NCBI GenBank assembly: GCA_965649295.1 | Contig: CBFGKH010000001.1 | Location: forward strand, 65,657 to 129,656 | DNA length: 64,000 bases | Direction: 5' to 3' | Origin: a candidate division WOR-3 bacterium | GTDB lineage: Bacteria > Hydrothermota > Tepidihabitantia > Tepidihabitantales > Tepidihabitantaceae | In this document: piece by piece, positions 1-64,000 of the stretch | How positions within the stretch are numbered: position 1 is the stretch's first letter | How the letters are laid out: each line of letters starts with the position of its first letter | Position numbers and translations under genes: made by a program | The notes under the pieces: model-generated | The model's database searches: none | What the model saw: the letters and a program-made list of their open reading frames with translations, nothing else | What the model was told of the DNA's origin: nothing

Positions 1-9
1 TGTCGCGGT

Positions 10-894
10 TCAACCGGCAACCTCGGCCTGCATCTCGTCGGATATTGCAAGGTAGATGCCGGTGCAGACGATGGTGCCGCCGAGTATCTCGAAGCTGGTC
101 GGCGGTGACTTGAGAATCAGCCACGCCAGCAGGGTTGTGCCGACTGGCTCACCCAGCACCGCCATTGCCACTGCCGGTGCTGAGATGTACCGCAGCGCCC
201 AGTTAAAACTAGTATGGCCAAGCAGTTGCGGCCCAAGCGCCATCAGGAGAATAAAGAGCCATGTCAGCGGCTTGTAGCCGCTAAACCGCTGGCCTGCGGC
301 CAAAGCGACTAGCACAAGGATAACCGCAGCAACTCCATAGATAACATAGATGTACGATGTGAGCGACAACCGTTGCCTGACCCGTCGGCCTGCCATCAAG
401 TAACCGCCGGCACAGGCCGCACCGCCAAGCGCCAGCAGATTGCCGACAGTTGAACCAGCTGAAGACAGTTGTGGCCCGGCGATGACCGCGGCGCCGACCG
501 CTCCAAGAACAACAGCCAGCACGATGCGCCAGGATACTTTCTCACGCAGGATGATTGGTGACAAGACAGCAACGAAAATTGGATTCATCGCCACGAGCAC
601 GACCGAACTGGCCACGCTGGTGCGATTGAGCGACTCAATCCAGAGGGCAAAGTGCGCGGCCAGAAGCACACCAGCCAGAAGCAACGGCCACCACGGAATC
701 CTGACCAGCTCCTGCCTACGAGTCGGCCAGCGGGCAAAGAAGATGGGCGTCAATACCAGCGTGGCGATTCCCATACGTGCTGCTGCTATCACGATGCTCG
801 GTGCCGGGGTGAGCTTGATGAGAATTGAGGCAAATGAGAGCACGACAACACCGGCCCCAAGTCCCGCCAGAACTCGTACCCGCGACACAGCCAT
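10..894 (-). CDS. DMT/EamA-family transporter (10 TM, two EamA repeats)
   Basis: 294-aa ORF. Hydrophobic throughout with Gly/Ala-rich TM helices, typical of the duplicated EamA drug/metabolite exporter fold. Ends 10 bp upstream of the comEC stop. Confidence 0.75.
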   Translation of the reverse strand: MAVSRVRVLAGLGAGVVVLSFASILIKLTPAPSIVIAAARMGIATLVLTPIFFARWPTRRQELVRIPWWPLLLAGVLLAAHFALWIESLNRTSVASSVVLVAMNPIFVAVLSPIILREKVSWRIVLAVVLGAVGAAVIAGPQLSSAGSTVGNLLALGGAACAGGYLMAGRRVRQRLSLTSYIYVIYGVAAVILVLVALAAGQRFSGYKPLTWLFILLMALGPQLLGHTSFNWALRYISAPAVAMAVLGEPVGTTLLAWLILKSPPTSFEILGGTIVCTGIYLAISDEMQAEVAG

Positions 895-904
895 CGCTAC
901 ACTC

Positions 905-3259
905 TCACGGCAGAATGGCTGCTGTCAAGGCAGGCTTCATCCGCATCAACGAGGGTCTGTTCGGGCCGAACCGGATAATGAACCCACCGTCGCGTCGAGT
1001 ATTGATATAATCAATATCGCTGTCGGCGAATCGCTGCTCAAGCCGGGCCGGAGTTGGATACCGTCCCATGACCACCACGTGCTTCGGTTGCACCAAAAGA
1101 AAGAGCGAGTCAGGATTGCCTTTGCGGCTACCGTGATGGGGTGACTTGAGCAAGTCAGCCTGGCCGCTACTGCGCCACCATTCGCCTTCCGCATCGCCAG
1201 TGAGTAGCATCACAAAGCCAGCGTGCTCCACCCGCGCGACCAACGAGACACTGTTGGTCGGCAGCAACCCTGCCTCGTAGAGACCAACATCAGCTGGCTG
1301 TGGTGCAACGAACCGTACCGAGAAACCGAATCCACAGAGGCTGTCTCCAGCCCGGACCGCTTCAATAACGGTACCCTGCGCTCGTAATCGCGCAAGCAAC
1401 TGGTCGTAGCCTGAATCACGACTGAAGAGCGTCGGCACGAGCAGCCGCTCAATCTTCACTCGTTCCGGCAGGTCCAGCAGCCCGCCATAATGGTCGCGGT
1501 CTGGATGGGTGACAACAGCCGCGGCGATGCGATGCACACCTCGGCTGCGCAGGAAGTCGCGCAAGATACCCGGCCCGTCAATACCAGCATCGAAGAGAAC
1601 ACATCTACCCAGGCTATCTGACAAGATCACGGCGTCGCCCCTGTCTGGATCAAGAAAGACGGCTTCGGTTACAGGCCGGCGCAAGCTATAGCTCCAAAGA
1701 CCAAACCCGACACCGATGGCAACCAGCAGAAGGAAGAGCCGCCGTGCCCAGCGGCGCTGCCAGCCAAGCAAGAGCAGCACTGTTGCGTAACACCACAATA
1801 CCCAAGGCCAGGCAAGCCTGCCCGGTTCCCAGATTGCCCAGTCCATTCGACCAAGAACCGTGCCAAGCTTCAATACGAACCAAAGCACAAGCCACAGCGA
1901 CTGGGCGACAATTCCGGCCAGCCCGGCCCAGATTGCCCGCGCGACCAGCACCAGCAAGCCCAGCGGCACTGCTAGACCAACAAGCACCGACACAAGAAAG
2001 GTAGAAAGAAACGCCAGCGGCTGCACCCGATAGAAGTGATGTAGCAGCAGCGGCGCGGTAACTACAGTCGCTGTCATTGAAACACCCATTGGCAGCCAGA
2101 TGTAACGCTTCAACCAGCGCCCGAATCCTGCCTCGACCTGAATCCGGCCCAGACGTTCCGAGGCGATAACTATTCCTGCAGTCGCTACAAAAGAAAGCTG
2201 TGCGCCCACATCGAATAACGACAGTGGGTCTATGAGCAACAGGACTATTCCGACCGAACAGAGTGTCGCCAAGGTCGAAACGCGGCGTTGAAGCTGCATC
2301 CCTAACAGCCAGAGCATTGCCATCAGTCCGGCCCGAGCCGGTGCTGCTGACCAGCCGCAGAGCGATACATACAGCACGACGACCGCCAAGGTTATCCCGA
2401 ACCTCCACCAGCCTCTGATGCCGGCCACTGCTAGTAGAGTCCAGACTACACCGATGACGATGGCGACGTTCATACCCGAAACCGCCAGGATGTGCAAAAT
2501 CCCGGCATCAGTGAACGCAATCCTGGTCTCCTCGGGCAACCCGGCACTACCGCCGAGTAGCAATCCGTTCATAAGACCGGCTTCTGCCGGCGGCAGATAC
2601 CGAGCAAAGGTCGCCCGAATGAAACGGCCAAGAGGCATGACTACCAGCCGCAGCCAGACTGAGCCGCGATTGCAGCCAATCACTGCTACTTGGCTAGCGC
2701 TAGCATTCGTTGTGCCAACAAATCCCTGGCGCTGATAGTACTCGTTTCTGTCCGGTAGCCCAGGGTTACGCGGATAGTCAAGTGGCCTTACTCTGGCACT
2801 AATTCGTACCATGTCACCATACTTCAGCGCTAGCGAGTCTTGAGACCAGACGCGCACCTTCCCATGCCAGGGGCGGTCAAGACTGACAACTACTGCCCAA
2901 TAGTCAGCACCAGCCGGCTCCTCAACTACCACGCCGACGAAACTTGAGGCTGCATAGAGACTTGGGTCAACTGTCACTGGTTTGCGGAAACCAACATAGA
3001 GCGCACCGGCAGCAAGCACAGCAAGATACAGCGATAGCCCACGCGTCACAAGTGTGCCTGCCAGCGCAACAAACGCCACCAAAGCAGGAACCCACCACGG
3101 CAGCGGCAAGGCACGTCCAATAGCAATCCCGGTCGCCAGTGCCAGAAGCACTCGCGCGGCCGCATGACGTAGGCCAAGCCTTGCCTCGGACAGACCAAAC
3201 ATGGCATCGAGCCTAGACCCAGCAGACGAACAGTCAAGCAGTTGCGGCCAATGTCGCAC
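905..3259 (-). CDS. comEC: DNA internalization competence protein ComEC/Rec2 (membrane domain plus C-terminal metallo-beta-lactamase domain)
   Basis: 784 aa. Polytopic N-terminus followed by an MBL-fold motif VVTHPDRDHYGGLLDL and SPHHGSRKGN near the C-terminus. This is the characteristic ComEC architecture. Confidence 0.85.
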   Translation of the reverse strand: MRHWPQLLDCSSAGSRLDAMFGLSEARLGLRHAAARVLLALATGIAIGRALPLPWWVPALVAFVALAGTLVTRGLSLYLAVLAAGALYVGFRKPVTVDPSLYAASSFVGVVVEEPAGADYWAVVVSLDRPWHGKVRVWSQDSLALKYGDMVRISARVRPLDYPRNPGLPDRNEYYQRQGFVGTTNASASQVAVIGCNRGSVWLRLVVMPLGRFIRATFARYLPPAEAGLMNGLLLGGSAGLPEETRIAFTDAGILHILAVSGMNVAIVIGVVWTLLAVAGIRGWWRFGITLAVVVLYVSLCGWSAAPARAGLMAMLWLLGMQLQRRVSTLATLCSVGIVLLLIDPLSLFDVGAQLSFVATAGIVIASERLGRIQVEAGFGRWLKRYIWLPMGVSMTATVVTAPLLLHHFYRVQPLAFLSTFLVSVLVGLAVPLGLLVLVARAIWAGLAGIVAQSLWLVLWFVLKLGTVLGRMDWAIWEPGRLAWPWVLWCYATVLLLLGWQRRWARRLFLLLVAIGVGFGLWSYSLRRPVTEAVFLDPDRGDAVILSDSLGRCVLFDAGIDGPGILRDFLRSRGVHRIAAAVVTHPDRDHYGGLLDLPERVKIERLLVPTLFSRDSGYDQLLARLRAQGTVIEAVRAGDSLCGFGFSVRFVAPQPADVGLYEAGLLPTNSVSLVARVEHAGFVMLLTGDAEGEWWRSSGQADLLKSPHHGSRKGNPDSLFLLVQPKHVVVMGRYPTPARLEQRFADSDIDYINTRRDGGFIIRFGPNRPSLMRMKPALTAAILP

Positions 3260-3323
3260 CTATCCATCCCACACGAGAGAAGTTTGACATTCCGCCACTT
3301 GTGGAGTAGACTTTCCCGTCAGC

Positions 3324-5045
3324 TTGATGAGCGCAATACTGACGCTGGGTTTACTACTGGGGATGCACCTCGGTCAATCCGAGCTGCCGCCTAATCCGCC
3401 TGTTCCTGCTGCTCCGTTCCGCCTCGCGTCCTTTGTTTTCCAGCGACTGCCATCGTTTGCCTATGCCGGCGAACCGTTTGCCGTGGTCATCGAGACTCGC
3501 GACGAGGTTGGCCAACCCTATCCATATTCAGGCCTTGCTCGAATCTCGACGACACTGGACCAGAACTTTGTCTATGTTACGCCAACCCAGGTTTCATTCC
3601 TAAATGGTCGCTGCAGCACCTACCTAAGTCTCACTCTCGCTGACACCCTCCAGCTGCGCTGCTCTGACCCAGGCAACCAGGTGACCAGCACCAGTGCACC
3701 GATTGAGGTCTTTCCCGGCCTGCCCAGCCGGTTTCTCACTGTCATGCCTGGTGAAGAACTGGCACCCGGTTCGCCGACCGGTCGTCGGATAGCGCCCGAT
3801 GCCCACATTGCCGGTGACACGTTCTCCTTTGATGTCTATGTCACCGACTCGTGCTTCAACGTCATCCGAACTCGCCAGGATAGTGTTACTTTTTCGGCAA
3901 CTGACAACTTTTCCCGGCTGCCGACTGGCGGTCGTCTGACCAACGGTCAGGGACGGTTCACCGCCGCGATTCGAACTGCCGGTACTCATCGGCTTCGCAC
4001 CCGGGCAGCTGAGTCGTCCCCAATCCGGCCCGACACATCATCACCGTTCGCAGTCCTGCCTGGCGGTTATCAGCAACTGCAGCTCCTTCTGCCTGGAGAA
4101 CAACTGCTGCCCGGTGACACCACCACTTCGATCTGGCAGACACCTGGGAAGTCAGGCACACCGACACCTCAGTTTCTGCGCACACCGTTTCCGGTTCGGG
4201 TAGTCGCCTGCGACCGCTGCTGGAATCGGACCACTGGACTTGGCGACACAATAACCCTCAACTCCAACTCGGTCATTAGTTTCACCCCAACAATGGCAGT
4301 GCTCGACGATAGCGCGGTGCTATCGCTTGAGTTCGGCACAGCCGGACCAAGCCAGACCATTCGCGCCGTCAGCACCAGAACTGGCCGGGCTTCATACTGG
4401 AACTACATTGAGATACGTGCCCGCGGCGCCCGCCTGTTCGTTCGGGCACCGGACACTGTTCGGGCCGGCGAGACCACCCACGTTGAAGTCACAGTTCTTG
4501 ATGCCAATTCCAACCCAGTAGTGGCAACCCGTTGTGACTTCCAGGTTACATCCGGCCGGGGTGAGATACTCGACCCAGCCCTGTTGACCGACACCCTTGG
4601 TCGCTGCCAGGCCCGTTTTCTCTGCTCGCGGGCGGTTTTCACTGAGACGGACTCAATTCGTATCCGCTCTGGCACTGCTGATACAACCATCGCCATCGCC
4701 GTCACCGTTCCCGATAGCGCAGTAATGAAAGGCCAGGTTGTAGCATTCCCTAACCCATTTGGCAACCCATCCGGTAACCGCACCTCTACCGTCTTGACCT
4801 ACAATCTACCCTACGGCGCTGACGTGACGCTAATGATTCATGACCCCTTCGGCAACGAAGTCCTCACCCGCCGCTTCACCCGTAACCAGCCTGGCGCTCT
4901 TGCTGGCATCAACCAGGTTCGCTGGGACGGAACCAACAGTCAGGGGCGCCGTGTTGCCAGCGGTATCTATTCGGTGCTGGTAATCGCCCAATCGCACACT
5001 GGCATTGCCTATCGTGGCACAACCCGCGTCGGAGTCGTATGGTAG
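3324..5045 (+). CDS. Secreted Ig-like-repeat protein with C-terminal FlgD-Ig-like domain
   Basis: Signal-peptide-like N-terminus MMSAILTLGLLLGMHLG. The C-terminal ~100 aa read AFPNPF...ADVTLMIHDPFGNEVL...VRWDGTNSQGRRVASGIYSV, the FlgD immunoglobulin-like fold signature (WDGtd..G..v.sGvY). The stop overlaps the next gene's start by 7 nt. Confidence 0.7.
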   Translation: MMSAILTLGLLLGMHLGQSELPPNPPVPAAPFRLASFVFQRLPSFAYAGEPFAVVIETRDEVGQPYPYSGLARISTTLDQNFVYVTPTQVSFLNGRCSTYLSLTLADTLQLRCSDPGNQVTSTSAPIEVFPGLPSRFLTVMPGEELAPGSPTGRRIAPDAHIAGDTFSFDVYVTDSCFNVIRTRQDSVTFSATDNFSRLPTGGRLTNGQGRFTAAIRTAGTHRLRTRAAESSPIRPDTSSPFAVLPGGYQQLQLLLPGEQLLPGDTTTSIWQTPGKSGTPTPQFLRTPFPVRVVACDRCWNRTTGLGDTITLNSNSVISFTPTMAVLDDSAVLSLEFGTAGPSQTIRAVSTRTGRASYWNYIEIRARGARLFVRAPDTVRAGETTHVEVTVLDANSNPVVATRCDFQVTSGRGEILDPALLTDTLGRCQARFLCSRAVFTETDSIRIRSGTADTTIAIAVTVPDSAVMKGQVVAFPNPFGNPSGNRTSTVLTYNLPYGADVTLMIHDPFGNEVLTRRFTRNQPGALAGINQVRWDGTNSQGRRVASGIYSVLVIAQSHTGIAYRGTTRVGVVW

Positions 5046-6331
5046 CTCGGCTTAGTCTGTTGCTCATTGCCACCTTCGCCTTCGCCAGTGAAGGTGGACT
5101 GGCCGGTGCCTTCCTTGACTATGGTGCTGGGCCGCGCAGTCTGGCAATGGGACGTGCCTTCGGCGCGGTCGCTGACGATGCCCAGGCCGGTTACTTCAAC
5201 CCCGCCGGACTCTTCCAGCTCAACGCCCAGGAAGTCATTCTTGCCCATTCCCAGCTCTATGGTGCCAGGATGGAATACATCGCCTATGCTTTACCGACTC
5301 GCGGCCTGGGCACCTTCGGTCTCGTCCTCATCAACTACGGCGCCGAAGGTATCGAATCGCGCACGCCCGAAAACAACCGCTACCAGAACTACATCTTTGC
5401 CGAGAACGCCTATCTTGCTTCGTATGCTTACAACCCCTGGCCTTTTCTTGGCTTTGGTGCCAATCTGAAGCTTGTCACCAAGAACCTCGCTGAATACGCT
5501 GACGTCAGCGTGGGAGCTGATGTCGGTGCCCTATTACTCTGGCCAAGACCACTAAGCTTTGCCTTATCGGTCCAGAATCTGATACAACCCAGCCTCCAGC
5601 TCGCGAACATCGCCGACATCTACCCGCGCGGCCTGCGTGCTGGCAGTGCGGTGCGTCTGCTTGGTGGCCGGGCAGTCATCGCCATGGACGCGACGATGCC
5701 ACTCCTTCAGGAAGCTGACCCAGTCACCGGCTATCTGACCAACCGCTTCGTACCCCGTCCAGTGCTGCACGGTGGGGTCGAGTTTGCGCTTGTTCCCGGG
5801 GTACTCATCCAACGTATCGGTATTGACCCGGACTACATAACCTTTGGCCTTGGGATTCACAAGTCCTGGGGTCGCATGGGCATTGGCGTTGACTACGCGG
5901 TGCTCTTACACCACCGTTCTGACTATCTAATGACGCCTACCCACAAACTCGGGGCCTTCCTCTCATTTGCCGGATTCCGGGTCTGGATTGATGCCCAGCC
6001 CTCGCTGTTCAGCCCAACGCCTGAAGATAAACAGAACGTCCTCTGGATGGACGTTCGCCTGATGACCAGGGCCGCGGTCAAACGCTGGCAGGTACTAATC
6101 AAAAATCATCTCGGTGAAGTCGTCCGCTCCTACAGTGGCTGGGACCAGCCGCCGCTGCGGCTCACTTGGGACGGCCTTGATGATGCTGGCCGACTGGTGG
6201 CTGACGGCCGCTACAGCTACGACATCGTCGTCGTTGACCAGCGCGACCGCTCGCTTAACTTCAGCGGCAGCCTGACCGAAGTCCGAACCCGCGGCCCTGA
6301 GGGCCGCTTCGAGATTCGCCCGAACCAGTAA
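5039..6331 (+). CDS. PorV/PorQ-family (T9SS-type) outer-membrane beta-barrel protein with C-terminal FlgD-Ig-like domain
   Basis: After the signal peptide the N-terminus reads LDYGAGPRSLAMGRAFGAVADDAQAGYFNPAGL, the hallmark start of the PorV/PorQ/UPF0164 family. The central part has alternating beta-strand character. The C-terminal ~85 aa read LRLTWDGLDDAGRLVADGRYSYDIVVVD, an FlgD-Ig-like domain. Confidence 0.65.
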   Translation: MVARLSLLLIATFAFASEGGLAGAFLDYGAGPRSLAMGRAFGAVADDAQAGYFNPAGLFQLNAQEVILAHSQLYGARMEYIAYALPTRGLGTFGLVLINYGAEGIESRTPENNRYQNYIFAENAYLASYAYNPWPFLGFGANLKLVTKNLAEYADVSVGADVGALLLWPRPLSFALSVQNLIQPSLQLANIADIYPRGLRAGSAVRLLGGRAVIAMDATMPLLQEADPVTGYLTNRFVPRPVLHGGVEFALVPGVLIQRIGIDPDYITFGLGIHKSWGRMGIGVDYAVLLHHRSDYLMTPTHKLGAFLSFAGFRVWIDAQPSLFSPTPEDKQNVLWMDVRLMTRAAVKRWQVLIKNHLGEVVRSYSGWDQPPLRLTWDGLDDAGRLVADGRYSYDIVVVDQRDRSLNFSGSLTEVRTRGPEGRFEIRPNQ

Positions 6332-6337
6332 CTGACA

Positions 6338-8824
6338 ATGACCGCGCTGCTCATCCTTGCGCTCGTTAGCGCACTTAGCCAGACCCAACTCCGTTCACTT
6401 GTTGAACGGTACAATCAGGCTCAAACCGCCATTGAGTCTCAAGACTACAACCGGGCCGGTGGGATACTGGGCGGGCTCGTTCGGGAGTATGGCAAGAGTG
6501 AGTTCGGCGATGAACTGCGCTATGCGCAGGCTGAGACCTATTTCAACCTTGGCCGTTACGAACAAGCACACAGCCTGTTTGCCAGCATCCTTGATCGGAC
6601 TCAGTATAGCTATATCAAACCCGAAGCCATGTATGGTCTGGCCATATCAGCGATAATGCTCGGCAACTATCGTGAGGCCCAACTAACCCTGGAGCGGCTG
6701 GCCAAGCAGCCTGGTTATGACAAAGACAGCCGGACCAACTTTGCAGCCGGTGTGCTCTACTACTTCCAACGCGATTACGACCAGGCTATCGCCCGGCTGA
6801 CCGGCGTCGAGTTACCCGAAGCCAAGTTCTTTCTCGCCAAGAGCCTCGCCCAGACCCGCAAGCCACTGCCGGCCCTGCTCAAGTTCCGCGAGATTGCTAC
6901 TGACGTGCCGAATACGCCACTGGCAACTATGGCCCATTTCGCGGCTGGCCAGGCCTTGTTCCTCAACCATGACTACGACGGCGCTCGGGCAAAGCTCCAG
7001 TTCTTCATTGATAACTTCCCGTTCTCACCGCTGGCTGATTATGCGAGCTATTACCTGGGCTGCGCCCTAATTGCCCAGAAGCAGTATGCGGCGGCTGCCG
7101 ACCGGCTGCTGCCGCTCACTCGGCATCAGAACAACATCCTCGCTGCCCATGCCAACTACTTCATCGGTCAGACCGACCTGGCGCTAGGCCAGGCCCAACG
7201 GGCAGTTGAACGGTTCCAGCGCGTCCGGGCCAACTTTCCAAAGACCAAGGTCGCCAGCTTTGCTAACCTCCAGCTCGCTCAAGCCATGCTCGCCACCGCC
7301 GATACAATGCAGACCCTGCTTGCCACCAGTCAACTGGCAACGATGTTCCGTACCGGTGAACTGTCCGGCGTTGGCAACTACTTGTCTGGCGTCATCTGCT
7401 ATCAGCTCGGCCAGTATCAGCAGGCAGCCGAGCAGTTCGAAAACATCCTCACGACCTATGCGCAGACTGCCTTGCGCGAGCCAGCCTGCGCGATGCTGCT
7501 CCTCGCCTACAACAGCGCTGGCCAGTTCGAAAAAGCAGTAGCAATTGGCGCCAAGTATGTTGCCGACTATCCTGAGGACACGACCGGTTGGCGCGCCCGC
7601 ACACTCTACTTTCTCGCCGAAGGCCTGTATTACGACCGCAAGTACAGCGAAGCCGACGCCTATTACCAGCAGGCCTACACCCATCCAGCCGGGTCCGACA
7701 TCGCCGCTTATGCACGGCTCGGCCGCTGCTACTGCCTCTATCACAACGGCCGCCTGAACGAGGCTGCCAGCGGATTTCAGGGACTGCTCAACGCCCGACT
7801 CGCCGACACCCTCTTCACGATCAGCGCCTACCTAGGCTACGGCTACACACTGTTCAACCAAAAGGAATACCTCAAAGCCCTCGACGTCTTCGAACCACTA
7901 CTAGCGACATTTCCCGACAAGCCGCTGGCTGGCATTCCTGGCTACTTCTACGCCGGCTACTGCTACTATCAGCTTCAGTACTACGGCCAGGCAGTCGAAA
8001 CCTGGACTCAGCTCCTGACCCGCTACCCAGAAAAGAATCCGAAGGCTGCCGAAGCCGCTTTTCGCACCGGTGACACCTATTTCAAGGCGCTCGAATACGA
8101 CAAGGCCATCGCCACTTTCAACTTCGTAATCGAGCGCTACCCCTTCTCTGAGTTCGGCCCGCCCGCACAGGCACTGATTGCCCAATGCTACTACAACCGC
8201 AAGCAGTTCCTTGACGCAGTGCGCGAGTACCAGAAGTTCCTCGACCTCTATCCGTCCGACCCACAGGTCCCGAGTGTCCGCCGCAGCCTGGAAATGAGCT
8301 ACTATCTGGCTGGCCAGCAAGACTCAGCGGTCATGGACGACTTCCTTCGTCGTTTCCCCACCTCTGAGCTCGCTGCCGAGGGCCAGTATAACCGCGGCAA
8401 AGCACTCTACGACGCCGGCAACTACGAGGCTGCGATTGCCGAACTCCAGCAGGCCGTTGTCAACTTCCCTGGCTCGGCGATTGCTGGCGACGCTCAACTG
8501 CTCACTGCCGAGGCCTACTCCCAGCTTGGTCGCTGGCCCGAAGCCGCGCTCGCCTACGAGAAGTATTTCGCCTACTTCCCCAACCACGAGCAACGCGCCG
8601 GCGCCACCTTCAATCTTGCCTCTGCCTACTTCAATGCCGGCGAATACCAAAAGAGTCTCGACCGATTCCAGCAGGTGATAGACTCATTCCCGGAATCGGA
8701 GTACGTTGAGAGTGCCCGGGCCAACGTTGCCCTGGCCCGCCGTCGCCTCGGCGCCGCCGTCGGCGGCGAAGCCATGCCCAACGAGACACCGCTTCCGCCA
8801 ACCCAAGGAGAAACAAAGCAATGA
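6338..8824 (+). CDS. Tetratricopeptide-repeat protein (828 aa, YbgF/CpoB-like TPR but far larger)
   Basis: Signal peptide followed by more than 15 degenerate 34-residue repeats, with the recurring A..Y..G.Y..A...F..(L) TPR pattern. The stop overlaps the exbB start (ATGA). Confidence 0.8.
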   Translation: MTALLILALVSALSQTQLRSLVERYNQAQTAIESQDYNRAGGILGGLVREYGKSEFGDELRYAQAETYFNLGRYEQAHSLFASILDRTQYSYIKPEAMYGLAISAIMLGNYREAQLTLERLAKQPGYDKDSRTNFAAGVLYYFQRDYDQAIARLTGVELPEAKFFLAKSLAQTRKPLPALLKFREIATDVPNTPLATMAHFAAGQALFLNHDYDGARAKLQFFIDNFPFSPLADYASYYLGCALIAQKQYAAAADRLLPLTRHQNNILAAHANYFIGQTDLALGQAQRAVERFQRVRANFPKTKVASFANLQLAQAMLATADTMQTLLATSQLATMFRTGELSGVGNYLSGVICYQLGQYQQAAEQFENILTTYAQTALREPACAMLLLAYNSAGQFEKAVAIGAKYVADYPEDTTGWRARTLYFLAEGLYYDRKYSEADAYYQQAYTHPAGSDIAAYARLGRCYCLYHNGRLNEAASGFQGLLNARLADTLFTISAYLGYGYTLFNQKEYLKALDVFEPLLATFPDKPLAGIPGYFYAGYCYYQLQYYGQAVETWTQLLTRYPEKNPKAAEAAFRTGDTYFKALEYDKAIATFNFVIERYPFSEFGPPAQALIAQCYYNRKQFLDAVREYQKFLDLYPSDPQVPSVRRSLEMSYYLAGQQDSAVMDDFLRRFPTSELAAEGQYNRGKALYDAGNYEAAIAELQQAVVNFPGSAIAGDAQLLTAEAYSQLGRWPEAALAYEKYFAYFPNHEQRAGATFNLASAYFNAGEYQKSLDRFQQVIDSFPESEYVESARANVALARRRLGAAVGGEAMPNETPLPPTQGETKQ

Positions 8825-9528
8825 TTCTTGGCCGGAGTCTTTTCGACATCTTTCGCTCCAGCATCGTGATGGTTGCCCTGCTTATCGCCTCCATCGCGGC
8901 CCTGGCGCTAATTATCGAGCGATTGTGGTATTTCTACCGCAACCGTTTCAACACTGGCAAAGGCTTGGTCGAACTACGCCGCCGACTACTTAACGGTGGG
9001 CCAAACGCGGCCTTGGAATGGGCCAAAACCCAACAGAACCCCATGGGCCGGATGTTTGTTGTCGCCCTCGAAAACCTCAGTCTGTCCAGTGACGAGCTGG
9101 CCGACCTGCTCTACAGTCTCATCCTCGAAGAGCGACTGCGGTTTGAACGGATGCTTGGCGGTATGGGCACGCTTGCCAACGTCGCCACCCTGCTCGGCCT
9201 GCTCGGCACAGTCACCGGTCTCATCAATGCCTTTGCCAACATCGCTGCCACTGGCTCCGGCGGACCAGCCGTTGTCTCGCGCGGCATTGCCGAAGCCCTC
9301 ATCACCACCGCCTTTGGTCTATTCATCGGTATCCCGACACTCTTCTTCTACAACTACTTCTCCAAAAAGGCTGCCGATATCGCCATCATGCTCGAAAGCG
9401 CCTCTGACCGGCTCGTCGTCCTACTATCCCGAACTCAGTCCGCTAACCAGCAACCAGCGCCGGTTGCCGCTCCGCCCCCACCGCCGCCCAAGCCCCAGCC
9501 GACAGAGGACACTAACTGGAAGTTCTAA
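8821..9528 (+). CDS. exbB: MotA/TolQ/ExbB proton-channel protein
   Basis: 235 aa with three TM helices, IIERLWYFYR at the N-terminus and the conserved LGLLGTVTGLINAF...TAFGLFIGIPTLFFYNYF C-terminal helices. The C-terminus carries a Pro-rich tail. Confidence 0.85.
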   Translation: MILGRSLFDIFRSSIVMVALLIASIAALALIIERLWYFYRNRFNTGKGLVELRRRLLNGGPNAALEWAKTQQNPMGRMFVVALENLSLSSDELADLLYSLILEERLRFERMLGGMGTLANVATLLGLLGTVTGLINAFANIAATGSGGPAVVSRGIAEALITTAFGLFIGIPTLFFYNYFSKKAADIAIMLESASDRLVVLLSRTQSANQQPAPVAAPPPPPPKPQPTEDTNWKF

Positions 9529-9941
9529 TGCGTCGCCGGCCGGTTGAACGTCCCCGCAACGAACTGATTCTCACCTCGCTCGTTGACATCGCCCTCTCAC
9601 TGGTCATCGGCTTCATGGTGGCAATGCCGCTCTTTTTTGAAACCGGTATCTTTGTCTCGGCTCCAGCGGCAACCCGCGCCGGCCAGAACGAACCTGGTTC
9701 CGACATCAAAGCGAACATCTATCTGACCGACGACGGCCGCACCCTGCTCAACGAGTCACCGGTCACCACCGAAGAACTGGCCGAGCTGCTACCCAAGCTA
9801 CTCGATCGCAGCGTTGAGAAACGAGTGATAATTGCCACTGACGACCAGGTCGTGTATGATAGGGTAATGCGCATACTCGACCTGGCCAAACAATCTGGCG
9901 CTGCTGACCTGGCGCTGCTGCGCCGCCGGAGGGCACCATGA
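9528..9941 (+). CDS. exbD: ExbD/TolR biopolymer transport protein
   Basis: 137 aa. The N-terminus reads ELILTSLVDIALSLVIGFMV, the ExbD single TM helix with its conserved Asp, followed by a periplasmic domain. The start overlaps the exbB stop. Confidence 0.85.
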   Translation: MRRRPVERPRNELILTSLVDIALSLVIGFMVAMPLFFETGIFVSAPAATRAGQNEPGSDIKANIYLTDDGRTLLNESPVTTEELAELLPKLLDRSVEKRVIIATDDQVVYDRVMRILDLAKQSGAADLALLRRRRAP

Positions 9942-10333
9942 AAGGCCCGACCAACGTTGATATCCTGCCGATGGCTGCTGTCGGCCTCATTTTGGTTCTC
10001 ATCATGATGGTCGTATCGCCGCTGGTGATTACCCGCAACAGCACCCCGGTTGAGCTGCCCCAGACCCATACATCGGAACGGAAGGTCGAAAACGACATCA
10101 ACATCACCTACACGATCGATGGCCGGCTGGTGATGGACGACCAGCCGGTCAGCGATTACAACGAACTGCAGAACCTGCTACAGGCAGCGGTAAGTCGAGA
10201 TCCCTATGTTCTTGTCGTCGTCCGCGCTGACAAGGAATGCCTCCATTCTCACGTCCTTGACCTTTTGGCCTGTGCCCGTCGGGCCGGCGCGCTGCGCATC
10301 GCCTGCGCCACCAAGCGGCTCAAGGAGGGATGA
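9938..10333 (+). CDS. exbD: ExbD/TolR biopolymer transport protein (second copy)
   Basis: 131 aa with the ExbD-type anchor DILPMAAVGLILVLIMMVVSPLV. It overlaps the previous gene by 4 nt. Confidence 0.8.
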   Translation: MKGPTNVDILPMAAVGLILVLIMMVVSPLVITRNSTPVELPQTHTSERKVENDINITYTIDGRLVMDDQPVSDYNELQNLLQAAVSRDPYVLVVVRADKECLHSHVLDLLACARRAGALRIACATKRLKEG

Positions 10334-11241
10334 TGACATTCGAATCCAAGCGCTACCGCGGCACCGAAATAGCCATCGCCATCTCGGTTCTCCTCCACGC
10401 CATCGGCTTGATACTCGCCTCGCGGCCAGCTCCTGAAGCCAGCACCGCTGCCGACCTGCAGGAAGTCTCGTTCATGGACGTGACCTACCGCCCCGAAGTT
10501 GCCAAGATTCTTGCCAAAACTGAAATCCCGGGTGGCGGCGGCACTGACGCGGCCACCGCCACGGCACCAACCTACTCTGCTGGCATCGCCGCCGACGAAG
10601 TTCCAGCCATTGACCTCTCGGCCAAGCTCGAACGCGACAACTCTCAAGCCAAGATTGACCTCGACCGCTATGAACTCGACCGCGGCGACAACATCAACGT
10701 CATCCGGCTCGGCGGCTCCGGCTCGACCAAATCCACCGAGGAGATTCTTGCCCAGCCCAAAGTCGAACTGTCACGCAGCCTTGGCCGTGGTAGCGGCACC
10801 GGCCTGCGCGGCGTCCCCGGCATACCCCAGCCTACTGCCCAGCTCACCATCGAAAGCCGGCCCCTTGCCAAACCGGCTGCCCGGCCCTTGCCCACGGTTC
10901 CGACTGCTGACCTGCCCAAAGTCACCGCCCCGGTCAGCCGCGGTACCAACTTCATGGTTGCCGGCCCGATATCCCAGCGCGAGATTACCAGAAAAGTTGT
11001 CCCGCGCTACCCCAAGTGGGCACTCGAACGCCGCATCTCTGGCACTGTTGTCGTCCGGCTCTGGGTTCAACCCAACGGCCAAGTCAAAGGTACACCCACC
11101 GTTGAGTGCAGCTCCGGCTATCCGGACCTCGACCAGGTCGTGATTGATGCTCTGCGCGCCTGGGAATTCGCTCCGCTCGGCCCCAATGTCAAAGCTGAAG
11201 ACCAGTGGGGCGTAATCACCTTCAAGTTCACTCTCTCCTAA
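10330..11241 (+). CDS. tonB: TonB/TolA-like energy transducer (TonB C-terminal domain)
   Basis: N-terminal TM anchor, Pro/Ala-rich spacer, and C-terminus TVVVRLWVQPNGQVKGTPTVECSSGYPDLDQVVIDALRAWEFAP matching the TonB_C fold consensus. Overlaps the previous gene by 4 nt. Confidence 0.75.
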   Translation: MMTFESKRYRGTEIAIAISVLLHAIGLILASRPAPEASTAADLQEVSFMDVTYRPEVAKILAKTEIPGGGGTDAATATAPTYSAGIAADEVPAIDLSAKLERDNSQAKIDLDRYELDRGDNINVIRLGGSGSTKSTEEILAQPKVELSRSLGRGSGTGLRGVPGIPQPTAQLTIESRPLAKPAARPLPTVPTADLPKVTAPVSRGTNFMVAGPISQREITRKVVPRYPKWALERRISGTVVVRLWVQPNGQVKGTPTVECSSGYPDLDQVVIDALRAWEFAPLGPNVKAEDQWGVITFKFTLS

Positions 11242-11242
11242 C

Positions 11243-12106
11243 ATGCTGATTGCTGGCCTGCTCCTGCTCTTGGCCCAGCCCGCCGCCTCGAACTCCGACC
11301 AGCACGCCATCGGCGAAGAGGTCATCACCGGCCAGGCCGAAATCAAGATTACCGATACCAAACCCTACTTCTCGCCCCAGCTTGACCCGTTTGCACCAAT
11401 TACCGGCCTATTGGCCCCAGAAACCTACGTGCTCGACGACGCCCTGCTCCGGTCAATTGACTCAATGACCATTCCCCAGCAGTTCATCCGTTCCTCCTAC
11501 CTGCGGGTGCCAGTCGAACGCGGCTTCATCTACAGCGACGTGATGCTCTTTCTGCCGTCCTTCGAGACCCGAGTCGCCAACTGGGAACTGGTCATCGCCA
11601 ACTCACTCGGCGAGACGGTTCGCCGCATCAGCGGCAAGGGCCAGCCGCCCGCGGCTCTCTCCTGGAATGGCCGTTCCGACAAGGGGGAGATGATTGCCCC
11701 CGGTGAAGTCTATAGCTTCACCTTCAATGCCTACGACGCCCGCGGCAACCAGACTCGGATTCCCGGCACGCCGCAGCGCATCAATGCAGTCGCCTACCAG
11801 GCTGACGGTGAGTGGGTCGTCGCCATCGCTGCTGACCAGCTCTTTGCCGAGGGCAGCAACCAGTTGCTCGAACCAGCAGCCGCCCGCCTTGACGAGGCCG
11901 CCAATATCATCAAAGAGCACTTCCGCAAGGAAGTCGTGGTCTATGTCTATTCTGAGCAGGAGAATCTCTCTGCCGACCGCTGCCAAGTGATGCAACGGGA
12001 GCTCAGCCGCCGCGTGGTCCTGCCCCGCGAGGGAATCAAGGTTGCCCCGCGCTTCATCCCCGGGCTGCAGCCCAAGTTCTCCAAAGTCGAAATCCACATC
12101 CTCTAG
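11243..12106 (+). CDS. Pal/OmpA-like peptidoglycan-associated protein with internal FlgD-Ig-like domain
   Basis: Signal peptide MLIAGLLLLLAQPAAS. The internal segment WELVIANSLGETVRRISGKGQPPAALSWNGRSDKGEMIAPGEVYSFTFNAYDARG is FlgD-Ig-like. The C-terminal segment LFAEGSNQLLEPAAARLDEAANIIKEH...NLSADRCQVMQRELSRR resembles the OmpA_C peptidoglycan-binding motif (F..gS..L.......L..va..l...LS..RA..V...L). Confidence 0.55.
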   Translation: MLIAGLLLLLAQPAASNSDQHAIGEEVITGQAEIKITDTKPYFSPQLDPFAPITGLLAPETYVLDDALLRSIDSMTIPQQFIRSSYLRVPVERGFIYSDVMLFLPSFETRVANWELVIANSLGETVRRISGKGQPPAALSWNGRSDKGEMIAPGEVYSFTFNAYDARGNQTRIPGTPQRINAVAYQADGEWVVAIAADQLFAEGSNQLLEPAAARLDEAANIIKEHFRKEVVVYVYSEQENLSADRCQVMQRELSRRVVLPREGIKVAPRFIPGLQPKFSKVEIHIL

Positions 12107-12222
12107 TCCGGCCCTCCCCAACCGGGCGACAACTGCCAGTCTGCCGCAGCCACCAGTCCCTCGCTGCCTCTTAGCACCGGCAGTTTGACTCACAAACAAA
12201 CCTGGCTAGATTACCATTAGCG

Positions 12223-14079
12223 TTGACCCATTCTTCCTCTCGTACTGATATTTTCGTTGCTGCCGGCTGCGGCCTGGTTGCGCTGGTCAACTACTTAGCA
12301 ACCCTTGGCCCAACTGTCGGGCCTGGCGACGCCGGCGAACTGACCCTTGCCGCGCTCCGGCTTGGCATCGCCCACCCGCCTGGCTACCCGCTCTTCACCT
12401 GGCTTGGCCGGCTTGCCTGCCTACTCCCTTTCCGCGAACCAGCAGTCGCTACCAACAGCCTGACAGCCCTGATTGGCGCTGCCACTGTCACAGTTCTCTT
12501 CCTTGCCGCCCGCCGACTTGGTCTCTCCCTCATCGGCGCTCTGGTCGCGGCCCTAGCGCTCGGATTCGGCCCAGCCTTCTGGCTCGTGGCAACCAGCCAC
12601 GAAGTCTATACCCTCACCATTCTCTTTCTCTGTCTCCTTCTTCTTTCCGTCTCTTTACCCAGTCCTGAACACTCCAACCCCTCGCCGCGGCCGCCCCTGC
12701 TTGCGGCCCTGCTGCTCGGCCTCGCCCTCTCTCACCAGCCGACAACCCTACTCTGGCTGCCCGCCCTAATCGTTATCGCTTGGCCCTATCGCCGGCTCGT
12801 CACGCCCCGCCTCACCCTACTCTTAGCCGGCCTCATGCTCCTCGGCTTCTCAGCCAGTCTCGGCACCCTCTTTCGCGCCCTGGCCCGACCCGAAATCAAC
12901 TGGGGCAACCCTAACACCCTTGGCCGGTTCCTTGCCCATGCCTTTGCTGCCCAATACCGCTGGCTTTCCTTCCGCACTCCTGGCCCTGAGTTCATGGAAC
13001 GGCTTCGCTCGCTCCCAGCCGACATCGCCACTGGCCTCGGCATCGTCCCTAGCCTTGTCGCCCTGCTCGGCTTCGTTGTGCTGGCTTTCCGACCTAGTCG
13101 TCTGCTCCTCGGTCTTGGTCTCCTCTTCAGCACTGCCCTGTTTGCCCTTGGCTACTGGATTCCCGACTACCGCTTCCATCTACTGCCTGCCCTGGTTGCT
13201 GTTAGCCTCTTTGCCGGCAAAGGTGCCACCTGGCTCGAAACCCGCATCGCTGCCATTCCCCGGCTAGGCCGTCGCCCCAACCCAAGCCTAGCAAACATCT
13301 TCACAGCTCTCGCCATCCTCATCCTGCTCGCCATTCCCGGCCACACCCTTCTCGCCTACCGCCGCATCACGAACGAAAACAAAACAACGATTGTCCGCGA
13401 CCTTGGCGAGAACCTGCTCTACTCCTTGCCTGACAGTGCTATTCTGCTCTACGGCGGCGACCTTGCCGGCAATGCAATTCGCTACCTACAGCAAGTGCGC
13501 GGCATCCGTCCTGATGTCCAGACCATCGCTGTTGCTCGCCTCCTTGCCCAGGAGTACTACGACAGCCTAAGGTTTCTCGCCCCGCTCCCTGACTGGCGCG
13601 CCACCCTTGCCTCCTCCGCGGCCACCGACCAGAACAGCCTGCTCCGGACTGTCTTCACTGCTCTTACCCAGGCCCTGCTCCTGCACCGTCCCTGCTACCT
13701 CACCGTCGAGATTGTCACCGACATGTTCTTTCCCAGTCCTCTCTATCAGTCCCATCTGGTCGTACCCGAAGGCATCGTCTATCGCCTCATTCCCCGTCAG
13801 GTGACAGTCAATCTGCCCGCTGTCATTGACCACAGCCGCCACCTCTGGGCCGGCTACCGCCTCACCTCACTCCATTACCCGTTCACCTCTCCCGACTACC
13901 AGCACATCCAGTTCACTTATGCTGCTGCCCGCAACAACTTCGCCATGTTCCTCCACGAACATGGCCAGACCGCTGCCGCCATCGAACAACTCCACCTTGC
14001 CCTAAGTCTGCCTGCTCCGCCTGAACTTACCCGCCTGGTCCAGGACAACCTTCGCCGCCTCCAGCCCGACCGCAATTGA
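12223..14079 (+). CDS. DUF2723-family polytopic membrane protein (GT-C / protein O-mannosyltransferase-like) with C-terminal TPR
   Basis: TTG start. Multi-TM N-terminal half with PPGYPLF and a conserved acidic loop, as in DUF2723/PMT-like glycosyltransferases. The C-terminal soluble part has TPR-like helices. Confidence 0.55.
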   Translation: MTHSSSRTDIFVAAGCGLVALVNYLATLGPTVGPGDAGELTLAALRLGIAHPPGYPLFTWLGRLACLLPFREPAVATNSLTALIGAATVTVLFLAARRLGLSLIGALVAALALGFGPAFWLVATSHEVYTLTILFLCLLLLSVSLPSPEHSNPSPRPPLLAALLLGLALSHQPTTLLWLPALIVIAWPYRRLVTPRLTLLLAGLMLLGFSASLGTLFRALARPEINWGNPNTLGRFLAHAFAAQYRWLSFRTPGPEFMERLRSLPADIATGLGIVPSLVALLGFVVLAFRPSRLLLGLGLLFSTALFALGYWIPDYRFHLLPALVAVSLFAGKGATWLETRIAAIPRLGRRPNPSLANIFTALAILILLAIPGHTLLAYRRITNENKTTIVRDLGENLLYSLPDSAILLYGGDLAGNAIRYLQQVRGIRPDVQTIAVARLLAQEYYDSLRFLAPLPDWRATLASSAATDQNSLLRTVFTALTQALLLHRPCYLTVEIVTDMFFPSPLYQSHLVVPEGIVYRLIPRQVTVNLPAVIDHSRHLWAGYRLTSLHYPFTSPDYQHIQFTYAAARNNFAMFLHEHGQTAAAIEQLHLALSLPAPPELTRLVQDNLRRLQPDRN

Positions 14080-14098
14080 CGGCAGCCTGCCGAACTGT

Positions 14099-15157
14099 AT
14101 GATAGATTCAGTGAGTGAACTTTCTTTGTTGGCCGACCTGCCCCAGACCGTCTCTGTCGAAGCCAAACCCCGCCTCTACTCGGCAGTAGTTGCCGGCACC
14201 GGCTTTGACGTGCCCGAAAAAATAATGACCAACGCCGACCTCGAAAAGCTCGTTGACACTTCCGACGAGTGGATAGTCGAGCGCACCGGCATGAAAGAAC
14301 GTCGTATTGCCCGGCCTGACCAGGCCGCATCCGACTTTGCCCTGGCAGCCTGCCAGCGTGCGCTTGCCGATGCCAACACCCGGCCTGACGAGATTGACCT
14401 GATTATCGTTGCCACTGTCACCGGCGACATGGCCTTTCCCTCCACTGCCTGCATCCTGCAGGACAAGCTCGGCTGCACCCACGCTGCAGCAATGGACCTA
14501 AGTGCCGGCTGCACTGGCTTCATCTACGCCCTTGCCACTGCCCGCCAATTCATCGCCACCGGCACCTACAAAACCATCCTCGTCGTCGGCGTCGAAGTCC
14601 TCTCTAAGATTACCGACTGGACCGACCGCGGCACTTGTGTCCTCCTCGCTGACGGCGCCGGCGCCGCAGTCCTGCGCGCCACTGACGAACCCGGCCGTGG
14701 CATCATCGCTACCTACCTTGGTGCCGACGGTTCGCGTGGCAACGACCTCTATATGCCGGCTGGCGGCTCCCGCATTCCCGCTTCCCACGAATCAGTCGCT
14801 GCCCGCCAGCACTACCTCAAAATGAACGGCAATGCCATCTTCAAAGTCGCAGTCCGAGCCATGGCCGACTCGGTTCGCCGCGTTCTCGAACAAGCTCGAC
14901 TCAAAGCCAGCGACGTCAAGCTCCTCATTCCCCACCAGGCCAACCTGCGGATAATCGAAGCCGTGGCCAAACTACTCCGTTTCCCGATGGACAACGTCTT
15001 CGTCAACATCCAGAAATACGCCAACACCAGCTCGGCCACCACCATCATCGCCCTTGACGAAGCCCGCAAGGCCGGCCGGATTCTGCCCGGCGACCTTGTC
15101 GTTCTCGTTGCCTTCGGCGCCGGTCTCACTTGGGGCGGCGTCGCCATTCGCTGGTAA
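14099..15157 (+). CDS. fabH: 3-oxoacyl-ACP synthase III (FabH)
   Basis: Active-site region AGCTGFIYALATARQFIATG (Cys) and the HQAN / GAGLTWG motifs. The true start is probably the GTG/TTG at 14111-14129, because the longest ORF adds about 20 extra residues. Confidence 0.85.
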   Translation: MIDSVSELSLLADLPQTVSVEAKPRLYSAVVAGTGFDVPEKIMTNADLEKLVDTSDEWIVERTGMKERRIARPDQAASDFALAACQRALADANTRPDEIDLIIVATVTGDMAFPSTACILQDKLGCTHAAAMDLSAGCTGFIYALATARQFIATGTYKTILVVGVEVLSKITDWTDRGTCVLLADGAGAAVLRATDEPGRGIIATYLGADGSRGNDLYMPAGGSRIPASHESVAARQHYLKMNGNAIFKVAVRAMADSVRRVLEQARLKASDVKLLIPHQANLRIIEAVAKLLRFPMDNVFVNIQKYANTSSATTIIALDEARKAGRILPGDLVVLVAFGAGLTWGGVAIRW

Positions 15158-15495
15158 ACCCACCCCAAAGCCCAGTCGCCAACCCTTTCCTGAGCAGCGA
15201 CCAGAACAGCGTCTAAGACCTGCCCAGCTAGCCACCACCAAAGAGCCCACAAGGCTCAGCCACGGGCTTAGCCGAAAATGGTTATCCAGACACAGTCCCC
15301 AACCTGATGCGAATCACATCAGCAGACATTCCCCAAAACTCCTCCCCCAAGCCATCAGCAAGCAGCTAGGCCAGCACCAACCCAATGAGCCTTGGCAACA
15401 CCCGCGCAGACCATCCCGGGGACGAGGGAGGGGGTCTGGTACTCAGCAAGCTATCAGATTGTAACAAGGCAACTTAGGCACACTTCCCTAGGTTC

Positions 15496-15525
15496 GGCTC
15501 TGCACCCTAGGAAGGGTGCAGAGCC
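15496..15525. repeat. Perfect 13-bp inverted repeat (GGCTCTGCACCCT-AGGA-AGGGTGCAGAGCC) inside a long non-coding island
   Basis: Read directly from the sequence. There is no adjacent U-tract on either strand, so this is not a classical terminator. Confidence 0.4.
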
Positions 15526-15787
15526 TGACTCCCCATCGCCCAACTAGTTGCGGCGATTCCTCGCTACACTCGGGATGACAGAAAGCCCGTCATTCCGAGG
15601 CCGCGATGCGGCCGAGGAATCGCCGACCCGTCATCTCTGCCCAGCGACTCCTCGTCGCCAGACTCCTCGGAATGACACCGCTGCTGGCGAAGGACAGCAG
15701 AAGACCCTTCGACTCCGGCCCTATGGCCTTCGCTCAGGGTGACAAGAAGGCACGATTCCGCTCGAACTGACCCTAGCCAAGACGAAC

Positions 15788-15825
15788 CGGCGGCAGGCAC
15801 AAACCTGCCGCCGGATTTTCTTCCG
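15788..15825 (+). terminator. Rho-independent terminator-like hairpin (CCGGCGGCAGG-cacaaa-CCTGCCGCCGG followed by ATTTTCTTCC)
   Basis: An 11-bp perfect GC-rich stem plus a T-run, oriented on the + strand, 630 bp downstream of the fabH stop. It could also serve the minus-strand gene ending at 15834. Confidence 0.4.
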
Positions 15826-15833
15826 CTTGTCGC

Positions 15834-18800
15834 TTAGTGCTTGAGTATCAGCTTGCGCGTGGCCGTAAAGGTTCCCGACACCATTCTGACATAGTAGATG
15901 CCCTCAGGCAGCATCCGCTCGCGCCAGTCACGGCCATTCCAATCAACCTGGTGGCGACCAGCAGGCAACGGCCCCGAGACCAACGTCCGAACCGCGTTAC
16001 CAGCCGCGTCGAAGACTGTTATTTCAAGCATCGCCGGCGTCGGCAGCGCAAAGCTGATGGTCACCCTCTGGCTGAACGGCGTTGGCCGAGCACTTTCGAG
16101 TGCAAGGCGACCAGGCAATCCTGCCGGCCGGTCAGCCAAACCCTGCGGCGGCAGAACTGTGACCTCGTTGTAGGCAGTGTCGTTGGCCGGGTCGACATCA
16201 CCGACAAGCGCGCTGTAGCAGGTAACCGGCAGCGTACCAACCGGCCCGGCTGTCCAGCGCGGGAATCGAATCGTGTCCTCGGCCCGAGGCTCAAGCCGGT
16301 GGGTCGTGTCGGCGCGGTAGGAAGTGCCAATCAGGAATGTTACCGGCACCCCTTCGCTGAAGCTCGTGTAGTTGCGCAGCACGGCAACCGGCGTCACCTG
16401 TTGGCCCGAGTCAATTCGACCGGTTGGCGCGATGATGGCCGTGATGCCAACGTCGTGGATCACGCGCTGGACTGTCACCTGCGCCCGGGCAGTGTCGTTG
16501 GCTGGGTTGGCGTCGCCCAGTAGCCGGGTGAAGCAAGTTATCGGATGGGTGCCAACCGGACTGGCAACCCACTGCCGGAAGGTGACAATGGCTGAGTCGT
16601 TGCCAGCGACCGCTACTGCTGTGTCAGCAATGTAGTAGGGCCCGATGATGAATCGCACCGGCACAACCTCAGGTTGCTGGGTGTAGTTGCGGACAACTGC
16701 CCGCGGCTGGATTACGGCACCGGAGTCAATAGTACCCACCGGCTGCAGAACACGGCTAACACCAACATCATGCGGCGCCGGCCGAACCATGCACTCAGCA
16801 TAGGCAGTGTCGTTGCGCGGGTCGGCGTCGCCGTCAATGCTGACCCAGGCCGTGACGTACATCAACCCCACGCTATCGGCGGTCCAATCGGGCAAGGCAA
16901 CAACCGAATCCCGCCCCGGGGCCAGCCTGACTTCTACTGCCTCATCGTAGAGTAGCACGTCCCGCGACTGCGTCTTCTCTTCCAGACCTTTTCCGGTCTT
17001 CTCTGCCCAGGCCTCGATTATCATACGCAGCACAAACGGCTCGCTGGTGTTGCCGTAGTTCGTTACCTGAACCAGTGGCGTGACGGTTGCTCCGGAATCA
17101 ATGTCGCCAACCGGTGCCTCAATCTGCCTTGCGGCAACATCGAGATAGCGAATGATAACGGTCTGCAGCAGAGTATCGTTAGCTGGGTTGGCATCGCCTT
17201 CGAGCCTTATCCAGGCAGTGGCCAGCAGCACTTGCGGGTCACGGGCAAACCAGTTAGTGAAAGTTGCGACCGCCGAGTCGCCGGGTTGAATCACACCCGG
17301 GTCAGCCACGTCGCTGTAGCCATCGCTGATGGTCAGAAAGACTCGCGGCTGCGAGGCAACCGAGCCGTAGTTGCGCAATACAATCTGCGGCTGAATCCGG
17401 TCGCCGGGGTTGACGATGCTCTCTGGCGCAATGAACCTGGTGACGCCGACATCAATTCCGGTCTGCCGGGCATAGACGGTGGCAGTGGCCCGGTCATTGG
17501 CCGGCACCAGGTCACCGCTCAGCATTGTCGAGCATGAAACCGCATACTGACCGATGCCAGGCGGTGTCCAGGGCGTGGCCGAGATGAGGAGGCTCTCGCC
17601 CGGCGCCAGCGTAATGTTGTTGACCGTGACGTTGTAGCCAGCGCCAATTCGGAAGCGGGCAGCAAAGACCTGGGTTGGTGAGCCGAAGTTACGCACCCAG
17701 GCCTGCGGAATGATGACCGTGTCCACCGGCACCGTGTCGCGCGGCGCAACAATTCGCAGGCAGCCGACATCACGATAGCTGACAATCACCGAAGTCTCTT
17801 TGATGTTGTTGACTGGGTCAGGGTCGCCGGTCGTGACCACACTACAACGCGCCACCAGCGTGCCGAACTCAGCAGCAGTCCAGCGCGGGAAGGCAACATG
17901 GGCTGTCTCGCCAGCGCGGAGCAGCCCGAGGCTCGTGCTTTCACGGTAGAGCGTGCCAATGGTAAAGAAGACCCGATAGAAGGCTGAGTCGGTCCCGATA
18001 TTGGCAACCCGGCAGCGCGGCGTCGCAGTGTCGCCAAGATTGAACGACCCGCGCGGCGCGTAGATGGTGTCGGCCCGAAGATTGCGGTCCACATAGCTGA
18101 GCCGTCCCAGCACCAGGCTGGTCCAGCCACCACTGCGGTCAGCCTGGCCGGCAAAGTAGACAGTATTGGTATCAAGCGCAGCGACCGCTGCTCCCAGCCC
18201 ACCCAGGCGATCGGGCGAATCGTAACGCACTGCCCAGAGCGTGTCCTTGTTGCTGCCGACCGGGTCGGTCTCGGTGTAACAGAGCGTCACGAGCACATCA
18301 CCGACCGTACCGGCAACATAAACCCGCCCGCCCTGATAGGCGACCTTGTAGCCATAGGCGTCATCTTCGCCATACACCGCACCAGCCGGACCCCAGCGAC
18401 TGACGAGTGTACTGGAGAAACGATTCGTGCAGATGATGTCGTTATCGTAGCTGAGCATCCCTGTCACATAAACATTGGGCGGATTGGCATTGTCCAGAGC
18501 GATGCTCGAAGCGTAGTCGTCGCCGTCATAGCCGCCAATGTTCAGGCTGCGCCAGTTGAGCAATGTGCCGGCGGAATTGAACCGGGCGACTGCATAGTTG
18601 TAGCCCTCGCTGATAATGCCGTCATCGTTGTAGTCAAACCCGCAGATGTAGATGTCGCCAGATGGAGCCAAGGCCAGGTCAAATGGCACATCAGCGTCGT
18701 GGATAATAGTGTTGGGATTGCGGTAGGTGCGACGCCAGAGCGTGTCACCGCTGGGCCGCAGTTTCATCGTCCACCATTCGAGGTCGAAGAATCGGTGCAG

Positions 18801-19520
18801 TCCGAAGCCGGTAACGACGACGTTCGAGTCCAGGCCGACCGCAATGGCGGTCGCGCAGTTGTCAAACTCAGCGTAGTCCTGGAAGAACCAGGGATGGACG
18901 TCGCGCTGCCTCAGCTTGCTCTCGCGGGCCAGCGTGTCGAGGACGTAGCGCCGGGTCCAGATGGTGTCGCCAGTTGCGCAACTAATCTTGAGAATGGTGT
19001 AGGCGGAAAGGTTGCGGGTTGAGTCAAACGCAGTACCGGCAATATAGGCAACACCGCCCGGCCCCAGTGCAATGTCAAAGGCCGCGTCATCATAAGGCCA
19101 GAGCGTCTTCTTGGCCCAGACCTGGTTGCCGATAGTGTCATATTTCACCCAGGAAATGTCGGCTCCGCGTGGCAGCAGGTTGTAGGTAACGCCAGCAACA
19201 TAGACATTCCCCTCACTATCAACTGCCAGCGCATGGGCCATGTCGTCCTGACTGTAAGTGTTACCGCCATAGGACTGCGACCAGCGTAGCTGGCCGTCGA
19301 GAGTGTAGCAGGCGGTGAGCATGTTCGTCACAGTCGGCCACTGCGGCGCTTCGCCCGAACCACAGATGTAGATACGGTTGCGGCCGGCATCAACATACAT
19401 GTCGGCCGTCATGTTGAACTGGTTTTGACTCTGACCGTCATAGAGCCGAGTCCAGAGCGTATCAATGGCACCGGCCAAGGCCAGGGCCGGTAACAGAACT
19501 ACCAGGCGGAGAAATCTCAT
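15834..19520 (-). CDS. Secreted T9SS cargo protein: N-terminal SBBP-type beta-propeller, about 8 CARDB-like domains, C-terminal type-A T9SS sorting domain
   Basis: Signal peptide MRFLRLVVLLPALALAG. Repeated xxVYVAG/YIAGT/VVTGFG blades. Repeated ~110-aa units (APxGxIDSG..V.P...V.NYG.....V.F.IG). The C-terminus ...ITVFDAAGNAVRTLVSG...HQVDWNGRD...GIYYVRMVSGTFTATRKLILKH is typical of a Por_Secre_tail domain. Confidence 0.8.
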   Translation of the reverse strand: MRFLRLVVLLPALALAGAIDTLWTRLYDGQSQNQFNMTADMYVDAGRNRIYICGSGEAPQWPTVTNMLTACYTLDGQLRWSQSYGGNTYSQDDMAHALAVDSEGNVYVAGVTYNLLPRGADISWVKYDTIGNQVWAKKTLWPYDDAAFDIALGPGGVAYIAGTAFDSTRNLSAYTILKISCATGDTIWTRRYVLDTLARESKLRQRDVHPWFFQDYAEFDNCATAIAVGLDSNVVVTGFGLHRFFDLEWWTMKLRPSGDTLWRRTYRNPNTIIHDADVPFDLALAPSGDIYICGFDYNDDGIISEGYNYAVARFNSAGTLLNWRSLNIGGYDGDDYASSIALDNANPPNVYVTGMLSYDNDIICTNRFSSTLVSRWGPAGAVYGEDDAYGYKVAYQGGRVYVAGTVGDVLVTLCYTETDPVGSNKDTLWAVRYDSPDRLGGLGAAVAALDTNTVYFAGQADRSGGWTSLVLGRLSYVDRNLRADTIYAPRGSFNLGDTATPRCRVANIGTDSAFYRVFFTIGTLYRESTSLGLLRAGETAHVAFPRWTAAEFGTLVARCSVVTTGDPDPVNNIKETSVIVSYRDVGCLRIVAPRDTVPVDTVIIPQAWVRNFGSPTQVFAARFRIGAGYNVTVNNITLAPGESLLISATPWTPPGIGQYAVSCSTMLSGDLVPANDRATATVYARQTGIDVGVTRFIAPESIVNPGDRIQPQIVLRNYGSVASQPRVFLTISDGYSDVADPGVIQPGDSAVATFTNWFARDPQVLLATAWIRLEGDANPANDTLLQTVIIRYLDVAARQIEAPVGDIDSGATVTPLVQVTNYGNTSEPFVLRMIIEAWAEKTGKGLEEKTQSRDVLLYDEAVEVRLAPGRDSVVALPDWTADSVGLMYVTAWVSIDGDADPRNDTAYAECMVRPAPHDVGVSRVLQPVGTIDSGAVIQPRAVVRNYTQQPEVVPVRFIIGPYYIADTAVAVAGNDSAIVTFRQWVASPVGTHPITCFTRLLGDANPANDTARAQVTVQRVIHDVGITAIIAPTGRIDSGQQVTPVAVLRNYTSFSEGVPVTFLIGTSYRADTTHRLEPRAEDTIRFPRWTAGPVGTLPVTCYSALVGDVDPANDTAYNEVTVLPPQGLADRPAGLPGRLALESARPTPFSQRVTISFALPTPAMLEITVFDAAGNAVRTLVSGPLPAGRHQVDWNGRDWRERMLPEGIYYVRMVSGTFTATRKLILKH

Positions 19521-19677
19521 CTTACCTCCCGACGGTTAGTCTCTTCAGTGGCAGCGCCCAGCGCCAGCCCGGGTAGAGAATATCGGCTGGCATGGCTGGT
19601 GTCAATCAACCAGCCCAGGGCGTCGAGACTGCAACTGGCAGTCACACCATAACTTGACGCTTACACACCATCATCCG

Positions 19678-19705
19678 TTGACTTCAGCATAGCGGCGAGT
19701 AAACT
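19678..19705 (+). promoter_or_regulatory. Putative sigma70-type promoter (TTGACT-N16-TAAACT) for the histidine kinase gene
   Basis: The motif was read about 55 bp upstream of the ATG at 19759. The assignment rests on the sequence match only. Confidence 0.3.
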
Positions 19706-19758
19706 GACGCGGCCCGAGATGCCGGTTCGGACACCGAAGAGGAGCTTACGCTGCTCAG

Positions 19759-21219
19759 ATGATTGAACTACAAACAATCGATACTGCTGTCGGCCGCCAC
19801 GAAGTCCTGGACGAGCTTCAGGAAGGCTTCTGGGTTGCTGACAGTCAGGGTCGAATCGTCTATGCCAATCCGGCCTTGGCCCGAATCTTGGGGCTTGATA
19901 GCCCTGAGGCCCTGGTTGGCCGACCCTGGCGCGAACTGGTTCCAGAAGCCGATGTCGGCCGGCTCACCCGTTCCCGGCCCAGCGAGGGCGCGGTAACCGT
20001 CAGCACAACCCTCAACAGCAAGAGTGAACAACTCATACCCGCTTCGGTAACGGTGATGAAACGGAGTGCTGGCCGGATGCAGCTCCAGGTCGGGATCGTG
20101 ACGCCTGAGGCCGCTCCCCAGCCCCAATCTGGCATTGCCGACGCGACCTGGCGTCAGATAGTCGAAAACTCAGTTGACGGCATCGCCATCGTTGAACAGG
20201 GTAAGACCATCTTCGCCAACCACCGCCTCGAAGAGCTTGCCGGCTATACTGTCTCGCAGATTCAGCACCTTGGCCTCGAACGGTTGATTGCTGCCCGCGA
20301 CCGACGCGCCGTTGGCGAAATCATCAACCAGCCAGCTCGCCTTCTGACACCGGTTCACTACGAAGTCCGAATAGTCCATCGCTCCGGCAATGAGCTGGAG
20401 TGTGAGATGCGCGTTGTCCCGATCCAGACCAAAGGCCAGCAACCAGCCATCCTGGTCTTTGTCCGCGACGTCTCTCAGCTCAAGCAGGCCGAACGGTCGC
20501 GCAATGAGGTCGTGGCAATGCTCTCGCATGACCTGCGTACGCCGCTGGCTGCGATCAAGGAAGCAATGTCGCTCTTGGCTGAGACCGCGGCCACTCGCCT
20601 CGAAGACCGACAGCGCCGCTACCTGATTATCGCCCGCGAGGAGATTGACCGACTCAATCGGATGATTGACAATCTGGTCGAGGCGACGCGGATGGAGTCG
20701 GGCAAGGTCGTGCTGCGGCTCGACGCCGTTGATATAGCTGCTCTGCTCTCCAGTGCCATCGAGAGCCTCTCGCTGCTCATCAACAAACGCAACCTAACGA
20801 TCGAACGCAGCATCCCCGCCCGCCTGCCGCCGGTCCTCGGCGACCGCGACCGGCTGCTGCGCGTCCTGAACAATCTTGTTGATAACGCCATCAAGTACTC
20901 ACCGGTCGGCGGCACGATTCGGATTGATATCGAGTTTGTCGACCCGAATGACCCGTTGCTCGTCGGCCCCGGAATTCTCCCCAACACCGGCTACATCAAA
21001 CTGACAATCAGTGACGAAGGTCCAGGCATCCCGGCGGAGTTCCTGGACCGCATCTTCGGCAAGTTCGAACGTGTTGACCCCCACGGCCCGGGCATCGGAC
21101 TGGGTCTGGCAATAGTCAAATCAATCATCGAAATGCACCACGGCAAAGTCTGGGCCCAGTCCAAGCTCGGTGAAGGTGCCCGTTTCAGCTTTATTCTACC
21201 CATCAAGGAGGCTAACTAG
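19759..21219 (+). CDS. PAS-domain sensor histidine kinase
   Basis: Two PAS-like segments followed by an HisKA H-box (VAMLSHDLRTPLAAIKEAMSLL) and an HATPase_c region (NLVDNAIKYSPVGG...DEGPGIP...GLGLAI). Confidence 0.85.
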   Translation: MIELQTIDTAVGRHEVLDELQEGFWVADSQGRIVYANPALARILGLDSPEALVGRPWRELVPEADVGRLTRSRPSEGAVTVSTTLNSKSEQLIPASVTVMKRSAGRMQLQVGIVTPEAAPQPQSGIADATWRQIVENSVDGIAIVEQGKTIFANHRLEELAGYTVSQIQHLGLERLIAARDRRAVGEIINQPARLLTPVHYEVRIVHRSGNELECEMRVVPIQTKGQQPAILVFVRDVSQLKQAERSRNEVVAMLSHDLRTPLAAIKEAMSLLAETAATRLEDRQRRYLIIAREEIDRLNRMIDNLVEATRMESGKVVLRLDAVDIAALLSSAIESLSLLINKRNLTIERSIPARLPPVLGDRDRLLRVLNNLVDNAIKYSPVGGTIRIDIEFVDPNDPLLVGPGILPNTGYIKLTISDEGPGIPAEFLDRIFGKFERVDPHGPGIGLGLAIVKSIIEMHHGKVWAQSKLGEGARFSFILPIKEAN

Positions 21220-21222
21220 GCC

Positions 21223-21639
21223 ATGCCCCGCATCCTGCTGGTTGAAGACGAAGACAACCTCCGTGAGCTGGTCAGTGCCCGACTCGAACAGCACGGCTAC
21301 GAAGTGGCTACTGCTGTTGACGGCTACCAGGCAGTCTCGAAGGCCCGCGCCTTCAATCCCGACCTCATTATTCTCGACCTGATGATACCCAAAATGGACG
21401 GCTACACGGTCTGCCGCCTGCTCAAGTCCGGCACGATGGCTGAGACACCGATAATCCTCTTCTCGGCCCGCTCCAATCCCGACGACGTCCGCCGCGGGAT
21501 CGAGATGGGCGCCAATGCTTTTGTCTCCAAGCCGTTCGAGGCAAGCCAGCTCATCAGTAAGATTGAAGAACTACTGGCCGCCAAGAACGCGCCGCCGCAG
21601 TCCTCGGCTGCGCCAACGGCTCAGCAGGCGCCAGCGTAA
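21223..21639 (+). CDS. Response regulator, receiver domain only (CheY-like)
   Basis: ILLVEDEDNLRE...DLIILDLMIPKMDG...KP motifs. There is no output domain. Starts 4 bp after the kinase stop. Confidence 0.85.
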   Translation: MPRILLVEDEDNLRELVSARLEQHGYEVATAVDGYQAVSKARAFNPDLIILDLMIPKMDGYTVCRLLKSGTMAETPIILFSARSNPDDVRRGIEMGANAFVSKPFEASQLISKIEELLAAKNAPPQSSAAPTAQQAPA

Positions 21640-21649
21640 CCACCACCTG

Positions 21650-22483
21650 ATGCGGCCGAGCCGCACGACAACCCAGCGACTCATCCGCCTGGCTCTTGCC
21701 GAAGACCTGGGTGCTGGCGACATCACCTCTCGCCTAACAGTCCCAGCCAGCCAGCAGGCCCGCGCCGTTATCGTCGCTCGCACCGCCGGCGTCCTTGCCG
21801 GTATCAACGTCTGCCGCGACGTCTTTCGGGCCGTTGACCGTCACATTCGCTTCACCCCCCTGCTGCGTGACGGCCAGCACTTTTCTGATGGCGACACTAT
21901 TGCCCGTGTATCCGGCAAAGCCCGCTCCTTGCTCGCGGCTGAACGCACCGCGCTCAATTTTCTTCAACACCTCTCGGGCATCGCCACTCTCACCAGTCGC
22001 TTTGTCGCCGCCGTCAACGGCACCAAAGCGCGAATCCTCGATACCCGCAAGACCATTCCCGGCTGGCGCGAATTGGCAAAATACGCAGTTCGCTGCGGCG
22101 GCGGCACCAATCACCGTCGCGGCCTCGACGATATGATTCTCATCAAGGACAATCACATCGCCGCTGCCGGCTCGATTACCGCTGCCTTGGCTCGCTGTCA
22201 GGGCACCAGCCTGCCGATTGAAGTCGAAGCCCAGAACCTGGCTCAGGTCCGTGAAGCCCTGGCTGCTGGGGCGACACGTATCCTGCTTGACAACATGACT
22301 CTTGCCCAGTTACGTCGGGCAGTGGAGCTAGTTCGCGGCCAGGCCCAACTCGAAGCCTCAGGAGGCATCAACCTGAAACGGGTTCGGCTCGTGGCCCAGA
22401 CCGGTGTTGACTTTATCTCGGTCGGCGCCATCACCCACTCAGCGCCGGCCGCTGACATCGCGCTAGACTTCCTTCGCGAATAG
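21650..22483 (+). CDS. nadC: Nicotinate-nucleotide pyrophosphorylase (carboxylating), NadC
   Basis: LIRLALAEDLGAGDITS ... DNMTLAQLRRAVELV ... GGINL match QPRTase. The start was reassigned to the internal ATG at 21650, directly after the response-regulator stop; the longest ORF (21515) overlaps the regulator and is implausible. Confidence 0.85.
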   Translation: MRPSRTTTQRLIRLALAEDLGAGDITSRLTVPASQQARAVIVARTAGVLAGINVCRDVFRAVDRHIRFTPLLRDGQHFSDGDTIARVSGKARSLLAAERTALNFLQHLSGIATLTSRFVAAVNGTKARILDTRKTIPGWRELAKYAVRCGGGTNHRRGLDDMILIKDNHIAAAGSITAALARCQGTSLPIEVEAQNLAQVREALAAGATRILLDNMTLAQLRRAVELVRGQAQLEASGGINLKRVRLVAQTGVDFISVGAITHSAPAADIALDFLRE

Positions 22484-23529
22484 CTTGCCCGGCAGTTGCC
22501 GTACAAGCCCCTTCAGTTCGAGCTGAAGTAACAATGATAGCAGTTCCGACACCGGCAGACCAAGACCGTCGCATAGCTCGTCAATGTGCTTCGGCTCGGT
22601 CGACAGAAACTCCAAGAGCGGCTGCTCGTCGGCTTCAACCGGCACCAACTTGCGCTCCTCCTGCCGGGCCACGACACCCAGGTCGGCAAGAATCTGCTCC
22701 ACTGTTGTCAGCAACCGGGCACCCTGCTGAATCAGCCGATTGGTACCAACACTCTGAGGACTGGTTATGTTACCCGGTACCGCGTAAACTATCCGGCCCT
22801 GTTCCTCCGCCCAAGCAATCGTATTCAGGACGCCCGACTTCTCGCCTGCCTCGACCGCCACTACCACCAGTGCCAAACCGGAGACAATCCGGTTCCGTTT
22901 AGGGAAATTCATCGGCATTGGGCCGACGCCAAATGAAAACTCACTCAGCACTGCTCCATGCTCCGCAATCTCATCACAGAGCCTGCGGTTCTCGGGCGGA
23001 TAGTAAACATCAAGTCCACAACCGAGCACGGCAATAGTTCGGCCACCCGCGGCCAGGGCACCGCGGTGAGCGTGAGTATCGGCGCCGCGAGCAAGACCGC
23101 TCACAACTGTCACTCCGTTAGCGGCCAGCTCACGACCGATCCGCTCAGCCACCACCCGACCGTAGTGAGTTGGATAGCGCGTCCCCACCACCGCCACTGT
23201 CTGGCGGTCAGCTTCAATGAGCTCGCCCCGCACAAAAAGGACCGGCGGCATGTGCGCCAGCTCGCGCAGATTATGCGGATAGTCGGCGTCAGTGAACGCA
23301 AGTGTCGCACAACCCTGTGCTCGTTCGATCAATCGACTTGTCGCCTCACTCCGCTGGTAGCCAAGGATTGCGTCAGCCAGTTGCTCATCAATTCCGCGTA
23401 CCTGTAGCAACTCTGTTCGCTCGGCTCCGAAGATTCGTTCCGGACTTCCCAACTGTGCCAGCAGGTTCTTCAGCCTGGTCTCGTTCATCCGCGGCACCGC
23501 GTAGAGGTCTATGTAGAGCTCGTTCAACA

Positions 23530-23530
<1 letters not shown>
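22463..23530 (-). CDS. dprA: DNA-processing protein DprA (Smf)
   Basis: Rossmann-like core VVSGLARGADTHAHRGALAAGGRTIAVLGCGLDVYYP, preceded by a SAM-like N-domain and followed by a winged-helix-like C-terminal extension. Confidence 0.85.
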
Positions 23531-24498
<968 letters not shown>

Positions 24499-24999
24499 CT
24501 AGCGTCGCTTTGACTTCAGCTTGCGGCGCAGTGCCTTACCAACGACCTCCGGGACAAAACAGCCCAATTCGCCACCCTTGCTCGCCAGCTCCCGCACGAG
24601 CGAAGAACTAAGGTAGAAGTACTTCTCCGACGGTAAGAAGAAAACCGTCTCCACTGTCGGCGCGAGTTTGCGATTGGTCAGCGCCATCTGAAACTCGTAG
24701 TCAAAGTCCATCACTGCCCGCATCCCCCGGATGATTGCCCGCGCTCCGACCTGCTGCACGAAATGAACAAGCAGGCAGTCGAACCCTTGAACCTCAACTC
24801 CGGCCAGATTACTGCAGACCTGCTGTGCCAGCTCAATTCGCTCACTCCAGGAGAAGAGTGGATGTTTCTCTTCACGTCGTGCCACGGCAACGATTACTCG
24901 ATCAAACAGATTCGCTGCTCGGCTGACAACATCCAGATGGCCATTTGTCACCGGGTCAAAACTACCCGGATAGACCGCAATTCGTTCCAGCTTCTTCAT
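24499..24999 (-). CDS. coaD: Phosphopantetheine adenylyltransferase (CoaD)
   Basis: AVYPGSFDPVTNGHLDVVSRA (T/HxGH nucleotidyltransferase motif) in a 166-aa protein. Confidence 0.9.
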   Translation of the reverse strand: MKKLERIAVYPGSFDPVTNGHLDVVSRAANLFDRVIVAVARREEKHPLFSWSERIELAQQVCSNLAGVEVQGFDCLLVHFVQQVGARAIIRGMRAVMDFDYEFQMALTNRKLAPTVETVFFLPSEKYFYLSSSLVRELASKGGELGCFVPEVVGKALRRKLKSKRR

Positions 25000-25574
25000 G
25001 TTGCCTCTTTGTCATTGACTTGTTCTTTCGGCACTTGCCGACTGCCATTCATCATCACCGTCAGGTGGGTCTCCCCATACTTCCCGTGCTTCAGGAGCAG
25101 CCAACTTGCGGGCATAGCGACAGTCTCATCCTTACGATGCTCCGCCACAAACACGCCGCCGGTCGCAAGCAGACCAAGCTCGGCCACCTGGCTGACTGTT
25201 GCCTGAATCAACCCCTTGCCGTAGGGTGGGTCGGCGATAACGATGTCAAACTCGGAACCGACCAGCTTTGGCAGCACCTTGAAAACATCACCGCGAATCA
25301 GCCGTGCATTCTCTAACCCGGCAAGGTTCTGGTTCAGATAGCGCAGCACCGGCCCTGCCTGTTCAACAAAAACCGCCAACTCAGCTCCACGAGATAATGC
25401 CTCAATACCAAGACTGCCTGCGCCACAGAATAGGTCAAGCACCCGGGCCTGCTCAACACGTTGACCGATGATATTGAAAATGGCCTGACGGGTGACTTCC
25501 TTGGTGGGCCGCAGCCCTGAACGCGGATAGGCAAGTGTCATACCCTTGTACTTACCAGCACTGACACGCACCAA
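24996..25574 (-). CDS. rsmD: 16S rRNA (guanine966-N2)-methyltransferase RsmD
   Basis: VLDLFCGAGSLGIEALSRGA (SAM motif I) and the DPPY catalytic motif. Overlaps coaD by 4 nt. Confidence 0.85.
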   Translation of the reverse strand: MVRVSAGKYKGMTLAYPRSGLRPTKEVTRQAIFNIIGQRVEQARVLDLFCGAGSLGIEALSRGAELAVFVEQAGPVLRYLNQNLAGLENARLIRGDVFKVLPKLVGSEFDIVIADPPYGKGLIQATVSQVAELGLLATGGVFVAEHRKDETVAMPASWLLLKHGKYGETHLTVMMNGSRQVPKEQVNDKEAT

Positions 25575-25754
25575 AGCACTATATACTTGACCCTAGTTCT
25601 GTCAAACCACCCACCGTTCCGCTGTCCCTATTCGTGACAGGAATACGACTTGACGCCAGTCGAAGCGGTAGTATCATCGGCCAGGGAACCGCGATGAACC
25701 ACCCTCAGCACTATCCCTGCAACACCCGCACTATCAGCATTGTAGCCTGACCCC

Positions 25755-26480
25755 ATGCCCTTGCCGCCCCAGTCTGAAACCACTCCAGTGCTCCCCGACC
25801 GAACCGACGCCCGGTTCTTCCCGTTTGTCGGCACTGGATTCTGGAAGTGGGTTCCTTCAACCTGGGTCAGGGGCGGAACCACGGTCGTAACCGAACAAGG
25901 CGAGTTCTGGCGCTTGCTCACCGGCAGCCACGACGGTTGGTGGGCCGAACCGGTCAAACCGACTGATGTCGGCGACGAACGTCATCGCGCGCGCATCAAC
26001 GCTGCAATCATCGCCTTCGAGGCCGAAGCGCTTGACGCCGCGGCCCGGCCTAGACTCGAGGCATTACGTGAAGAGCTGATCCGGCTCTGCAACCCCCACA
26101 TCAAGGACCGACCAGAGCCAGCCGCAATGACCGACGCTTGGTGGGCCAAAGGCTGGATTGCTGGCCTCGCCTTTGGCATCTTCATCATCTCTCTTGCCAA
26201 TGCGGTACGAACCCTGGCCAAGGTTGATCCCGAACCACGCCGCGAGGCCTATCGGCTCCTTTCGATAATGTACGCCCTGGCCGCGCTGGTCATTTTTCTC
26301 GTGGTTTTCATCCCCTACTTGTACATCCGCTATCCGTACAAGATGGGCCGGTTCGCTGCCGTCTTCGGCCGTCGGTTTGGCAATGTCGTCGGCATCATCG
26401 GCCTGTCGCTCCTCGGTCTGATTGGAGTCATCATCGGTTGGCTCATCATCATGTTCGGATCGGCTTCAGCCGGCTCCTAG
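25755..26480 (+). CDS. Hypothetical membrane protein (3 C-terminal TM helices, no recognisable domain)
   Basis: An ORF with the typical compositional codon bias, divergent from rsmD. The start is uncertain. I recognised no family. Confidence 0.4.
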   Translation: MPLPPQSETTPVLPDRTDARFFPFVGTGFWKWVPSTWVRGGTTVVTEQGEFWRLLTGSHDGWWAEPVKPTDVGDERHRARINAAIIAFEAEALDAAARPRLEALREELIRLCNPHIKDRPEPAAMTDAWWAKGWIAGLAFGIFIISLANAVRTLAKVDPEPRREAYRLLSIMYALAALVIFLVVFIPYLYIRYPYKMGRFAAVFGRRFGNVVGIIGLSLLGLIGVIIGWLIIMFGSASAGS

Positions 26481-26535
26481 CCAACCGGCACAAACACGGC
26501 AATATCAACCGCCACGCCCGCGCACTGAATACCAG

Positions 26536-26967
26536 TCAGTGTAGCGGTGCCGACAGCAATTCAGGCAGATTCAGCGGTCCAAGCTGACGGATGCGCTCGG
26601 TAAAGCTAGTGACGGCATCGGCAAACCGCTGGCCTTCGGATGCCGACACCCATTGCAGTTCCAGTCGCTCCTTCTCAATGCCGAGTCCTTCAAGCAGACT
26701 CTGCAACAGGATGATCCGCTTCTGGGCCTTGTAGTTGCCAGAAACATAGTGACAGTCGCCCGGATGACAACCACCGACAAAAACACCGTCTGCGCCATCA
26801 CGGAAGGCCCGCAGAATGAATTCCGGTTCAATACGGCCCGAACACATCACCCGAATGAGACGCAGGTTGGCAGGATACTGCAGCCGTGATGTGCCGGCCA
26901 GATCCGCGCCGGCATAGCAGCACCAGTTACAGGCGAATCCGACAATCTTCGGGTTGAACTCTGCCAC
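26536..26967 (-). CDS. mvhD: MvhD/FlpD-type hydrogenase iron-sulfur (2Fe-2S) subunit
   Basis: KIVGFACNWCCYAGADLAG...VMCSGRIEP...GVFVGGCHPGDCHY, the MvhD/FlpD cysteine pattern. Starts 1 bp after the hdrA stop. Confidence 0.75.
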   Translation of the reverse strand: MAEFNPKIVGFACNWCCYAGADLAGTSRLQYPANLRLIRVMCSGRIEPEFILRAFRDGADGVFVGGCHPGDCHYVSGNYKAQKRIILLQSLLEGLGIEKERLELQWVSASEGQRFADAVTSFTERIRQLGPLNLPELLSAPLH

Positions 26968-28983
26968 CTAGACCTCCTTGCCAACTGGCTCTACGCTGTC
27001 ATTGCCCGACCAAGCACCCAACAGCGCGTCAAGCTGCGCATCAATCTGCCGGTTCGTGAAATGCCGCATGGTAATTGCACCAGAGGGACAGGCCGATGGG
27101 CAAACCCCACAGCCTTTACAGAGGATCTGGTTCACTGTCATCACTCCCTGCTGCGCATCATAGCTCAAGGCTGAATATGGACAGAGCGCTTCGCAAATGT
27201 GACAGGCCGAGCAGGCCTCAGCGCTAATCTCTGCCACGACCGGTTCAATCTTCACCTTGCCCTTATTGAGTAGGGCAATTGCCGACGAGGCCGCCGCCTT
27301 GGCCTGCGCCACGGTATCAGGAATATCCTTGGGCCCCTGACAGCAGCCGGCCAAAAACACTCCCTCAATGTTCGTATCCACCGGCCGAAGCTTCGGATGC
27401 GCCTCCATGAAGAAGCGGTCAGACGAGAGCGAGAGCTTCAGCGTCTGGCCGAGTTCACGAAATCCCTCACTTGGCACTAGACCAACTCCTAACACCACCA
27501 TGTCGGTCTCGTGCTCGATGACCTTGCCGAGCAGGGTATCGTCCACCCGCACGACCAACCTTCCTTTGCGCCGGAAGATCTCGGATGGCTTGCCACGACG
27601 AAATACCACACCTTCATCACGCACCCGGTCATAGAACTCTTCAAACCCCTTGCCGTAGGCACGGATATCCATGTAGTAGCTCGTAATCTTGCAGTCCGGC
27701 AGTTTGTCGTGCAGCAGATGAGCCTGCTTGATGATGAACATACAGCAGACCCGCGAGCAGTACTCATTGCCCACCGCCTTGTCGCGCGAACCAACGCAGT
27801 GGATGAAAACAACATCTTTGGGCTCGTCGCCATCGGACAGCTTGACGATGCGGCCGCTGGTCGGGCCGCCGGCTGACGACAGTCGCTCAAACTCAAGACT
27901 GGTCAGTACGTCCGCATACTTGCCATAGCCAAACTCCGGCAGGGTCGTCGCATCAAACACATCCATGCCGGTTGCGAGCACGATGGCGCCAACATCAATT
28001 ACCCGATCCACCGGCTGTTGATCGAAGTCAATGCAGTGTTTCTCGCAAGCCTGAATACACTTCCCACAGGCCAGCGGCAGCGAACCAAGACACTGTTTCT
28101 CATTGCGACAGAATGCCGCCGGTACCGCCTGAGCAAACGGCTGGTAGATGGCTGTCCTGGTCGAAAGACCGAGATTGAACTCATCCGGAAACCGCTGCGG
28201 ACAAACCTTAGCACAGTCACCACAGGCAGTGCACTGGCTGGCATCCACAAACCGCGGCTGCTGATGGACAGTCACCTTGAAGTTACCAACAAATCCGGCA
28301 ACATTCTTGACGGTCGCCAGCGTTAGTAGCTCAATATTTGGATGGCGCGCCGCGTCAACCATCTTTGGCGTCAGGATGCAGGCCGAGCAGTCAAGCGTCG
28401 GGAACGTCTTGTCGAGCTGGGCCATATGGCCGCCAATTGATGGCTCCTTCTCGACGAGATAGACTTTGTACCCAGCCTCGGCGATATCAAGCGCCGCCTG
28501 AATCCCGGCCACACCGCCGCCAACAACCATCACCGCTTTGGTCACATCGGCGAACCGGTCTTCGAGCGGCTCCAGCAGCGCGGCCCGGGCCACTGCCGCC
28601 CGCACCAAGTCCTTTGCCTTGGCCGTGCCTTCGGCTTTGTCCGGGTGGACCCACGAGCACTGCTCGCGAATGTTGCACATCTCGAACAGGTAAGGATTGA
28701 CGCCGACGCCAAAGACAGCACCCCGAAATGTCGGCTCGTGCATTCGCGGCGAGCAGGCTGCTACCACTACCCGTGTCAACCCTAACTCCTTGATGTCCTT
28801 CTTGATTAGGTCCTGGCCCGGGTCCGAACACATGTAGAGGTAGTTGCGGGCAACTGTCACATTCGGCAGCGTCTTGGCATACGCGACAACCGCTTCAACA
28901 TCAACGGTGGCAGCGATGTTAACACCGCAATGACAGACATAGACACCGATTCTGGCCGGCGACTGCTTGGACTTGGCTATCAC
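26968..28983 (-). CDS. hdrA: HdrA-like FAD- and FeS-containing heterodisulfide-reductase subunit A homologue
   Basis: FAD motif VVGGGVAGIQAALDIAEAGYKVYLVEKEPSIGGHM, several CxxCxxCxxxCP ferredoxin motifs and an N-terminal Cys cluster, in 671 aa. Overlaps the etfA stop by 4 nt. Confidence 0.8.
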   Translation of the reverse strand: MIAKSKQSPARIGVYVCHCGVNIAATVDVEAVVAYAKTLPNVTVARNYLYMCSDPGQDLIKKDIKELGLTRVVVAACSPRMHEPTFRGAVFGVGVNPYLFEMCNIREQCSWVHPDKAEGTAKAKDLVRAAVARAALLEPLEDRFADVTKAVMVVGGGVAGIQAALDIAEAGYKVYLVEKEPSIGGHMAQLDKTFPTLDCSACILTPKMVDAARHPNIELLTLATVKNVAGFVGNFKVTVHQQPRFVDASQCTACGDCAKVCPQRFPDEFNLGLSTRTAIYQPFAQAVPAAFCRNEKQCLGSLPLACGKCIQACEKHCIDFDQQPVDRVIDVGAIVLATGMDVFDATTLPEFGYGKYADVLTSLEFERLSSAGGPTSGRIVKLSDGDEPKDVVFIHCVGSRDKAVGNEYCSRVCCMFIIKQAHLLHDKLPDCKITSYYMDIRAYGKGFEEFYDRVRDEGVVFRRGKPSEIFRRKGRLVVRVDDTLLGKVIEHETDMVVLGVGLVPSEGFRELGQTLKLSLSSDRFFMEAHPKLRPVDTNIEGVFLAGCCQGPKDIPDTVAQAKAAASSAIALLNKGKVKIEPVVAEISAEACSACHICEALCPYSALSYDAQQGVMTVNQILCKGCGVCPSACPSGAITMRHFTNRQIDAQLDALLGAWSGNDSVEPVGKEV

Positions 28984-29957
28984 GACTTCATCTCCGCCAG
29001 TTTGGCCCGCAAAGCAGGCACCACCTTGTGTAGATCATCAACGATTCCGTAGTGGGCGACGGCGAAGATCGGGGCGTTCGGGTCCTTGTTCACGGCAATG
29101 ATTGTATCAGCACCCTTCATGCCAGCTATGTGCTGAAAGGCACCGGATATCCCCAGCGCGATATAGACCTTGGGCTTGATTGTCTTACCTGAAGAGCCCA
29201 CTTGCACCTCCTTCGGCAACCAGCCAGCGTCAACCACCGGTCGTGACGCTGCCAGAACCGCACCAATCTCAGCCGCGAACTCTTTGACCAGTGGCAGGTT
29301 CTTTTCTTCCTTGATACCGCGACCGACCCCAACCACGACTGCCGCCTTGGTGATGTCAATCCCGGTTGTCGGAACCTCTTCGAGACTGATGAACTTCGTT
29401 CTGGCGCCAGCCAAGACGTCACCAGCGTCCCAACGCTCGATCGTTCCTGCCAGACTTGCCGGTTCCGGCTTGAACTGCGACTGGCGCACCATCACCACCG
29501 CCGGCCTGGTTTCAAGCATCCAGTCCGCAACAATCTTACCCGAGTACATACCCCGACTAACCTGAATGCCATTGCCACTCTTTGCCAGACCGATGGCATC
29601 TGAGACCAGGCCGGCGTCTAGCGCAACCGCTAGACTAGGTCCGAGATCAGTTCCGAATGCCGAGTGGGCAATCATCAGCACATCCGGCTTTCGCTCCGTA
29701 CAGAGTCTCACCAGCGCCTGTTGGTATGCCTCATAGTTGAAATCCCGGAACGCCGGGCTAGCAATCGATATGACTCGATGGGCCGCAGCTGCAATTTGAG
29801 CCGCCATCGTTTCTGGTGACTCCGCCAGTAGCACGGCCTCGACACTCGCCCCCCACTCAGCTCCAAGCTTACGGGCCGCAGCCAGCATCTCAAACGTCAC
29901 ATCCCGCACCACTCCTTGCCGGTGCTCAACCAGAACAAGAATGCCGCCCATCACCAA
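28980..29957 (-). CDS. etfA: Electron transfer flavoprotein alpha subunit (EtfA/FixB type, no N-terminal ferredoxin domain)
   Basis: LVLVEH... N-terminus and the C-terminal FAD-binding region IAVNKDPNAPIF..ADYGIVGDL. Confidence 0.85.
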   Translation of the reverse strand: MVMGGILVLVEHRQGVVRDVTFEMLAAARKLGAEWGASVEAVLLAESPETMAAQIAAAAHRVISIASPAFRDFNYEAYQQALVRLCTERKPDVLMIAHSAFGTDLGPSLAVALDAGLVSDAIGLAKSGNGIQVSRGMYSGKIVADWMLETRPAVVMVRQSQFKPEPASLAGTIERWDAGDVLAGARTKFISLEEVPTTGIDITKAAVVVGVGRGIKEEKNLPLVKEFAAEIGAVLAASRPVVDAGWLPKEVQVGSSGKTIKPKVYIALGISGAFQHIAGMKGADTIIAVNKDPNAPIFAVAHYGIVDDLHKVVPALRAKLAEMKS

Positions 29958-29997
29958 CTCCTCTCACGTTGCTCGGCATCCATCGTTCGCTCCGCCA

Positions 29998-30756
29998 TCA
30001 TACTGCCCCCTTCTCCTTCAACAGGAGGGCCAGCTTCTGCGCCTTCTCGTCAACTGTGCCCTCAATCATCTCAGCCGCTGCTGTTACCGGCGGAACATAG
30101 AGCTTGATCAGTTGCGTCTGCGCCACAACCGCTGCCGGTTTCTTGATGTCAATCGTCTTGGCACCAGCCCGCTTGATTCCCATAATCGAAGCGTAGCGAG
30201 GTGAATTGCCGCCGGTCTGAATTGTCACTACTGCCGGCAGGCCAAGCTCCTTAACCTCCAGCATCCCACCTTCGAGTTCACGTTTGACCGTCAGCTTGTC
30301 TGTCGCAAACTCCAACCTTGTCACATACGCAGCGTGTGGCCAACCCAGCAGCTCAGCCAGCGCCGGGCCAACCTGCGAGTTACCATCATCGGTAGCAATG
30401 GCACCGCAGAATATCAGGTCAAACTGGTGCTCTCGAAAGAACTCAGCCAGGACCCGGGCCAGCGCTATGCCATCAACATGACCCAGATCGGCATCGTCGA
30501 TTCTAACTGCTGCACCCGCTCCCTTGGCCAGACCCATCCTGAGCACTTCCTCACTTGCCTTTGGTCCAACTGAGACGAGGGTAACATTGGCACCGAGCTT
30601 TTCCTTAGCCAAGAGTGCTTCTTCTAGCGCGTAGTTGTCGGCCTCGTTGATGGTAAACGCCAGCTTGTCCTTGACTATGTCTTTGCCGGTTGGGTCAACC
30701 CGAACCTCGGCCTCGGCCGTGTCCGGCACCCGCTTGAGACAGACCGCAATCTCCAC
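29998..30756 (-). CDS. etfB: Electron transfer flavoprotein beta subunit (EtfB/FixA type)
   Basis: VVVEIAVCLKRVPDT N-terminus. Start assigned to the GTG at 30756, which sits 5 nt after a GAGGAGG Shine-Dalgarno (read on the minus strand); the longest ORF (30795) adds 13 residues with no RBS. Confidence 0.8.
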   Translation of the reverse strand: MEIAVCLKRVPDTAEAEVRVDPTGKDIVKDKLAFTINEADNYALEEALLAKEKLGANVTLVSVGPKASEEVLRMGLAKGAGAAVRIDDADLGHVDGIALARVLAEFFREHQFDLIFCGAIATDDGNSQVGPALAELLGWPHAAYVTRLEFATDKLTVKRELEGGMLEVKELGLPAVVTIQTGGNSPRYASIMGIKRAGAKTIDIKKPAAVVAQTQLIKLYVPPVTAAAEMIEGTVDEKAQKLALLLKEKGAV

Positions 30757-31193
30757 TACTACCTCCTCACTCGCCGCAGCCGTACCCCAAAGCACGGCTC
30801 TTAGCGCTGGTAATCAGGTAAATCAGCAGGTATTGGTTACTAGACATTAGCAGAACTTGCTCTTTCGGGACGCATATCGTAGCGCAAAACCCCTGCCGGT
30901 CAAGCAAGATGGTTCGGCTATCATCAGCCAGACTGTAACTGAGTCCAGCCAACCCATCAATCTGGATCAACCAACTCCTTTCCCAGGGCTCGACTTCGAA
31001 CCTGAGCCGGCACCTTCCTATCGAGTGGCGTGGTCGCTGGTTGCCGCACCGACAGCAACCATGCCTACCCCGCCGACGCTTAGCAAGTGATGCTTTATCT
31101 GAGAGTACGCAGGGCTTGCGCCCGCTGGGCGCCACCACTAGACTATTCAGTAGTCGAGATACCCTAGCCAGACTGCCACAGGAGGCATTCTTG

Positions 31194-34100
31194 ATGAAAT
31201 TGGCCCGCTTGCTTCTTCTCCCCGCATTCGCTCTGGCGGGAACCTTGATTTACACCGCAGAAGTTAATCCGCAAGAGCTTCTGTTCTCGCGCCATGGTGA
31301 CTACGACTTGGTCCAGCTTGCCAATGGCGTGTTTGTTCCTAGGCCAGGTTACCCCAGCCTGCCCGAACTGCCGCTCACGCTCGTTGTTCCAGCCGGCGCA
31401 CTTGTCACCAAGGTCTCTGCCGAACCACTGGCAATCATTGAACTGGGTAACTACCGTATCATGCCGTCCCAACACGCCCACCCTATATCCAAACCTCCGA
31501 CTCACTACTTCACTCCGCCCATCCCTGCAATCTACAGGACAGACAGACCCTTTCCGGGTACCTACTGTCGTGATTTCACAACCGGCCTTGCCTCCGGATT
31601 CCAGTTGGTGAGCATTAGCCTCTGCCCGCTGCAGTACCAGCCGGCATCAGGCCGTCTTAGTCTCGCCAACAAGTTGCTGGTAACCATCAGCTATGCGGAC
31701 AATGTCTCAAGAACAACTGTCCTAACCCCTAGTCAGCGTGACAGGGCACTGATGTCGCTAATACCGCTTGTGGCCAATTCCCGTGACCTGAACCGTTTCG
31801 CACCCCAGACACTCGAATGTGATCTTCCCGAGATCAACTATCTCATCATCACCAACAACGCACTGGCTCCCCACTGGCAGGAGTTTGCCGACTATCGTTC
31901 AGCCCGTGGTCTGCGCGCCGAAATCAGAACCGTTGAGTGGGCGCAGCGCAGCTACCCTGGCCGTGACGCTCAGGAGTGCGTCCGCAACCTCATCATCGAC
32001 TACTATCAGCACCGGGGTCTCTCCTACGTCCTGCTGGCTGGCGACAATGCCCAAGTTCGCTGCCGCAAGATTCGCCTGAACGTTGAAGACGAGCAGGGTG
32101 ACATCCCCACCGATCTCTACTACGGTGGGCTCGACTACTCCTGGGATTCGAACAACAACAATATCTTCGGCGAGATGGCCGATTCAATTGACCTCTATGC
32201 CGATGTTCTGGTCGGCCGTGCCTCCGCCGATAACGTCCGTCAGATTGAGAACTTCATCCGCAAAGTTGCGATCTACGAAAACAGCCCAGCACCTGACTAT
32301 CATCGCCGCAGCCTCCTTCCTTCTGGCTGGCTTTGGCGCAGCATCGGCTATCATGGCAGTTTTCTCAACGACTCGATTGCCGATTTGACACCAGCTCCCT
32401 GGGTTGACCGCAAGCTCGTCAATCCGCGTAACTCGGCGGTTGTTGCCGAATCACTCGACCACGGCTTTGTCATTTTCGATCCTGCCGGGCACGGCAACGC
32501 CAGCGGCGTTTACGACGAGGACGGTACGCCCATCTATCTCGCCAGCAATGCCGCTTCTCAGCGCAACTATCGCCGTTACGCGATTATGACCTCACTTGCC
32601 TGCGACCCCGGCGACTTCGAGGCTGAGGACTGCTGCGCTGAAGCTGCGCTCAACTGTGACACTGCCGGCTGTATCGGCGTAATGATGAACTCCCGCTACG
32701 GCTGGGGCACACCACCAAGCATGGGACCATCTGAGAAGCTATGTGTCCGTTTCTGGGATTACTACCTCGTACGCAATCACACTGTCATTGGTGCGGCCCA
32801 CAACCGCTCCCGCGAAGTCTATGCTGGCCAGGCCCGTACTAGTTCACTCTGGCGCTGGTGTGTCACTGAGTTCAATCTTTTCGGTGACCCAGCGCTCGAC
32901 ATCTGGACCCAGGCGCCAACACCACTCACGATTGAAGCACCGGTCTCGGTTCCAACCGGCGCTCAGACAGTCGTGGCCACAGTACGTGCCAACGGCTCGC
33001 CACTCGCTGACGCCATCGTGACCGCTTGGAAAGCAAACGAGGTATTTGCTACCGCCAACACCAATGCCGCTGGTCAGGCCACCCTCCCAGTTCATGCCGT
33101 CACCACCGGCAGCATTCTCGTCACAGCCCGAAAACACGACTACCTTGCTGCCCAAGCCAGTGTTACCGTCACCCCAGGAGCGCCTGAACCGCTGATTCGC
33201 TACTCGTGCAGCAGTATTGATGATACCGGTGCCCAGAATCCAAACGGAATTCTCGAGCCCGATGAGACCGCTCGCCTGACTCTCACAATCCGCAATGCCG
33301 GCACTGGTGCGGCCACGAATACCCGCATCGTGCTGCGACCACTTACCGCCGGTGTCACCGCACCAGAATCAGTTGCCTGGTATGGCACTGTTCTAGCTGG
33401 TGACTCGGCGGCTGCCTCCAACCTGCTCATCACATGTGGTGGCAATGTTCTTCCCGGCGCGATAGTTCAACTGCTGGCGCTGGTCTCAAGCGATCAGAGA
33501 TACGACGAGTTTATCTTCGGTATCGAAATTGGTTACCCCGGCCGGGTCGCTGCTGATATTGACACTGGCGACTGCGCGCTGACGGTAACTGCCCGCGGAG
33601 CAATCGGCTTCGACCGCACCGGTACTATTACCGGTCTCGGATTCCGCTATCCCAAGAACGACACTTCTACTCTAAACACCGCCAGCTTCGCCATTAGCAA
33701 TGGGCCGAACTACGTTGTTGACCGCTTCTACAGCCAAAACGACCGGCTGGACACTGACTGGACACTTGCCGACTCCGTCCGGCAGCGCTATCCGCTTTGG
33801 AGCGCCGATGAGATGCTGACTGCCGCATTCAACGACGCCGGCCATGTTGACCCACGGTCAGTCACTGTTGGCCAGCGAGCCCTGGCAGCCCGTGCCGTCC
33901 CTGGTGCAGTCGTCCTCGTCTACGATATCACCAACCAGAATGGCACCACCCTTGAAAACGCCTATGCCGGCATCCTTGCCGACTTTGACGTCGATGCCCG
34001 CGACCGTTTTCACGACGATGCCTGGGTGCGACATGACCTTAGCGCAGTAATGATGCGCAATATCCTGCGCCCTGACCGCTACTGCGGCATCAAACTCCTG

Positions 34101-34652
34101 ACACCGGTCGCTCCGTTCCACGGCACCTGTCTCGACAACTCAGTTTACATCACTTCCGACTCAGGCATGAGCGAAAGCATGAAACACCGCGCCCTGACCG
34201 CTGAGATTGGCCTGCCTCAGTCGAATCGGACTTACAACTGGTCGGTTGCCATCGCGACTGGGCCACTGACCATTCCCCCCGGCTCGACCCAACGCGTTGC
34301 CTTCGCTTTTGTCGGGGCGGCCGGCTCGACTGCCTTCGAACAAACATGTGCTGCAATTCAGGACTGGTATGATGCCAATGTGGGGATCAAGCAGACACCT
34401 ACCCTTAGCCATCGCCAATCTGAAATCACGGTTCTACCCAACCCAACCCGTGGCACTCTACGGATCAACAGCTCGCCCCATATGCACCTGTGCGCTCTGA
34501 CGCTCTATGATTGCTCCGGTAATCTTGTCCGCAAGCTGGACACGAGAAGCCTAATGATCGATCTTTCCGACTTACCAACTGGTGCCTACGTCCTCAAGCT
34601 CGTGACTGACACTGGTCAGACAAGCACTGTCCGAATAGCCGTTTTGCGCTAG
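31194..34652 (+). CDS. Peptidase C25 (gingipain-like cysteine protease) with C-terminal type-A T9SS sorting domain
   Basis: GGAGG RBS 9 nt upstream of the ATG at 31194, followed by signal peptide MKLARLLLLPAFALAG. C25 core: YLIITNN...YVLLAGD...DLYYGGLD...ADVLVGR, catalytic His in DPAGHGNASG and Cys in MTSLACDPGDF. The C-terminus ...LTLYDCSGNLVRKL...GAYVLKLVTDTGQTSTVRIAVLR is a Por_Secre_tail-like CTD. Confidence 0.8.
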   Translation: MKLARLLLLPAFALAGTLIYTAEVNPQELLFSRHGDYDLVQLANGVFVPRPGYPSLPELPLTLVVPAGALVTKVSAEPLAIIELGNYRIMPSQHAHPISKPPTHYFTPPIPAIYRTDRPFPGTYCRDFTTGLASGFQLVSISLCPLQYQPASGRLSLANKLLVTISYADNVSRTTVLTPSQRDRALMSLIPLVANSRDLNRFAPQTLECDLPEINYLIITNNALAPHWQEFADYRSARGLRAEIRTVEWAQRSYPGRDAQECVRNLIIDYYQHRGLSYVLLAGDNAQVRCRKIRLNVEDEQGDIPTDLYYGGLDYSWDSNNNNIFGEMADSIDLYADVLVGRASADNVRQIENFIRKVAIYENSPAPDYHRRSLLPSGWLWRSIGYHGSFLNDSIADLTPAPWVDRKLVNPRNSAVVAESLDHGFVIFDPAGHGNASGVYDEDGTPIYLASNAASQRNYRRYAIMTSLACDPGDFEAEDCCAEAALNCDTAGCIGVMMNSRYGWGTPPSMGPSEKLCVRFWDYYLVRNHTVIGAAHNRSREVYAGQARTSSLWRWCVTEFNLFGDPALDIWTQAPTPLTIEAPVSVPTGAQTVVATVRANGSPLADAIVTAWKANEVFATANTNAAGQATLPVHAVTTGSILVTARKHDYLAAQASVTVTPGAPEPLIRYSCSSIDDTGAQNPNGILEPDETARLTLTIRNAGTGAATNTRIVLRPLTAGVTAPESVAWYGTVLAGDSAAASNLLITCGGNVLPGAIVQLLALVSSDQRYDEFIFGIEIGYPGRVAADIDTGDCALTVTARGAIGFDRTGTITGLGFRYPKNDTSTLNTASFAISNGPNYVVDRFYSQNDRLDTDWTLADSVRQRYPLWSADEMLTAAFNDAGHVDPRSVTVGQRALAARAVPGAVVLVYDITNQNGTTLENAYAGILADFDVDARDRFHDDAWVRHDLSAVMMRNILRPDRYCGIKLLTPVAPFHGTCLDNSVYITSDSGMSESMKHRALTAEIGLPQSNRTYNWSVAIATGPLTIPPGSTQRVAFAFVGAAGSTAFEQTCAAIQDWYDANVGIKQTPTLSHRQSEITVLPNPTRGTLRINSSPHMHLCALTLYDCSGNLVRKLDTRSLMIDLSDLPTGAYVLKLVTDTGQTSTVRIAVLR

Positions 34653-34670
34653 CCGCCTATCACTCATTCT

Positions 34671-34712
34671 GACCCGGCAGTAAGACCAATCTGCTGCCGG
34701 GTCTTACCTTCA
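34671..34712 (+). terminator. Terminator-like hairpin after the C25 peptidase gene (GACCCGGCAG-13 nt loop-CTGCCGGGTC plus TTACCTTCATT)
   Basis: A 10-bp perfect stem 19 bp after the stop. The U-tract is only moderate. Confidence 0.35.
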
Positions 34713-34755
34713 TTGCGAGTGGTGCCGATAGCTGTGCCAGAATTGCGGAGACAAA

Positions 34756-34783
34756 TTGACAGAAGTGGGTTCACTTCTATAAT
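34756..34783 (+). promoter_or_regulatory. Consensus sigma70 promoter TTGACA-N16-TATAAT whose spacer is a perfect palindrome GAAGTGggttCACTTC (operator-like)
   Basis: Exact -35 and -10 consensus hexamers were read from the sequence, about 55 bp upstream of tRNA-Leu. The 6-4-6 inverted repeat exactly fills the spacer. Confidence 0.5.
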
Positions 34784-34842
34784 GACTTGTCTAGCAAGCT
34801 GGTGGCAGGTAGTTATCAGCCGTCAGTATGCTGGCAAACGAT

Positions 34843-34924
34843 GCCGAGGTGGTGGAATTGGCAGACACGCTTGGTTGAGGGCCAAGTGCCTAACAGCATG
34901 CAGGTTCAAATCCTGTCCTCGGCA
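34843..34924 (+). tRNA. tRNA-Leu (anticodon GAG), class II with long variable arm
   Basis: Acceptor stem GCCGAGG/CCTCGGC with discriminator A; D-loop GGAATTGGCAGA; anticodon stem-loop CTTGG-TTGAGGG-CCAAG; T-arm GGTTCAAATCC. Very close to the E. coli tRNA-Leu scaffold. CCA is not encoded. Confidence 0.8.
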
Positions 34925-34935
34925 TGCCTCTCCTG

Positions 34936-36111
34936 ATGACCAATTCCCGTGTCATTGTAATAGTCCTCGACGGTGTCGGTTGTGGGTTTGCGCTCGACGC
35001 TGCTCGCTTCGGCGACGAAGGCTCAAACACACTTCAGAACCTAAGTCTCGCAACCAAGCTCAGCCTCCGGAACTTGACCCGACTCGGTCTTGGCAACATA
35101 CTGCCGCTGCGTGGCGTGCCGTTCAACGAACGCCATACCGCAGCAGTAGGAATGATGGCCGCACAATCCTGCGGCAAGGATTCAACCTGCGGCCACTGGG
35201 AGCTGGCCGGAGTCATCGTGACCGAACCATTCCCTGTGTTCCCGAACGGTTTTCCGACCGAGCTACTGCGGCAATTCGAAAAACAGATTGGTCGCCAGAC
35301 GATCGGCAACTGCGCTGCATCTGGGACCGAGATAATCAACCAGCTCGGTGATGAGCACGTCCGTACCGGCTCACCGATCGTTTACACCTCGGCCGACAGT
35401 GTTTTCCAAATTGCCTGTCACGAGGAAGTAGTGCCACGATCGCTACTCTACGATTACTGCGAAACCGCCCGCCGGCTGCTGGACGGCCCCAACCGCGTGG
35501 CTCGCGTAATCGCTCGACCTTTTGTAGGCTCCTCTGGAAACTACCGTCGAACTGATGGTCGCCGTGATTTCTCCTGTGCAGCGCCCAAACCAACGCTCCT
35601 TGACAATGCTAAGAGCGCCGGTCTACCAGTCATCGCCATTGGCAAGGTTGACGACCTTTTTGCCGGCCGCGGATTCACTCAATCCTATCACTCCGTTCGG
35701 AACGACGAATGCATACAACTCATTAGTAAAGCGATGAGACAGACAGATAACGGTCTCATCTTTGCCAACCTCGTCCAGTTCGATATGGACTGGGGCCATC
35801 GCAACGACGTCGCAGGATTCGCTGCCGGTCTCACCAGGTTCGATAGACAACTACCCGCCATCCTTAGCCTGCTCCGCCAAGGAGACCTGCTTTTCATAAC
35901 GGCTGACCACGGCAACGACCCAACCACCCCATCAACCGATCACTCGCGCGAGTGCGTGCCGCTCCTTGCACTTGGTCCCGGGCTGCGCGGTGGGCTGAAC
36001 CTCGGCACAAGACCGACATTCGCTGACCTAGGCCAGACCGCTGCCGAACATCTCGGCATCTCGCCAACCCCGGATGGTACAAGTTTCCATGGCGAGCTAC
36101 TTCCCGAGTAA
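34936..36111 (+). CDS. deoB: Phosphopentomutase (DeoB)
   Basis: VIVIVLDGVGCG N-terminus (metal site) and the ITADHGNDPT motif. Start set at the ATG at 34936; the longest ORF begins at 34924, inside the tRNA 3' end. Confidence 0.85.
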   Translation: MTNSRVIVIVLDGVGCGFALDAARFGDEGSNTLQNLSLATKLSLRNLTRLGLGNILPLRGVPFNERHTAAVGMMAAQSCGKDSTCGHWELAGVIVTEPFPVFPNGFPTELLRQFEKQIGRQTIGNCAASGTEIINQLGDEHVRTGSPIVYTSADSVFQIACHEEVVPRSLLYDYCETARRLLDGPNRVARVIARPFVGSSGNYRRTDGRRDFSCAAPKPTLLDNAKSAGLPVIAIGKVDDLFAGRGFTQSYHSVRNDECIQLISKAMRQTDNGLIFANLVQFDMDWGHRNDVAGFAAGLTRFDRQLPAILSLLRQGDLLFITADHGNDPTTPSTDHSRECVPLLALGPGLRGGLNLGTRPTFADLGQTAAEHLGISPTPDGTSFHGELLPE

Positions 36112-36124
36112 CCGCAGGTGGGAA

Positions 36125-36514
36125 ATGAGCCCTAGCCAGAGACGGCGGCTGATTGCTGCCGCCCGTCGCGTCGCCACCAATGCCTATGCGCCATACTCCC
36201 GTTTCCAGGTTGGCGCAGCAGTGCTCGCAGATGACGGACGCACCTATTCAGGCACGAACGTCGAGAACAGCTCCTACAGCCTGACCATCTGTGCTGAACG
36301 AGCCGCCATCGTCCAAGCTGTGGCTGCTGGCTGTCGTGAGATTAGGGCAATTGTGGTCTTTGCTCAGACAACGAAACTCACGCCACCCTGTGGCGCCTGC
36401 CTGCAGGTAATCCACGAGTTTGGTCAAGACGCACTAGTCATCCTTACCAACGGTCACGAAGTAGTTGAGTATCGGATTGGCCAACTGCTGCCGCTCGCTT
36501 TCCGCTTGAAGTAG
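36125..36514 (+). CDS. cdd: Cytidine deaminase (Cdd)
   Basis: AYAPYSRFQVGAAVL...CAERAAI...PCGACLQV, the zinc-binding H/CAE...PCxxC signature. Internal ATG chosen, 14 nt after the deoB stop. Confidence 0.85.
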   Translation: MSPSQRRRLIAAARRVATNAYAPYSRFQVGAAVLADDGRTYSGTNVENSSYSLTICAERAAIVQAVAAGCREIRAIVVFAQTTKLTPPCGACLQVIHEFGQDALVILTNGHEVVEYRIGQLLPLAFRLK

Positions 36515-36559
36515 CCACGAGACGAACGTTGCCTGGCCTGGCTCTATGCTTTCGGCCAG

Positions 36560-37810
36560 CTAACCAATTCGTTCGAGCCCAGCCATGTACGGTCGTAGCT
36601 TCTCCGGAACGACTATTGAGCCATCAGCCTGCTGATAGTTTTCAACAACCGCTATGAAGACTCGCGGTAATGCCAACGCGGAACCGTTCAAGGCGTGCGG
36701 GAAATAGGTCTTGCCCGTGACCGTCTTGACGCGGATGTTTCCCCGACGAGTTTGGTAGTCTTCACAGTTGGATACCGAAGAGACCTCTAGCCAGCGGTCA
36801 ACTCCCGGGGCCCACGCCTCGAGGTCGTATGTCTTGGCCGACTGAAATGCGATGTCCCAGGCTGCCAGCCGCTTGACGCGATAGGGAATTCCCAAATCCC
36901 GCAGCAGGCTCTCAGCCTCGCCTCGCATCTCCTCTAGCGCCTGATACGAATCCTCTGGCCGAACCAGACGGACATTCTCAACTTTGTCAAACTGATGGAT
37001 GCGAATCATCCCGCGCACATCCTTGCCGTAAGAACCGGCTTCTCTGCGAAAGCAAGGAGTGTAGGCGGTATACTTGATCGGCAGCCTCGACTCTGGCAGG
37101 GTCTCACCTCGGTGGTAGTTCACAAGCTGCGGCTCGGCAGTCGGCACCAGATAATACTCTTCATCGCGCGTCGCATACATCTCGCTTTCCATGTGCGGAA
37201 GCTGACCAGTCGCTTCTAGCGTCTGAGCATTGGCGAGCACCGGCGGCGCAATCTCGGTGTAACCGTGGCGACGGACGTTAGTGTCGAGAAAGAAGTTGAT
37301 CAGTGCCCGTTCGAGTAATGCGCCCTGCCCCTTGAAGACAACGAACCGTGAACCAGCCAGTCGCACGGCGGCCTCAAGGTCGATAATCTGCAGCGCTGCT
37401 CCCAAGTCCCAGTGTGCCAACGGCCTAAAGTCGAAAGTCCGAATTGAACCCCACTGGGCAACAATCTCCTCCTCGGTCGTTACTGACGGATGGACAACAT
37501 TGGGCAGCCCTCGGGCTAGCTCCAGCTGTTCGGCCTCAACTCTAGCCACCGCGGCATCAAGCTTCTTGACCAGCTCTGCAACTTCTTTAGCCCGTGCCAC
37601 TTCTGTCGCGCACTCACGTCCTTCCTTTCTCGCACGACCAACGGCTTCCGAAAGCTGCCGTTGCCTATGCCTGGCCTCGTCGCGTTCACGTGCTAACCGA
37701 CGTCGCTCAGTATCGAGTGCGACAAGCCGATCAATGTTGGCCGGCTTGCGTCGCAACTCAAGGATGCGTCGCGCCTCCTCGGGATTCTCACGTATTAGCC
37801 GAATGTCCAT
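36560..37810 (-). CDS. serS: Seryl-tRNA synthetase (SerS)
   Basis: N-terminal coiled-coil arm and class II core motifs (…FRREAGS…, …GSALA…) in 416 aa. Confidence 0.9.
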   Translation of the reverse strand: MDIRLIRENPEEARRILELRRKPANIDRLVALDTERRRLARERDEARHRQRQLSEAVGRARKEGRECATEVARAKEVAELVKKLDAAVARVEAEQLELARGLPNVVHPSVTTEEEIVAQWGSIRTFDFRPLAHWDLGAALQIIDLEAAVRLAGSRFVVFKGQGALLERALINFFLDTNVRRHGYTEIAPPVLANAQTLEATGQLPHMESEMYATRDEEYYLVPTAEPQLVNYHRGETLPESRLPIKYTAYTPCFRREAGSYGKDVRGMIRIHQFDKVENVRLVRPEDSYQALEEMRGEAESLLRDLGIPYRVKRLAAWDIAFQSAKTYDLEAWAPGVDRWLEVSSVSNCEDYQTRRGNIRVKTVTGKTYFPHALNGSALALPRVFIAVVENYQQADGSIVVPEKLRPYMAGLERIG

Positions 37811-37841
37811 TGGCGGATTCTACAACTAGTACCGTAGCTGG

Positions 37842-38444
37842 TCAAACCAGCCGCGTCCGACGTTGCAAATTGGCCTGCTGCGCCGCCTTGGTAAGCACAT
37901 CGTATTCGATATTCACCCTCTCACCGGCCCGACGGAGTCTCAGATTGGTATTCTCCCAGGTCAACGGTATGACGTTGACGCTGAATTCGGCGGACCGGCA
38001 CTCGGCAATTGTCAAACTGATGCCATCAAGACAGATCGCCCCCCTGCGCGCTAGCAATTGCTGGTATTCGTGACTGACAGTTACCACTATAGTCCAGTGC
38101 CCACCGCGCCTTTGGATACGCCTGATTCGCCCTACGTCATCCACGTGTCCTAGGACAAAGTGCCCGCCAACCCGCTCACCGAACTGAAGCGCCCGCTCAA
38201 GGTTAACGCGACTACCAATACGAAGTTCACCAAGCGTGGTAATCCCCAGGGTTGCCGCCACGGCCTCGACAGTGAACGTTCGCCTATCGTTCGCAATCAC
38301 GCTCAGACAGACGCCATTCACTGCCACACTCTCACCGGTCTTCAGTCCGCGTGCAAACTCGGCAGCCACCGTAAGCTGCCGATTCTTTCCTTTTACGTCA
38401 ACCCGTTCGACCCGACCAACTTCTTCAATCAACCCGGTGAACAT
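37842..38444 (-). CDS. ribE: Riboflavin synthase alpha chain (RibE/RibC)
   Basis: MFTGLIEEVG...two lumazine-binding repeats (SLTI/SLTV), 200 aa. Confidence 0.85.
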   Translation of the reverse strand: MFTGLIEEVGRVERVDVKGKNRQLTVAAEFARGLKTGESVAVNGVCLSVIANDRRTFTVEAVAATLGITTLGELRIGSRVNLERALQFGERVGGHFVLGHVDDVGRIRRIQRRGGHWTIVVTVSHEYQQLLARRGAICLDGISLTIAECRSAEFSVNVIPLTWENTNLRLRRAGERVNIEYDVLTKAAQQANLQRRTRLV

Positions 38445-39513
38445 AACCCGTGACCAAAAAATCGCTACTAAGACACGTGCGCTCGACCCGCTTCAATATG
38501 ACCGCATCCGAAAGTGACCGAGGTTTCATCGCTGCACTGAAGGACTTGCCCGACCCAAGCATCTTCGGCGACTGAAAAAGATAGACCTTGTCCACCACAC
38601 CGGCTTCCAGCGCTGAGCCCGCTACTGTGGGGCCGCCTTCCAACAATACCGACACAATCTGCCTCTTGTGGAGCTCCGCTAGAATCGCTGGCCAGGACAG
38701 TAGTCCGTCGTGTTGGACAGGAACAGCAACCACATCAATCCCGACAGCTTGCAAGTGCCGGGCCCGGGCCGTTTCGTTCGACCGAGTGAAGATGAGTATC
38801 GGCCCGCTGGCGCGGAACAAACGGAGATCGGTTCTAATCTGAAGGTCCGAGTCCAGCACAACCCGAAGAAGTCGCTTCCCCGGGATGGTTCGGCAAGTCA
38901 GCAGCGGATCATCGGCGAGCACTGTGTTGATACCGACTACAATCGCATCGGCCGTCTCCCGTAGCCGATGCCCCCACCGTCGCGCTGTCGCCCCAGTAAT
39001 CCACCGCGAACCTCCCTGCCGATCTGCCATCATCCCGTCCAACGTAACTGCAGCCTTGAGAACAACAAAAGAGCGGCGTTTGCGCATGAAAGTGAAATAA
39101 GCTTCGTTCAATAACCGAGCCTGTTTAACCAGCACTCCAACTCGCGTCCGGATTCCACTTTCGGCCAGCAACCTGATACCCCTACCGCGGACGCGCGGAT
39201 TCGGATCAAACGTGGCCGCAACGACCTCGCGAATACCAACTGCCCGAACTGCGCCGGTACATGCCGGTGTCTTGCCCTGAAAACAGCATGGTTCCATCGT
39301 CACATACAACGTCGCGCCTTTGGCCCTTTCCCCTGCGTCGCGGATAGCCTCAATCTCAGCATGCGCCCCCCCGAACCGACGGTGCCAGCCGCGGCCAACA
39401 ACCCGATTGTTTTTAACTAGCACCGCACCGACCAACGGATTCGGCGACACTAGGCCCCTTCCGCGCTCGGCTAGTCGCAGTGCCTCAGCCATGAACCGTT
39501 CAGATTGAACCAT
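38425..39513 (-). CDS. ribD: Bifunctional riboflavin biosynthesis deaminase/reductase RibD
   Basis: Deaminase HAEIEAI...TLYVTMEPC..G.TPAC, followed by a reductase (RibG_C) domain. Overlaps ribE by 20 nt. Confidence 0.85.
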   Translation of the reverse strand: MVQSERFMAEALRLAERGRGLVSPNPLVGAVLVKNNRVVGRGWHRRFGGAHAEIEAIRDAGERAKGATLYVTMEPCCFQGKTPACTGAVRAVGIREVVAATFDPNPRVRGRGIRLLAESGIRTRVGVLVKQARLLNEAYFTFMRKRRSFVVLKAAVTLDGMMADRQGGSRWITGATARRWGHRLRETADAIVVGINTVLADDPLLTCRTIPGKRLLRVVLDSDLQIRTDLRLFRASGPILIFTRSNETARARHLQAVGIDVVAVPVQHDGLLSWPAILAELHKRQIVSVLLEGGPTVAGSALEAGVVDKVYLFQSPKMLGSGKSFSAAMKPRSLSDAVILKRVERTCLSSDFLVTGYVHRVD

Positions 39514-39577
39514 TGTCAGTTCGAGACTAGTGACCGACGAACTGCCACGTCACATCCCGGCGTCGGGCTGGCAGTAA

Positions 39578-39859
39578 TCAATCGTAAGCAATTGCAAAGT
39601 CGTCGTATTCGTGCGTGTATTCCTCCCACTCAACGGCTACCTGAGACACAACCGCTGCTGGCGGCCCCTTGTGTAACTTAGCTACAAGCTGTTCAAGCAA
39701 ACTACGCTCACCCTCAGCAACGACCTCAACTGTGCCATCGGCCCGGTTACGCACCCGACCACAGAGCCCCAGAGCCTGCGCCTCCCGCAGCACGAACATC
39801 CGATAGAAGACTCCCTGGACGCGGCCGCTAACAACTGCGCGCACTGCTGCTTTGACCAT
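39578..39859 (-). CDS. acyP: Acylphosphatase
   Basis: VSGRVQGVFYR...GxVRN..DGTVE signature. Start probably the internal ATG (MVKAAV...); the longest ORF extends to 39892. Confidence 0.7.
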   Translation of the reverse strand: MVKAAVRAVVSGRVQGVFYRMFVLREAQALGLCGRVRNRADGTVEVVAEGERSLLEQLVAKLHKGPPAAVVSQVAVEWEEYTHEYDDFAIAYD

Positions 39860-40052
39860 GAGGTAGAATACGCCTCTCCCCCTTGCAGTCAAGCAACTTT
39901 CCCTCTCCTCGACAGCGACTCAATTCACTGGTTGACAGTCAGTTGCCGTGTTCGCTATAATGAATCGTGCGTCGGAGTGTCTTCAATCCTATCACCATAC
40001 TGACGTGCTGTAGCTATAAGAAGCAGTCCCGCTCTAGGAGGAGGTGACCCGT

Positions 40053-41651
40053 ATGGCAGACGAGCAGCAATCCCAAACACCGGGCGGCGAAGAATCGGGT
40101 GCGGCACTAGAACAACGCTACGGTGTGCCGTTCGTTGACCTGACTAACTTCCGCGTCGATTCCGAAGTTCTCCAGATGTTTCCAGAACAATTCATGCGCC
40201 AGAATCATCTGATCCCGCTATTTCGCTCCGGCAACACGCTGGCAGTTGCATTCGCTGATCCTGGCAACATTTTCATCGTTGACGAAGTCCGTCGAATGAC
40301 TGGGATGGACGTCGAACCGATGGTCTGCCGCGAGATCGACTGCATTAATGCAATCAACCAGTACTACACGGCTCCTGAGCAACAGGACCTGCCCGATGAA
40401 CCCGAGGTAACGAGCCTCGACGATCTCCCGGAAGAAGAAACAACTGCCGCTGATGCTGAAGCAACATCCGCTCCACGCAAACTTGAAGAAGCAGCGTCCG
40501 AAGCCCCGGTTGTCCGTTGGGTGAACCAGATGATTATCCGCGCCGTCCGCGAGCGCGCCTCTGACATTCACATTGAACCGACGCGCGAAGGACTTACCGT
40601 CCGCTTCCGTATCGACGGTGTCCTTCACTCGATCGTCTCGCCTAAGAAAGCACTCCAGCTGGCCGTCGTTTCGCGTATCAAAATCATGTCGCGGATGAAC
40701 ATCGCCGAGAAGCGAATACCCCAGGACGGTCGCTACGGTGCTCTAGTCGATGGCCGCGAAATCGACTTCCGTGTCTCAACGTTCCCCACCACCTACGGCG
40801 AGACAGTCGTAATGCGTATCCTTGACCGGATGCGGCTACTCTCGCTCGACGAACTCGGTCTCATGGGTGACGCAGCGACACTGATGCGCGAGATGATTGC
40901 CAAACCTCACGGTGTGCTGCTCGTGACTGGCCCGACCGGTTCCGGCAAGTCCACAACCGTGTACGCCATCCTCGGCGAGATTCGGTCTGCTGATAAGAAC
41001 ATCATCACGATTGAAGACCCAGTCGAATACGATATGGACAAAATCTGTCAGTCGCAGGTCAACGAGAAGGCCGGCTACACCTATCTCGTTGGGTTGAAAC
41101 ACATTCTGCGACAGGACCCGGACGTGATCATGATCGGTGAGATTCGTGACGGTGAGACCGCTGGTGTTGCGATCCGGGCTGCCCTCACCGGCCAGCTCGT
41201 CTTCTCGACCATTCACACGAATGACGCTCCTGGTACTATCACTCGTCTTATCGACATGGGTATCGAACCCTTCCTTGTCGCTTCGGCAACTGAAGGCACT
41301 GTTGCCCAGCGATTGGTTCGCAAAATCTGCCCCAAGTGCAAGGAGCCATTTGACCCGCCAGCCAAGCTGCTTGAGGAACTGGAGCTCCCGCCTGGAACCA
41401 AGTTCTATCGTGGCCGAGGCTGTGAACGTTGCCGCAACACCGGCTACACTGGTCGAATCGGCATCTTCGAAGTGCTGAAAATGAACGACCGTATCCGCGA
41501 ACTCGTGGTCACCCGCCCACCGACATCAGCCATCCGGGCACTTGCTCGTGAGTACGGCATGAAAACCCTCTGGGAAGACGGCATCGCCAAAGTCGTGGCG
41601 GGAATAACGACTATCGAAGAAGTTATGGACGAGGCCGAGAAGGTCGACTAA
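40053..41651 (+). CDS. pilB: Type IV pilus / type II secretion assembly ATPase (PilB/GspE family)
   Basis: GGAGGAGG RBS 8 nt upstream of the ATG at 40053. N-terminal GSPII_E_N domain, Walker A GPTGSGKSTT, Asp/His boxes and the tetracysteine motif CPKC...CERC. Confidence 0.85.
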   Translation: MADEQQSQTPGGEESGAALEQRYGVPFVDLTNFRVDSEVLQMFPEQFMRQNHLIPLFRSGNTLAVAFADPGNIFIVDEVRRMTGMDVEPMVCREIDCINAINQYYTAPEQQDLPDEPEVTSLDDLPEEETTAADAEATSAPRKLEEAASEAPVVRWVNQMIIRAVRERASDIHIEPTREGLTVRFRIDGVLHSIVSPKKALQLAVVSRIKIMSRMNIAEKRIPQDGRYGALVDGREIDFRVSTFPTTYGETVVMRILDRMRLLSLDELGLMGDAATLMREMIAKPHGVLLVTGPTGSGKSTTVYAILGEIRSADKNIITIEDPVEYDMDKICQSQVNEKAGYTYLVGLKHILRQDPDVIMIGEIRDGETAGVAIRAALTGQLVFSTIHTNDAPGTITRLIDMGIEPFLVASATEGTVAQRLVRKICPKCKEPFDPPAKLLEELELPPGTKFYRGRGCERCRNTGYTGRIGIFEVLKMNDRIRELVVTRPPTSAIRALAREYGMKTLWEDGIAKVVAGITTIEEVMDEAEKVD

Positions 41652-41666
41652 AGGAGTTGCGAACCC

Positions 41667-42896
41667 ATGCCGATTTTCGCGTACAAGGTCAGAGACAAAG
41701 AAGGCAAGATCATCTCCGGAACGCTTGAGGGCACTGACGTCGCGAGCGTAACCGAGAAGCTCGACACGCTCGGCTATGTGCCCATAACCATCCGGGAGGA
41801 AAAGGCTGGTGCCGGTGGTGGTGGTTTCAACATCTCCCAGTACTTCGAGAAAGTAAAACCTGTCGATCTTATCAACTTCACTCGTCAGTTCGTCACATTG
41901 CACCGCGCTGGTCTTCCGCTACTCTCGGCCATCGGCGCTCTTCAGGGCCAGACCCGATCTAAACCACTAGCCAAGGCGCTCGACGCCATTCGCAAGGACC
42001 TGATGGGCGGAGCCTCCCTATCGGCCTCGATGGCCAAATACCCACGCGTTTTCGGTGAACTCTACGTCAATTCGATCTGGGCCGGTGAAACTGGTGGTGT
42101 GCTCGACGACATCCTCGACCGGCTCTGCTCCCTGCTCGAACACGAACGCAAACTCAAGTCCGACGTCGGTTCGGCCCTACGCTATCCTGCCATCCTCGGC
42201 GTTGGTTTCGTCGTGGCCATCGTCGTCATGGCCGCGTTCGTTCTGCCGAAGTTCACAATGCTACTGACGACTGTCGGTGGCAAGATGCCGTTGCCCACCA
42301 AGATTCTAATCATGTTCACCGACTTCATGGCGAAGTTCTGGTACGTGATTCTCCTCCTGCTAGCAGGCGTGGGCGTGCTCTTCTACGTCTTCGTTCGCAC
42401 ACCCGCGGGCAAACTCTGGTGGCACCGACTCCAGTTCCGCATCCCGATTTTCGGGCCGATTCTCTATAAAATGGCGCTCTCGCGCTTCGCTCGGATGTTC
42501 GAGACACTGGACCGTACCGGTCTACCCATCCTGCGCAGCCTAAGCCTAGTATCAAAGACCGTCGGCAACGTCTATATGGCTGGTGCCGTGGACCGGCTGG
42601 CTGAAAGTGTCCGGCGCGGCCGCGGACTCGCCGCGCCGATGCGGGAAATTGGTGTCTTTCCGCCCATGGTCATCCAGATGGTCGCCACTGGCGAGGAATC
42701 GGGTGCGCTTGACGACATGCTTCGCCAAGTCTCTGACTACTACGACGCTGAAGTCGACTACGCCGTCAAGAATCTCACCGCGATGCTCGAACCGATCATT
42801 ATCCTCTTCATGGGTGGCGCTGCCGTATTCCTGATTGTGGCAATACTGATGCCTTACATGGAAATCCTCAGCAGTTTCGGCGCATCAGGACACTAG
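41667..42896 (+). CDS. pilC: Type IV pilus platform protein (PilC/GspF family)
   Basis: Two T2SSF repeats, three TM segments and the N-terminal PIFAYKVRDKEGK typical of PilC. Confidence 0.85.
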   Translation: MPIFAYKVRDKEGKIISGTLEGTDVASVTEKLDTLGYVPITIREEKAGAGGGGFNISQYFEKVKPVDLINFTRQFVTLHRAGLPLLSAIGALQGQTRSKPLAKALDAIRKDLMGGASLSASMAKYPRVFGELYVNSIWAGETGGVLDDILDRLCSLLEHERKLKSDVGSALRYPAILGVGFVVAIVVMAAFVLPKFTMLLTTVGGKMPLPTKILIMFTDFMAKFWYVILLLLAGVGVLFYVFVRTPAGKLWWHRLQFRIPIFGPILYKMALSRFARMFETLDRTGLPILRSLSLVSKTVGNVYMAGAVDRLAESVRRGRGLAAPMREIGVFPPMVIQMVATGEESGALDDMLRQVSDYYDAEVDYAVKNLTAMLEPIIILFMGGAAVFLIVAILMPYMEILSSFGASGH

Positions 42897-42916
42897 ACCC
42901 AACGTTCAGCAATCAT

Positions 42917-42951
42917 CCCGCCGCGGCGGCTGCCGCGGCGGGATTCTTTCT
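42917..42951. terminator. Bidirectional rho-independent terminator (CCCGCCGCGGC-GGCT-GCCGCGGCGGG plus ATTCTTTCT) between convergent pilC and gyrB
   Basis: An 11-bp perfect GC stem with a T-tract on the + strand and a moderately A/T-rich flank on the other side. Confidence 0.55.
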
Positions 42952-42978
42952 GGCGCTTTCAAGCGAGAACAATCTCAC

Positions 42979-44901
<1,923 letters not shown>

Positions 44902-44947
44902 CTATCAAGTCTCGACTCCGCCCAGCCAGCTCGACTTGTCTGAATTC

Positions 44948-45331
44948 TTACCCGAAATTCGGATTGCTTCCCGGCAGTATGAAACGAAAGCCACGAACCG
45001 CGGCACCACCAGTGCGAGCCTGGATACGACTTAGCAATTGGGGTGCCAAGTAGTCAAGCTGCGCCACCCAGGCCGGACTGTCAACAACGACTACCAGCCT
45101 GCCTTCCTCGATCGTCAGTGCTCGCGAGTGCCGAGCAATCGTTGGGCCAACCAGCTCTGGCCAGGCGCTGACAATCGGAGCCGCTGCAACTACTTCGGCA
45201 AGTCGCAGCTTCTTGACGACGCTGGGTAACACGTCACCTAATCGCCTAAACTTCAGTGATTTGGCCCGCTTCAACACTGAACTCCTTCGTATCGCCTCGT
45301 CCCAGCGGTTCGAGCCGCCGCGCTGCAACAT
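44948..45331 (-). CDS. DUF721 (DciA-like) protein
   Basis: LGDVLPSVVKKLRLAE...W..LVG..IA..S....I..G.L.V.V.S..W. Position between recF and gyrB is conserved. Start uncertain, and the longest ORF would overlap recF by 200 bp. Confidence 0.45.
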   Translation of the reverse strand: MLQRGGSNRWDEAIRRSSVLKRAKSLKFRRLGDVLPSVVKKLRLAEVVAAAPIVSAWPELVGPTIARHSRALTIEEGRLVVVVDSPAWVAQLDYLAPQLLSRIQARTGGAAVRGFRFILPGSNPNFG

Positions 45332-46298
45332 AAACAAACTGACCGCGCTGACTGACAAGGTCAAGTACCAATGCACTTCGGCTACTATCGAGTTCTGACG
45401 CCACCTCATCGAGCAAGAAGATCGGCCGGTGCCCGGCTCGATCAATCAGCTCTGCCTCAGCCAACCGCAAAGCAATGCTGGCCAGCCGTTGCTCTCCGAC
45501 TGATCCAAACCGACGCAGGTCCCTACCTCCACGGGTGATGGCAATCTCGTCACGGTGCGGTCCAACCAACGTCATGCCCACCGCCAGCGAACGAGCCCGA
45601 GTACGCACGAGCTCGGCCTCAAAAGCCTGCCGATCAGCTTCGACACTGGGCCGGTATTCAACCGTCAACTCATGACCAAGCAAGTCTCGGCCAAACCTTC
45701 TGACACCAGCCAGCAGCTCTGGTACGACCTTACCGCGCCGCTGCCACATCGCCAAACCAGTGCGCACGAGCTCCTCATCCCAGGGTCGTAGCAATTCATC
45801 CCTCACTGACTGCTGCAGCAACCGATTGCGCTGCGCTAGCACCCTGCGGTAGGCAGTAACCAGACTAATGTAACCACGGTCGAGCTTGGCGATTGCCATA
45901 TCGAGGAAGTTCCGACGCAGACTGGGCGCGCCGCGGACAAGCTCAATGTCGTCGAGCGCCAACACTACTACCGGCAGCCAGCCGAAGTAGTCCGATAATC
46001 TCTCCAACAATCGGCCGCCGAGCAGAAGCCGCTTCTCTCGTCGGTCGAACCTGACCTCAGCTTCAAGACCAGCATCATCCCTGCCAGCGACCAACAGCAT
46101 ATCACCACCAAAACCAATCAAGTCTGGCTCGCTACAACGACGGAAAGAACGCCCGACCGCTAGATAGTGAATCGCTTCGAGCAGGTTGGTCTTGCCGGCT
46201 CCGTTTGGGCCGAAGACGAAGTTGGCTCCGGCCGCAAGGTTGATCGTCTGACTGACAAGATTGCGAAAGCCACGGACCGATAGGACTGCCAGCGCCAT
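45246..46298 (-). CDS. recF: DNA replication and repair protein RecF
   Basis: Walker A FVFGPNGAGKTNLLEAI, an ABC signature-like motif and a D-loop LLDEV, in 350 aa. Confidence 0.85.
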   Translation of the reverse strand: MALAVLSVRGFRNLVSQTINLAAGANFVFGPNGAGKTNLLEAIHYLAVGRSFRRCSEPDLIGFGGDMLLVAGRDDAGLEAEVRFDRREKRLLLGGRLLERLSDYFGWLPVVVLALDDIELVRGAPSLRRNFLDMAIAKLDRGYISLVTAYRRVLAQRNRLLQQSVRDELLRPWDEELVRTGLAMWQRRGKVVPELLAGVRRFGRDLLGHELTVEYRPSVEADRQAFEAELVRTRARSLAVGMTLVGPHRDEIAITRGGRDLRRFGSVGEQRLASIALRLAEAELIDRAGHRPIFLLDEVASELDSSRSALVLDLVSQRGQFVYVAARRLEPLGRGDTKEFSVEAGQITEV

Positions 46299-46393
46299 GG
46301 GGCAATCTAGAAGAAAACCTGCTATCGGTCAAGCCGGCAGAAAAGCAGAGGCGACGGTCGGACCGCCGCCTCTGCCATCAACCGATTCGTCTG

Positions 46394-49300
46394 TTACTCG
46401 ATTGCCAGCTTCTGAGTCGAACTGAACCGGTCGGCACTGAACCGAACCAGATAGACACCGGCTGACAGGCCGCCCAGGTCCAGTCTCGCTGTCCCGGTAC
46501 GGCCGACAGCCAGCGACTGCTTGACCAACAACCGGCCCGCAACATCATGGACAGCAACGTTCAGGACCCCAGCGCTAGGCAGTGAATACTGAACAATCGC
46601 AGCCTGACGGTTCAGGGGACTCGGCCCAATCCGAGCAAACAGAACCCCAGCCGGTGCTAGCTTTCCAGCGACACCACCACCCTTCGGAACAGAAGCCATC
46701 AACGACGATACTGGTCGGACATAGCGCCAGAACTCAGTGGTCTTGTTGCCTTTTAGGGCGAAGAACACAGAGTCAGCCCAGGCAACAATGTCACCACCAG
46801 ACTTGACCTTCTTCTTACGTCCGCCAGTTCCAACTTGTGGCATCGTCTCTAGTGGCGTCCAGCTATCTCCATTAGCGTGATAGCGCCAGAACTCCTGGGT
46901 ATTGGCTCCCTTCAAGGCGTAGATGCCGCCTGGGCCCCAGGCACCGCAGCTGCCGTCTCCGGGTTTGGAGCGCCGACCGGTTATCGGGCTAGTAAGCGGC
47001 ATACCCCGCAATGCAGTTACGCTCCAGCCAAGGGTAACGTCGTAAGCGTAAAGTTCGCCAAACTTCGCCCGGTGGGCGTAGATTGTCCGGTCGTTGTCAT
47101 AGACAAGGAACGACCCCTTGTCCCACTTCGCGTCGGTTCCGCCCGGTGCCGACGGTAGCACCTGCCACTGACCAGAAACCGTGTTGTAACGGTAGAACTC
47201 GTTGCGACCACCCTTGAGTAGATAGACGTAACTCGAATCACCCTGAGCAACATAGACCATGTCGGTGCCGCCCTTGATACGTTGGCGGCGTGGTCCGGCC
47301 GGCACTGTCTCCAGCGGGGTCCATGTGTTACTCCCGATATCGAACTTGTAGAACTCCAGGGTATTGTTTCCCTTCACGGCATAGATTGTCCCGTTGCCGT
47401 CGCTGCAACCGACGCCACCCTTGCCGGGAAGCTTACTTCCGGTTGGAACCGGCATGCCCCGCAGGTCATGCCAGGTGTCAGCCAACGGATCATATGAGTA
47501 GAAGTCCCGGGTCTTGTTGCCCTTGGCCGCGTAGATGATACCATTGTCAATTGCGAGCCAGCCGCCTTCTTTCACCGGCCGTACCGAAGGCAAGAGCCGC
47601 ACTTCTCGCGCCCGACTCCAGCCTGTCGGCCATGGCTGCTGCTGGGGCGGTGCGTAGATCCGGAAGGATTCGGTTAGCGTGTCGTTCTCGCGATTGCCGT
47701 CGCCAACCATAAACGTCGAACAGCGCACAGCATAGTTACCGACCGGATGCGGCCCAGGCCAGGGAGCAAACTGCAGCTGACGCGGTGCCCCCTGCGGCAG
47801 GTTGATGACCGTAGCCGTGTCAGTATAGACAAGCCCGGCACCTTCGTCGCGAATGCCCACCCAGACACGGAACGTGGCAGGCAGTTGGCCGTAGTTCTGG
47901 ACCGCTACTGTCGGCACAATCGTCGCGGTCGAGTCAACGCTGTCAGTCGGAGCAACGATTGCCACAACACCAACGTCGAGCACTGACGGCGGAATTACCC
48001 GTGTCGAGCCATAGACGGTGTCGTTCTGTCGATGGGTGTCGCCTGGCAGCGTCGTGAATGCCCACAACTGATGGATACCCTGATTGCGCGCGGTCCAAGC
48101 TGAATCGAATCGCACCTGCAGACTTTCACCGGCATTGATGCTCACCTGTCTGGTCAGAACGAAGTTCATTGGGTTGTCCTGAATCACGAATGTCAGGTTA
48201 CAGACTTCATTCGTAGTCCCATAGTTTCGCACCTTGACCTCTGGTCGCACCTGGGTGAACTCGCGAATTGACTCGCGCGGCGCGACAATCTCGAATGCGC
48301 CGACGTCAATGAAGTCAGGCGGCCGCACTGTGAAGGTCCCTCGTGCCGTATCATTGCCCGGATGCGGGTCCTCTGGCATTATCGTGAAGGCAGCACAGCT
48401 GTAGTCGCCAGCTGGGCTAGCAGTGAAGCGCCTTGTGAAGTTCACTACCAGACTGTCGCCCGGCGGAACGACAACGCCGGTGTGGGTCGTATCATAGACG
48501 ATACTACCACCCGAGTTGCGAATCTGGAACCGGACGTTGCAAGTTCCACCCAACGTCCCGTAGTCCCGTATCCGTACTGCTGGCTGCACCTGAGTGTCCT
48601 GAACAATAACGCCGGTCGGTGCAAGAACCTGCGTAGCACCGACATCGTAGAGGTTAACACGGGTCGAGCCCCAGGCCGTGTCGTTACCCGGCACCTGGTC
48701 GCCGACGAGTTCGGTCCAGCAAGCAGTTGTGAACGAACCGGAATCGGTCGTCCAGCTCGCGAAAGTCACATTGGTCTCACTTCGCGCCCCAAGCGTTGCC
48801 ACCACGGTGCTATCCCGATACACTGTCGCTGCACCACGTCGGATGAGAAACTTCACCATCAAATTTGAGGTCTGCTGGTTGCCGTGGTTGCGAACTGTTG
48901 CGGTCGGCGTCACAACTACGCCATAACCAACATTGCTGCCTGGCTGAAGGATGGCCGTTGCACCGGCATCGGTGTATCGGACATAGAACGGCGTACCGCT
49001 CAACGTGTCGTTGGTCGGGTCAAGATCGAGCTGGAAGTTACGGACTGAACACCGCGGCGTGTAGGTTGTGTTCAGCGGCCCGGGCTGAGCAATCCAGGTT
49101 GGGAAAACAAGCAACGATTCACGGCCCCGCAAAATCACGATCGAATCAATGGTATGACTGTACACAAGCTGCCCGTTCTGGTCACGGAGAGTGAAAGTCA
49201 CGCGCGCCGTATCACGAGCATAGGTACTGAAAGACCGCAGAATTGCCCTCGGGGTAATGGCTGTGCCCGAATCATAGACTGCCAAGACTGGCTCCACGAT

Positions 49301-50935
49301 TGAGTCGATCCCCAGGTTGTGGGTCGCAAAGCCTTCCCGCACCTTGGCCCGAATCAGCATATCCTCGGTCTCAACCGAACGTTGTGGTGCCCAGTCACCG
49401 GTCCATTCCCAGCCTTGGCGCGAGAAAGGACTGGTTCGATCCACCCCGATGCTGGGTGATGACCCGAAGGTCTTGTACCCAACGTAGAATGCACCTGACT
49501 GGATGCTGATCGAATCAAGACTGATGTCCAGTGCCTTCCAGCCGGTACCTGGGTCTGGAATCCAGTAGATACTGTCCAGAACCGGACCTGGCCGGTTGTT
49601 ATTGTCACCATAGATGAAGACGTTAACCGGCGCGACGCTGCCGAAATAGAAGTACAGGCTTTCTATCCATACCGGGTAACGTGGCGGTTCGAACTTCATC
49701 GCATACCCATGGGTATCAGCAAGAGATATCGAACCACTGATTTGTCGGTCGAAACGGAGAATCGTTGGCAGCGCGTAATCGACCACCATAATCTCTACCA
49801 GCACAGAGTCGTTGGCACGATACTGGTCACCCGGGTAGTCAACCTTGACTTTCAGGGTGAATGTTCCCGTATCGCCGAGCTGCGGTGTCCAGGTGCCGAA
49901 GTCAACATAGTAGTTCTCGCCGACGGTCAACGACGGAATCGTCGTTGAGTTGAACCAGACAGTCGTACCAGTCTGCTTCTTAATCTCGCCGGTCACTTCT
50001 ACCTGCCCGACCGGATCAGTGCTGGCATTCTTCACCCAAAGCCAGATTGGCCGAGGCAGCCCACCAAACTGATAGGTCATGAAAAAGCCACCCGAGTTCC
50101 AGGACATCGCGTTGCGAACCATCACATCAGTGAACGAGTAAGTCCGTGTCTGGGGCGGGATGAACCGAACCGCCAGTCCGGCATGAGGAGCATTCATCGC
50201 CTGCCCTGGATTCGACCCGTAAAAGTAACTCAGCCCAACCAAACCGGTCACATTCTCGATGCCGATTGTCCCGTTATTACCCCAGCCATTGCGCGGCGTG
50301 CCGCTCTGTTCCTTGTATTGAAAAGTTATGGTGCTGTCCGGCTTGGATAGGATAATCTGAAAGGTGTTGTTGCCACCCGCGCTCCAAAACGGAACACTCT
50401 CACACTGCATTACGAAAGTGTCGCGGGCCGGGTTAGTCCATATCCAGCACCCCTTGTTGCCATAAAGACCGGTGAAGTCGAGGTCACAGAGCAAGGCCGC
50501 GATCATGTCATTGGGGCGCCGACTGTCAGGGACGTTAGGGAAAGGATGAGATTCGTTGTATTGATCCTCGAAAGCGATATAGCCGTTCGAGCCGATATAG
50601 AACTGACTGTAGCGCAACCAGTAGAACGGGAACTCAAACCCAAGCGAGAATGGTCCAACGACGTTGTCGTCCACCAACCCGGTTACGCGCTGCGCACCGG
50701 GCAGGAGACGGATATCAATCCAGTTGAATTCCGGCCGGCCTGGCACTCCGGGTGTCGTGTCGCTATCAACATAGGTGTAGCCCCACGGATCAGGTCCGCC
50801 GTCAGTGATAGGGAAAATCTCTGGCTTTGTCGGTTGAAACCCAGTCTCGATTGATGCGGCTGCCAGACTCGCTGTCACCAGCAGGCAGCCCAGGAAAAGG
50901 ACTCTGCGGTACACGTTACCTCCCTCAACTAACAC
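46394..50935 (-). CDS. Giant secreted T9SS cargo protein (1513 aa): unassigned ~400-aa N-terminal domain, CARDB-like array, Kelch-like beta-propeller, type-A T9SS CTD
   Basis: Signal peptide. Repeated CARDB-like units (…DVGV..I.AP....DS.......V.V.NYG…). Six repeats of the form G.IYA.KGN.T.EF..Y......W..L. The C-terminus ...VHDVAGRLLVKQSL...GVYLVRFSADRFSSTQKLAIE is the sorting domain. Confidence 0.75.
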   Translation of the reverse strand: MLVEGGNVYRRVLFLGCLLVTASLAAASIETGFQPTKPEIFPITDGGPDPWGYTYVDSDTTPGVPGRPEFNWIDIRLLPGAQRVTGLVDDNVVGPFSLGFEFPFYWLRYSQFYIGSNGYIAFEDQYNESHPFPNVPDSRRPNDMIAALLCDLDFTGLYGNKGCWIWTNPARDTFVMQCESVPFWSAGGNNTFQIILSKPDSTITFQYKEQSGTPRNGWGNNGTIGIENVTGLVGLSYFYGSNPGQAMNAPHAGLAVRFIPPQTRTYSFTDVMVRNAMSWNSGGFFMTYQFGGLPRPIWLWVKNASTDPVGQVEVTGEIKKQTGTTVWFNSTTIPSLTVGENYYVDFGTWTPQLGDTGTFTLKVKVDYPGDQYRANDSVLVEIMVVDYALPTILRFDRQISGSISLADTHGYAMKFEPPRYPVWIESLYFYFGSVAPVNVFIYGDNNNRPGPVLDSIYWIPDPGTGWKALDISLDSISIQSGAFYVGYKTFGSSPSIGVDRTSPFSRQGWEWTGDWAPQRSVETEDMLIRAKVREGFATHNLGIDSIVEPVLAVYDSGTAITPRAILRSFSTYARDTARVTFTLRDQNGQLVYSHTIDSIVILRGRESLLVFPTWIAQPGPLNTTYTPRCSVRNFQLDLDPTNDTLSGTPFYVRYTDAGATAILQPGSNVGYGVVVTPTATVRNHGNQQTSNLMVKFLIRRGAATVYRDSTVVATLGARSETNVTFASWTTDSGSFTTACWTELVGDQVPGNDTAWGSTRVNLYDVGATQVLAPTGVIVQDTQVQPAVRIRDYGTLGGTCNVRFQIRNSGGSIVYDTTHTGVVVPPGDSLVVNFTRRFTASPAGDYSCAAFTIMPEDPHPGNDTARGTFTVRPPDFIDVGAFEIVAPRESIREFTQVRPEVKVRNYGTTNEVCNLTFVIQDNPMNFVLTRQVSINAGESLQVRFDSAWTARNQGIHQLWAFTTLPGDTHRQNDTVYGSTRVIPPSVLDVGVVAIVAPTDSVDSTATIVPTVAVQNYGQLPATFRVWVGIRDEGAGLVYTDTATVINLPQGAPRQLQFAPWPGPHPVGNYAVRCSTFMVGDGNRENDTLTESFRIYAPPQQQPWPTGWSRAREVRLLPSVRPVKEGGWLAIDNGIIYAAKGNKTRDFYSYDPLADTWHDLRGMPVPTGSKLPGKGGVGCSDGNGTIYAVKGNNTLEFYKFDIGSNTWTPLETVPAGPRRQRIKGGTDMVYVAQGDSSYVYLLKGGRNEFYRYNTVSGQWQVLPSAPGGTDAKWDKGSFLVYDNDRTIYAHRAKFGELYAYDVTLGWSVTALRGMPLTSPITGRRSKPGDGSCGAWGPGGIYALKGANTQEFWRYHANGDSWTPLETMPQVGTGGRKKKVKSGGDIVAWADSVFFALKGNKTTEFWRYVRPVSSLMASVPKGGGVAGKLAPAGVLFARIGPSPLNRQAAIVQYSLPSAGVLNVAVHDVAGRLLVKQSLAVGRTGTARLDLGGLSAGVYLVRFSADRFSSTQKLAIE

Positions 50936-51122
50936 TTAGTCGCTCACTAACCTCGGCTACGGGTGCCACTGCACCCGCTACTGACCGTCTGCGTCTCATC
51001 AGCCTGCCAGTAAGGTGCCACCCGCCCCCGCAGCTTGAATAATTCTACCAGCAATGTCCCAATTGTCAACAATGCCAAACGACATACCTATCGTTAGTTA
51101 TCGCGACCGAACCGAGATTAGT

Positions 51123-51743
51123 TCAGTGAAAGGCGAAGTAGTAGAGGATGTTGATGCCCATCCGGAATGCCTGTTCGCGCACTTCCGGCGGGTCCTTGTG
51201 AGCAGCGGTCCAGCCGTCGCTCACATTACTGTTGTAGGTGTAGTAAACCACCATCCTACCGCCAAGATACATCCCAAAACCACGAGGCGGACCCTCGTAA
51301 TGTTCATGAATCTTGGGCGGGCCGGCAGGAAATCGATAGGGCTCCTGGTAGATTGGATGGTCAAAAGGAAGCTCGACCAGCTCGCTATTGGGCAACACCT
51401 TACGAATCTCCCGGCGAAACGACTCGTCGAGACCATAGTCATCGTCAACGTAAAGGAAGCCGCCAGCCTCAAGAAACCGCCGCAGCCTGATCACCTCCGC
51501 ATCTGAGAACGAAACATTGCCGTGTCCGGTCATGAACAGAAACGGGTACTCAAAGAGCCGATCATCGAGCAGGCTGACCTGTGCTTCCTCAGTCGCCAAC
51601 CGCATTGTGCTCCGCCGATTTACCTCCAGAGCGAGATTGGGAATAGCATCCTGATCATTATACCAGTCACCACCACCCGAATACTTTAGCCGCGCAATCT
51701 GCCACTGTCCCCAAGCTGTGCCTGTCAGTGCTAAGAGCAGCAA
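51123..51743 (-). CDS. DUF4159-family secreted protein
   Basis: Signal peptide MLLLALTGTAWG, then LKYSGGGDWYND...FEYPFLFMTGHGNVSFSDAEVIRLRRFLEAGGFLYVDDDYG, which matches my recollection of the DUF4159 consensus. Confidence 0.55.
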   Translation of the reverse strand: MLLLALTGTAWGQWQIARLKYSGGGDWYNDQDAIPNLALEVNRRSTMRLATEEAQVSLLDDRLFEYPFLFMTGHGNVSFSDAEVIRLRRFLEAGGFLYVDDDYGLDESFRREIRKVLPNSELVELPFDHPIYQEPYRFPAGPPKIHEHYEGPPRGFGMYLGGRMVVYYTYNSNVSDGWTAAHKDPPEVREQAFRMGINILYYFAFH

Positions 51744-51763
51744 GCCGTCAATCAGCCGCAGAA

Positions 51764-52651
51764 TCAGACCTCCTTTGCGAGCCAGCGCTCGCGCCGCTGC
51801 CGGAGGGCACGCAGATATGAGTATGGCACAGTCACCTGCCCAAGGTAAATCCGGCCGTGCTTGCGGCCGCCATGACAGTCACTGCCGCCGGTCATGACTA
51901 GCCCATTCTTCTGAGCAATCTCCCGCAGATGGTCGCTCTCCTTGTCAGTGTGGTCAGGGTGCCAGACCTCGATGCCATCGGCTCCCGCCGCAATCACCGA
52001 GTAAAGAGCGGCCTCGTTTTCATAGGTCCCCGGGTGCGCAACCACCGCGACGCCGCTGTGCCGATGAATGAAATCAACCGCCGCGCTGGGCGTGAGCTGC
52101 ATCTTCGGGAAATATGCTGGCCCGTCGTAACCGATGAAGCGACTAAACGCCTCATCGGTCGAGCTGACCGCCCCAATCTCAACCAGTGCCGAAGCCACAT
52201 GCGGCCGACCGATCGCTGCGTTGCCAGCCAGTTGTTCGACCCTGGCCATCCGGACAGCAATGCCCAGCTCGTTCAGCTTGGCAACCATCTTCTCGGCCCG
52301 TTCCCGCCGATGGTCACGCACTAGCCCTAAGAACTCTTGCACTGCGCTCGCACCATAATCAATGTAATAGCCAAGCACATGGACATCAGTTCCATTCGTC
52401 GTGCAGCTCAGCTCGACCCCGGGCACAACCTCGACTCCGAGTCGACGACCGGCCGCAACCGCCCGTTCGACGCCGTCCATCGCATCGTGGTCAGTGATGC
52501 CAACTGCTGCCAGGTTCAGTCGCTTTGCCTCGGCCACCAGCTCCTCTGGTGAGAACAGTCCGTCCGAAAATGTCGTGTGGGCATGCAAGTCGCACCGGCC
52601 GTCCTCAAGCCGCGGCGTCGGCTCATCACGCCGCCGACCGCTAACTGCCAT
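51764..52651 (-). CDS. PHP-domain metal-dependent phosphoesterase (TrpH/YciV-like)
   Basis: CDLHAHTTFSDG...GITDHD...H. PHP histidine motifs are present at both the N- and C-termini. Confidence 0.75.
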   Translation of the reverse strand: MAVSGRRRDEPTPRLEDGRCDLHAHTTFSDGLFSPEELVAEAKRLNLAAVGITDHDAMDGVERAVAAGRRLGVEVVPGVELSCTTNGTDVHVLGYYIDYGASAVQEFLGLVRDHRRERAEKMVAKLNELGIAVRMARVEQLAGNAAIGRPHVASALVEIGAVSSTDEAFSRFIGYDGPAYFPKMQLTPSAAVDFIHRHSGVAVVAHPGTYENEAALYSVIAAGADGIEVWHPDHTDKESDHLREIAQKNGLVMTGGSDCHGGRKHGRIYLGQVTVPYSYLRALRQRRERWLAKEV

Positions 52652-52696
52652 CGGCAGTCTCCATCACTCTCGTCGCCAGATGCGCTAACATCACTA

Positions 52697-54211
52697 CTAC
52701 CCCATCCGCTTGGCCACAACCGCCAGATAGTGACTGACCAACCTATCGCATTCCGCCGCGAGTTCATCAAGCAGCTCGCGCTTCTCCTGCACCCACTTCT
52801 CGTCCAGAATGCCACCAAGGTTGATAAGCACATTGAGCCGCGCACCCTTGAAACAGGTATCGAGATTGAGCGCAGCCACGCCCGCGTCAGAAATCGAGTT
52901 CTTGTTGCCGTATTCAACAACCGGCTTGGCCAGCCGCAGTACTTCCAGAGCCAGCGACAGCGTTCGGAATGGAACTTCGGCGGCTGCCTTCAGGGCCTCA
53001 CTCACTGCCCGGTTCCGTTCCTGCCTATCCGCCTCGGTCATCTTTGGCAGCTTATACGCTGCCATCACCTTCTTGAACGACTCTGCATCCTCATCAACCA
53101 ACGCAAGAAAACGCTCGCGCAACGGCAGCAGGCTGTCCCGGACGCCTTTCAGTTCATCCTCGAACTCCTCATAACCCTTCTTCCCCACAGTCAGATTGGC
53201 CACCATCGTCAACAGAGCAGTTCCCAAGGCGCCGTTCAGGGCAGCACACGATCCTCCACCCGGCACCGGCGCTGACGATGCAAGGTCATTGAGAAAGTCA
53301 GGCAGGCCCTTGGCCGGCACCAGCCAGTTCTCAAGAATCTGGTCGCGTTTGAAAGAGTTGAGCTGCAGATAGTAGCGCGCGCAGGCATTGAGCGCTCCCT
53401 GCGGGACCAGCCCGACGATCTCTGACTCAAGCACGGTTACACCCCAGCGCTGAGCCTCGCGGCGCACCGTCTCAAAGACCCGGTATAGCGGTGTCTTGGT
53501 GTAATCGGTCATATTGATTGAAACCTGGACACAGCCCTTCTCTTTCACCGCAAAACCGAGCGCTTTGACGTAACGGAACCCGCCATCGCGGAACCGGATT
53601 GCCTTGGCAATCCGTTCTGCAACCTTCACATCGGTTGTTGCCAGATTAATATTGAACGCAATCAACGGCGCGCGCACACCGACCACCGTTGCGCCCGCTG
53701 TTGGATGCAGCTCGGGCCGGCCAAAGTCCGGAGCCCGATCGGGATCGGTTCGGATTGCCTCGCGCAACCCCTCAAACTCGCCTTTGCGGATAACCGCGAG
53801 ATCGGTACGGTCTGGCCGGGTTGCGGCTAACTCGTAGAGATAGGTCGGAATTGACAACTCGTCGGCAATCTTCTTGGCCAGCCGTTTGGCCAACTCGATG
53901 CACTCCTCCTGCGTCACGCCCGAGATCGGCACAAATGGCACGACATCAGTTGCACCAATCCGCGGATGCTCACCCTGATGCTTGTTCAGGTCAATCAGCT
54001 CAGCCGCGGTCTTCACTGCCTTGAACGCCGCCTCAAAAACTGCCTCTGGCTCGCCCACAAACGAGAGCACTGCTCGGTTGTGGTCCTTGTCCATCTCCTG
54101 ATCCAACATCGAGACGCCATTCACACTCTTGATAACGTTGACAATCTTCTCGATGATTTCGGGCCGTCGGCCTTCACTGAAGTTGGGGACGCACTCGACT
54201 ATCTTCCGCAT
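52697..54211 (-). CDS. ftcD: Bifunctional glutamate formimidoyltransferase / formimidoyltetrahydrofolate cyclodeaminase (FtcD)
   Basis: N-terminus ECVPNFSEGR...HPRIGATDVVPF (FTCD_N). A C-terminal ~190 aa with PGGGSCAALNGALGTAL is the cyclodeaminase (FTCD_C) helical domain. Confidence 0.8.
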   Translation of the reverse strand: MRKIVECVPNFSEGRRPEIIEKIVNVIKSVNGVSMLDQEMDKDHNRAVLSFVGEPEAVFEAAFKAVKTAAELIDLNKHQGEHPRIGATDVVPFVPISGVTQEECIELAKRLAKKIADELSIPTYLYELAATRPDRTDLAVIRKGEFEGLREAIRTDPDRAPDFGRPELHPTAGATVVGVRAPLIAFNINLATTDVKVAERIAKAIRFRDGGFRYVKALGFAVKEKGCVQVSINMTDYTKTPLYRVFETVRREAQRWGVTVLESEIVGLVPQGALNACARYYLQLNSFKRDQILENWLVPAKGLPDFLNDLASSAPVPGGGSCAALNGALGTALLTMVANLTVGKKGYEEFEDELKGVRDSLLPLRERFLALVDEDAESFKKVMAAYKLPKMTEADRQERNRAVSEALKAAAEVPFRTLSLALEVLRLAKPVVEYGNKNSISDAGVAALNLDTCFKGARLNVLINLGGILDEKWVQEKRELLDELAAECDRLVSHYLAVVAKRMG

Positions 54212-54746
54212 GACGAAAAGGCTCCTTTCAAAATGAAATGATTACCCGGCAGGTACAGCTCAGTATCTTAGCCGGGCCACGCACCAAGTCAAACAAGCTA
54301 TCCGCAGTCAGCAGTTCAGAATGTAAGACACTAGCAGAGATGACATTCCAAGCTGTCAGACCCAACATCACCCCCGCCCTTACAACAAGTAACGATGGGA
54401 CAAACAGTTAGGCCTTCGCTTCGATTCTCGCCCGCCCACCCCCTGGGCTGTCCCGGGAGTAGTCTCCTTGTCTGCGAGCGATACCGCTTGCGACAATACC
54501 TTGACTACTGCCCGCCGATAAGCTCGTAACGCTCTTTGGAGTTGAATCCGCAAGACCGTCGCCCATGCAGTGAGCAGAGGTATTCCCGGTCAGCTACGCC
54601 ATATCCTCTCCAGTTGACTTGTAGCCATTGCTAGGTAACTGGCTTCGTAACCTCCTATCGCCCACGCTGCCAGGTAGATTTCGATCGCTGTCCTGGTCCA
54701 GGTTTAGGAGAAAGCCCTTGCCCGTATTCTGACAGAGCCTCTGTAG

Positions 54747-57700
54747 CTAGCGAGCTACGACTATCTTCTTTACCGTTCGATCGCTGCTAGCGGCTGAGCC
54801 GCGCAGGAAATAGACCCCAGGGCTGAAACTGCTCAAATCATTCCTGCCCGGCTGCACTTCCAGAATCTTCCTGCCTGATGCATCGAGCAATATGGCATCA
54901 GCCTCCAAGTCGGCAGTGACGGCCTGCCAGTCAATGTACCCGCGCACCAACGTCGCTGTCGGCAGAAGCTCACGGACAATGGGCAGTGACCGTTCGGCAA
55001 CCGCCACCGCTGGTGGTCCGCCGCCAGTCACCCGCACGTCATCAATGTAGAATCCTTCACCGACCGTGTCTCGGTCGCTACGAAAGACTAGTTGCACTTG
55101 AATCGTCTCCCCCAACCCCAGCCACGACAGGTCATAGCGCTCCTCTGCCCAGCCACTCTGGATACCAAGGACCCCTTCTCCCAGAGCCCCGCCCGTCCCG
55201 ACAAAATCGAGTGTGTCAGCCCGACCAGAATGAAGCACGATTGTATAGATGCCATCTACTCCGTAGTTCGGCACTGAAAACCACCGCCAGTATGAGAGCG
55301 AGCAGTTCTGGTTCACGATGAGCGGCACCGAGGTCAGCGCTGCGTTCATATTGTTAGCATACTGCCGGGTAGCCTCACTGCCGCAGTACCACGACCAGCC
55401 CCCCGAATGGGCACGGTAATTAGAGTGATGCCACATGTCACCCTGGCCGCCATGAGTCCAGAGACTCGTACCCTGCTCCATATCGTCAAAGAACCCGCTC
55501 GGCCCAACTAGCACCGGCAATCGGTACTCATCAACCGTCGTATCCGCAGCGACATGCAGTTCGAGATTGGCAAGATACGAAGCTGGACAATCAGGCAGCG
55601 CCCGGAGCGAAATGCTCTCTGGGCTCGTACTGGTTGTGCGCGGGCCAATCTCGCCGAACCAGAGTGTCTCACCACCGACCTGAACCAAGCTGTCCACGCC
55701 CACTGCCCATGCCCGGACGTTATGAGCAATGCCGTTGCCCCGGTTACGCAGTTGAACTCGCAGATGACTTGTTCTCCCGGGATGAAGGGGTGCCACAAGC
55801 CAGTGCCGCTCTGGTCCCAGTATGCCACCCCTAACCAGTAGCGGTACGGAAAAGACCTGGCTGGCGCTAGCAGTCTGCGCTGAAACTTCCAGTCGCACCA
55901 GCTCGCCATCAGCAAGGCACCAGTCCAGGACAAGCCTAAATGCACCGGCGACAAGAACCGAATCACCCGGCCCCAGCCCAGGATGGGCTGCCACCGAATC
56001 AAGCAATGTTACACCGGCTGAACCCACCCGCAGCCTCAACTCGACTGGACCCGAGGCCAGTCCTCCCTGATTCGTCAGCCAAAGCCCCAGTTCGAGCGTC
56101 TCGCCAGGATTGGCAAGGCCATCGCCATTGCCCAAGGCATCATCAACAGCCCAGCCGCCAAAACCCAGCCGCTGGGCTGCTCGGCAATCAATCTGCCGCA
56201 CAACTGGCCGACAGTTGTCAGCGGTGACGGTTAGAGTGAACTCACCATCACTCACCGGCGTAGCCGTGAGCCAGACCTGACCACTGGGGTCAGTGCGGCC
56301 CCGGCTGTAGGACTCACCCGGCTTCAACAGGCAGACCAGCGCGTTTTCAACCGGCCGACCTTCGTGCTCGACGCTGATAAGATAGCGACCATGCCTACGC
56401 GGAATCAGGTCTGGCCCCCGCACCAGCAGCGTCTCCGGCTGAGCTGACCAGACGAGTAGTTCAGGATCGCCCATCAGATTGATACAATACTGGTGCCAGC
56501 GATAGACATTTCGGTCGTGTGAAAACGGCACGTAGTATGCCTTGGCCCGGTTTAGGGCGTCGCCAAGCCGACGATAGCCCTCGCGCGTGACAGCGTGCCA
56601 GAACCGGTTGTCGAACTTATCGGAATACCCGAAATCAGGATTGCCTGGCGAACCCCAGCCATAGGATGAGTTGCCGATAGTTGCCACTGTGCCGCCGTTT
56701 GGGTTCGTGACAAACGCCTCGCCGATACTCTGGTAGTCGAAGGCCGTGGTCCAGCAACCGATCGAATATAGCACACCCCAGCCGCTGTTGGTAATCGTGT
56801 CGGCATCGGCAGTGACTAGCCGATTACCGCCACCGCCACAACTCATCACGTCAATCCAGCCGTGGCCGTCGTGGTTGAGAAAGTTCTGGTTCTGCCTGAT
56901 TGCAGCCATCACCGCCTCGCGGGTCTCATTACCGAGGCTCTGATACAGCTTGGTCACCTCGTAGCCAGGCCCAAACGAGCGCTGTTCTAGCCGGTTCTTG
57001 TGCACGCCCTGATCAGTGTATGGATTCTGCCAGAGAATCTCAGCAAAGAAGAGCGCTCGCTGTTGATAACCGCTGGTCTGACACTGTTCGTAATCTAGCA
57101 CCTTGCGCACAAACGCCTGGGCCTGAATCGCATTGTTCACCGGCGCCCGGCCTACCGCAATGTCCGCATAGAGATCAACCCCATCGTCAGTCTCGCCAAA
57201 CACGCTGTTACCGTTCGCGTCCCAATCGCCCTGCAGGTCGGCAAAGTAGAGGTCGCACGGCAACGAGTCTTCCCGTTGCATCGCGCCCCACTCGCAGCTC
57301 ATCGCGAACGCCTTACGGAAAGGAATCACGCCGACATCTCCACCCAGTAGCACATAACGCACGCCCGAATCCGGCAAAGTCTTGAGATAGTTGCGCAACC
57401 TCTCAGCATCGTCTCGGCCCGGGTAATTAGCTGTCACCCAGCCGATGTTGCGCACTGCTGCCCGCACCCCTTTCTGGGTCTTCCATTGGGCCAGCCGTTC
57501 GAAGACTGAATCGAGTCCGGCACCGGTCACAATAACATAGTCAAGCTCGGCCGTGGGCAGCACCGGTCGCTGCGACAGCCGCTCGTATGTCACCTCCACC
57601 TTGATGCGCGGACAGTACTCCAGTCGCTGCCTCGCGCCAACAAATCTCACTGGATAGAGTAGCAACTGCACGAGCGTGCTATCCGGGCTCACGCTTGTCC

Positions 57701-58088
57701 CGGTCCAGCGACCTGGCAGCGAAGGATGAGTAGTCGAATAGCAGGCAGCATTGGGAGAGGTGAACCAGTCGCGCAGCCGCTGATCGGCCAGCACGTGCTG
57801 CTCCTGCGCCGGATAGGGCGTGACCGCGGCTGCTAGCTCTTGCCAGTCGGCCGCATCAATCAAAACACGACTCGCCCGACATTCCCCCGGCAGGGCCAGA
57901 ACCGCCGGTACCACTGGCAGTTGCGGCGCCCCCGGGTCATCAGTAACTTCCTGGTCAACCCCCAGCACGAGCACAAAACGCCCAGCCTGTTCCAGTTTGA
58001 AGCGGCTCGATTCGAACTCAAACTCTCGCACAAGCTGGGCCCCGGCTGCCAAACCAAAGAACGTTGCCAGCAGCACCACTCGTTTCAT
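54747..58088 (-). CDS. Peptidase C25 (gingipain-like) paralogue with C-terminal type-A T9SS sorting domain
   Basis: Signal peptide MKRVVLLATFFGLAAGA. C25 core YVIVTGAG...YVLLGGDVGVIP...DLYFADLQGDWD...ADIAVGR, His in HDGHGW, Cys in YSIGCWTTAFD. The C-terminus ...SFSPGVYFLRGSAASSDRTVKKIVVAR is the sorting domain. Confidence 0.8.
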   Translation of the reverse strand: MKRVVLLATFFGLAAGAQLVREFEFESSRFKLEQAGRFVLVLGVDQEVTDDPGAPQLPVVPAVLALPGECRASRVLIDAADWQELAAAVTPYPAQEQHVLADQRLRDWFTSPNAACYSTTHPSLPGRWTGTSVSPDSTLVQLLLYPVRFVGARQRLEYCPRIKVEVTYERLSQRPVLPTAELDYVIVTGAGLDSVFERLAQWKTQKGVRAAVRNIGWVTANYPGRDDAERLRNYLKTLPDSGVRYVLLGGDVGVIPFRKAFAMSCEWGAMQREDSLPCDLYFADLQGDWDANGNSVFGETDDGVDLYADIAVGRAPVNNAIQAQAFVRKVLDYEQCQTSGYQQRALFFAEILWQNPYTDQGVHKNRLEQRSFGPGYEVTKLYQSLGNETREAVMAAIRQNQNFLNHDGHGWIDVMSCGGGGNRLVTADADTITNSGWGVLYSIGCWTTAFDYQSIGEAFVTNPNGGTVATIGNSSYGWGSPGNPDFGYSDKFDNRFWHAVTREGYRRLGDALNRAKAYYVPFSHDRNVYRWHQYCINLMGDPELLVWSAQPETLLVRGPDLIPRRHGRYLISVEHEGRPVENALVCLLKPGESYSRGRTDPSGQVWLTATPVSDGEFTLTVTADNCRPVVRQIDCRAAQRLGFGGWAVDDALGNGDGLANPGETLELGLWLTNQGGLASGPVELRLRVGSAGVTLLDSVAAHPGLGPGDSVLVAGAFRLVLDWCLADGELVRLEVSAQTASASQVFSVPLLVRGGILGPERHWLVAPLHPGRTSHLRVQLRNRGNGIAHNVRAWAVGVDSLVQVGGETLWFGEIGPRTTSTSPESISLRALPDCPASYLANLELHVAADTTVDEYRLPVLVGPSGFFDDMEQGTSLWTHGGQGDMWHHSNYRAHSGGWSWYCGSEATRQYANNMNAALTSVPLIVNQNCSLSYWRWFSVPNYGVDGIYTIVLHSGRADTLDFVGTGGALGEGVLGIQSGWAEERYDLSWLGLGETIQVQLVFRSDRDTVGEGFYIDDVRVTGGGPPAVAVAERSLPIVRELLPTATLVRGYIDWQAVTADLEADAILLDASGRKILEVQPGRNDLSSFSPGVYFLRGSAASSDRTVKKIVVAR

Positions 58089-58163
58089 TGTTGGAGAATC
58101 GTTCGGTAGGTAATGATCTTTTCCACCGCGGTCAGAGACTGTTCGAATACGACTAACAAACCG

Positions 58164-59396
58164 CTAGGACTGCCGCTCGTAAACGATACGACCATGTCTG
58201 ATTGTCATCCGAACCGGGTTATGGCCAAGCCGATAGGCCAAATGACGATAATCTGGAACATCGGTCACGACGATATCTGCAAGCCGTCCTGGTTCGATAG
58301 TGCCGGCATCGAGCCGCAGGGCCTTGGCCGCGTTCACAGTAATGCCCCGTAATGCCTCGGTTACGCTGAGGCCATAGTAGATGCAAGCATACTGGGCTGC
58401 CAATGGCTGTGCGAGCAGCGGGCACGAACCAGGATTGAAATCAGTGGCCACTGCCATCACAATCCCCAGTTCCCGCATTCGGGCCACTGGCGAGCGATGC
58501 TGCTCCCGTAGAAAAAAAGAAGTGCCCGGCAACAGCACTGCCACTACTCCCACATCAGCCATTGCCTCAAGCCCGTTGTCGGATGGCTGCAGCAGATGGC
58601 TGGCCGAGACTGCCCTGACCTTTGCCGCCACCAAAGCTCCGCCAGAAGACTCGATCTCATCGGCGTGAACTGTTGGCAGCAACCCATGCTCCTTGCCAGC
58701 CATAAGAATCGCCTCACTCTCGCTGGCATTGAAGACGAAATTCTCACAGAAGACATCACAGAATCGAGCAATACCCTGCTCCTTCACTGCCGGCAGCATC
58801 TCCTCAATCAGCAGCCTGATGTAATCCGCTTTGGCCACACCCTTGGGCACACTGTGTGCACCAAGAAAGGTTGGGACGACCGTAACAAGACCGGTCTCGC
58901 CCAAGCGCTGAGCAACCCGCAACATCTTCAACTCAGTAGCGGTATCAAGACCATAGCCAGACTTGACTTCCACCGCAGTCGTGCCCCAGCTTACCATTTC
59001 CTCCAACCGAGCCAGTGCCGTGGCATACAACTCATCTTCAGTCGCTGCCCTTGTGGCTTGGACTGTAGAAAGGATACCACCACCAGCCTCAGCAATCTCC
59101 TTGTAGGTTCTGCCGCCAAGCCGCATCTCGAACTCATCCGCTCGCCAGCCACCGAACACCAGGTGTGTGTGAGGGTCAACGAATCCGGGAAGAACAACAC
59201 CGCCTTGACAGTCAATCACCCGCTCCCCCGGCTCGCGTTCGAGCGCAGCCCCGACCGCTACTATCCGGCCACCAGCTACCCGGACATCACCCTGTTCCAC
59301 CAAACCCAGGCCATCGCCAGTCATCGTCAGAACCTGAGCACAATTGGTCAGTAGGAAACTCTCATCGCTCACAGAAAGACTATATCCCAGCACCAA
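58164..59396 (-). CDS. hutI: Imidazolonepropionase (HutI)
   Basis: VLPGFVDPHTHLVFGGWRADEFEMRLGGRTYKEIAEAGGGI...VHADE...DFNPGS, the HutI amidohydrolase signature. Confidence 0.85.
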   Translation of the reverse strand: MVLGYSLSVSDESFLLTNCAQVLTMTGDGLGLVEQGDVRVAGGRIVAVGAALEREPGERVIDCQGGVVLPGFVDPHTHLVFGGWRADEFEMRLGGRTYKEIAEAGGGILSTVQATRAATEDELYATALARLEEMVSWGTTAVEVKSGYGLDTATELKMLRVAQRLGETGLVTVVPTFLGAHSVPKGVAKADYIRLLIEEMLPAVKEQGIARFCDVFCENFVFNASESEAILMAGKEHGLLPTVHADEIESSGGALVAAKVRAVSASHLLQPSDNGLEAMADVGVVAVLLPGTSFFLREQHRSPVARMRELGIVMAVATDFNPGSCPLLAQPLAAQYACIYYGLSVTEALRGITVNAAKALRLDAGTIEPGRLADIVVTDVPDYRHLAYRLGHNPVRMTIRHGRIVYERQS

Positions 59397-59450
59397 GTCA
59401 CTGCAAGGCCTGACAACGCTCTGCTCAGAGCTTGCATCTCGGGATGTTTA

Positions 59451-60503
59451 GTGCTTCAATCTACTGCTGTGCTTGCCTATCGCATCACCAGTCCGGCACC
59501 TGCTGAGCAACGTCGGCTGACTGCGACCGAACTGCCTGTGCCCGAACCTGGGCCTGGTGAGATACGTGTCCGCGTCGAAGCCTGTGGCGTCTGTCACACC
59601 GACCTCCATGAACTCGAGGGCGACATTACGCTCCCCAAGCTACCGGTCACTCCTGGCCACGAAATAGTCGGGGTTGTAGATAGGCTCGGCCCAAGCGTCA
59701 GTGCACCAGCGCTCGGCACGCGCGTCGGGATTCCCTGGCTTGCATCAACCTGCGGCGGGTGCCGTTTCTGCCGTTCCGGTCGCGAGAACCTCTGCCCTAC
59801 AGCACAGTTCACTGGCCTGCACACTGACGGTGGCTACGCCGAATTCACCGTCGCCCGGGCCGACTTCGTCTATCCCCTACCAACCGGGATCGCACCAGCC
59901 CAGGCTGCGCCGTTGCTCTGCGCCGGCGTCATTGGCTTCCGCGCTCTTCGCCTTGCCCTTGCCGCCTTCCTGCCTCGATCCGGTCAACCGACCATTCCGC
60001 CGGCCCTTCCCGTTCGCCTCGGCCTCTACGGCTTTGGCGCCTCGGCCCACATCTGCTTGCAGATTGCCCGCTACTGGGGCTGCGACATCGCCGTCTTCAC
60101 CCGTTCCCCGAACCATCAGCAACTCGCCCGTGAGCTTGGGGCCAACTGGGTCAGCACCGCTGCCGAACCGCCACCCAGGCCACTCGATGCCAGCATCATC
60201 TTCGCACCGGCTGGCGAACTTGTACCAGTCGCGCTGAACCATCTTGACCGTGGCGGCACTCTGGCGCTAGCCGGTATTCACATGACCACCATTCCGGCAA
60301 TCGAATACAGCCAGCTCTACTTCGAGCGCGAACTCCGTTCCGTCGCCAACAGCACCCGTCAGGATGCCCATGACCTACTGGCGCTGGCTGCCGCCATTCC
60401 CATCCAAAGCACAGTCGAAGAGTATCCGCTCACCAAAGCACCCGACGCCCTGCTGGCCCTCAAGAGAAGTCACCTTCGAGCCGCCGCTGTGCTCCGACCC
60501 TAA
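59451..60503 (+). CDS. Zinc-dependent alcohol dehydrogenase (MDR family)
   Basis: GVCHTDLH...GHEIVGVV catalytic zinc motif, the structural-zinc CGGCRFC cluster and a Rossmann GxGxxG. Confidence 0.85.
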   Translation: MLQSTAVLAYRITSPAPAEQRRLTATELPVPEPGPGEIRVRVEACGVCHTDLHELEGDITLPKLPVTPGHEIVGVVDRLGPSVSAPALGTRVGIPWLASTCGGCRFCRSGRENLCPTAQFTGLHTDGGYAEFTVARADFVYPLPTGIAPAQAAPLLCAGVIGFRALRLALAAFLPRSGQPTIPPALPVRLGLYGFGASAHICLQIARYWGCDIAVFTRSPNHQQLARELGANWVSTAAEPPPRPLDASIIFAPAGELVPVALNHLDRGGTLALAGIHMTTIPAIEYSQLYFERELRSVANSTRQDAHDLLALAAAIPIQSTVEEYPLTKAPDALLALKRSHLRAAAVLRP

Positions 60504-60573
60504 TCACCTCCCCCTCGTTTGGCCGGTGCTATTTGACCGCAGAACATCAGCCAATAGAGTGTCTAATCATTGT

Positions 60574-62997
60574 ATGAGAAGCTATCAACTGCTGTCTGTC
60601 CTCTGTTTTGGGCTTGTCACCATTCTCAGTGCTCAACCACCACCAGCCGGTACGATAACCGGCCGCGTATATGACGCCGACCTCAACGTCCCAATCGAAT
60701 ATGCCAACATCGTTGTCCGCTCCCAGCGCGACAGCACGCAGGTCACTGGTGGCATCACCGATAAGGACGGCCGCTTTGAACTCACCGGTATTCGGCCCGG
60801 CCGCTTCTTTGTTGAAGTCTCATTCATTGGCTACCGCCAGTACACCGTCAATGACGTTCAGCTCGGGCCGGGTGGCCGAATCGACCTCGGTCGCATCACG
60901 TTGCGCCAGACCGCCGTCGCTGTCGCCGGCGTTGAAGCTACTGCTGACCGGCCCCGCCTGACCTACCAGATAGACAAGAAGGTTGTTGATGTTGCCAATC
61001 AACCGACTCCGCCCACTGGCACCGCAGTTGACGTGCTCGAGAACGTCCCCTCAGTCAAGGTTGATGATGACGGCAAGGTCACCTTGCGTGGCTCCGGCAA
61101 CTTTCGTGTACTCATTGATGGCCGACCATCACCGCTTGAGGGCAGCGAGGCTCTCGAACAAATCCCGGCCAGCACCATTGATAACATCGAGATTATCACC
61201 AACCCGTCAGCCAAGTTCGACCCTGAGGGCCCAGCCGGCATAATCAACGTTGTGCTCAAGAAACAGCGCCAGTCCGGCACCAGCGGCATTGTCAACCTTC
61301 GCGGCTCAACCGAAGGCAGCTACGGCGGCGACTTCCAACTCGGCTGGCGCGATGGCAATCTCAATCTCTTTGCCGGCGCCGACTTCAACCGCCGGGCTTT
61401 TCCTGGCCAGCGTCGCGCCGAAGCCTGGACTCGCGATACGTCCGGCGACACGACCTACGTCTATTCCACCGGCTCGATGCAGCGTGGCGGCTATCCGTTC
61501 GGCATCCGGGCCGGCGGCGACATTGGGCTTGGCCAGAACGATCGCATCAGCATCACCGGTAATCTCGGCCGGCGCTCTGGCGGCGGCGTCTCGACCTCGA
61601 TCGACACCCAGATAGTTCGTCCGGCCGCCGACACCAGCATCTTCGCAACTGGCGACACTAACCGGCGGGGCGGCTGGTTCTGGTCGCTCAACGCTGACGA
61701 AAGCCACAACTTTGGCCGCCAGGGCCACGACCTCATCACCCGGCTTGAGTTCCGGCGCCGCGATATTGGCGAGTACTCAACCCAGTATCAGGAATCAACC
61801 GGAGTGATTACTAGCGGCCAGAAGACAACCGAAGACGGTCCGAGTAACCGGCTCAACATCACCGTTGATTACACACTGCCGCTGCGTGAAGCCGACCGCC
61901 TCGAGGCTGGCTGGAGCTCTGGACTGCAACGGAGTCGCGACTCTACCACCAACTATCGCTACAACCCAGCCACCGACTCCTATGAGCTTGCGCCTGCCTA
62001 CAGCCATCAAGTTATGAGTGCCGACGATGTCCACGCCATCTATGCTACCTACGCCGCCAGCTTCAAACCCTTCGGCATCAAGCTTGGTCTTCGCGGCGAG
62101 CGGTCGCTGCGCAACATTCGCGTAGTTGACCAAGACAGTACTGTTCGCGTTACAGCGATTGACCTGTTCCCGAGTCTCCACGCCTCATACTCATTTGGCG
62201 AACAACACGAAGTAATGGCCAGCTACACCCGCCGTATCAACCGGCCCGGCCCCTGGCAGCTGCAGCCACTGGCGGTCTGGTGGAATCCCCGGCTCATCCG
62301 TCAGGGCAATCCGGCGCTCTTGCCCGAATACATTGACGCTTTCGAACTGGGCTGGCAGGTGCCGCTGCCGATTGGCCGCCTGACAATCGAGGGCTACTAT
62401 CGCCGCACCAGCAACGTCATTGACGAACTGACATCGGTCTATGCGCCCCAGGTCTTTCTGCGCCAACCGGCCAATGTCGGCAGTAGCCAAGCCACTGGTG
62501 CCGAGCTTGTAGCCTATGTGATGCTTAACCGGTGGCTTGGTCTAAACCTGACCGGTGACATCTCCAACTATCGTCTCGCTGGCACCGCCAATGGTCGCTC
62601 CTTCGACACAACCAGCCTCAACTGGCAGACCAATCTCGGCTTCGAAATCCGACCGCTGCCCGACATGCGAATCCAGCTTTTCGGCCGCTATTCCGGTCCC
62701 AGCGCCACTGCTCAGGGAACCCAAGATGGCTTCCTGATGACTGGTGCCTCAATTCGGCAACAACTGCTCCAACGCCGGCTCTCACTCACGCTCCAAGCCC
62801 AAGACCTCCTCGGCACATCCGGCCACGGCGGGACCGCTGGTGGCGATGGTTACGACTTCTACACCCGGTTCCGCTTTCAGCGCGCTCAGGCCCCGAGTTT
62901 CTCGCTTGGCCTCACCTGGAACTTCAATAACTACCGGCCTGAACGGCGCCGCACCACAACCGAAGAAATCGACGAACCCGATGACCTAATGCGCTAG
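60574..62997 (+). CDS. TonB-dependent-receptor-like outer-membrane protein (CarboxypepD_reg-like domain, plug, OMP beta-barrel)
   Basis: Internal ATG at 60574 gives signal peptide MRSYQLLSVLCFGLVTILSA. ITGRVYDADLNVPIEYANIVV is a CarboxypepD_reg fold; DVLENVPSVKVDDDGKVTLRGSG...IDGRP is plug-like; a long beta-barrel follows. The longest ORF (60364) overlaps the ADH gene. Confidence 0.6.
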   Translation: MRSYQLLSVLCFGLVTILSAQPPPAGTITGRVYDADLNVPIEYANIVVRSQRDSTQVTGGITDKDGRFELTGIRPGRFFVEVSFIGYRQYTVNDVQLGPGGRIDLGRITLRQTAVAVAGVEATADRPRLTYQIDKKVVDVANQPTPPTGTAVDVLENVPSVKVDDDGKVTLRGSGNFRVLIDGRPSPLEGSEALEQIPASTIDNIEIITNPSAKFDPEGPAGIINVVLKKQRQSGTSGIVNLRGSTEGSYGGDFQLGWRDGNLNLFAGADFNRRAFPGQRRAEAWTRDTSGDTTYVYSTGSMQRGGYPFGIRAGGDIGLGQNDRISITGNLGRRSGGGVSTSIDTQIVRPAADTSIFATGDTNRRGGWFWSLNADESHNFGRQGHDLITRLEFRRRDIGEYSTQYQESTGVITSGQKTTEDGPSNRLNITVDYTLPLREADRLEAGWSSGLQRSRDSTTNYRYNPATDSYELAPAYSHQVMSADDVHAIYATYAASFKPFGIKLGLRGERSLRNIRVVDQDSTVRVTAIDLFPSLHASYSFGEQHEVMASYTRRINRPGPWQLQPLAVWWNPRLIRQGNPALLPEYIDAFELGWQVPLPIGRLTIEGYYRRTSNVIDELTSVYAPQVFLRQPANVGSSQATGAELVAYVMLNRWLGLNLTGDISNYRLAGTANGRSFDTTSLNWQTNLGFEIRPLPDMRIQLFGRYSGPSATAQGTQDGFLMTGASIRQQLLQRRLSLTLQAQDLLGTSGHGGTAGGDGYDFYTRFRFQRAQAPSFSLGLTWNFNNYRPERRRTTTEEIDEPDDLMR

Positions 62998-63094
62998 CCA
63001 CCGCTTCTGCTTGACTTCGCGTCCATTCCTGCTTGAATGGACGCTATCGTGTAATCGCCACCCGGCAGTCCGACAAGACCAAACGGAGTAACCA

Positions 63095-64000
63095 ATGGTA
63101 TCGCGCACCTATCTGAGCCAGCTCCGCAAATCATTCCCTAAGCTGGCCCAAAAGCACGGCACACCGCTCTTTGTCATATCCCGTACCCTGCTGCTTGCCC
63201 AGGTCGCCCGCTTTCGCAAGCTGCTACCGCGGGTCGAGCCGTTCTATGCGGTCAAGGCCAATCCTAATCCAAACGTGCTCAAGCTGCTGGCCGGTGCTGG
63301 CCTTGGGTTTGATGTTGCCTCAGTGCCGGAAATCGAATGGGCGCTGGCAGCCGGCGCTACGCCGGACCGACTCATCTTCGCCAACACGATGAAGAGCGAC
63401 GCCGCTATCGAGTTTGCTGCCAAGCAACGGGTCAACCTGATGACGTTCGACTCCGAGTATGAGCTCCAGAAGATTGCCCGTCATGCACCCAAGGCCCGAG
63501 TGCTGGTGCGCATCAAGGTGCCCAATGTTGGCTCGATTGTTGAGCTCTCGCTCAAGTTTGGCGCTGAGCCGGCTGACGCGGTCCCGCTTTTACTCAAGGC
63601 CAAACGACTCGGTCTGCAACCGGTCGGCGTCTGTTTCCACGTCGGCTCCCAGTGCACCCATGGCTCCAATTACCTTGAAGCCTTCGAGTTGACCAAGATA
63701 ATCGTCAACGACGCAGCCCGCAAGGGTCTGCCCATTGAACTGATTGACATTGGTGGTGGTTTTCCCATTCGCCATTTTGACAGTGATGACGACTGGTTTG
63801 CTGCCATGGCCCCGGCCATGCGCATGGAGATGGACCGACTGTTTGAGCCGAATCTCCGCATCATCGCTGAGCCGGGCCGGGCCCTAGTCGGCCCCTCGTC
63901 ATTCCTGCTGCTGAGCGTCATCGGCAAATCAATCCGTAACAACAAGCACTGGTACTTCCTCGACGACGGCGTCTATGGCGCGCTCTCTGGCACTATCTTT
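63095..64000 (+). CDS. PLP-dependent ornithine/lysine/arginine decarboxylase (Orn/DAP/Arg decarboxylase family 2). Partial; continues past the window end.
   Basis: GGAG RBS at 63085, ATG at 63095. The frame-2 translation has no stop to 64000 and so is absent from the ORF track. It contains EPFYAVKANPNP (PLP-Lys), GFDVASVPE, GVCFHVGSQ and DIGGGFP. Confidence 0.8.
   Translation, partial: MVSRTYLSQLRKSFPKLAQKHGTPLFVISRTLLLAQVARFRKLLPRVEPFYAVKANPNPNVLKLLAGAGLGFDVASVPEIEWALAAGATPDRLIFANTMKSDAAIEFAAKQRVNLMTFDSEYELQKIARHAPKARVLVRIKVPNVGSIVELSLKFGAEPADAVPLLLKAKRLGLQPVGVCFHVGSQCTHGSNYLEAFELTKIIVNDAARKGLPIELIDIGGGFPIRHFDSDDDWFAAMAPAMRMEMDRLFEPNLRIIAEPGRALVGPSSFLLLSVIGKSIRNNKHWYFLDDGVYGALSGTIF

Follow-up and report, generated by a model that had tools for sequence, protein, structure and literature searches.

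An ExbB-ExbD-TonB motor and a PorV-like outer-membrane barrel encoded in one conserved operon of candidate division WOR-3 bacteria

Eight genes, g1 to g8 (3324-12106, all on the plus strand), form an operon in the genome of an uncultured member of the candidate phylum WOR-3 and join the parts of a Ton-type motor to an outer-membrane barrel module. The positions given here are those of the window, that is, the whole stretch of 64,000 nucleotides that was analysed. The inner-membrane part consists of an ExbB channel, two ExbD proteins, the first of which keeps the proton-binding aspartate while the second usually lacks it, and a transducer with an S-x-x-x-H motif. The outer-membrane part is a 14-strand barrel of the PorV/FadL family with an extra C-terminal Ig-like domain, and the set is completed by a large TPR protein and a protein combining an Ig domain with an OmpA-like fold. 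We propose, with a probability of about one half, that the operon encodes a dedicated Ton-like, proton-driven trans-envelope machine of WOR-3 that acts on the PorV-family barrel module. In the literature searched, we found no description of an ExbB-ExbD-TonB motor, a PorV-type barrel and their partners in one operon, and the suggestion of the initial annotation that this architecture had not been described before holds within that scope.

The eight open reading frames lie at 3324-5045, 5039-6331, 6338-8824, 8821-9528, 9528-9941, 9938-10333, 10330-11241 and 11243-12106, and the junctions between them measure, in order, -7, +6, -4, -1, -4, -4 and +1 nt. The picture of eight coupled, co-oriented genes with which the analysis began was thus confirmed for every frame, with junctions from -7 to +6 nt. 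Directly 5' of g1, on the plus strand, there is a candidate sigma-70-like promoter site (3284-3312; TTGACA-17 nt-TAGACT, 10 of 12 matches), which is a consensus match only. The complete order g1-g8 is found in 51 of 71 related loci and stays the same while the flanking genes differ among relatives, and the median junction gaps, taken over 55-63 related loci, range from -4 to +16 nt. Given these small gaps and the retained order, the packing is no local accident. In addition, three lineages of only 25-38% identity still share the core g2-g8, and the conserved synteny that the initial annotation had asked about is therefore real. Homologues of g2 alone number more than 120 in WOR-3 MAGs, at 60-98% identity.

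The proposed ExbB-ExbD-ExbD-TonB core was borne out, with MotA_ExbB, both ExbD and TonB_C domains scoring above cutoff. The ExbB/TolQ-type proton-channel subunit g4 (235 aa, 8821-9528) matches MotA_ExbB (PF01618) with 97.6 bits against a cutoff of 22.9; among solved relatives, E. coli ExbB is the closest (E 7e-17) and TolQ comes next, and g4 stays below both the ExbB and the TolQ equivalog cutoffs. It is followed by two ExbD paralogues (PF02472), g5 (137 aa, 9528-9941, 66 bits) and g6 (131 aa, 9938-10333, 59 bits). According to an alignment with E. coli ExbD and TolR, g5 keeps the transmembrane aspartate at residue 20 (SLVDIAL), whereas g6 has alanine at this position (PMAAVG), and nearly all of its orthologues have either cysteine or alanine; the aspartate is present in the g6 slot of two related loci, L037 and L083. 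The transducer g7 (303 aa, 10330-11241) has the S-x-x-x-H motif in its transmembrane helix (SVLLH, residues 19-23), a conserved linker that is not proline-rich, and a TonB C-terminal domain bearing the YP motif (residues 225-302, 11002-11235), which scores 56 bits for TonB_C and 63.5 bits for TIGR01352 (cutoff 27.1). TonB (1xx3) is the sole solved relative of g7 by sequence. Upstream of the motor genes, g3 (828 aa, 6338-8824) encodes a protein with a signal peptide without lipobox and with TPR throughout, in about nine YbgF/BamD-like units. It matches the CpoB/YbgF model TIGR02795 in nine stretches with 240 bits (cutoff 90), while YfiO/BamD and many other TPR families also match. Nine such repeats inside 828 aa make the architecture of g3 unlike that of CpoB, which has about 250 aa.

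On the outer-membrane side, g2 (430 aa, 5039-6331) has a signal peptide, a barrel (residues ~65-311, 5231-5971) and a C-terminal FlgD_ig domain that is predicted to be periplasmic (residues ~335-415, 6041-6283; 31 bits, cutoff 27). The AlphaFold model of g2 (pLDDT 74) shows a barrel of 14 strands, of the FadL type, whose best structural match is PorV. The PorV-like barrel of the initial annotation is supported by the model, although in sequence g2 reaches only 64.2 bits against a cutoff of 90 for the PorV/PorQ family NF033709 (NCBIfam), with a match to positions 5-201 of the 326 in the model. The preceding gene g1 (573 aa, 3324-5045) encodes a signal peptide, four Big_1/invasin-like Ig repeats (motifs at residues 52, 167, 289 and 385, with a sub-threshold Big_1 score) and a C-terminal FlgD_ig/T9SS-CTD-like domain (residues ~475-573, 4746-5042) that starts with FPNPFG, ends with RVGVVW and scores 38 bits for FlgD_ig (cutoff 27). 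This domain matches its C-terminal counterparts in PorZ and PorU and is conserved in 12 orthologues. TIGR04183 gave no match in the g1 tail at E up to 10, but the tail shares 30% identity (E 3e-7) with a TIGR04183-positive tail, that of a 1228-aa protein at 15834-19520. Three proteins with TIGR04183 sorting domains in the window sustain the earlier view that the host uses T9SS, and the T9SS-related items visible there are CTD-bearing cargo and C25 peptidases.

In the related loci, the barrel gene always has as its neighbour a gene whose product ends with a T9SS-CTD-like Ig domain. The product of the g1 slot ranges from a CTD-only protein of 121 aa, in locus L084, which has no passenger, to one of more than 1910 aa, and in distant clusters the passenger measures from nothing to more than 1800 aa; the terminal domain is always the same. 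A varying length with a constant terminal domain speaks for this domain being a subunit and more than an export tag. The arrangement resembles the T9SS attachment-complex pairs PorV-PorU and PorQ-PorZ, in that a PorV/PorQ-family barrel is encoded beside a protein with a C-terminal beta-sandwich like the retained C-terminal domains of PorZ and PorU. However, the WOR-3 barrel is extended by an Ig domain at its C-terminus, scores below the family cutoff and is tied to ExbBD-TonB and not to PorLM/PorKN, and in one lineage its partner consists of the CTD only.

The last gene, g8 (287 aa, 11243-12106), encodes a signal peptide without lipobox, a predicted-disordered N-terminal segment, a FlgD_ig domain (residues ~100-175, 11540-11767; 28 bits, cutoff 27) and a divergent OmpA-like domain (residues ~182-286, 11786-12100), with a pLDDT above 85 for residues 110-287 of the AlphaFold model. 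The conserved N-terminal segment contains a TonB-box-like motif, GEEVITG (residues 24-30; EEVITG core at 11315-11332), which is kept in 31 homologues as well as in relatives of 25% identity, and appears across deep divergence in the versions GEEVITG, EEEIVAE and DTEVVIRG. The second domain is OmpA-like in fold only: Pfam yields no match to PF00691 (OmpA) in g8, the canonical peptidoglycan-binding motif (GHTD...N..LS..RA) is missing, and a profile comparison with the WOR-3 Pal family by hhalign returned no similarity (probability 0.2%). As the lipobox is absent too, g8 lacks the defining marks of a Pal protein, contrary to what had been proposed. Of the domain calls taken up by profile search, those for FlgD_ig, MotA_ExbB, ExbD and TonB_C stood, while OmpA in g8 failed and the PorV family in g2 fell short of its cutoff. 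The FlgD-Ig module said to be shared by three members does exceed the Pfam cutoff in g1, g2 and g8, but it comes in two subtypes, a paralogous pair in g2 and g8 (34% identity, E 8e-16) and the distinct, T9SS-CTD-like form of g1 (E 1.3 against g8). WOR-3 relatives have a separate Pal-CpoB-TolQ-TolR-TolA cluster, which makes the eight-gene locus an additional system and not a Tol-Pal orthologue; the idea that it is the organism's Tol-Pal equivalent was rejected for this reason. The locus lacks TolB and YbgC, as initially reported, and a PD40/TolB propeller was found neither in g1-g8 nor beside the separate Pal cluster of the relatives.

Paired, non-identical TolR/ExbD genes are also known from clusters of the PVC group, in which a TPR gene and a tolQ-like motor gene are accompanied by two heterologous tolR-like genes and a transducer with an SHLS-type helix (PMC12204202). 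In these clusters, however, the head of the transducer is a vWA domain and not TonB_C, and no PorV-like barrel or OmpA-like partner is described; WOR-3 was outside the scope of that work (PMC12204202).

A possible but rather unlikely alternative to a single machine is a composite operon, in which g3-g7 would be the housekeeping Ton system of an FCB-type bacterium for ordinary receptors, and g1-g2, a surface protein with its PorQ-like anchor, as well as g8 would be envelope proteins that merely share the transcript. The order exbB-exbD-exbD-tonB is common to many FCB-group bacteria, ExbB, ExbD and TonB_C all exceed their Pfam cutoffs, and g7, with its S-x-x-x-H and YP motifs, lies above the TonB family cutoffs. 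A domain search of g1-g8 found no TonB-dependent receptor inside the operon, while one with a Plug domain is encoded at 60364-62997, 48 kb away in the same window, and the sole other transducer seen in relatives is TolA-like (TonB_2) and sits inside the Pal cluster. In Fibrobacter succinogenes, FSU_2396-FSU_2403 encode OmpA, TPR, TPR, ExbB, ExbD, ExbD and TonB; an outer-membrane multiprotein complex contained the OmpA and TPR proteins, and on cellulose the motor genes showed increased expression (PMC6851124). This FCB-group cluster, compared by gene descriptions, likewise combines OmpA-family and TPR proteins with ExbB-ExbD-ExbD-TonB, but it starts with OmpA, and no PorV-like barrel or CTD-protein is reported (PMC6851124), so that the motor-TPR part can stand without the barrel module. 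Conversely, a g1/g2-like pair without a Ton motor occurs in other phyla, namely with flagellar genes in Coatesbacteria-like genomes. Against a composite, the order of g1-g8, or at least of g2-g8, and the junctions of a few nucleotides persist across relatives of 98% to about 25% identity, whereas the flanks change, and g2 and g8 have a paralogous Ig module in common. In addition, the conserved, non-proline linker of g7 is unlike generic TonB spacers, and g8 carries the conserved TonB-box-like motif. Compared with the Ton system of Gram-negative bacteria, the operon encodes no 22-strand plug-bearing receptor but a barrel of 14 strands, PorV-like, together with a giant TPR protein and an Ig-OmpA-like protein, and its second ExbD usually lacks the aspartate.

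It is improbable that the operon is a second, divergent Tol-Pal-like system for envelope integrity, whose motor and transducer would hold the outer membrane to peptidoglycan by pulling on both the barrel and g8, the latter as a wall binder of the OmpA-like type, with the TPR protein as an oversized CpoB. Both systems combine a motor of the 5:2 type and a transducer whose C-terminal domain is TonB/TolA-like with CpoB-like TPR repeats (nine in g3) and a protein of OmpA-like fold, and the cluster is conserved universally and under strong constraint, the identity of g2 among many species being 60-80%. In Tol-Pal, the TolB N-terminus binds TolA; the conserved N-terminal strand of g8 recalls it and may be the grip of the transducer on its partner in the same way. 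However, the operon lacks both a TolB propeller and YbgC, g8 is no lipoprotein and has no Pal signature, the relatives already own the more canonical Pal cluster, and the Tol equivalog scores all miss their cutoffs (TIGR02796, 92 against 221; TIGR02801, 50-54 against 127; TIGR02794, 22 against 59 bits), the last of them placing g7 with TonB and not with TolA. Very improbable, in our view, is a device for surface-adhesin transport or gliding, whose motor would move the variable passenger of g1 on the cell surface or expose it there. In the Agl-Glt gliding system of Myxococcus, a TolQR-type motor, TonB-like and TPR proteins, outer-membrane barrels and a surface adhesin act together, a part list that is the same in kind as that of the WOR-3 operon; the g1 passenger is variable, Ig-rich and adhesin-like, and g7 weakly matches the AgmX/PglI C-terminal domain (20.9 bits, cutoff 40). 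On the other hand, Agl-Glt has another barrel type and many more components, no Glt homology exceeds any cutoff, the L084 protein lacks any passenger, and there is no evidence of gliding by WOR-3 cells.

Here we speculate on how a dedicated machine acting on the barrel module might work. The CTD-like domain of g1 would dock on the barrel, following the model of PorQ with PorZ and of PorV with PorU, and the Ig domains of g2 and g8, presumably both periplasmic, might form a pair or share a partner. The TPR protein g3 could scaffold the extended conserved segments of g7 and g8, and the TonB domain of g7 may grip the N-terminal TonB-box-like strand of g8, as TolA does with TolB, or else a strand of the barrel. 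As the TonB-dependent receptor in the window needs some TonB, g7 may also, or instead, serve ordinary import. If the proposed machine exists, proton flow would thereby be turned into a pull on the barrel module, with g8 bracing this module on the cell wall, and the pull could serve to gate the barrel or to release or position the CTD-bearing surface protein of these WOR-3 bacteria.

The eight open reading frames of the cluster, g1 to g8, all lie on the + strand at the positions proposed in the initial annotation, namely g1 (Ig-repeat/CTD-like protein, 3324-5045), g2 (PorV-like barrel, 5039-6331), g3 (giant TPR protein, 6338-8824), g4 (ExbB, 8821-9528), g5 (ExbD1, 9528-9941), g6 (ExbD2, 9938-10333), g7 (TonB-family transducer, 10330-11241) and g8 (Ig/OmpA-fold protein, 11243-12106). 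Successive junctions measure -7, +6, -4, -1, -4, -4 and +1 nt. Immediately 5' of g1 lies a sigma-70-like site (TTGACA, 17 nt, TAGACT; 3284-3312), and no terminator-like site was found downstream of g8. In the window, the upstream neighbour of the cluster is a divergent ComEC-like gene, while a TMEM260-like protein and FabH are encoded downstream.

Homologues of g2 and g8 occur nearly all in metagenome-assembled genomes named candidate division WOR-3, in whose records, as examined, most proteins of the cluster are annotated as hypothetical or by generic domain names. When six-frame ORFs of 77 loci, taken from a scan of species-representative genomes, were searched with the window proteins, the g1-g8 order was recovered in 51 of 71 loci, that is, in every WOR-3 or Stahlbacteria locus of sufficient length; the remainder are mostly cut by contig ends. 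The locus thus does not scatter in relatives, and its median junction gaps across related loci range from -4 to +16 nt, with flanking genes that vary by lineage. Searching 1.84 billion representatives with a g8 profile yielded more full-length relatives, including three distant ones, only 25-38% identical to the window proteins, that again reside in barrel-Ig/TPR/ExbB/ExbD/ExbD/TonB/g8-like clusters; one of these lineages carries the submitter label 'Thermotogae bacterium'. Phylum-wide, an ExbB/ExbD1/ExbD2 motor and a TonB-family transducer are co-encoded with four partners: the PorV-family barrel, to whose C-terminus an Ig domain is added; the CTD-like subunit; the giant TPR protein; and the protein of Ig/OmpA fold.

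Individual loci show departures of their own. The motor genes of L037 score unusually low, and the motor in that locus may have been displaced; in L070 ~6.7 kb separate g4 from g3; and L002, labelled Aminicenantales, is missing g7 and g8 after ExbD2, which may reflect misassembly or genuine loss. Between the EamA and ComEC genes, L002 (5067-6017) and, at the equivalent position, L003, L008, L018, L020, L028 and L063 encode a 316-aa ORF weakly similar to g2 (25-41 bits), which may represent a second PorV/PorQ-like barrel and is absent from that position in the window. In L084 (11955-20864) the cluster is flanked by capsule and polysaccharide genes (Poly_export/Wza, Wzz, flippase, glycosyltransferases), a setting found in none of the other loci.

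Family scans placed g4 (MotA_ExbB), g5 and g6 (both ExbD) and g7 (TonB_C) above cutoff, and detected TPR over the whole of g3, including nine YbgF-like stretches. The N-terminal part of g2 matches the PorV/PorQ family at 64 bits against a cutoff of 90 and is followed by a FlgD_ig domain (residues 339-397); structure models uphold the proposed relation of this barrel to PorV. FlgD_ig was also found in g8 and, above cutoff, at the extreme C-terminus of g1, where Big_1/invasin/MG2 matches were sub-threshold and the Ig-type motif 'v-v-D-x-x-x-N' recurs four times (residues 52, 167, 289 and 385). The modules in g2 and g8 are paralogues of each other (34% identity, E 8e-16), and the g1 tail, of a different subtype, shows no detectable similarity to either. 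Giant proteins of 1350-1820 aa with 9-13 tandem copies of the g2/g8-type module are encoded in spirochaete genomes of the Breznakiellaceae and Spirochaetaceae (L078 2990-8455; L079 632-4687). The earlier description of g8 as OmpA/Pal-like was correct as to fold but not as to Pal identity: family scans gave no OmpA match, a lipobox is absent, and profile-profile comparison revealed no similarity between the g8 family and the true Pal family of WOR-3. As that comparison was null, 'Pal-like' describes the fold of g8 only. Searching its sequence against solved structures returned noise only, and a Zeta_toxin match (17 bits, below cutoff) was set aside as spurious. In family tests for Tol-Pal, Pal, PorV (by sequence cutoff) and the type A CTD, full membership was found for none, though the parts of the cluster belong to known families.

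The g1 slot varies in content. In the window and close relatives, g1 has 550-570 aa, and its last 100 residues (FPNPFG ... RVGVVW) are better conserved than the N-terminal repeats and match the C-terminal domains of PorZ and PorU. The tail also shares 30% identity with that of the 1228-aa product of a nearby gene, which passes the sorting-domain model for T9SS type A. Distant clusters fill this slot with a 170-aa lipoprotein plus a 177-aa protein with a CTD-like module (L082), a protein of >1910 aa ending in YPNPFNP ... KIGVFKQK (L083), or a protein of 121 aa comprising a signal peptide and the CTD-like domain alone, ending in RVGVAW (L084). Since the proteins otherwise differ, the constant element is a CTD-like domain encoded beside a PorV-like barrel. 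We therefore down-weighted the idea that g1 is mere type IX cargo, as a protein without a passenger, such as that of L084, makes little sense in that role; the domain would instead be a barrel-binding subunit. The type IX attachment complex offers a precedent, in that its barrels PorV and PorQ are bound by the C-terminal domains that PorU and PorZ retain.

Marks of type IX secretion are present elsewhere in the window: a C25 peptidase with propeptide and Por_Secre_tail (31041-34652, + strand), a 1513-aa Kelch/CARDB protein with Por_Secre_tail (46394-50935, - strand), another C25 peptidase that weakly matches PorU (54747-58088, - strand) and the 1228-aa beta-propeller protein (15834-19520, - strand), whose tail passes both FlgD_ig and TIGR04183. 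T2SSE (with a MshEN domain) and T2SSF genes at 40044-42896 (+ strand) indicate the ATPase and platform pair of a type IV pilus or type II secretion system. In three genomes from outside WOR-3 (L075 87-9110; L076 3-15154; L077 1-15187), of which one is named Candidatus Coatesbacteria, distant g1/g2 relatives form a conserved block in the order g1-like protein, 439-aa ORF, PorV-like barrel with FlgD_ig and second PorV/UPF0164-like barrel with fn3. This block lies directly 5' of flagellar FlgF, FlgG, FlgA, FlgH (L ring), FlgI (P ring) and FlgK, and neither ExbB, ExbD nor TonB is encoded in its vicinity. Motor-driven machines in general may have the barrel-plus-Ig module as their partner in the outer membrane.

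With respect to the motor, g5 retains the transmembrane Asp that serves as proton-binding residue in ExbD and TolR. At this position g6 has Ala, and nearly all WOR-3 orthologues have Cys or Ala, with Asp kept in L037 (there in both ExbD proteins) and L083. The residue pattern suggests that g5 and g6 form a heterodimeric, asymmetric ExbD axle that has, in most lineages, a single protonatable site. The TonB-type S-x-x-x-H helix motif and the YP motif are present in g7, and its linker is not proline-rich and contains strongly conserved motifs (YRPEVAKV, IDL..KLDRSQA.IDLDRY and KSTEEILA) that look like putative binding sites. In g8, a variable Pro/Ala/Ser spacer precedes a highly conserved segment of 80 residues, predicted to be disordered, which starts with GEEVITG-AE-KI. 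Relatives that share 25% identity overall keep the GEEVITG-type motif in the forms EEEIVAEAEYKI and DTEVVIRGESRLKV, and we take it to resemble TonB boxes, of which DTIVVTA is an example.

The initial annotation had likened the core of the cluster to Tol-Pal. WOR-3 relatives, however, possess a separate compact cluster (L017 103-3135; L080 10001-13003; L081 10001-13032) encoding Pal (a lipoprotein whose OmpA domain is normal), a CpoB-like TPR protein of 250 aa, MotA_ExbB, ExbD and a TolA-like TonB_2 protein, followed by LemA and an M48 peptidase. It has no adjoining TolB gene, lies 5 kb from the eight-gene cluster in one genome and elsewhere in another, and is not present inside the 64-kb window. 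This Pal-CpoB-TolQ-TolR-TolA set rules out g1-g8 as the WOR-3 Tol-Pal orthologue and makes g1-g8 an additional system. That this additional system is itself a second Tol-Pal-like tether, to which the fold of g8 but not its profile would correspond, we regard as improbable.

Our preferred reading, to which we assign a probability of about 0.5, is that g1-g8 encode a dedicated machine in which a Ton-type motor acts on an outer-membrane module. A possible, albeit unlikely, alternative is a composite operon in which the Ton genes work chiefly for ordinary receptors. In its favour, the window encodes (60364-62997, + strand) a protein resembling TonB-dependent receptors, composed of CarboxypepD_reg, Plug and OMP_b-brl_3 domains, which needs a TonB, and Fibrobacter has an OmpA-TPR-TPR-ExbB-ExbD-ExbD-TonB run without a reported barrel (PMC6851124). 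An adhesin mover akin to Agl-Glt seems to us very improbable. These three alternatives overlap and are not fully exclusive.

For the dedicated machine, barrel topology would place the Ig domain of g2 in the periplasm, as 14 strands put both barrel termini there, together with that of g8. By analogy with TonB-receptors and TolA-TolB, the C-terminal domain of g7 might capture the N-terminal strand of g8, or a barrel strand, such that proton flow would pull the outer-membrane module while g8 braces on the cell wall through putative wall binding and g3 acts as a scaffold. The output could be barrel opening, or release or positioning of the CTD subunit and its passenger.

Literature searches found no paper describing this cluster and none on WOR-3 with TonB/ExbB or type IX secretion, and those joining PorV, ExbB/ExbD, TPR and FlgD returned unrelated papers only. 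A 2025 survey of TolA/TonB evolution, whose scope lies outside WOR-3, reports clusters of TPR, tolQ-like, two heterologous tolR-like and transducer genes with vWA heads in the PVC group, and stresses that further 5:2-motor systems await discovery (PMC12204202). The transducer head is a vWA domain in those clusters, whereas g7 carries TonB_C.

Proton-driven 5:2 motors are known to energise import through Ton, envelope integrity through Tol-Pal, flagella, gliding and type IX secretion, and every further coupling of such a motor reveals another route by which energy is delivered to the outer membrane, which is energy-poor. The present cluster ties a Ton-type motor genetically to a barrel of the PorV family and to a subunit with a CTD-like domain, parts that in Bacteroidota belong to type IX secretion, and does so across an entire uncultured phylum and its deep relatives. 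Even as an elaborated housekeeping Ton system, the cluster would identify a strongly conserved WOR-3 envelope protein set. A coupling that is also physical would mean that barrels of the FadL/PorV type are force-operable, and the eight proteins would then serve as a compact model of the way in which such barrels hold and release CTD domains. More speculatively, and improbably in our view, the motor may have as its target a 14-strand barrel of the PorV/FadL family, with a CTD-like Ig subunit as its cap, and not a 22-strand plug receptor. If true, proton-driven devices of the outer membrane would include a third kind besides TonB-dependent receptors and Tol-Pal, one that might link Ton systems in evolution to the way in which type IX secretion handles CTD proteins via PorV.

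Follow-up and report, generated by a model that had tools for sequence, protein, structure and literature searches.

A translationally coupled etfB-etfA-hdrA-mvhD operon of a WOR-3 bacterium, possible core of an HdrA-type bifurcating complex with an ETF

Among the described systems closest to the operon reported here are complexes in which HdrA, or an HdrA-like flavoprotein, is combined with different electron-input and electron-accepting modules. The flavin of BamE, the HdrA-like subunit of class II benzoyl-CoA reductase, has a non-bifurcating ETF as its high-potential acceptor, and the input module is connected through the adaptor BamF, a homologue of MvhD (bioRxiv 10.64898/2026.04.10.717634). 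The Flox-Hdr complex has been described without an ETF, and the high-potential acceptor proposed for it is a thiol/disulfide carrier such as DsrC. In methanogens, the hdr genes and the genes of the MvhD-binding Mvh or Fdh modules can lie apart (PMC6085437, Table 1 footnote).

The window, that is, the whole 64-kb stretch of DNA that was analysed, contains on its minus strand four genes that bring an ETF together with HdrA and MvhD:

29998..30756, minus strand: etfB, small (beta) ETF subunit, about 252 aa from the GTG at 30756; PF01012, E 7e-42 (Pfam)
28980..29951, minus strand: etfA, large (alpha) ETF subunit, about 323 aa; PF01012, E 2e-35, and PF00766, E 3e-34 (Pfam)
26968..28983, minus strand: hdrA, heterodisulfide-reductase subunit A, full length, 671 aa; NCBIfam HdrA2 model, 922 bits
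26536..26967, minus strand: mvhD, [2Fe-2S] adaptor subunit, 143 aa; PF02662 residues 1-123 of 123, E 8e-58 (Pfam)
30757..31193, no strand assigned: divergent intergenic region 5' of etfB, with a weak sigma-70-like site

Together these genes make up one operon with coupled translation, at the coordinates and with the tight junctions already given in a preliminary description of this DNA: the GTG start of hdrA and the etfA stop share the four nucleotides GTGA, and the GTG of mvhD, with AAGGAGG just 5' of it, directly follows the hdrA TAG. The most likely start of etfB is the GTG at 30756, 5 nt downstream of a GAGGAGG; the mechanically called reading frame extends further, up to 30795, and homologues align only from residue 11-14 of this longer version. 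The ATG at 29951, with AGGAG upstream, is likewise the most likely start of etfA. The promoter may lie within 30757..31193, where there is a weak sigma-70-like site (TTGACC-16-TACGAT, 30903-30876 on the minus strand, 9 of 12 matches); such sites are not enriched in comparison with shuffled sequences, and no Rfam family matches this region.

Both Hdr-type products closely resemble characterised proteins. HdrA aligns end to end and colinearly with the solved chains 5odc_A and 8rvu_a (812-828 bits), is about 60% identical over its full length to structurally characterised bifurcating HdrA, comprises the N-terminal, FAD, inserted ferredoxin and C-terminal ferredoxin domains, and has the cysteines of all 27 columns conserved across 67 HdrA sequences. 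MvhD is canonical (207 bits against 5odc_D over residues 1-138). For both products the best NCBIfam model is HdrA2, with scores (922 bits for HdrA and 191 bits for MvhD) under its cut-off of 1100.

The ETF half, judged from its motifs, looks like an ordinary electron carrier and not like a second electron splitter. Bifurcating EtfBs recognise b-FAD through the motif DGDTAQVGP, and with six residues of this motif substituted, the Ldh-EtfAB complex contained 1.7 FAD in place of about 2.9, which fits the loss of b-FAD (PMC9232219). At this site the WOR-3 EtfB has DDGNSQVGP; the DGDT core is found in none of 32 HdrA-linked EtfBs, among which the site is freely variable, and the solved structure that EtfB matches best is that of the Methylophilus ETF, which binds AMP and does not bifurcate (157 bits versus 118 for that of Acidaminococcus). 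The recognition loop is present in the EtfB alignment as PRYASI. EtfA has a complete alpha-FAD domain (PF00766 residues 1-81 of 81), has no N-terminal ferredoxin domain, and matches solved EtfA chains, bifurcating and non-bifurcating alike, with 176-192 bits. An Etf without b-FAD would offer no NADH site.

The preliminary description had read the operon differently, as a bifurcating, NADH-oxidising EtfAB joined to HdrA as a second bifurcating flavoprotein, the two forming an Nfn-like NADH:ferredoxin or a confurcating oxidoreductase. It is true that the EtfA scores put bifurcating structures slightly ahead (LctC 192 bits, CarE 185, Methylophilus 176) and that EtfB retains VCxKRVPDT; the WOR-3 EtfBs have an N-terminal VPDT motif, as bifurcating EtfBs do, and still carry QVGP, the second half of the b-FAD motif, so that a second FAD in EtfB is conceivable; furthermore, confurcating and bifurcating modules within one assembly have a precedent (bioRxiv 10.64898/2026.04.10.717634). 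Nevertheless, the bifurcating-type motif sought in EtfB is replaced, its core is missing from all 32 HdrA-linked EtfBs, the closest structural relative is of the AMP type, and in related operons NADH enters through separate Flx subunits, for which an NADH-oxidising Etf would leave no need. We thus regard a pair of bifurcating flavoproteins as unlikely, and this part of the preliminary description was not sustained.

The adjacency of etfBA and hdrA-mvhD is more than chance. Among 80 genome loci seeded with HdrA, 25, from six or more phyla, have etfB-etfA-hdrA(-mvhD) in the same order and strand, and they include WOR-3, Gemmatimonadota, Bacillota, Actinomycetota, Eisenbacteria and a Desulfovibrio MAG. 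In metagenomes, hdrA adjoins in the same order and strand at 21 of the 23 close loci seeded with EtfA, the remaining two contigs being too short; more distant EtfA relatives are accompanied by hdrA or hdrD in 39 of 57 cases, and an acyl-CoA dehydrogenase is present in 39 of the 57 as well. From both scans it follows that this Etf subfamily belongs specifically with Hdr genes and acyl-CoA dehydrogenases. In relatives, etfBA-hdrA sits inside beta-oxidation and branched-chain acyl-CoA operons, which encode acyl-CoA dehydrogenases, a B12 mutase, a 3-hydroxyacyl-CoA dehydrogenase and a carboxylase. The four genes also occur alone: at a WOR-3 locus (L081) and at an unrelated one (L083) a convergent gene directly follows mvhD, and such stand-alone operons were counted on about 19 contigs overall.

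It could be argued that the two halves merely share a promoter, the ETF serving acyl-CoA dehydrogenases and HdrA-MvhD an unrelated process, with no electronic coupling between them, and HdrA relatives of 62-66% identity do occur without Etf, for instance beside mvhGA at locus L086. Against this stand the adjacency kept across phyla and in both search directions, the overlapping start and stop codons, and the rarity of this Etf subfamily without Hdr genes wherever enough flank is present, which together make co-transcription alone most improbable.

The absence of HdrBC, FixCX and the other usual partners, remarked upon in the preliminary description, was borne out both by the 64-kb window (tblastn and reading-frame inventory) and by the sequence flanking the operon on about 20 related contigs of the WOR-3 type. 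The window lacks genes for HdrBC or HdrD, FixCX, Flx and acyl-CoA dehydrogenase, and it encodes no CCG protein; when related loci supplied the tblastn queries, namely one HdrD-like CCG protein, three subunits of the Flx-like kind and acyl-CoA dehydrogenases, the sole match was a trivial one, the ferredoxin motif inside hdrA, and the reading frames of the window encode housekeeping and large secreted proteins. Likewise, hdrD-like and flx genes are absent within up to 7-10 kb at the 23 close EtfA-seeded loci and at the WOR-3 genome loci, and in the WOR-3-type clade HdrD-like, Flx-like and acyl-CoA dehydrogenase genes never fall within the examined flanks. Two observations had been named as counting against the preliminary description, namely adjacency not conserved in relatives and partners found elsewhere. 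The adjacency is conserved; on the second point, the operons of distant relatives also encode acyl-CoA dehydrogenases, Flx-like subunits of an NADH dehydrogenase or a soluble CCG protein of the HdrD-like kind, singly or in combination, so that partners may be encoded elsewhere in the WOR-3 genome. As a whole, the earlier interpretation is partly supported.

These distant relatives raise a further alternative, in which the chemistry is the one we favour and the four genes encode only part of the enzyme: an unlinked HdrD-like protein, of the fused HdrBC type with CCG domains, would bridge HdrA and the ETF, and a Flx-like NADH dehydrogenase would bind MvhD. Exactly such a set, the eight-gene operon hdrD-etfBA-hdrA-mvhD-flxCBA, is found at at least 15 loci in Bacillota and Actinomycetota; its HdrD-like proteins carry two CxxCxxCxxxC motifs and two CCG domains and are soluble, with no transmembrane segments. 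In these operons the Flx subunits follow MvhD and hdrD adjoins etfB, an order indicating that MvhD serves Flx and HdrD serves the ETF. Moreover, the ETF of benzoyl-CoA reductase docks on the HdrBC-like BamD and not on the HdrA-like subunit (bioRxiv 10.64898/2026.04.10.717634). The missing hdrD-like and flx genes in the window and at the close and WOR-3 loci argue the other way, as does the fact that the minimal operon is stable in two or more lineages with HdrAs that share only about 65% identity, and we hold this alternative as a tentative one, well short of probable.

On the sequences, we give an even chance to the operon encoding the core of a soluble HdrA-type bifurcating or confurcating complex in which an ETF replaces the heterodisulfide branch; what we infer is that the complex forms, which way the electrons flow and what kind of module MvhD binds. 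In this complex the FAD of HdrA would be the sole site of bifurcation. Ferredoxin, docking on the inserted ferredoxin domain of HdrA, would be the low-potential partner, and the non-bifurcating EtfAB, with one alpha-FAD and with AMP or nothing in EtfB, the high-potential one, its recognition loop leading to acyl-CoA dehydrogenases encoded elsewhere. The [2Fe-2S] cluster of MvhD would be the plug for a mid-potential two-electron module, also encoded elsewhere, for which a hydrogenase, a formate dehydrogenase and a Flx-like NADH dehydrogenase are candidates. The net reaction would be 2 H2 (or 2 NADH) + Fd(ox) + ETF(ox) <-> Fd(red) + ETF(red). In one direction it would provide enoyl-CoA reduction together with reduced ferredoxin, as Bcd-EtfAB does, with the splitting flavin moved to HdrA; in the reverse direction, ETF reduced by acyl-CoA oxidation would be re-oxidised with the aid of reduced ferredoxin, without quinones or a membrane. 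In benzoyl-CoA reductase, and likewise in the eight-gene operons, an HdrBC- or HdrD-like CCG protein stands between HdrA and the ETF; none is encoded in the WOR-3 operon, and therefore either direct docking of the ETF on HdrA or an unlinked gene must be assumed.

The ETF could instead be the donor, entering through MvhD in the place of the hydrogenase, with HdrA bifurcating to ferredoxin and to some high-potential acceptor. In favour of this, proteins of the MvhD type serve as adaptors that link HdrA to an input module, and the ETF is the only other redox module within the operon. However, ETFs have midpoint potentials near 0 mV and ferredoxin near -450 mV, so that an acceptor well above +400 mV would be needed, which is not obvious in an anaerobe without HdrBC. 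For the ETF BamOP the value is +16 mV (bioRxiv 10.64898/2026.04.10.717634). The eight-gene order, which assigns MvhD to Flx and HdrD to the ETF, also speaks against a donor role, and we consider it very unlikely.

The 12 known bifurcating enzymes that PMC6085437 lists do not include a complex of an ETF with HdrA-MvhD, and the literature search found no paper naming one, in agreement with the preliminary description, which had seen here no standard described complex. The predicted HdrA-based bifurcating complex with an ETF would thus be new, no described enzyme of such composition having been found.

Compared with MvhAGD-HdrABC of hydrogenotrophic methanogens (PDB 5ODC), the WOR-3 proteins share an HdrA about 60% identical, colinear and with all cluster cysteines, an MvhD about 65% identical, and the same hub of HdrA FAD, HdrA ferredoxin site and [2Fe-2S] adaptor MvhD, whereas the operon and window have ETF genes in place of HdrB/HdrC, with their CCG domains, and MvhAG. 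HdrA2B2C2 of Methanosarcina acetivorans provides, as the HdrA-MvhD fusion HdrA2, the best model for both products, but hdrA and mvhD are separate genes in WOR-3 and HdrB2C2 is absent. F420 would not be expected in WOR-3. FlxABCD-HdrABC (Flox-Hdr) of sulfate reducers and syntrophs is likewise bacterial, soluble and HdrA-based, and distant relatives have a single operon hdrD(BC)-hdrA-mvhD(flxD)-flxC-flxB-flxA, into which etfBA may or may not be inserted, whereas the WOR-3 window has neither Flx subunits nor HdrBC/HdrD. The membrane-bound, HdrD-like ETF:menaquinone oxidoreductase (EMO/EtfD/DUF224) also partners an ETF with an Hdr-type CCG iron-sulfur protein, and in relatives the CCG protein gene lies directly 5' of etfB; unlike it, the HdrD-like proteins encoded in the related operons are soluble and have HdrA, not a quinone site, as their partner, and the WOR-3 window encodes no CCG protein. 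Class II benzoyl-CoA reductase, BamBCDEFGHI with BamOP, shares a bifurcating HdrA-like flavoprotein, an ETF acceptor and an MvhD-homologous adaptor, but its ETF binds BamD transiently and is encoded apart, whereas the WOR-3 etfBA is in the operon; its low-potential branch leads to a tungsten enzyme and ours would lead to ferredoxin, and the WOR-3 operon lacks equivalents of BamD/HdrD, BamBC and BamGHI (bioRxiv 10.64898/2026.04.10.717634). Finally, with the bifurcating Bcd-EtfAB, CarCDE, LctBCD and FixABCX the operon shares the EtfA and EtfB folds, whereas its EtfB lacks the b-FAD motif and it has no neighbouring gene for Bcd, Ldh or FixCX; the chemistry could match, from NADH or H2 to ferredoxin and an acceptor at the level of enoyl-CoA or ETF, but in WOR-3 the bifurcating flavin would be in HdrA and not in EtfB.

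The genes etfB, etfA, hdrA and mvhD are co-directional on the minus strand of the window and form an operon, which confirms the preliminary description in every detail. These four genes and the ORF that faces them are:

29998-30756, minus strand: etfB, Pfam ETF family (PF01012)
28980-29951, minus strand: etfA, PF01012 and a complete ETF alpha-FAD domain (PF00766)
26968-28983, minus strand: hdrA, Pfam FAD/pyridine-nucleotide-disulfide oxidoreductase and several 4Fe-4S ferredoxin domains
26536-26967, minus strand: mvhD, FlpD/MvhD (PF02662, residues 1-123 of 123, E 8e-58)
25755-26480, plus strand: 241-aa ORF, its C-terminal segments strongly hydrophobic, converging on mvhD

Direct reading of the junction sequences shows hdrA starting in an overlap with the stop of etfA (GTGA), and the GTG of mvhD directly after the TAG of hdrA; a Shine-Dalgarno-like purine run lies 5' of each of the four starts. 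The likely start of etfB is the GTG at 30756, downstream of GAGGAGG, which coincides with the end coordinate in the preliminary description. Taken one by one, the gene products belong to the ETF, HdrA and MvhD families as canonical members. The Etf folds and the alpha-FAD domain are present, and HdrA2, the Methanosarcina HdrA-MvhD fusion, is the top NCBIfam model for the hdrA and mvhD products alike.

Upstream, the operon is neighboured by a divergent gene for a large secreted protein, and a 123-aa ORF (30767-31138) has no Pfam family match. Downstream, rsmD-coaD-obg-dprA lie about 1 kb away, beyond the convergent 241-aa membrane ORF, for which neither a Pfam family match nor a counterpart among the related loci was found. 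A scan around the operon gave no promoter- or terminator-like sites above background, and no Rfam element was found near it. By crude ORF calling, the 64 kb hold housekeeping genes and large secreted proteins; four very large ORFs of 1113-1513 aa have signal-peptide-like N-termini (15834-19520, minus; 31041-34652, plus; 46394-50935, minus; 54747-58088, minus). A tRNA gene (34843-34924, plus strand, Rfam 53 bits) lies inside a mechanical ORF at 34713-35351; since its end coincides with the start of a 395-aa ORF at 34924, the listed start of that ORF is probably wrong.

The absence of the usual partners, on which the preliminary description had relied, holds across the 64-kb window by tblastn and ORF inventory. 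In particular, acyl-CoA dehydrogenase (ACAD) queries from related loci had no tblastn match in the window, and its ORF inventory has no evident Bcd/CarC/LctD or FixCX partner gene adjoining the Etf genes. Pfam and tblastn with an HdrD-like query detected neither HdrB/HdrC nor a fused HdrD-like CCG protein (the HdrB/HdrD type) in the window, and the WOR-3-type loci have none in their flanks either; since tblastn finds no CCG protein in the window, it likewise lacks a BamD-like HdrBC-type ETF-docking subunit. The three Flx-like proteins of the related locus L010 match nothing in the window (tblastn), which has no FlxA-type NAD(P)H flavoprotein with FlxB/FlxC.

The preliminary description had joined two bifurcating flavoproteins, EtfAB and HdrA, and it is on the Etf side that this model is not supported. 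The recognition motif for the bifurcating flavin of EtfB (b-FAD), assessed here according to the restatement of the Etf group definitions (G1-G5) in PMC9232219, is DGDTAQVGP in bifurcating EtfBs (groups G2/G3) and is reported absent from non-bifurcating Etfs; the FAD content per Ldh-EtfAB complex fell from about 2.9 to 1.7 when six motif residues were substituted (PMC9232219). At the aligned site the window EtfB reads DDGNSQVGP, with five of nine positions as in the motif, its WOR-3 orthologues DDGSSQVGP, DDGASQVGV and DTQDSQVGP, and the EtfBs of an eight-gene operon found in relatives DDGSMAVGV, DYGQAVTGV, DDWHMSTGV and others; the site is variable, and the DGDT core occurs in none of 32 HdrA-linked EtfBs. 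Among solved structures, EtfB comes closest to the AMP-binding ETF of Methylophilus (1o94_C, 157 bits versus 118 for Acidaminococcus 4kpu_B), EtfA reaches 176-192 bits with bifurcating and non-bifurcating solved chains alike and does not discriminate, and no curated NCBIfam Etf model scores up to its cut-off. The EtfB recognition loop PRYASI aligns with PRYASL in the Methylophilus protein and with PRYATL in human ETF (pattern PRYA[ST][LI], sought as a trait of G1-like, non-bifurcating ETFs), and since this dehydrogenase recognition loop is conserved in bifurcating EtfBs too (PMC9232219), it does not tell the two Etf types apart. The window EtfAB is quite probably a non-bifurcating ETF without an NADH site, our confidence stopping there because the QVGP and VPDT elements are retained in EtfB.

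The alignment of HdrA with that of Methanothermococcus runs end to end (residues 10-654 with residues 4-649 of 5odc_A, 812 bits), and its FAD-binding fingerprint GGGVAGI is conserved. As to the cysteine ligands of the six [4Fe-4S] clusters, it has all 27 cysteine columns that 85% or more of 67 aligned HdrAs, among them 5odc_A, share. MvhD residues 1-138 align with 5odc_D, with matching cluster cysteines. In the structure summarised in PMC5861303, HdrC carries electrons from HdrA to HdrB, and the [2Fe-2S] cluster of MvhD is close enough to an HdrA cluster for electron transfer. A five-residue insertion, GSLPL, in the inserted ferredoxin domain of HdrA was considered as an ETF-specific signature and rejected, since bacterial HdrAs have it whether or not they are accompanied by Etf.

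The four-gene order is conserved well beyond this genome, as the preliminary description had suggested checking. The HdrA homologues nearest to that of the window, at 74-98% identity, carry the label candidate division WOR-3. An HdrA-seeded scan that took one genome for each species yielded 80 loci, typed by tblastn with the four window proteins, and 25 of them carry etfB-etfA-hdrA(-mvhD) on one strand and in the same order; these belong to WOR-3, Gemmatimonadota, many Bacillota (Syntrophomonadaceae, Dethiobacteria), Actinomycetota (Geothermincolia and relatives), Eisenbacteria and a Desulfovibrio MAG. In Chloroflexota and Desulfobacterota the same scan gave permuted Etf-Hdr arrangements. An EtfA-seeded metagenome scan gave 80 loci, 23 close (at least 59% identity) and 57 distant (46-54%). 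Among the close relatives hdrA is directly downstream in 21 of 23, the remaining two contigs ending too early, and mvhD is also visible in 14; none of the 23 has hdrD-like, flx or ACAD genes within the fetched flanks. The distant relatives have hdrA in 29 cases, hdrD-like genes in 26 and ACAD genes in 39. The Etf-Hdr adjacency is conserved in searches from both HdrA and EtfA, and therefore the Etf subfamily is one dedicated to Hdr contexts. Neighbourhood typing used a crude ORF caller and BLAST labels, with a Pfam check on representative loci.

The four-gene form is a stable unit in its own right, because the gene after mvhD is convergent both in L081 (a WOR-3 locus) and in L083 (whose HdrA is 66% identical to that of the window), and the flanks vary among about 19 complete copies of the operon. 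Several WOR-3 loci carry, close downstream on the opposite strand, a LarA-like (lactate racemase family) gene that is absent from the window: in L003 (5845-7080) it is convergent directly after mvhD, and in L081 (14961-16193) it follows one intervening gene, with methylmalonyl-CoA mutase, epimerase and carboxyltransferase genes beyond it. In L103 and L107 a downstream ORF of about 411 aa was likened to it by size and position only.

Other relatives embed the same genes in larger operons. In Bacillota and Actinomycetota, eight genes encode an HdrD-like protein, EtfB, EtfA, HdrA, MvhD, two iron-sulfur proteins and a FlxA/AsrB-type NAD-binding flavoprotein, the HdrD-like protein being soluble, with two ferredoxin motifs and two CCG domains (L010, 7019-15307; also L007, L015, L016, L018, L023, L033, L044, L119, L120 and L149). 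L013 and L020 have the same operon without etfBA, which corresponds to the Flox/Flx-Hdr system of sulfate reducers and syntrophs; the eight-gene operon is effectively that system with an ETF inserted, and the Flox-Hdr descriptions consulted do not mention Etf. Just upstream of the eight-gene operon, in L010 (3803-6803) and similarly in L016, L018 and L023 (Syntrophomonadaceae-type), lie selB and an AIR-synthase-family (selD-like) gene; selenocysteine in the MvhD of the Bacillota operon, which these genes suggested, was rejected, since mvhD of L019 and L041 has no in-frame stop.

In Eisenbacteria-like contigs mvhD is missing, and the order cobO-meaB-ACAD-hdrD-etfB-etfA-hdrA leads on to a B12 acyl-CoA mutase, a second ACAD and a biotin carboxylase set (L084, 3841-13321; L085, 3734-13295); the setting is one of degradation of branched-chain acyl-CoA or leucine. 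The Desulfobacterota order is acyl-CoA ligase, 3-hydroxyacyl-CoA dehydrogenase, ACAD, hdrD, etfBA, ACAD, a short HdrA (about 440 aa, FAD domain only), full HdrA, cobO and B12 mutase; this type, represented by L034 (11-14932) and similarly by L012, L037 and some 25 loci from metagenomes (L122-L166), turns up very often among the metagenome matches. A butyrate-kinase-like gene, a branched-chain aminotransferase and a phosphate butyryltransferase come after the four genes in one Gemmatimonadota locus; in L030 the genes that follow are a mutase, an ACAD and thiolases. The Anaerolineae relative L086 (1-15241) joins hdrD-hdrA-mvhD to mvhGA hydrogenase genes without Etf, so the same HdrA subfamily also pairs with hydrogenase; this is one of two Hdr sets in L086, and a fumarate-reductase-like flavoprotein accompanies mvhG/mvhA. 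These operon contents make the HdrA of this subfamily a modular hub, in which MvhD connects to a mid-potential input (Flx or Mvh) and HdrD to a high-potential output, and ETF with acyl-CoA dehydrogenases is a recurring high-potential output. In a Candidatus Edwardsbacteria contig (L168, 3268-10351), etfB-etfA lie 1.8 kb upstream of a 1116-aa fusion of HdrA with a GltD/NfnB-like NAD(P)-binding domain, with an NTase/HEPN toxin-antitoxin pair and an acetyltransferase in between and no mvhD; HdrA::GltD-type fusions (about 1110 aa) were rejected as a general Etf partner, etfBA being nearby in one of four contexts.

The established midpoint potentials are about -450 mV for ferredoxin and near 0 mV for ETF, and the acyl-CoA/enoyl-CoA couple lies at about -10 mV. 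To reduce ferredoxin at about -450 mV, an ETF near 0 mV would therefore need a second acceptor of much more positive potential, and on thermodynamic grounds a four-subunit enzyme without a mid-potential module cannot be complete. We propose that the FAD of HdrA would be the single bifurcation site, with ferredoxin as the low-potential partner and ETF (alpha-FAD), linking to acyl-CoA dehydrogenases, as the high-potential one, and that a mid-potential two-electron module encoded elsewhere would plug in through MvhD. In methanogens, MvhD-binding modules need not be co-located with hdr genes (PMC6085437). The direct precedent for this scheme is class II benzoyl-CoA reductase, in which, according to an April 2026 preprint, the flavin of HdrA-like BamE bifurcates, a non-bifurcating ETF (BamOP, +16 mV) takes the high-potential electron via HdrBC-like BamD, and BamF, an MvhD homologue, is the adaptor to the input module (bioRxiv 10.64898/2026.04.10.717634).

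As no CCG protein is encoded in the window, this analogy rests on HdrA, MvhD and ETF only. A tentative reading, to which we give a rather low probability, is that EtfAB docks straight on HdrA, no CCG protein intervening, so that a minimal soluble enzyme with an MvhD-bound hydrogenase or NADH module would confurcate to H2 or NADH the electrons of reduced ferredoxin and of an ETF that acyl-CoA oxidation has reduced. Alternatively, an unlinked CCG protein encoded elsewhere, equivalent to the BamD of the reductase or the HdrD-like protein of the larger operons, might bridge HdrA and ETF; the flanks of the WOR-3-type loci offer no such gene, and we consider this reading, too, rather unlikely.

The operon hard-wires an ETF to HdrA, and its relatives, in at least six phyla, are embedded in operons of beta-oxidation and of branched-chain acyl-CoAs. 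Should the complex form, it would give anaerobes a soluble route between acyl-CoA/enoyl-CoA, ferredoxin and H2 or NADH with HdrA, not Etf, as the splitter, would bear on the quinone-free disposal of electrons from acyl-CoA oxidation by fermenters and syntrophs, and would generalise an HdrA-like module's use of ETF as its high-potential acceptor beyond class II benzoyl-CoA reductase. To our knowledge, four flavoprotein families are known in flavin-based electron bifurcation and each characterised complex uses one; direct docking, if true, would join two of them in a fifth architecture and be a membrane- and quinone-independent answer to that step of anaerobic fatty-acid and amino-acid oxidation which is energetically the hardest. 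The WOR-3 four-gene version is the smallest such set and convenient for heterologous expression.

No paper naming an Etf-HdrA-MvhD complex was found, the literature retrieved being work on Flox-Hdr, EMO/DUF224 and benzoyl-CoA reductase-ETF, and the assembly of the window is not among 12 biochemically established bifurcating enzymes (PMC6085437). Unlike MvhAGD-HdrABC, the operon has neither HdrBC nor MvhAG; unlike Flox-Hdr, it has neither Flx nor HdrBC; unlike the Bcd/Car/Lct/Fix-type bifurcating Etf complexes, its EtfB lacks the b-FAD motif and there is no partner gene; and unlike class II benzoyl-CoA reductase, the window has no BamD, BamBC or BamGHI. Set beside these systems, the operon would appear, by its gene content, to be a widely distributed variant of the HdrA-hub bifurcating complexes.
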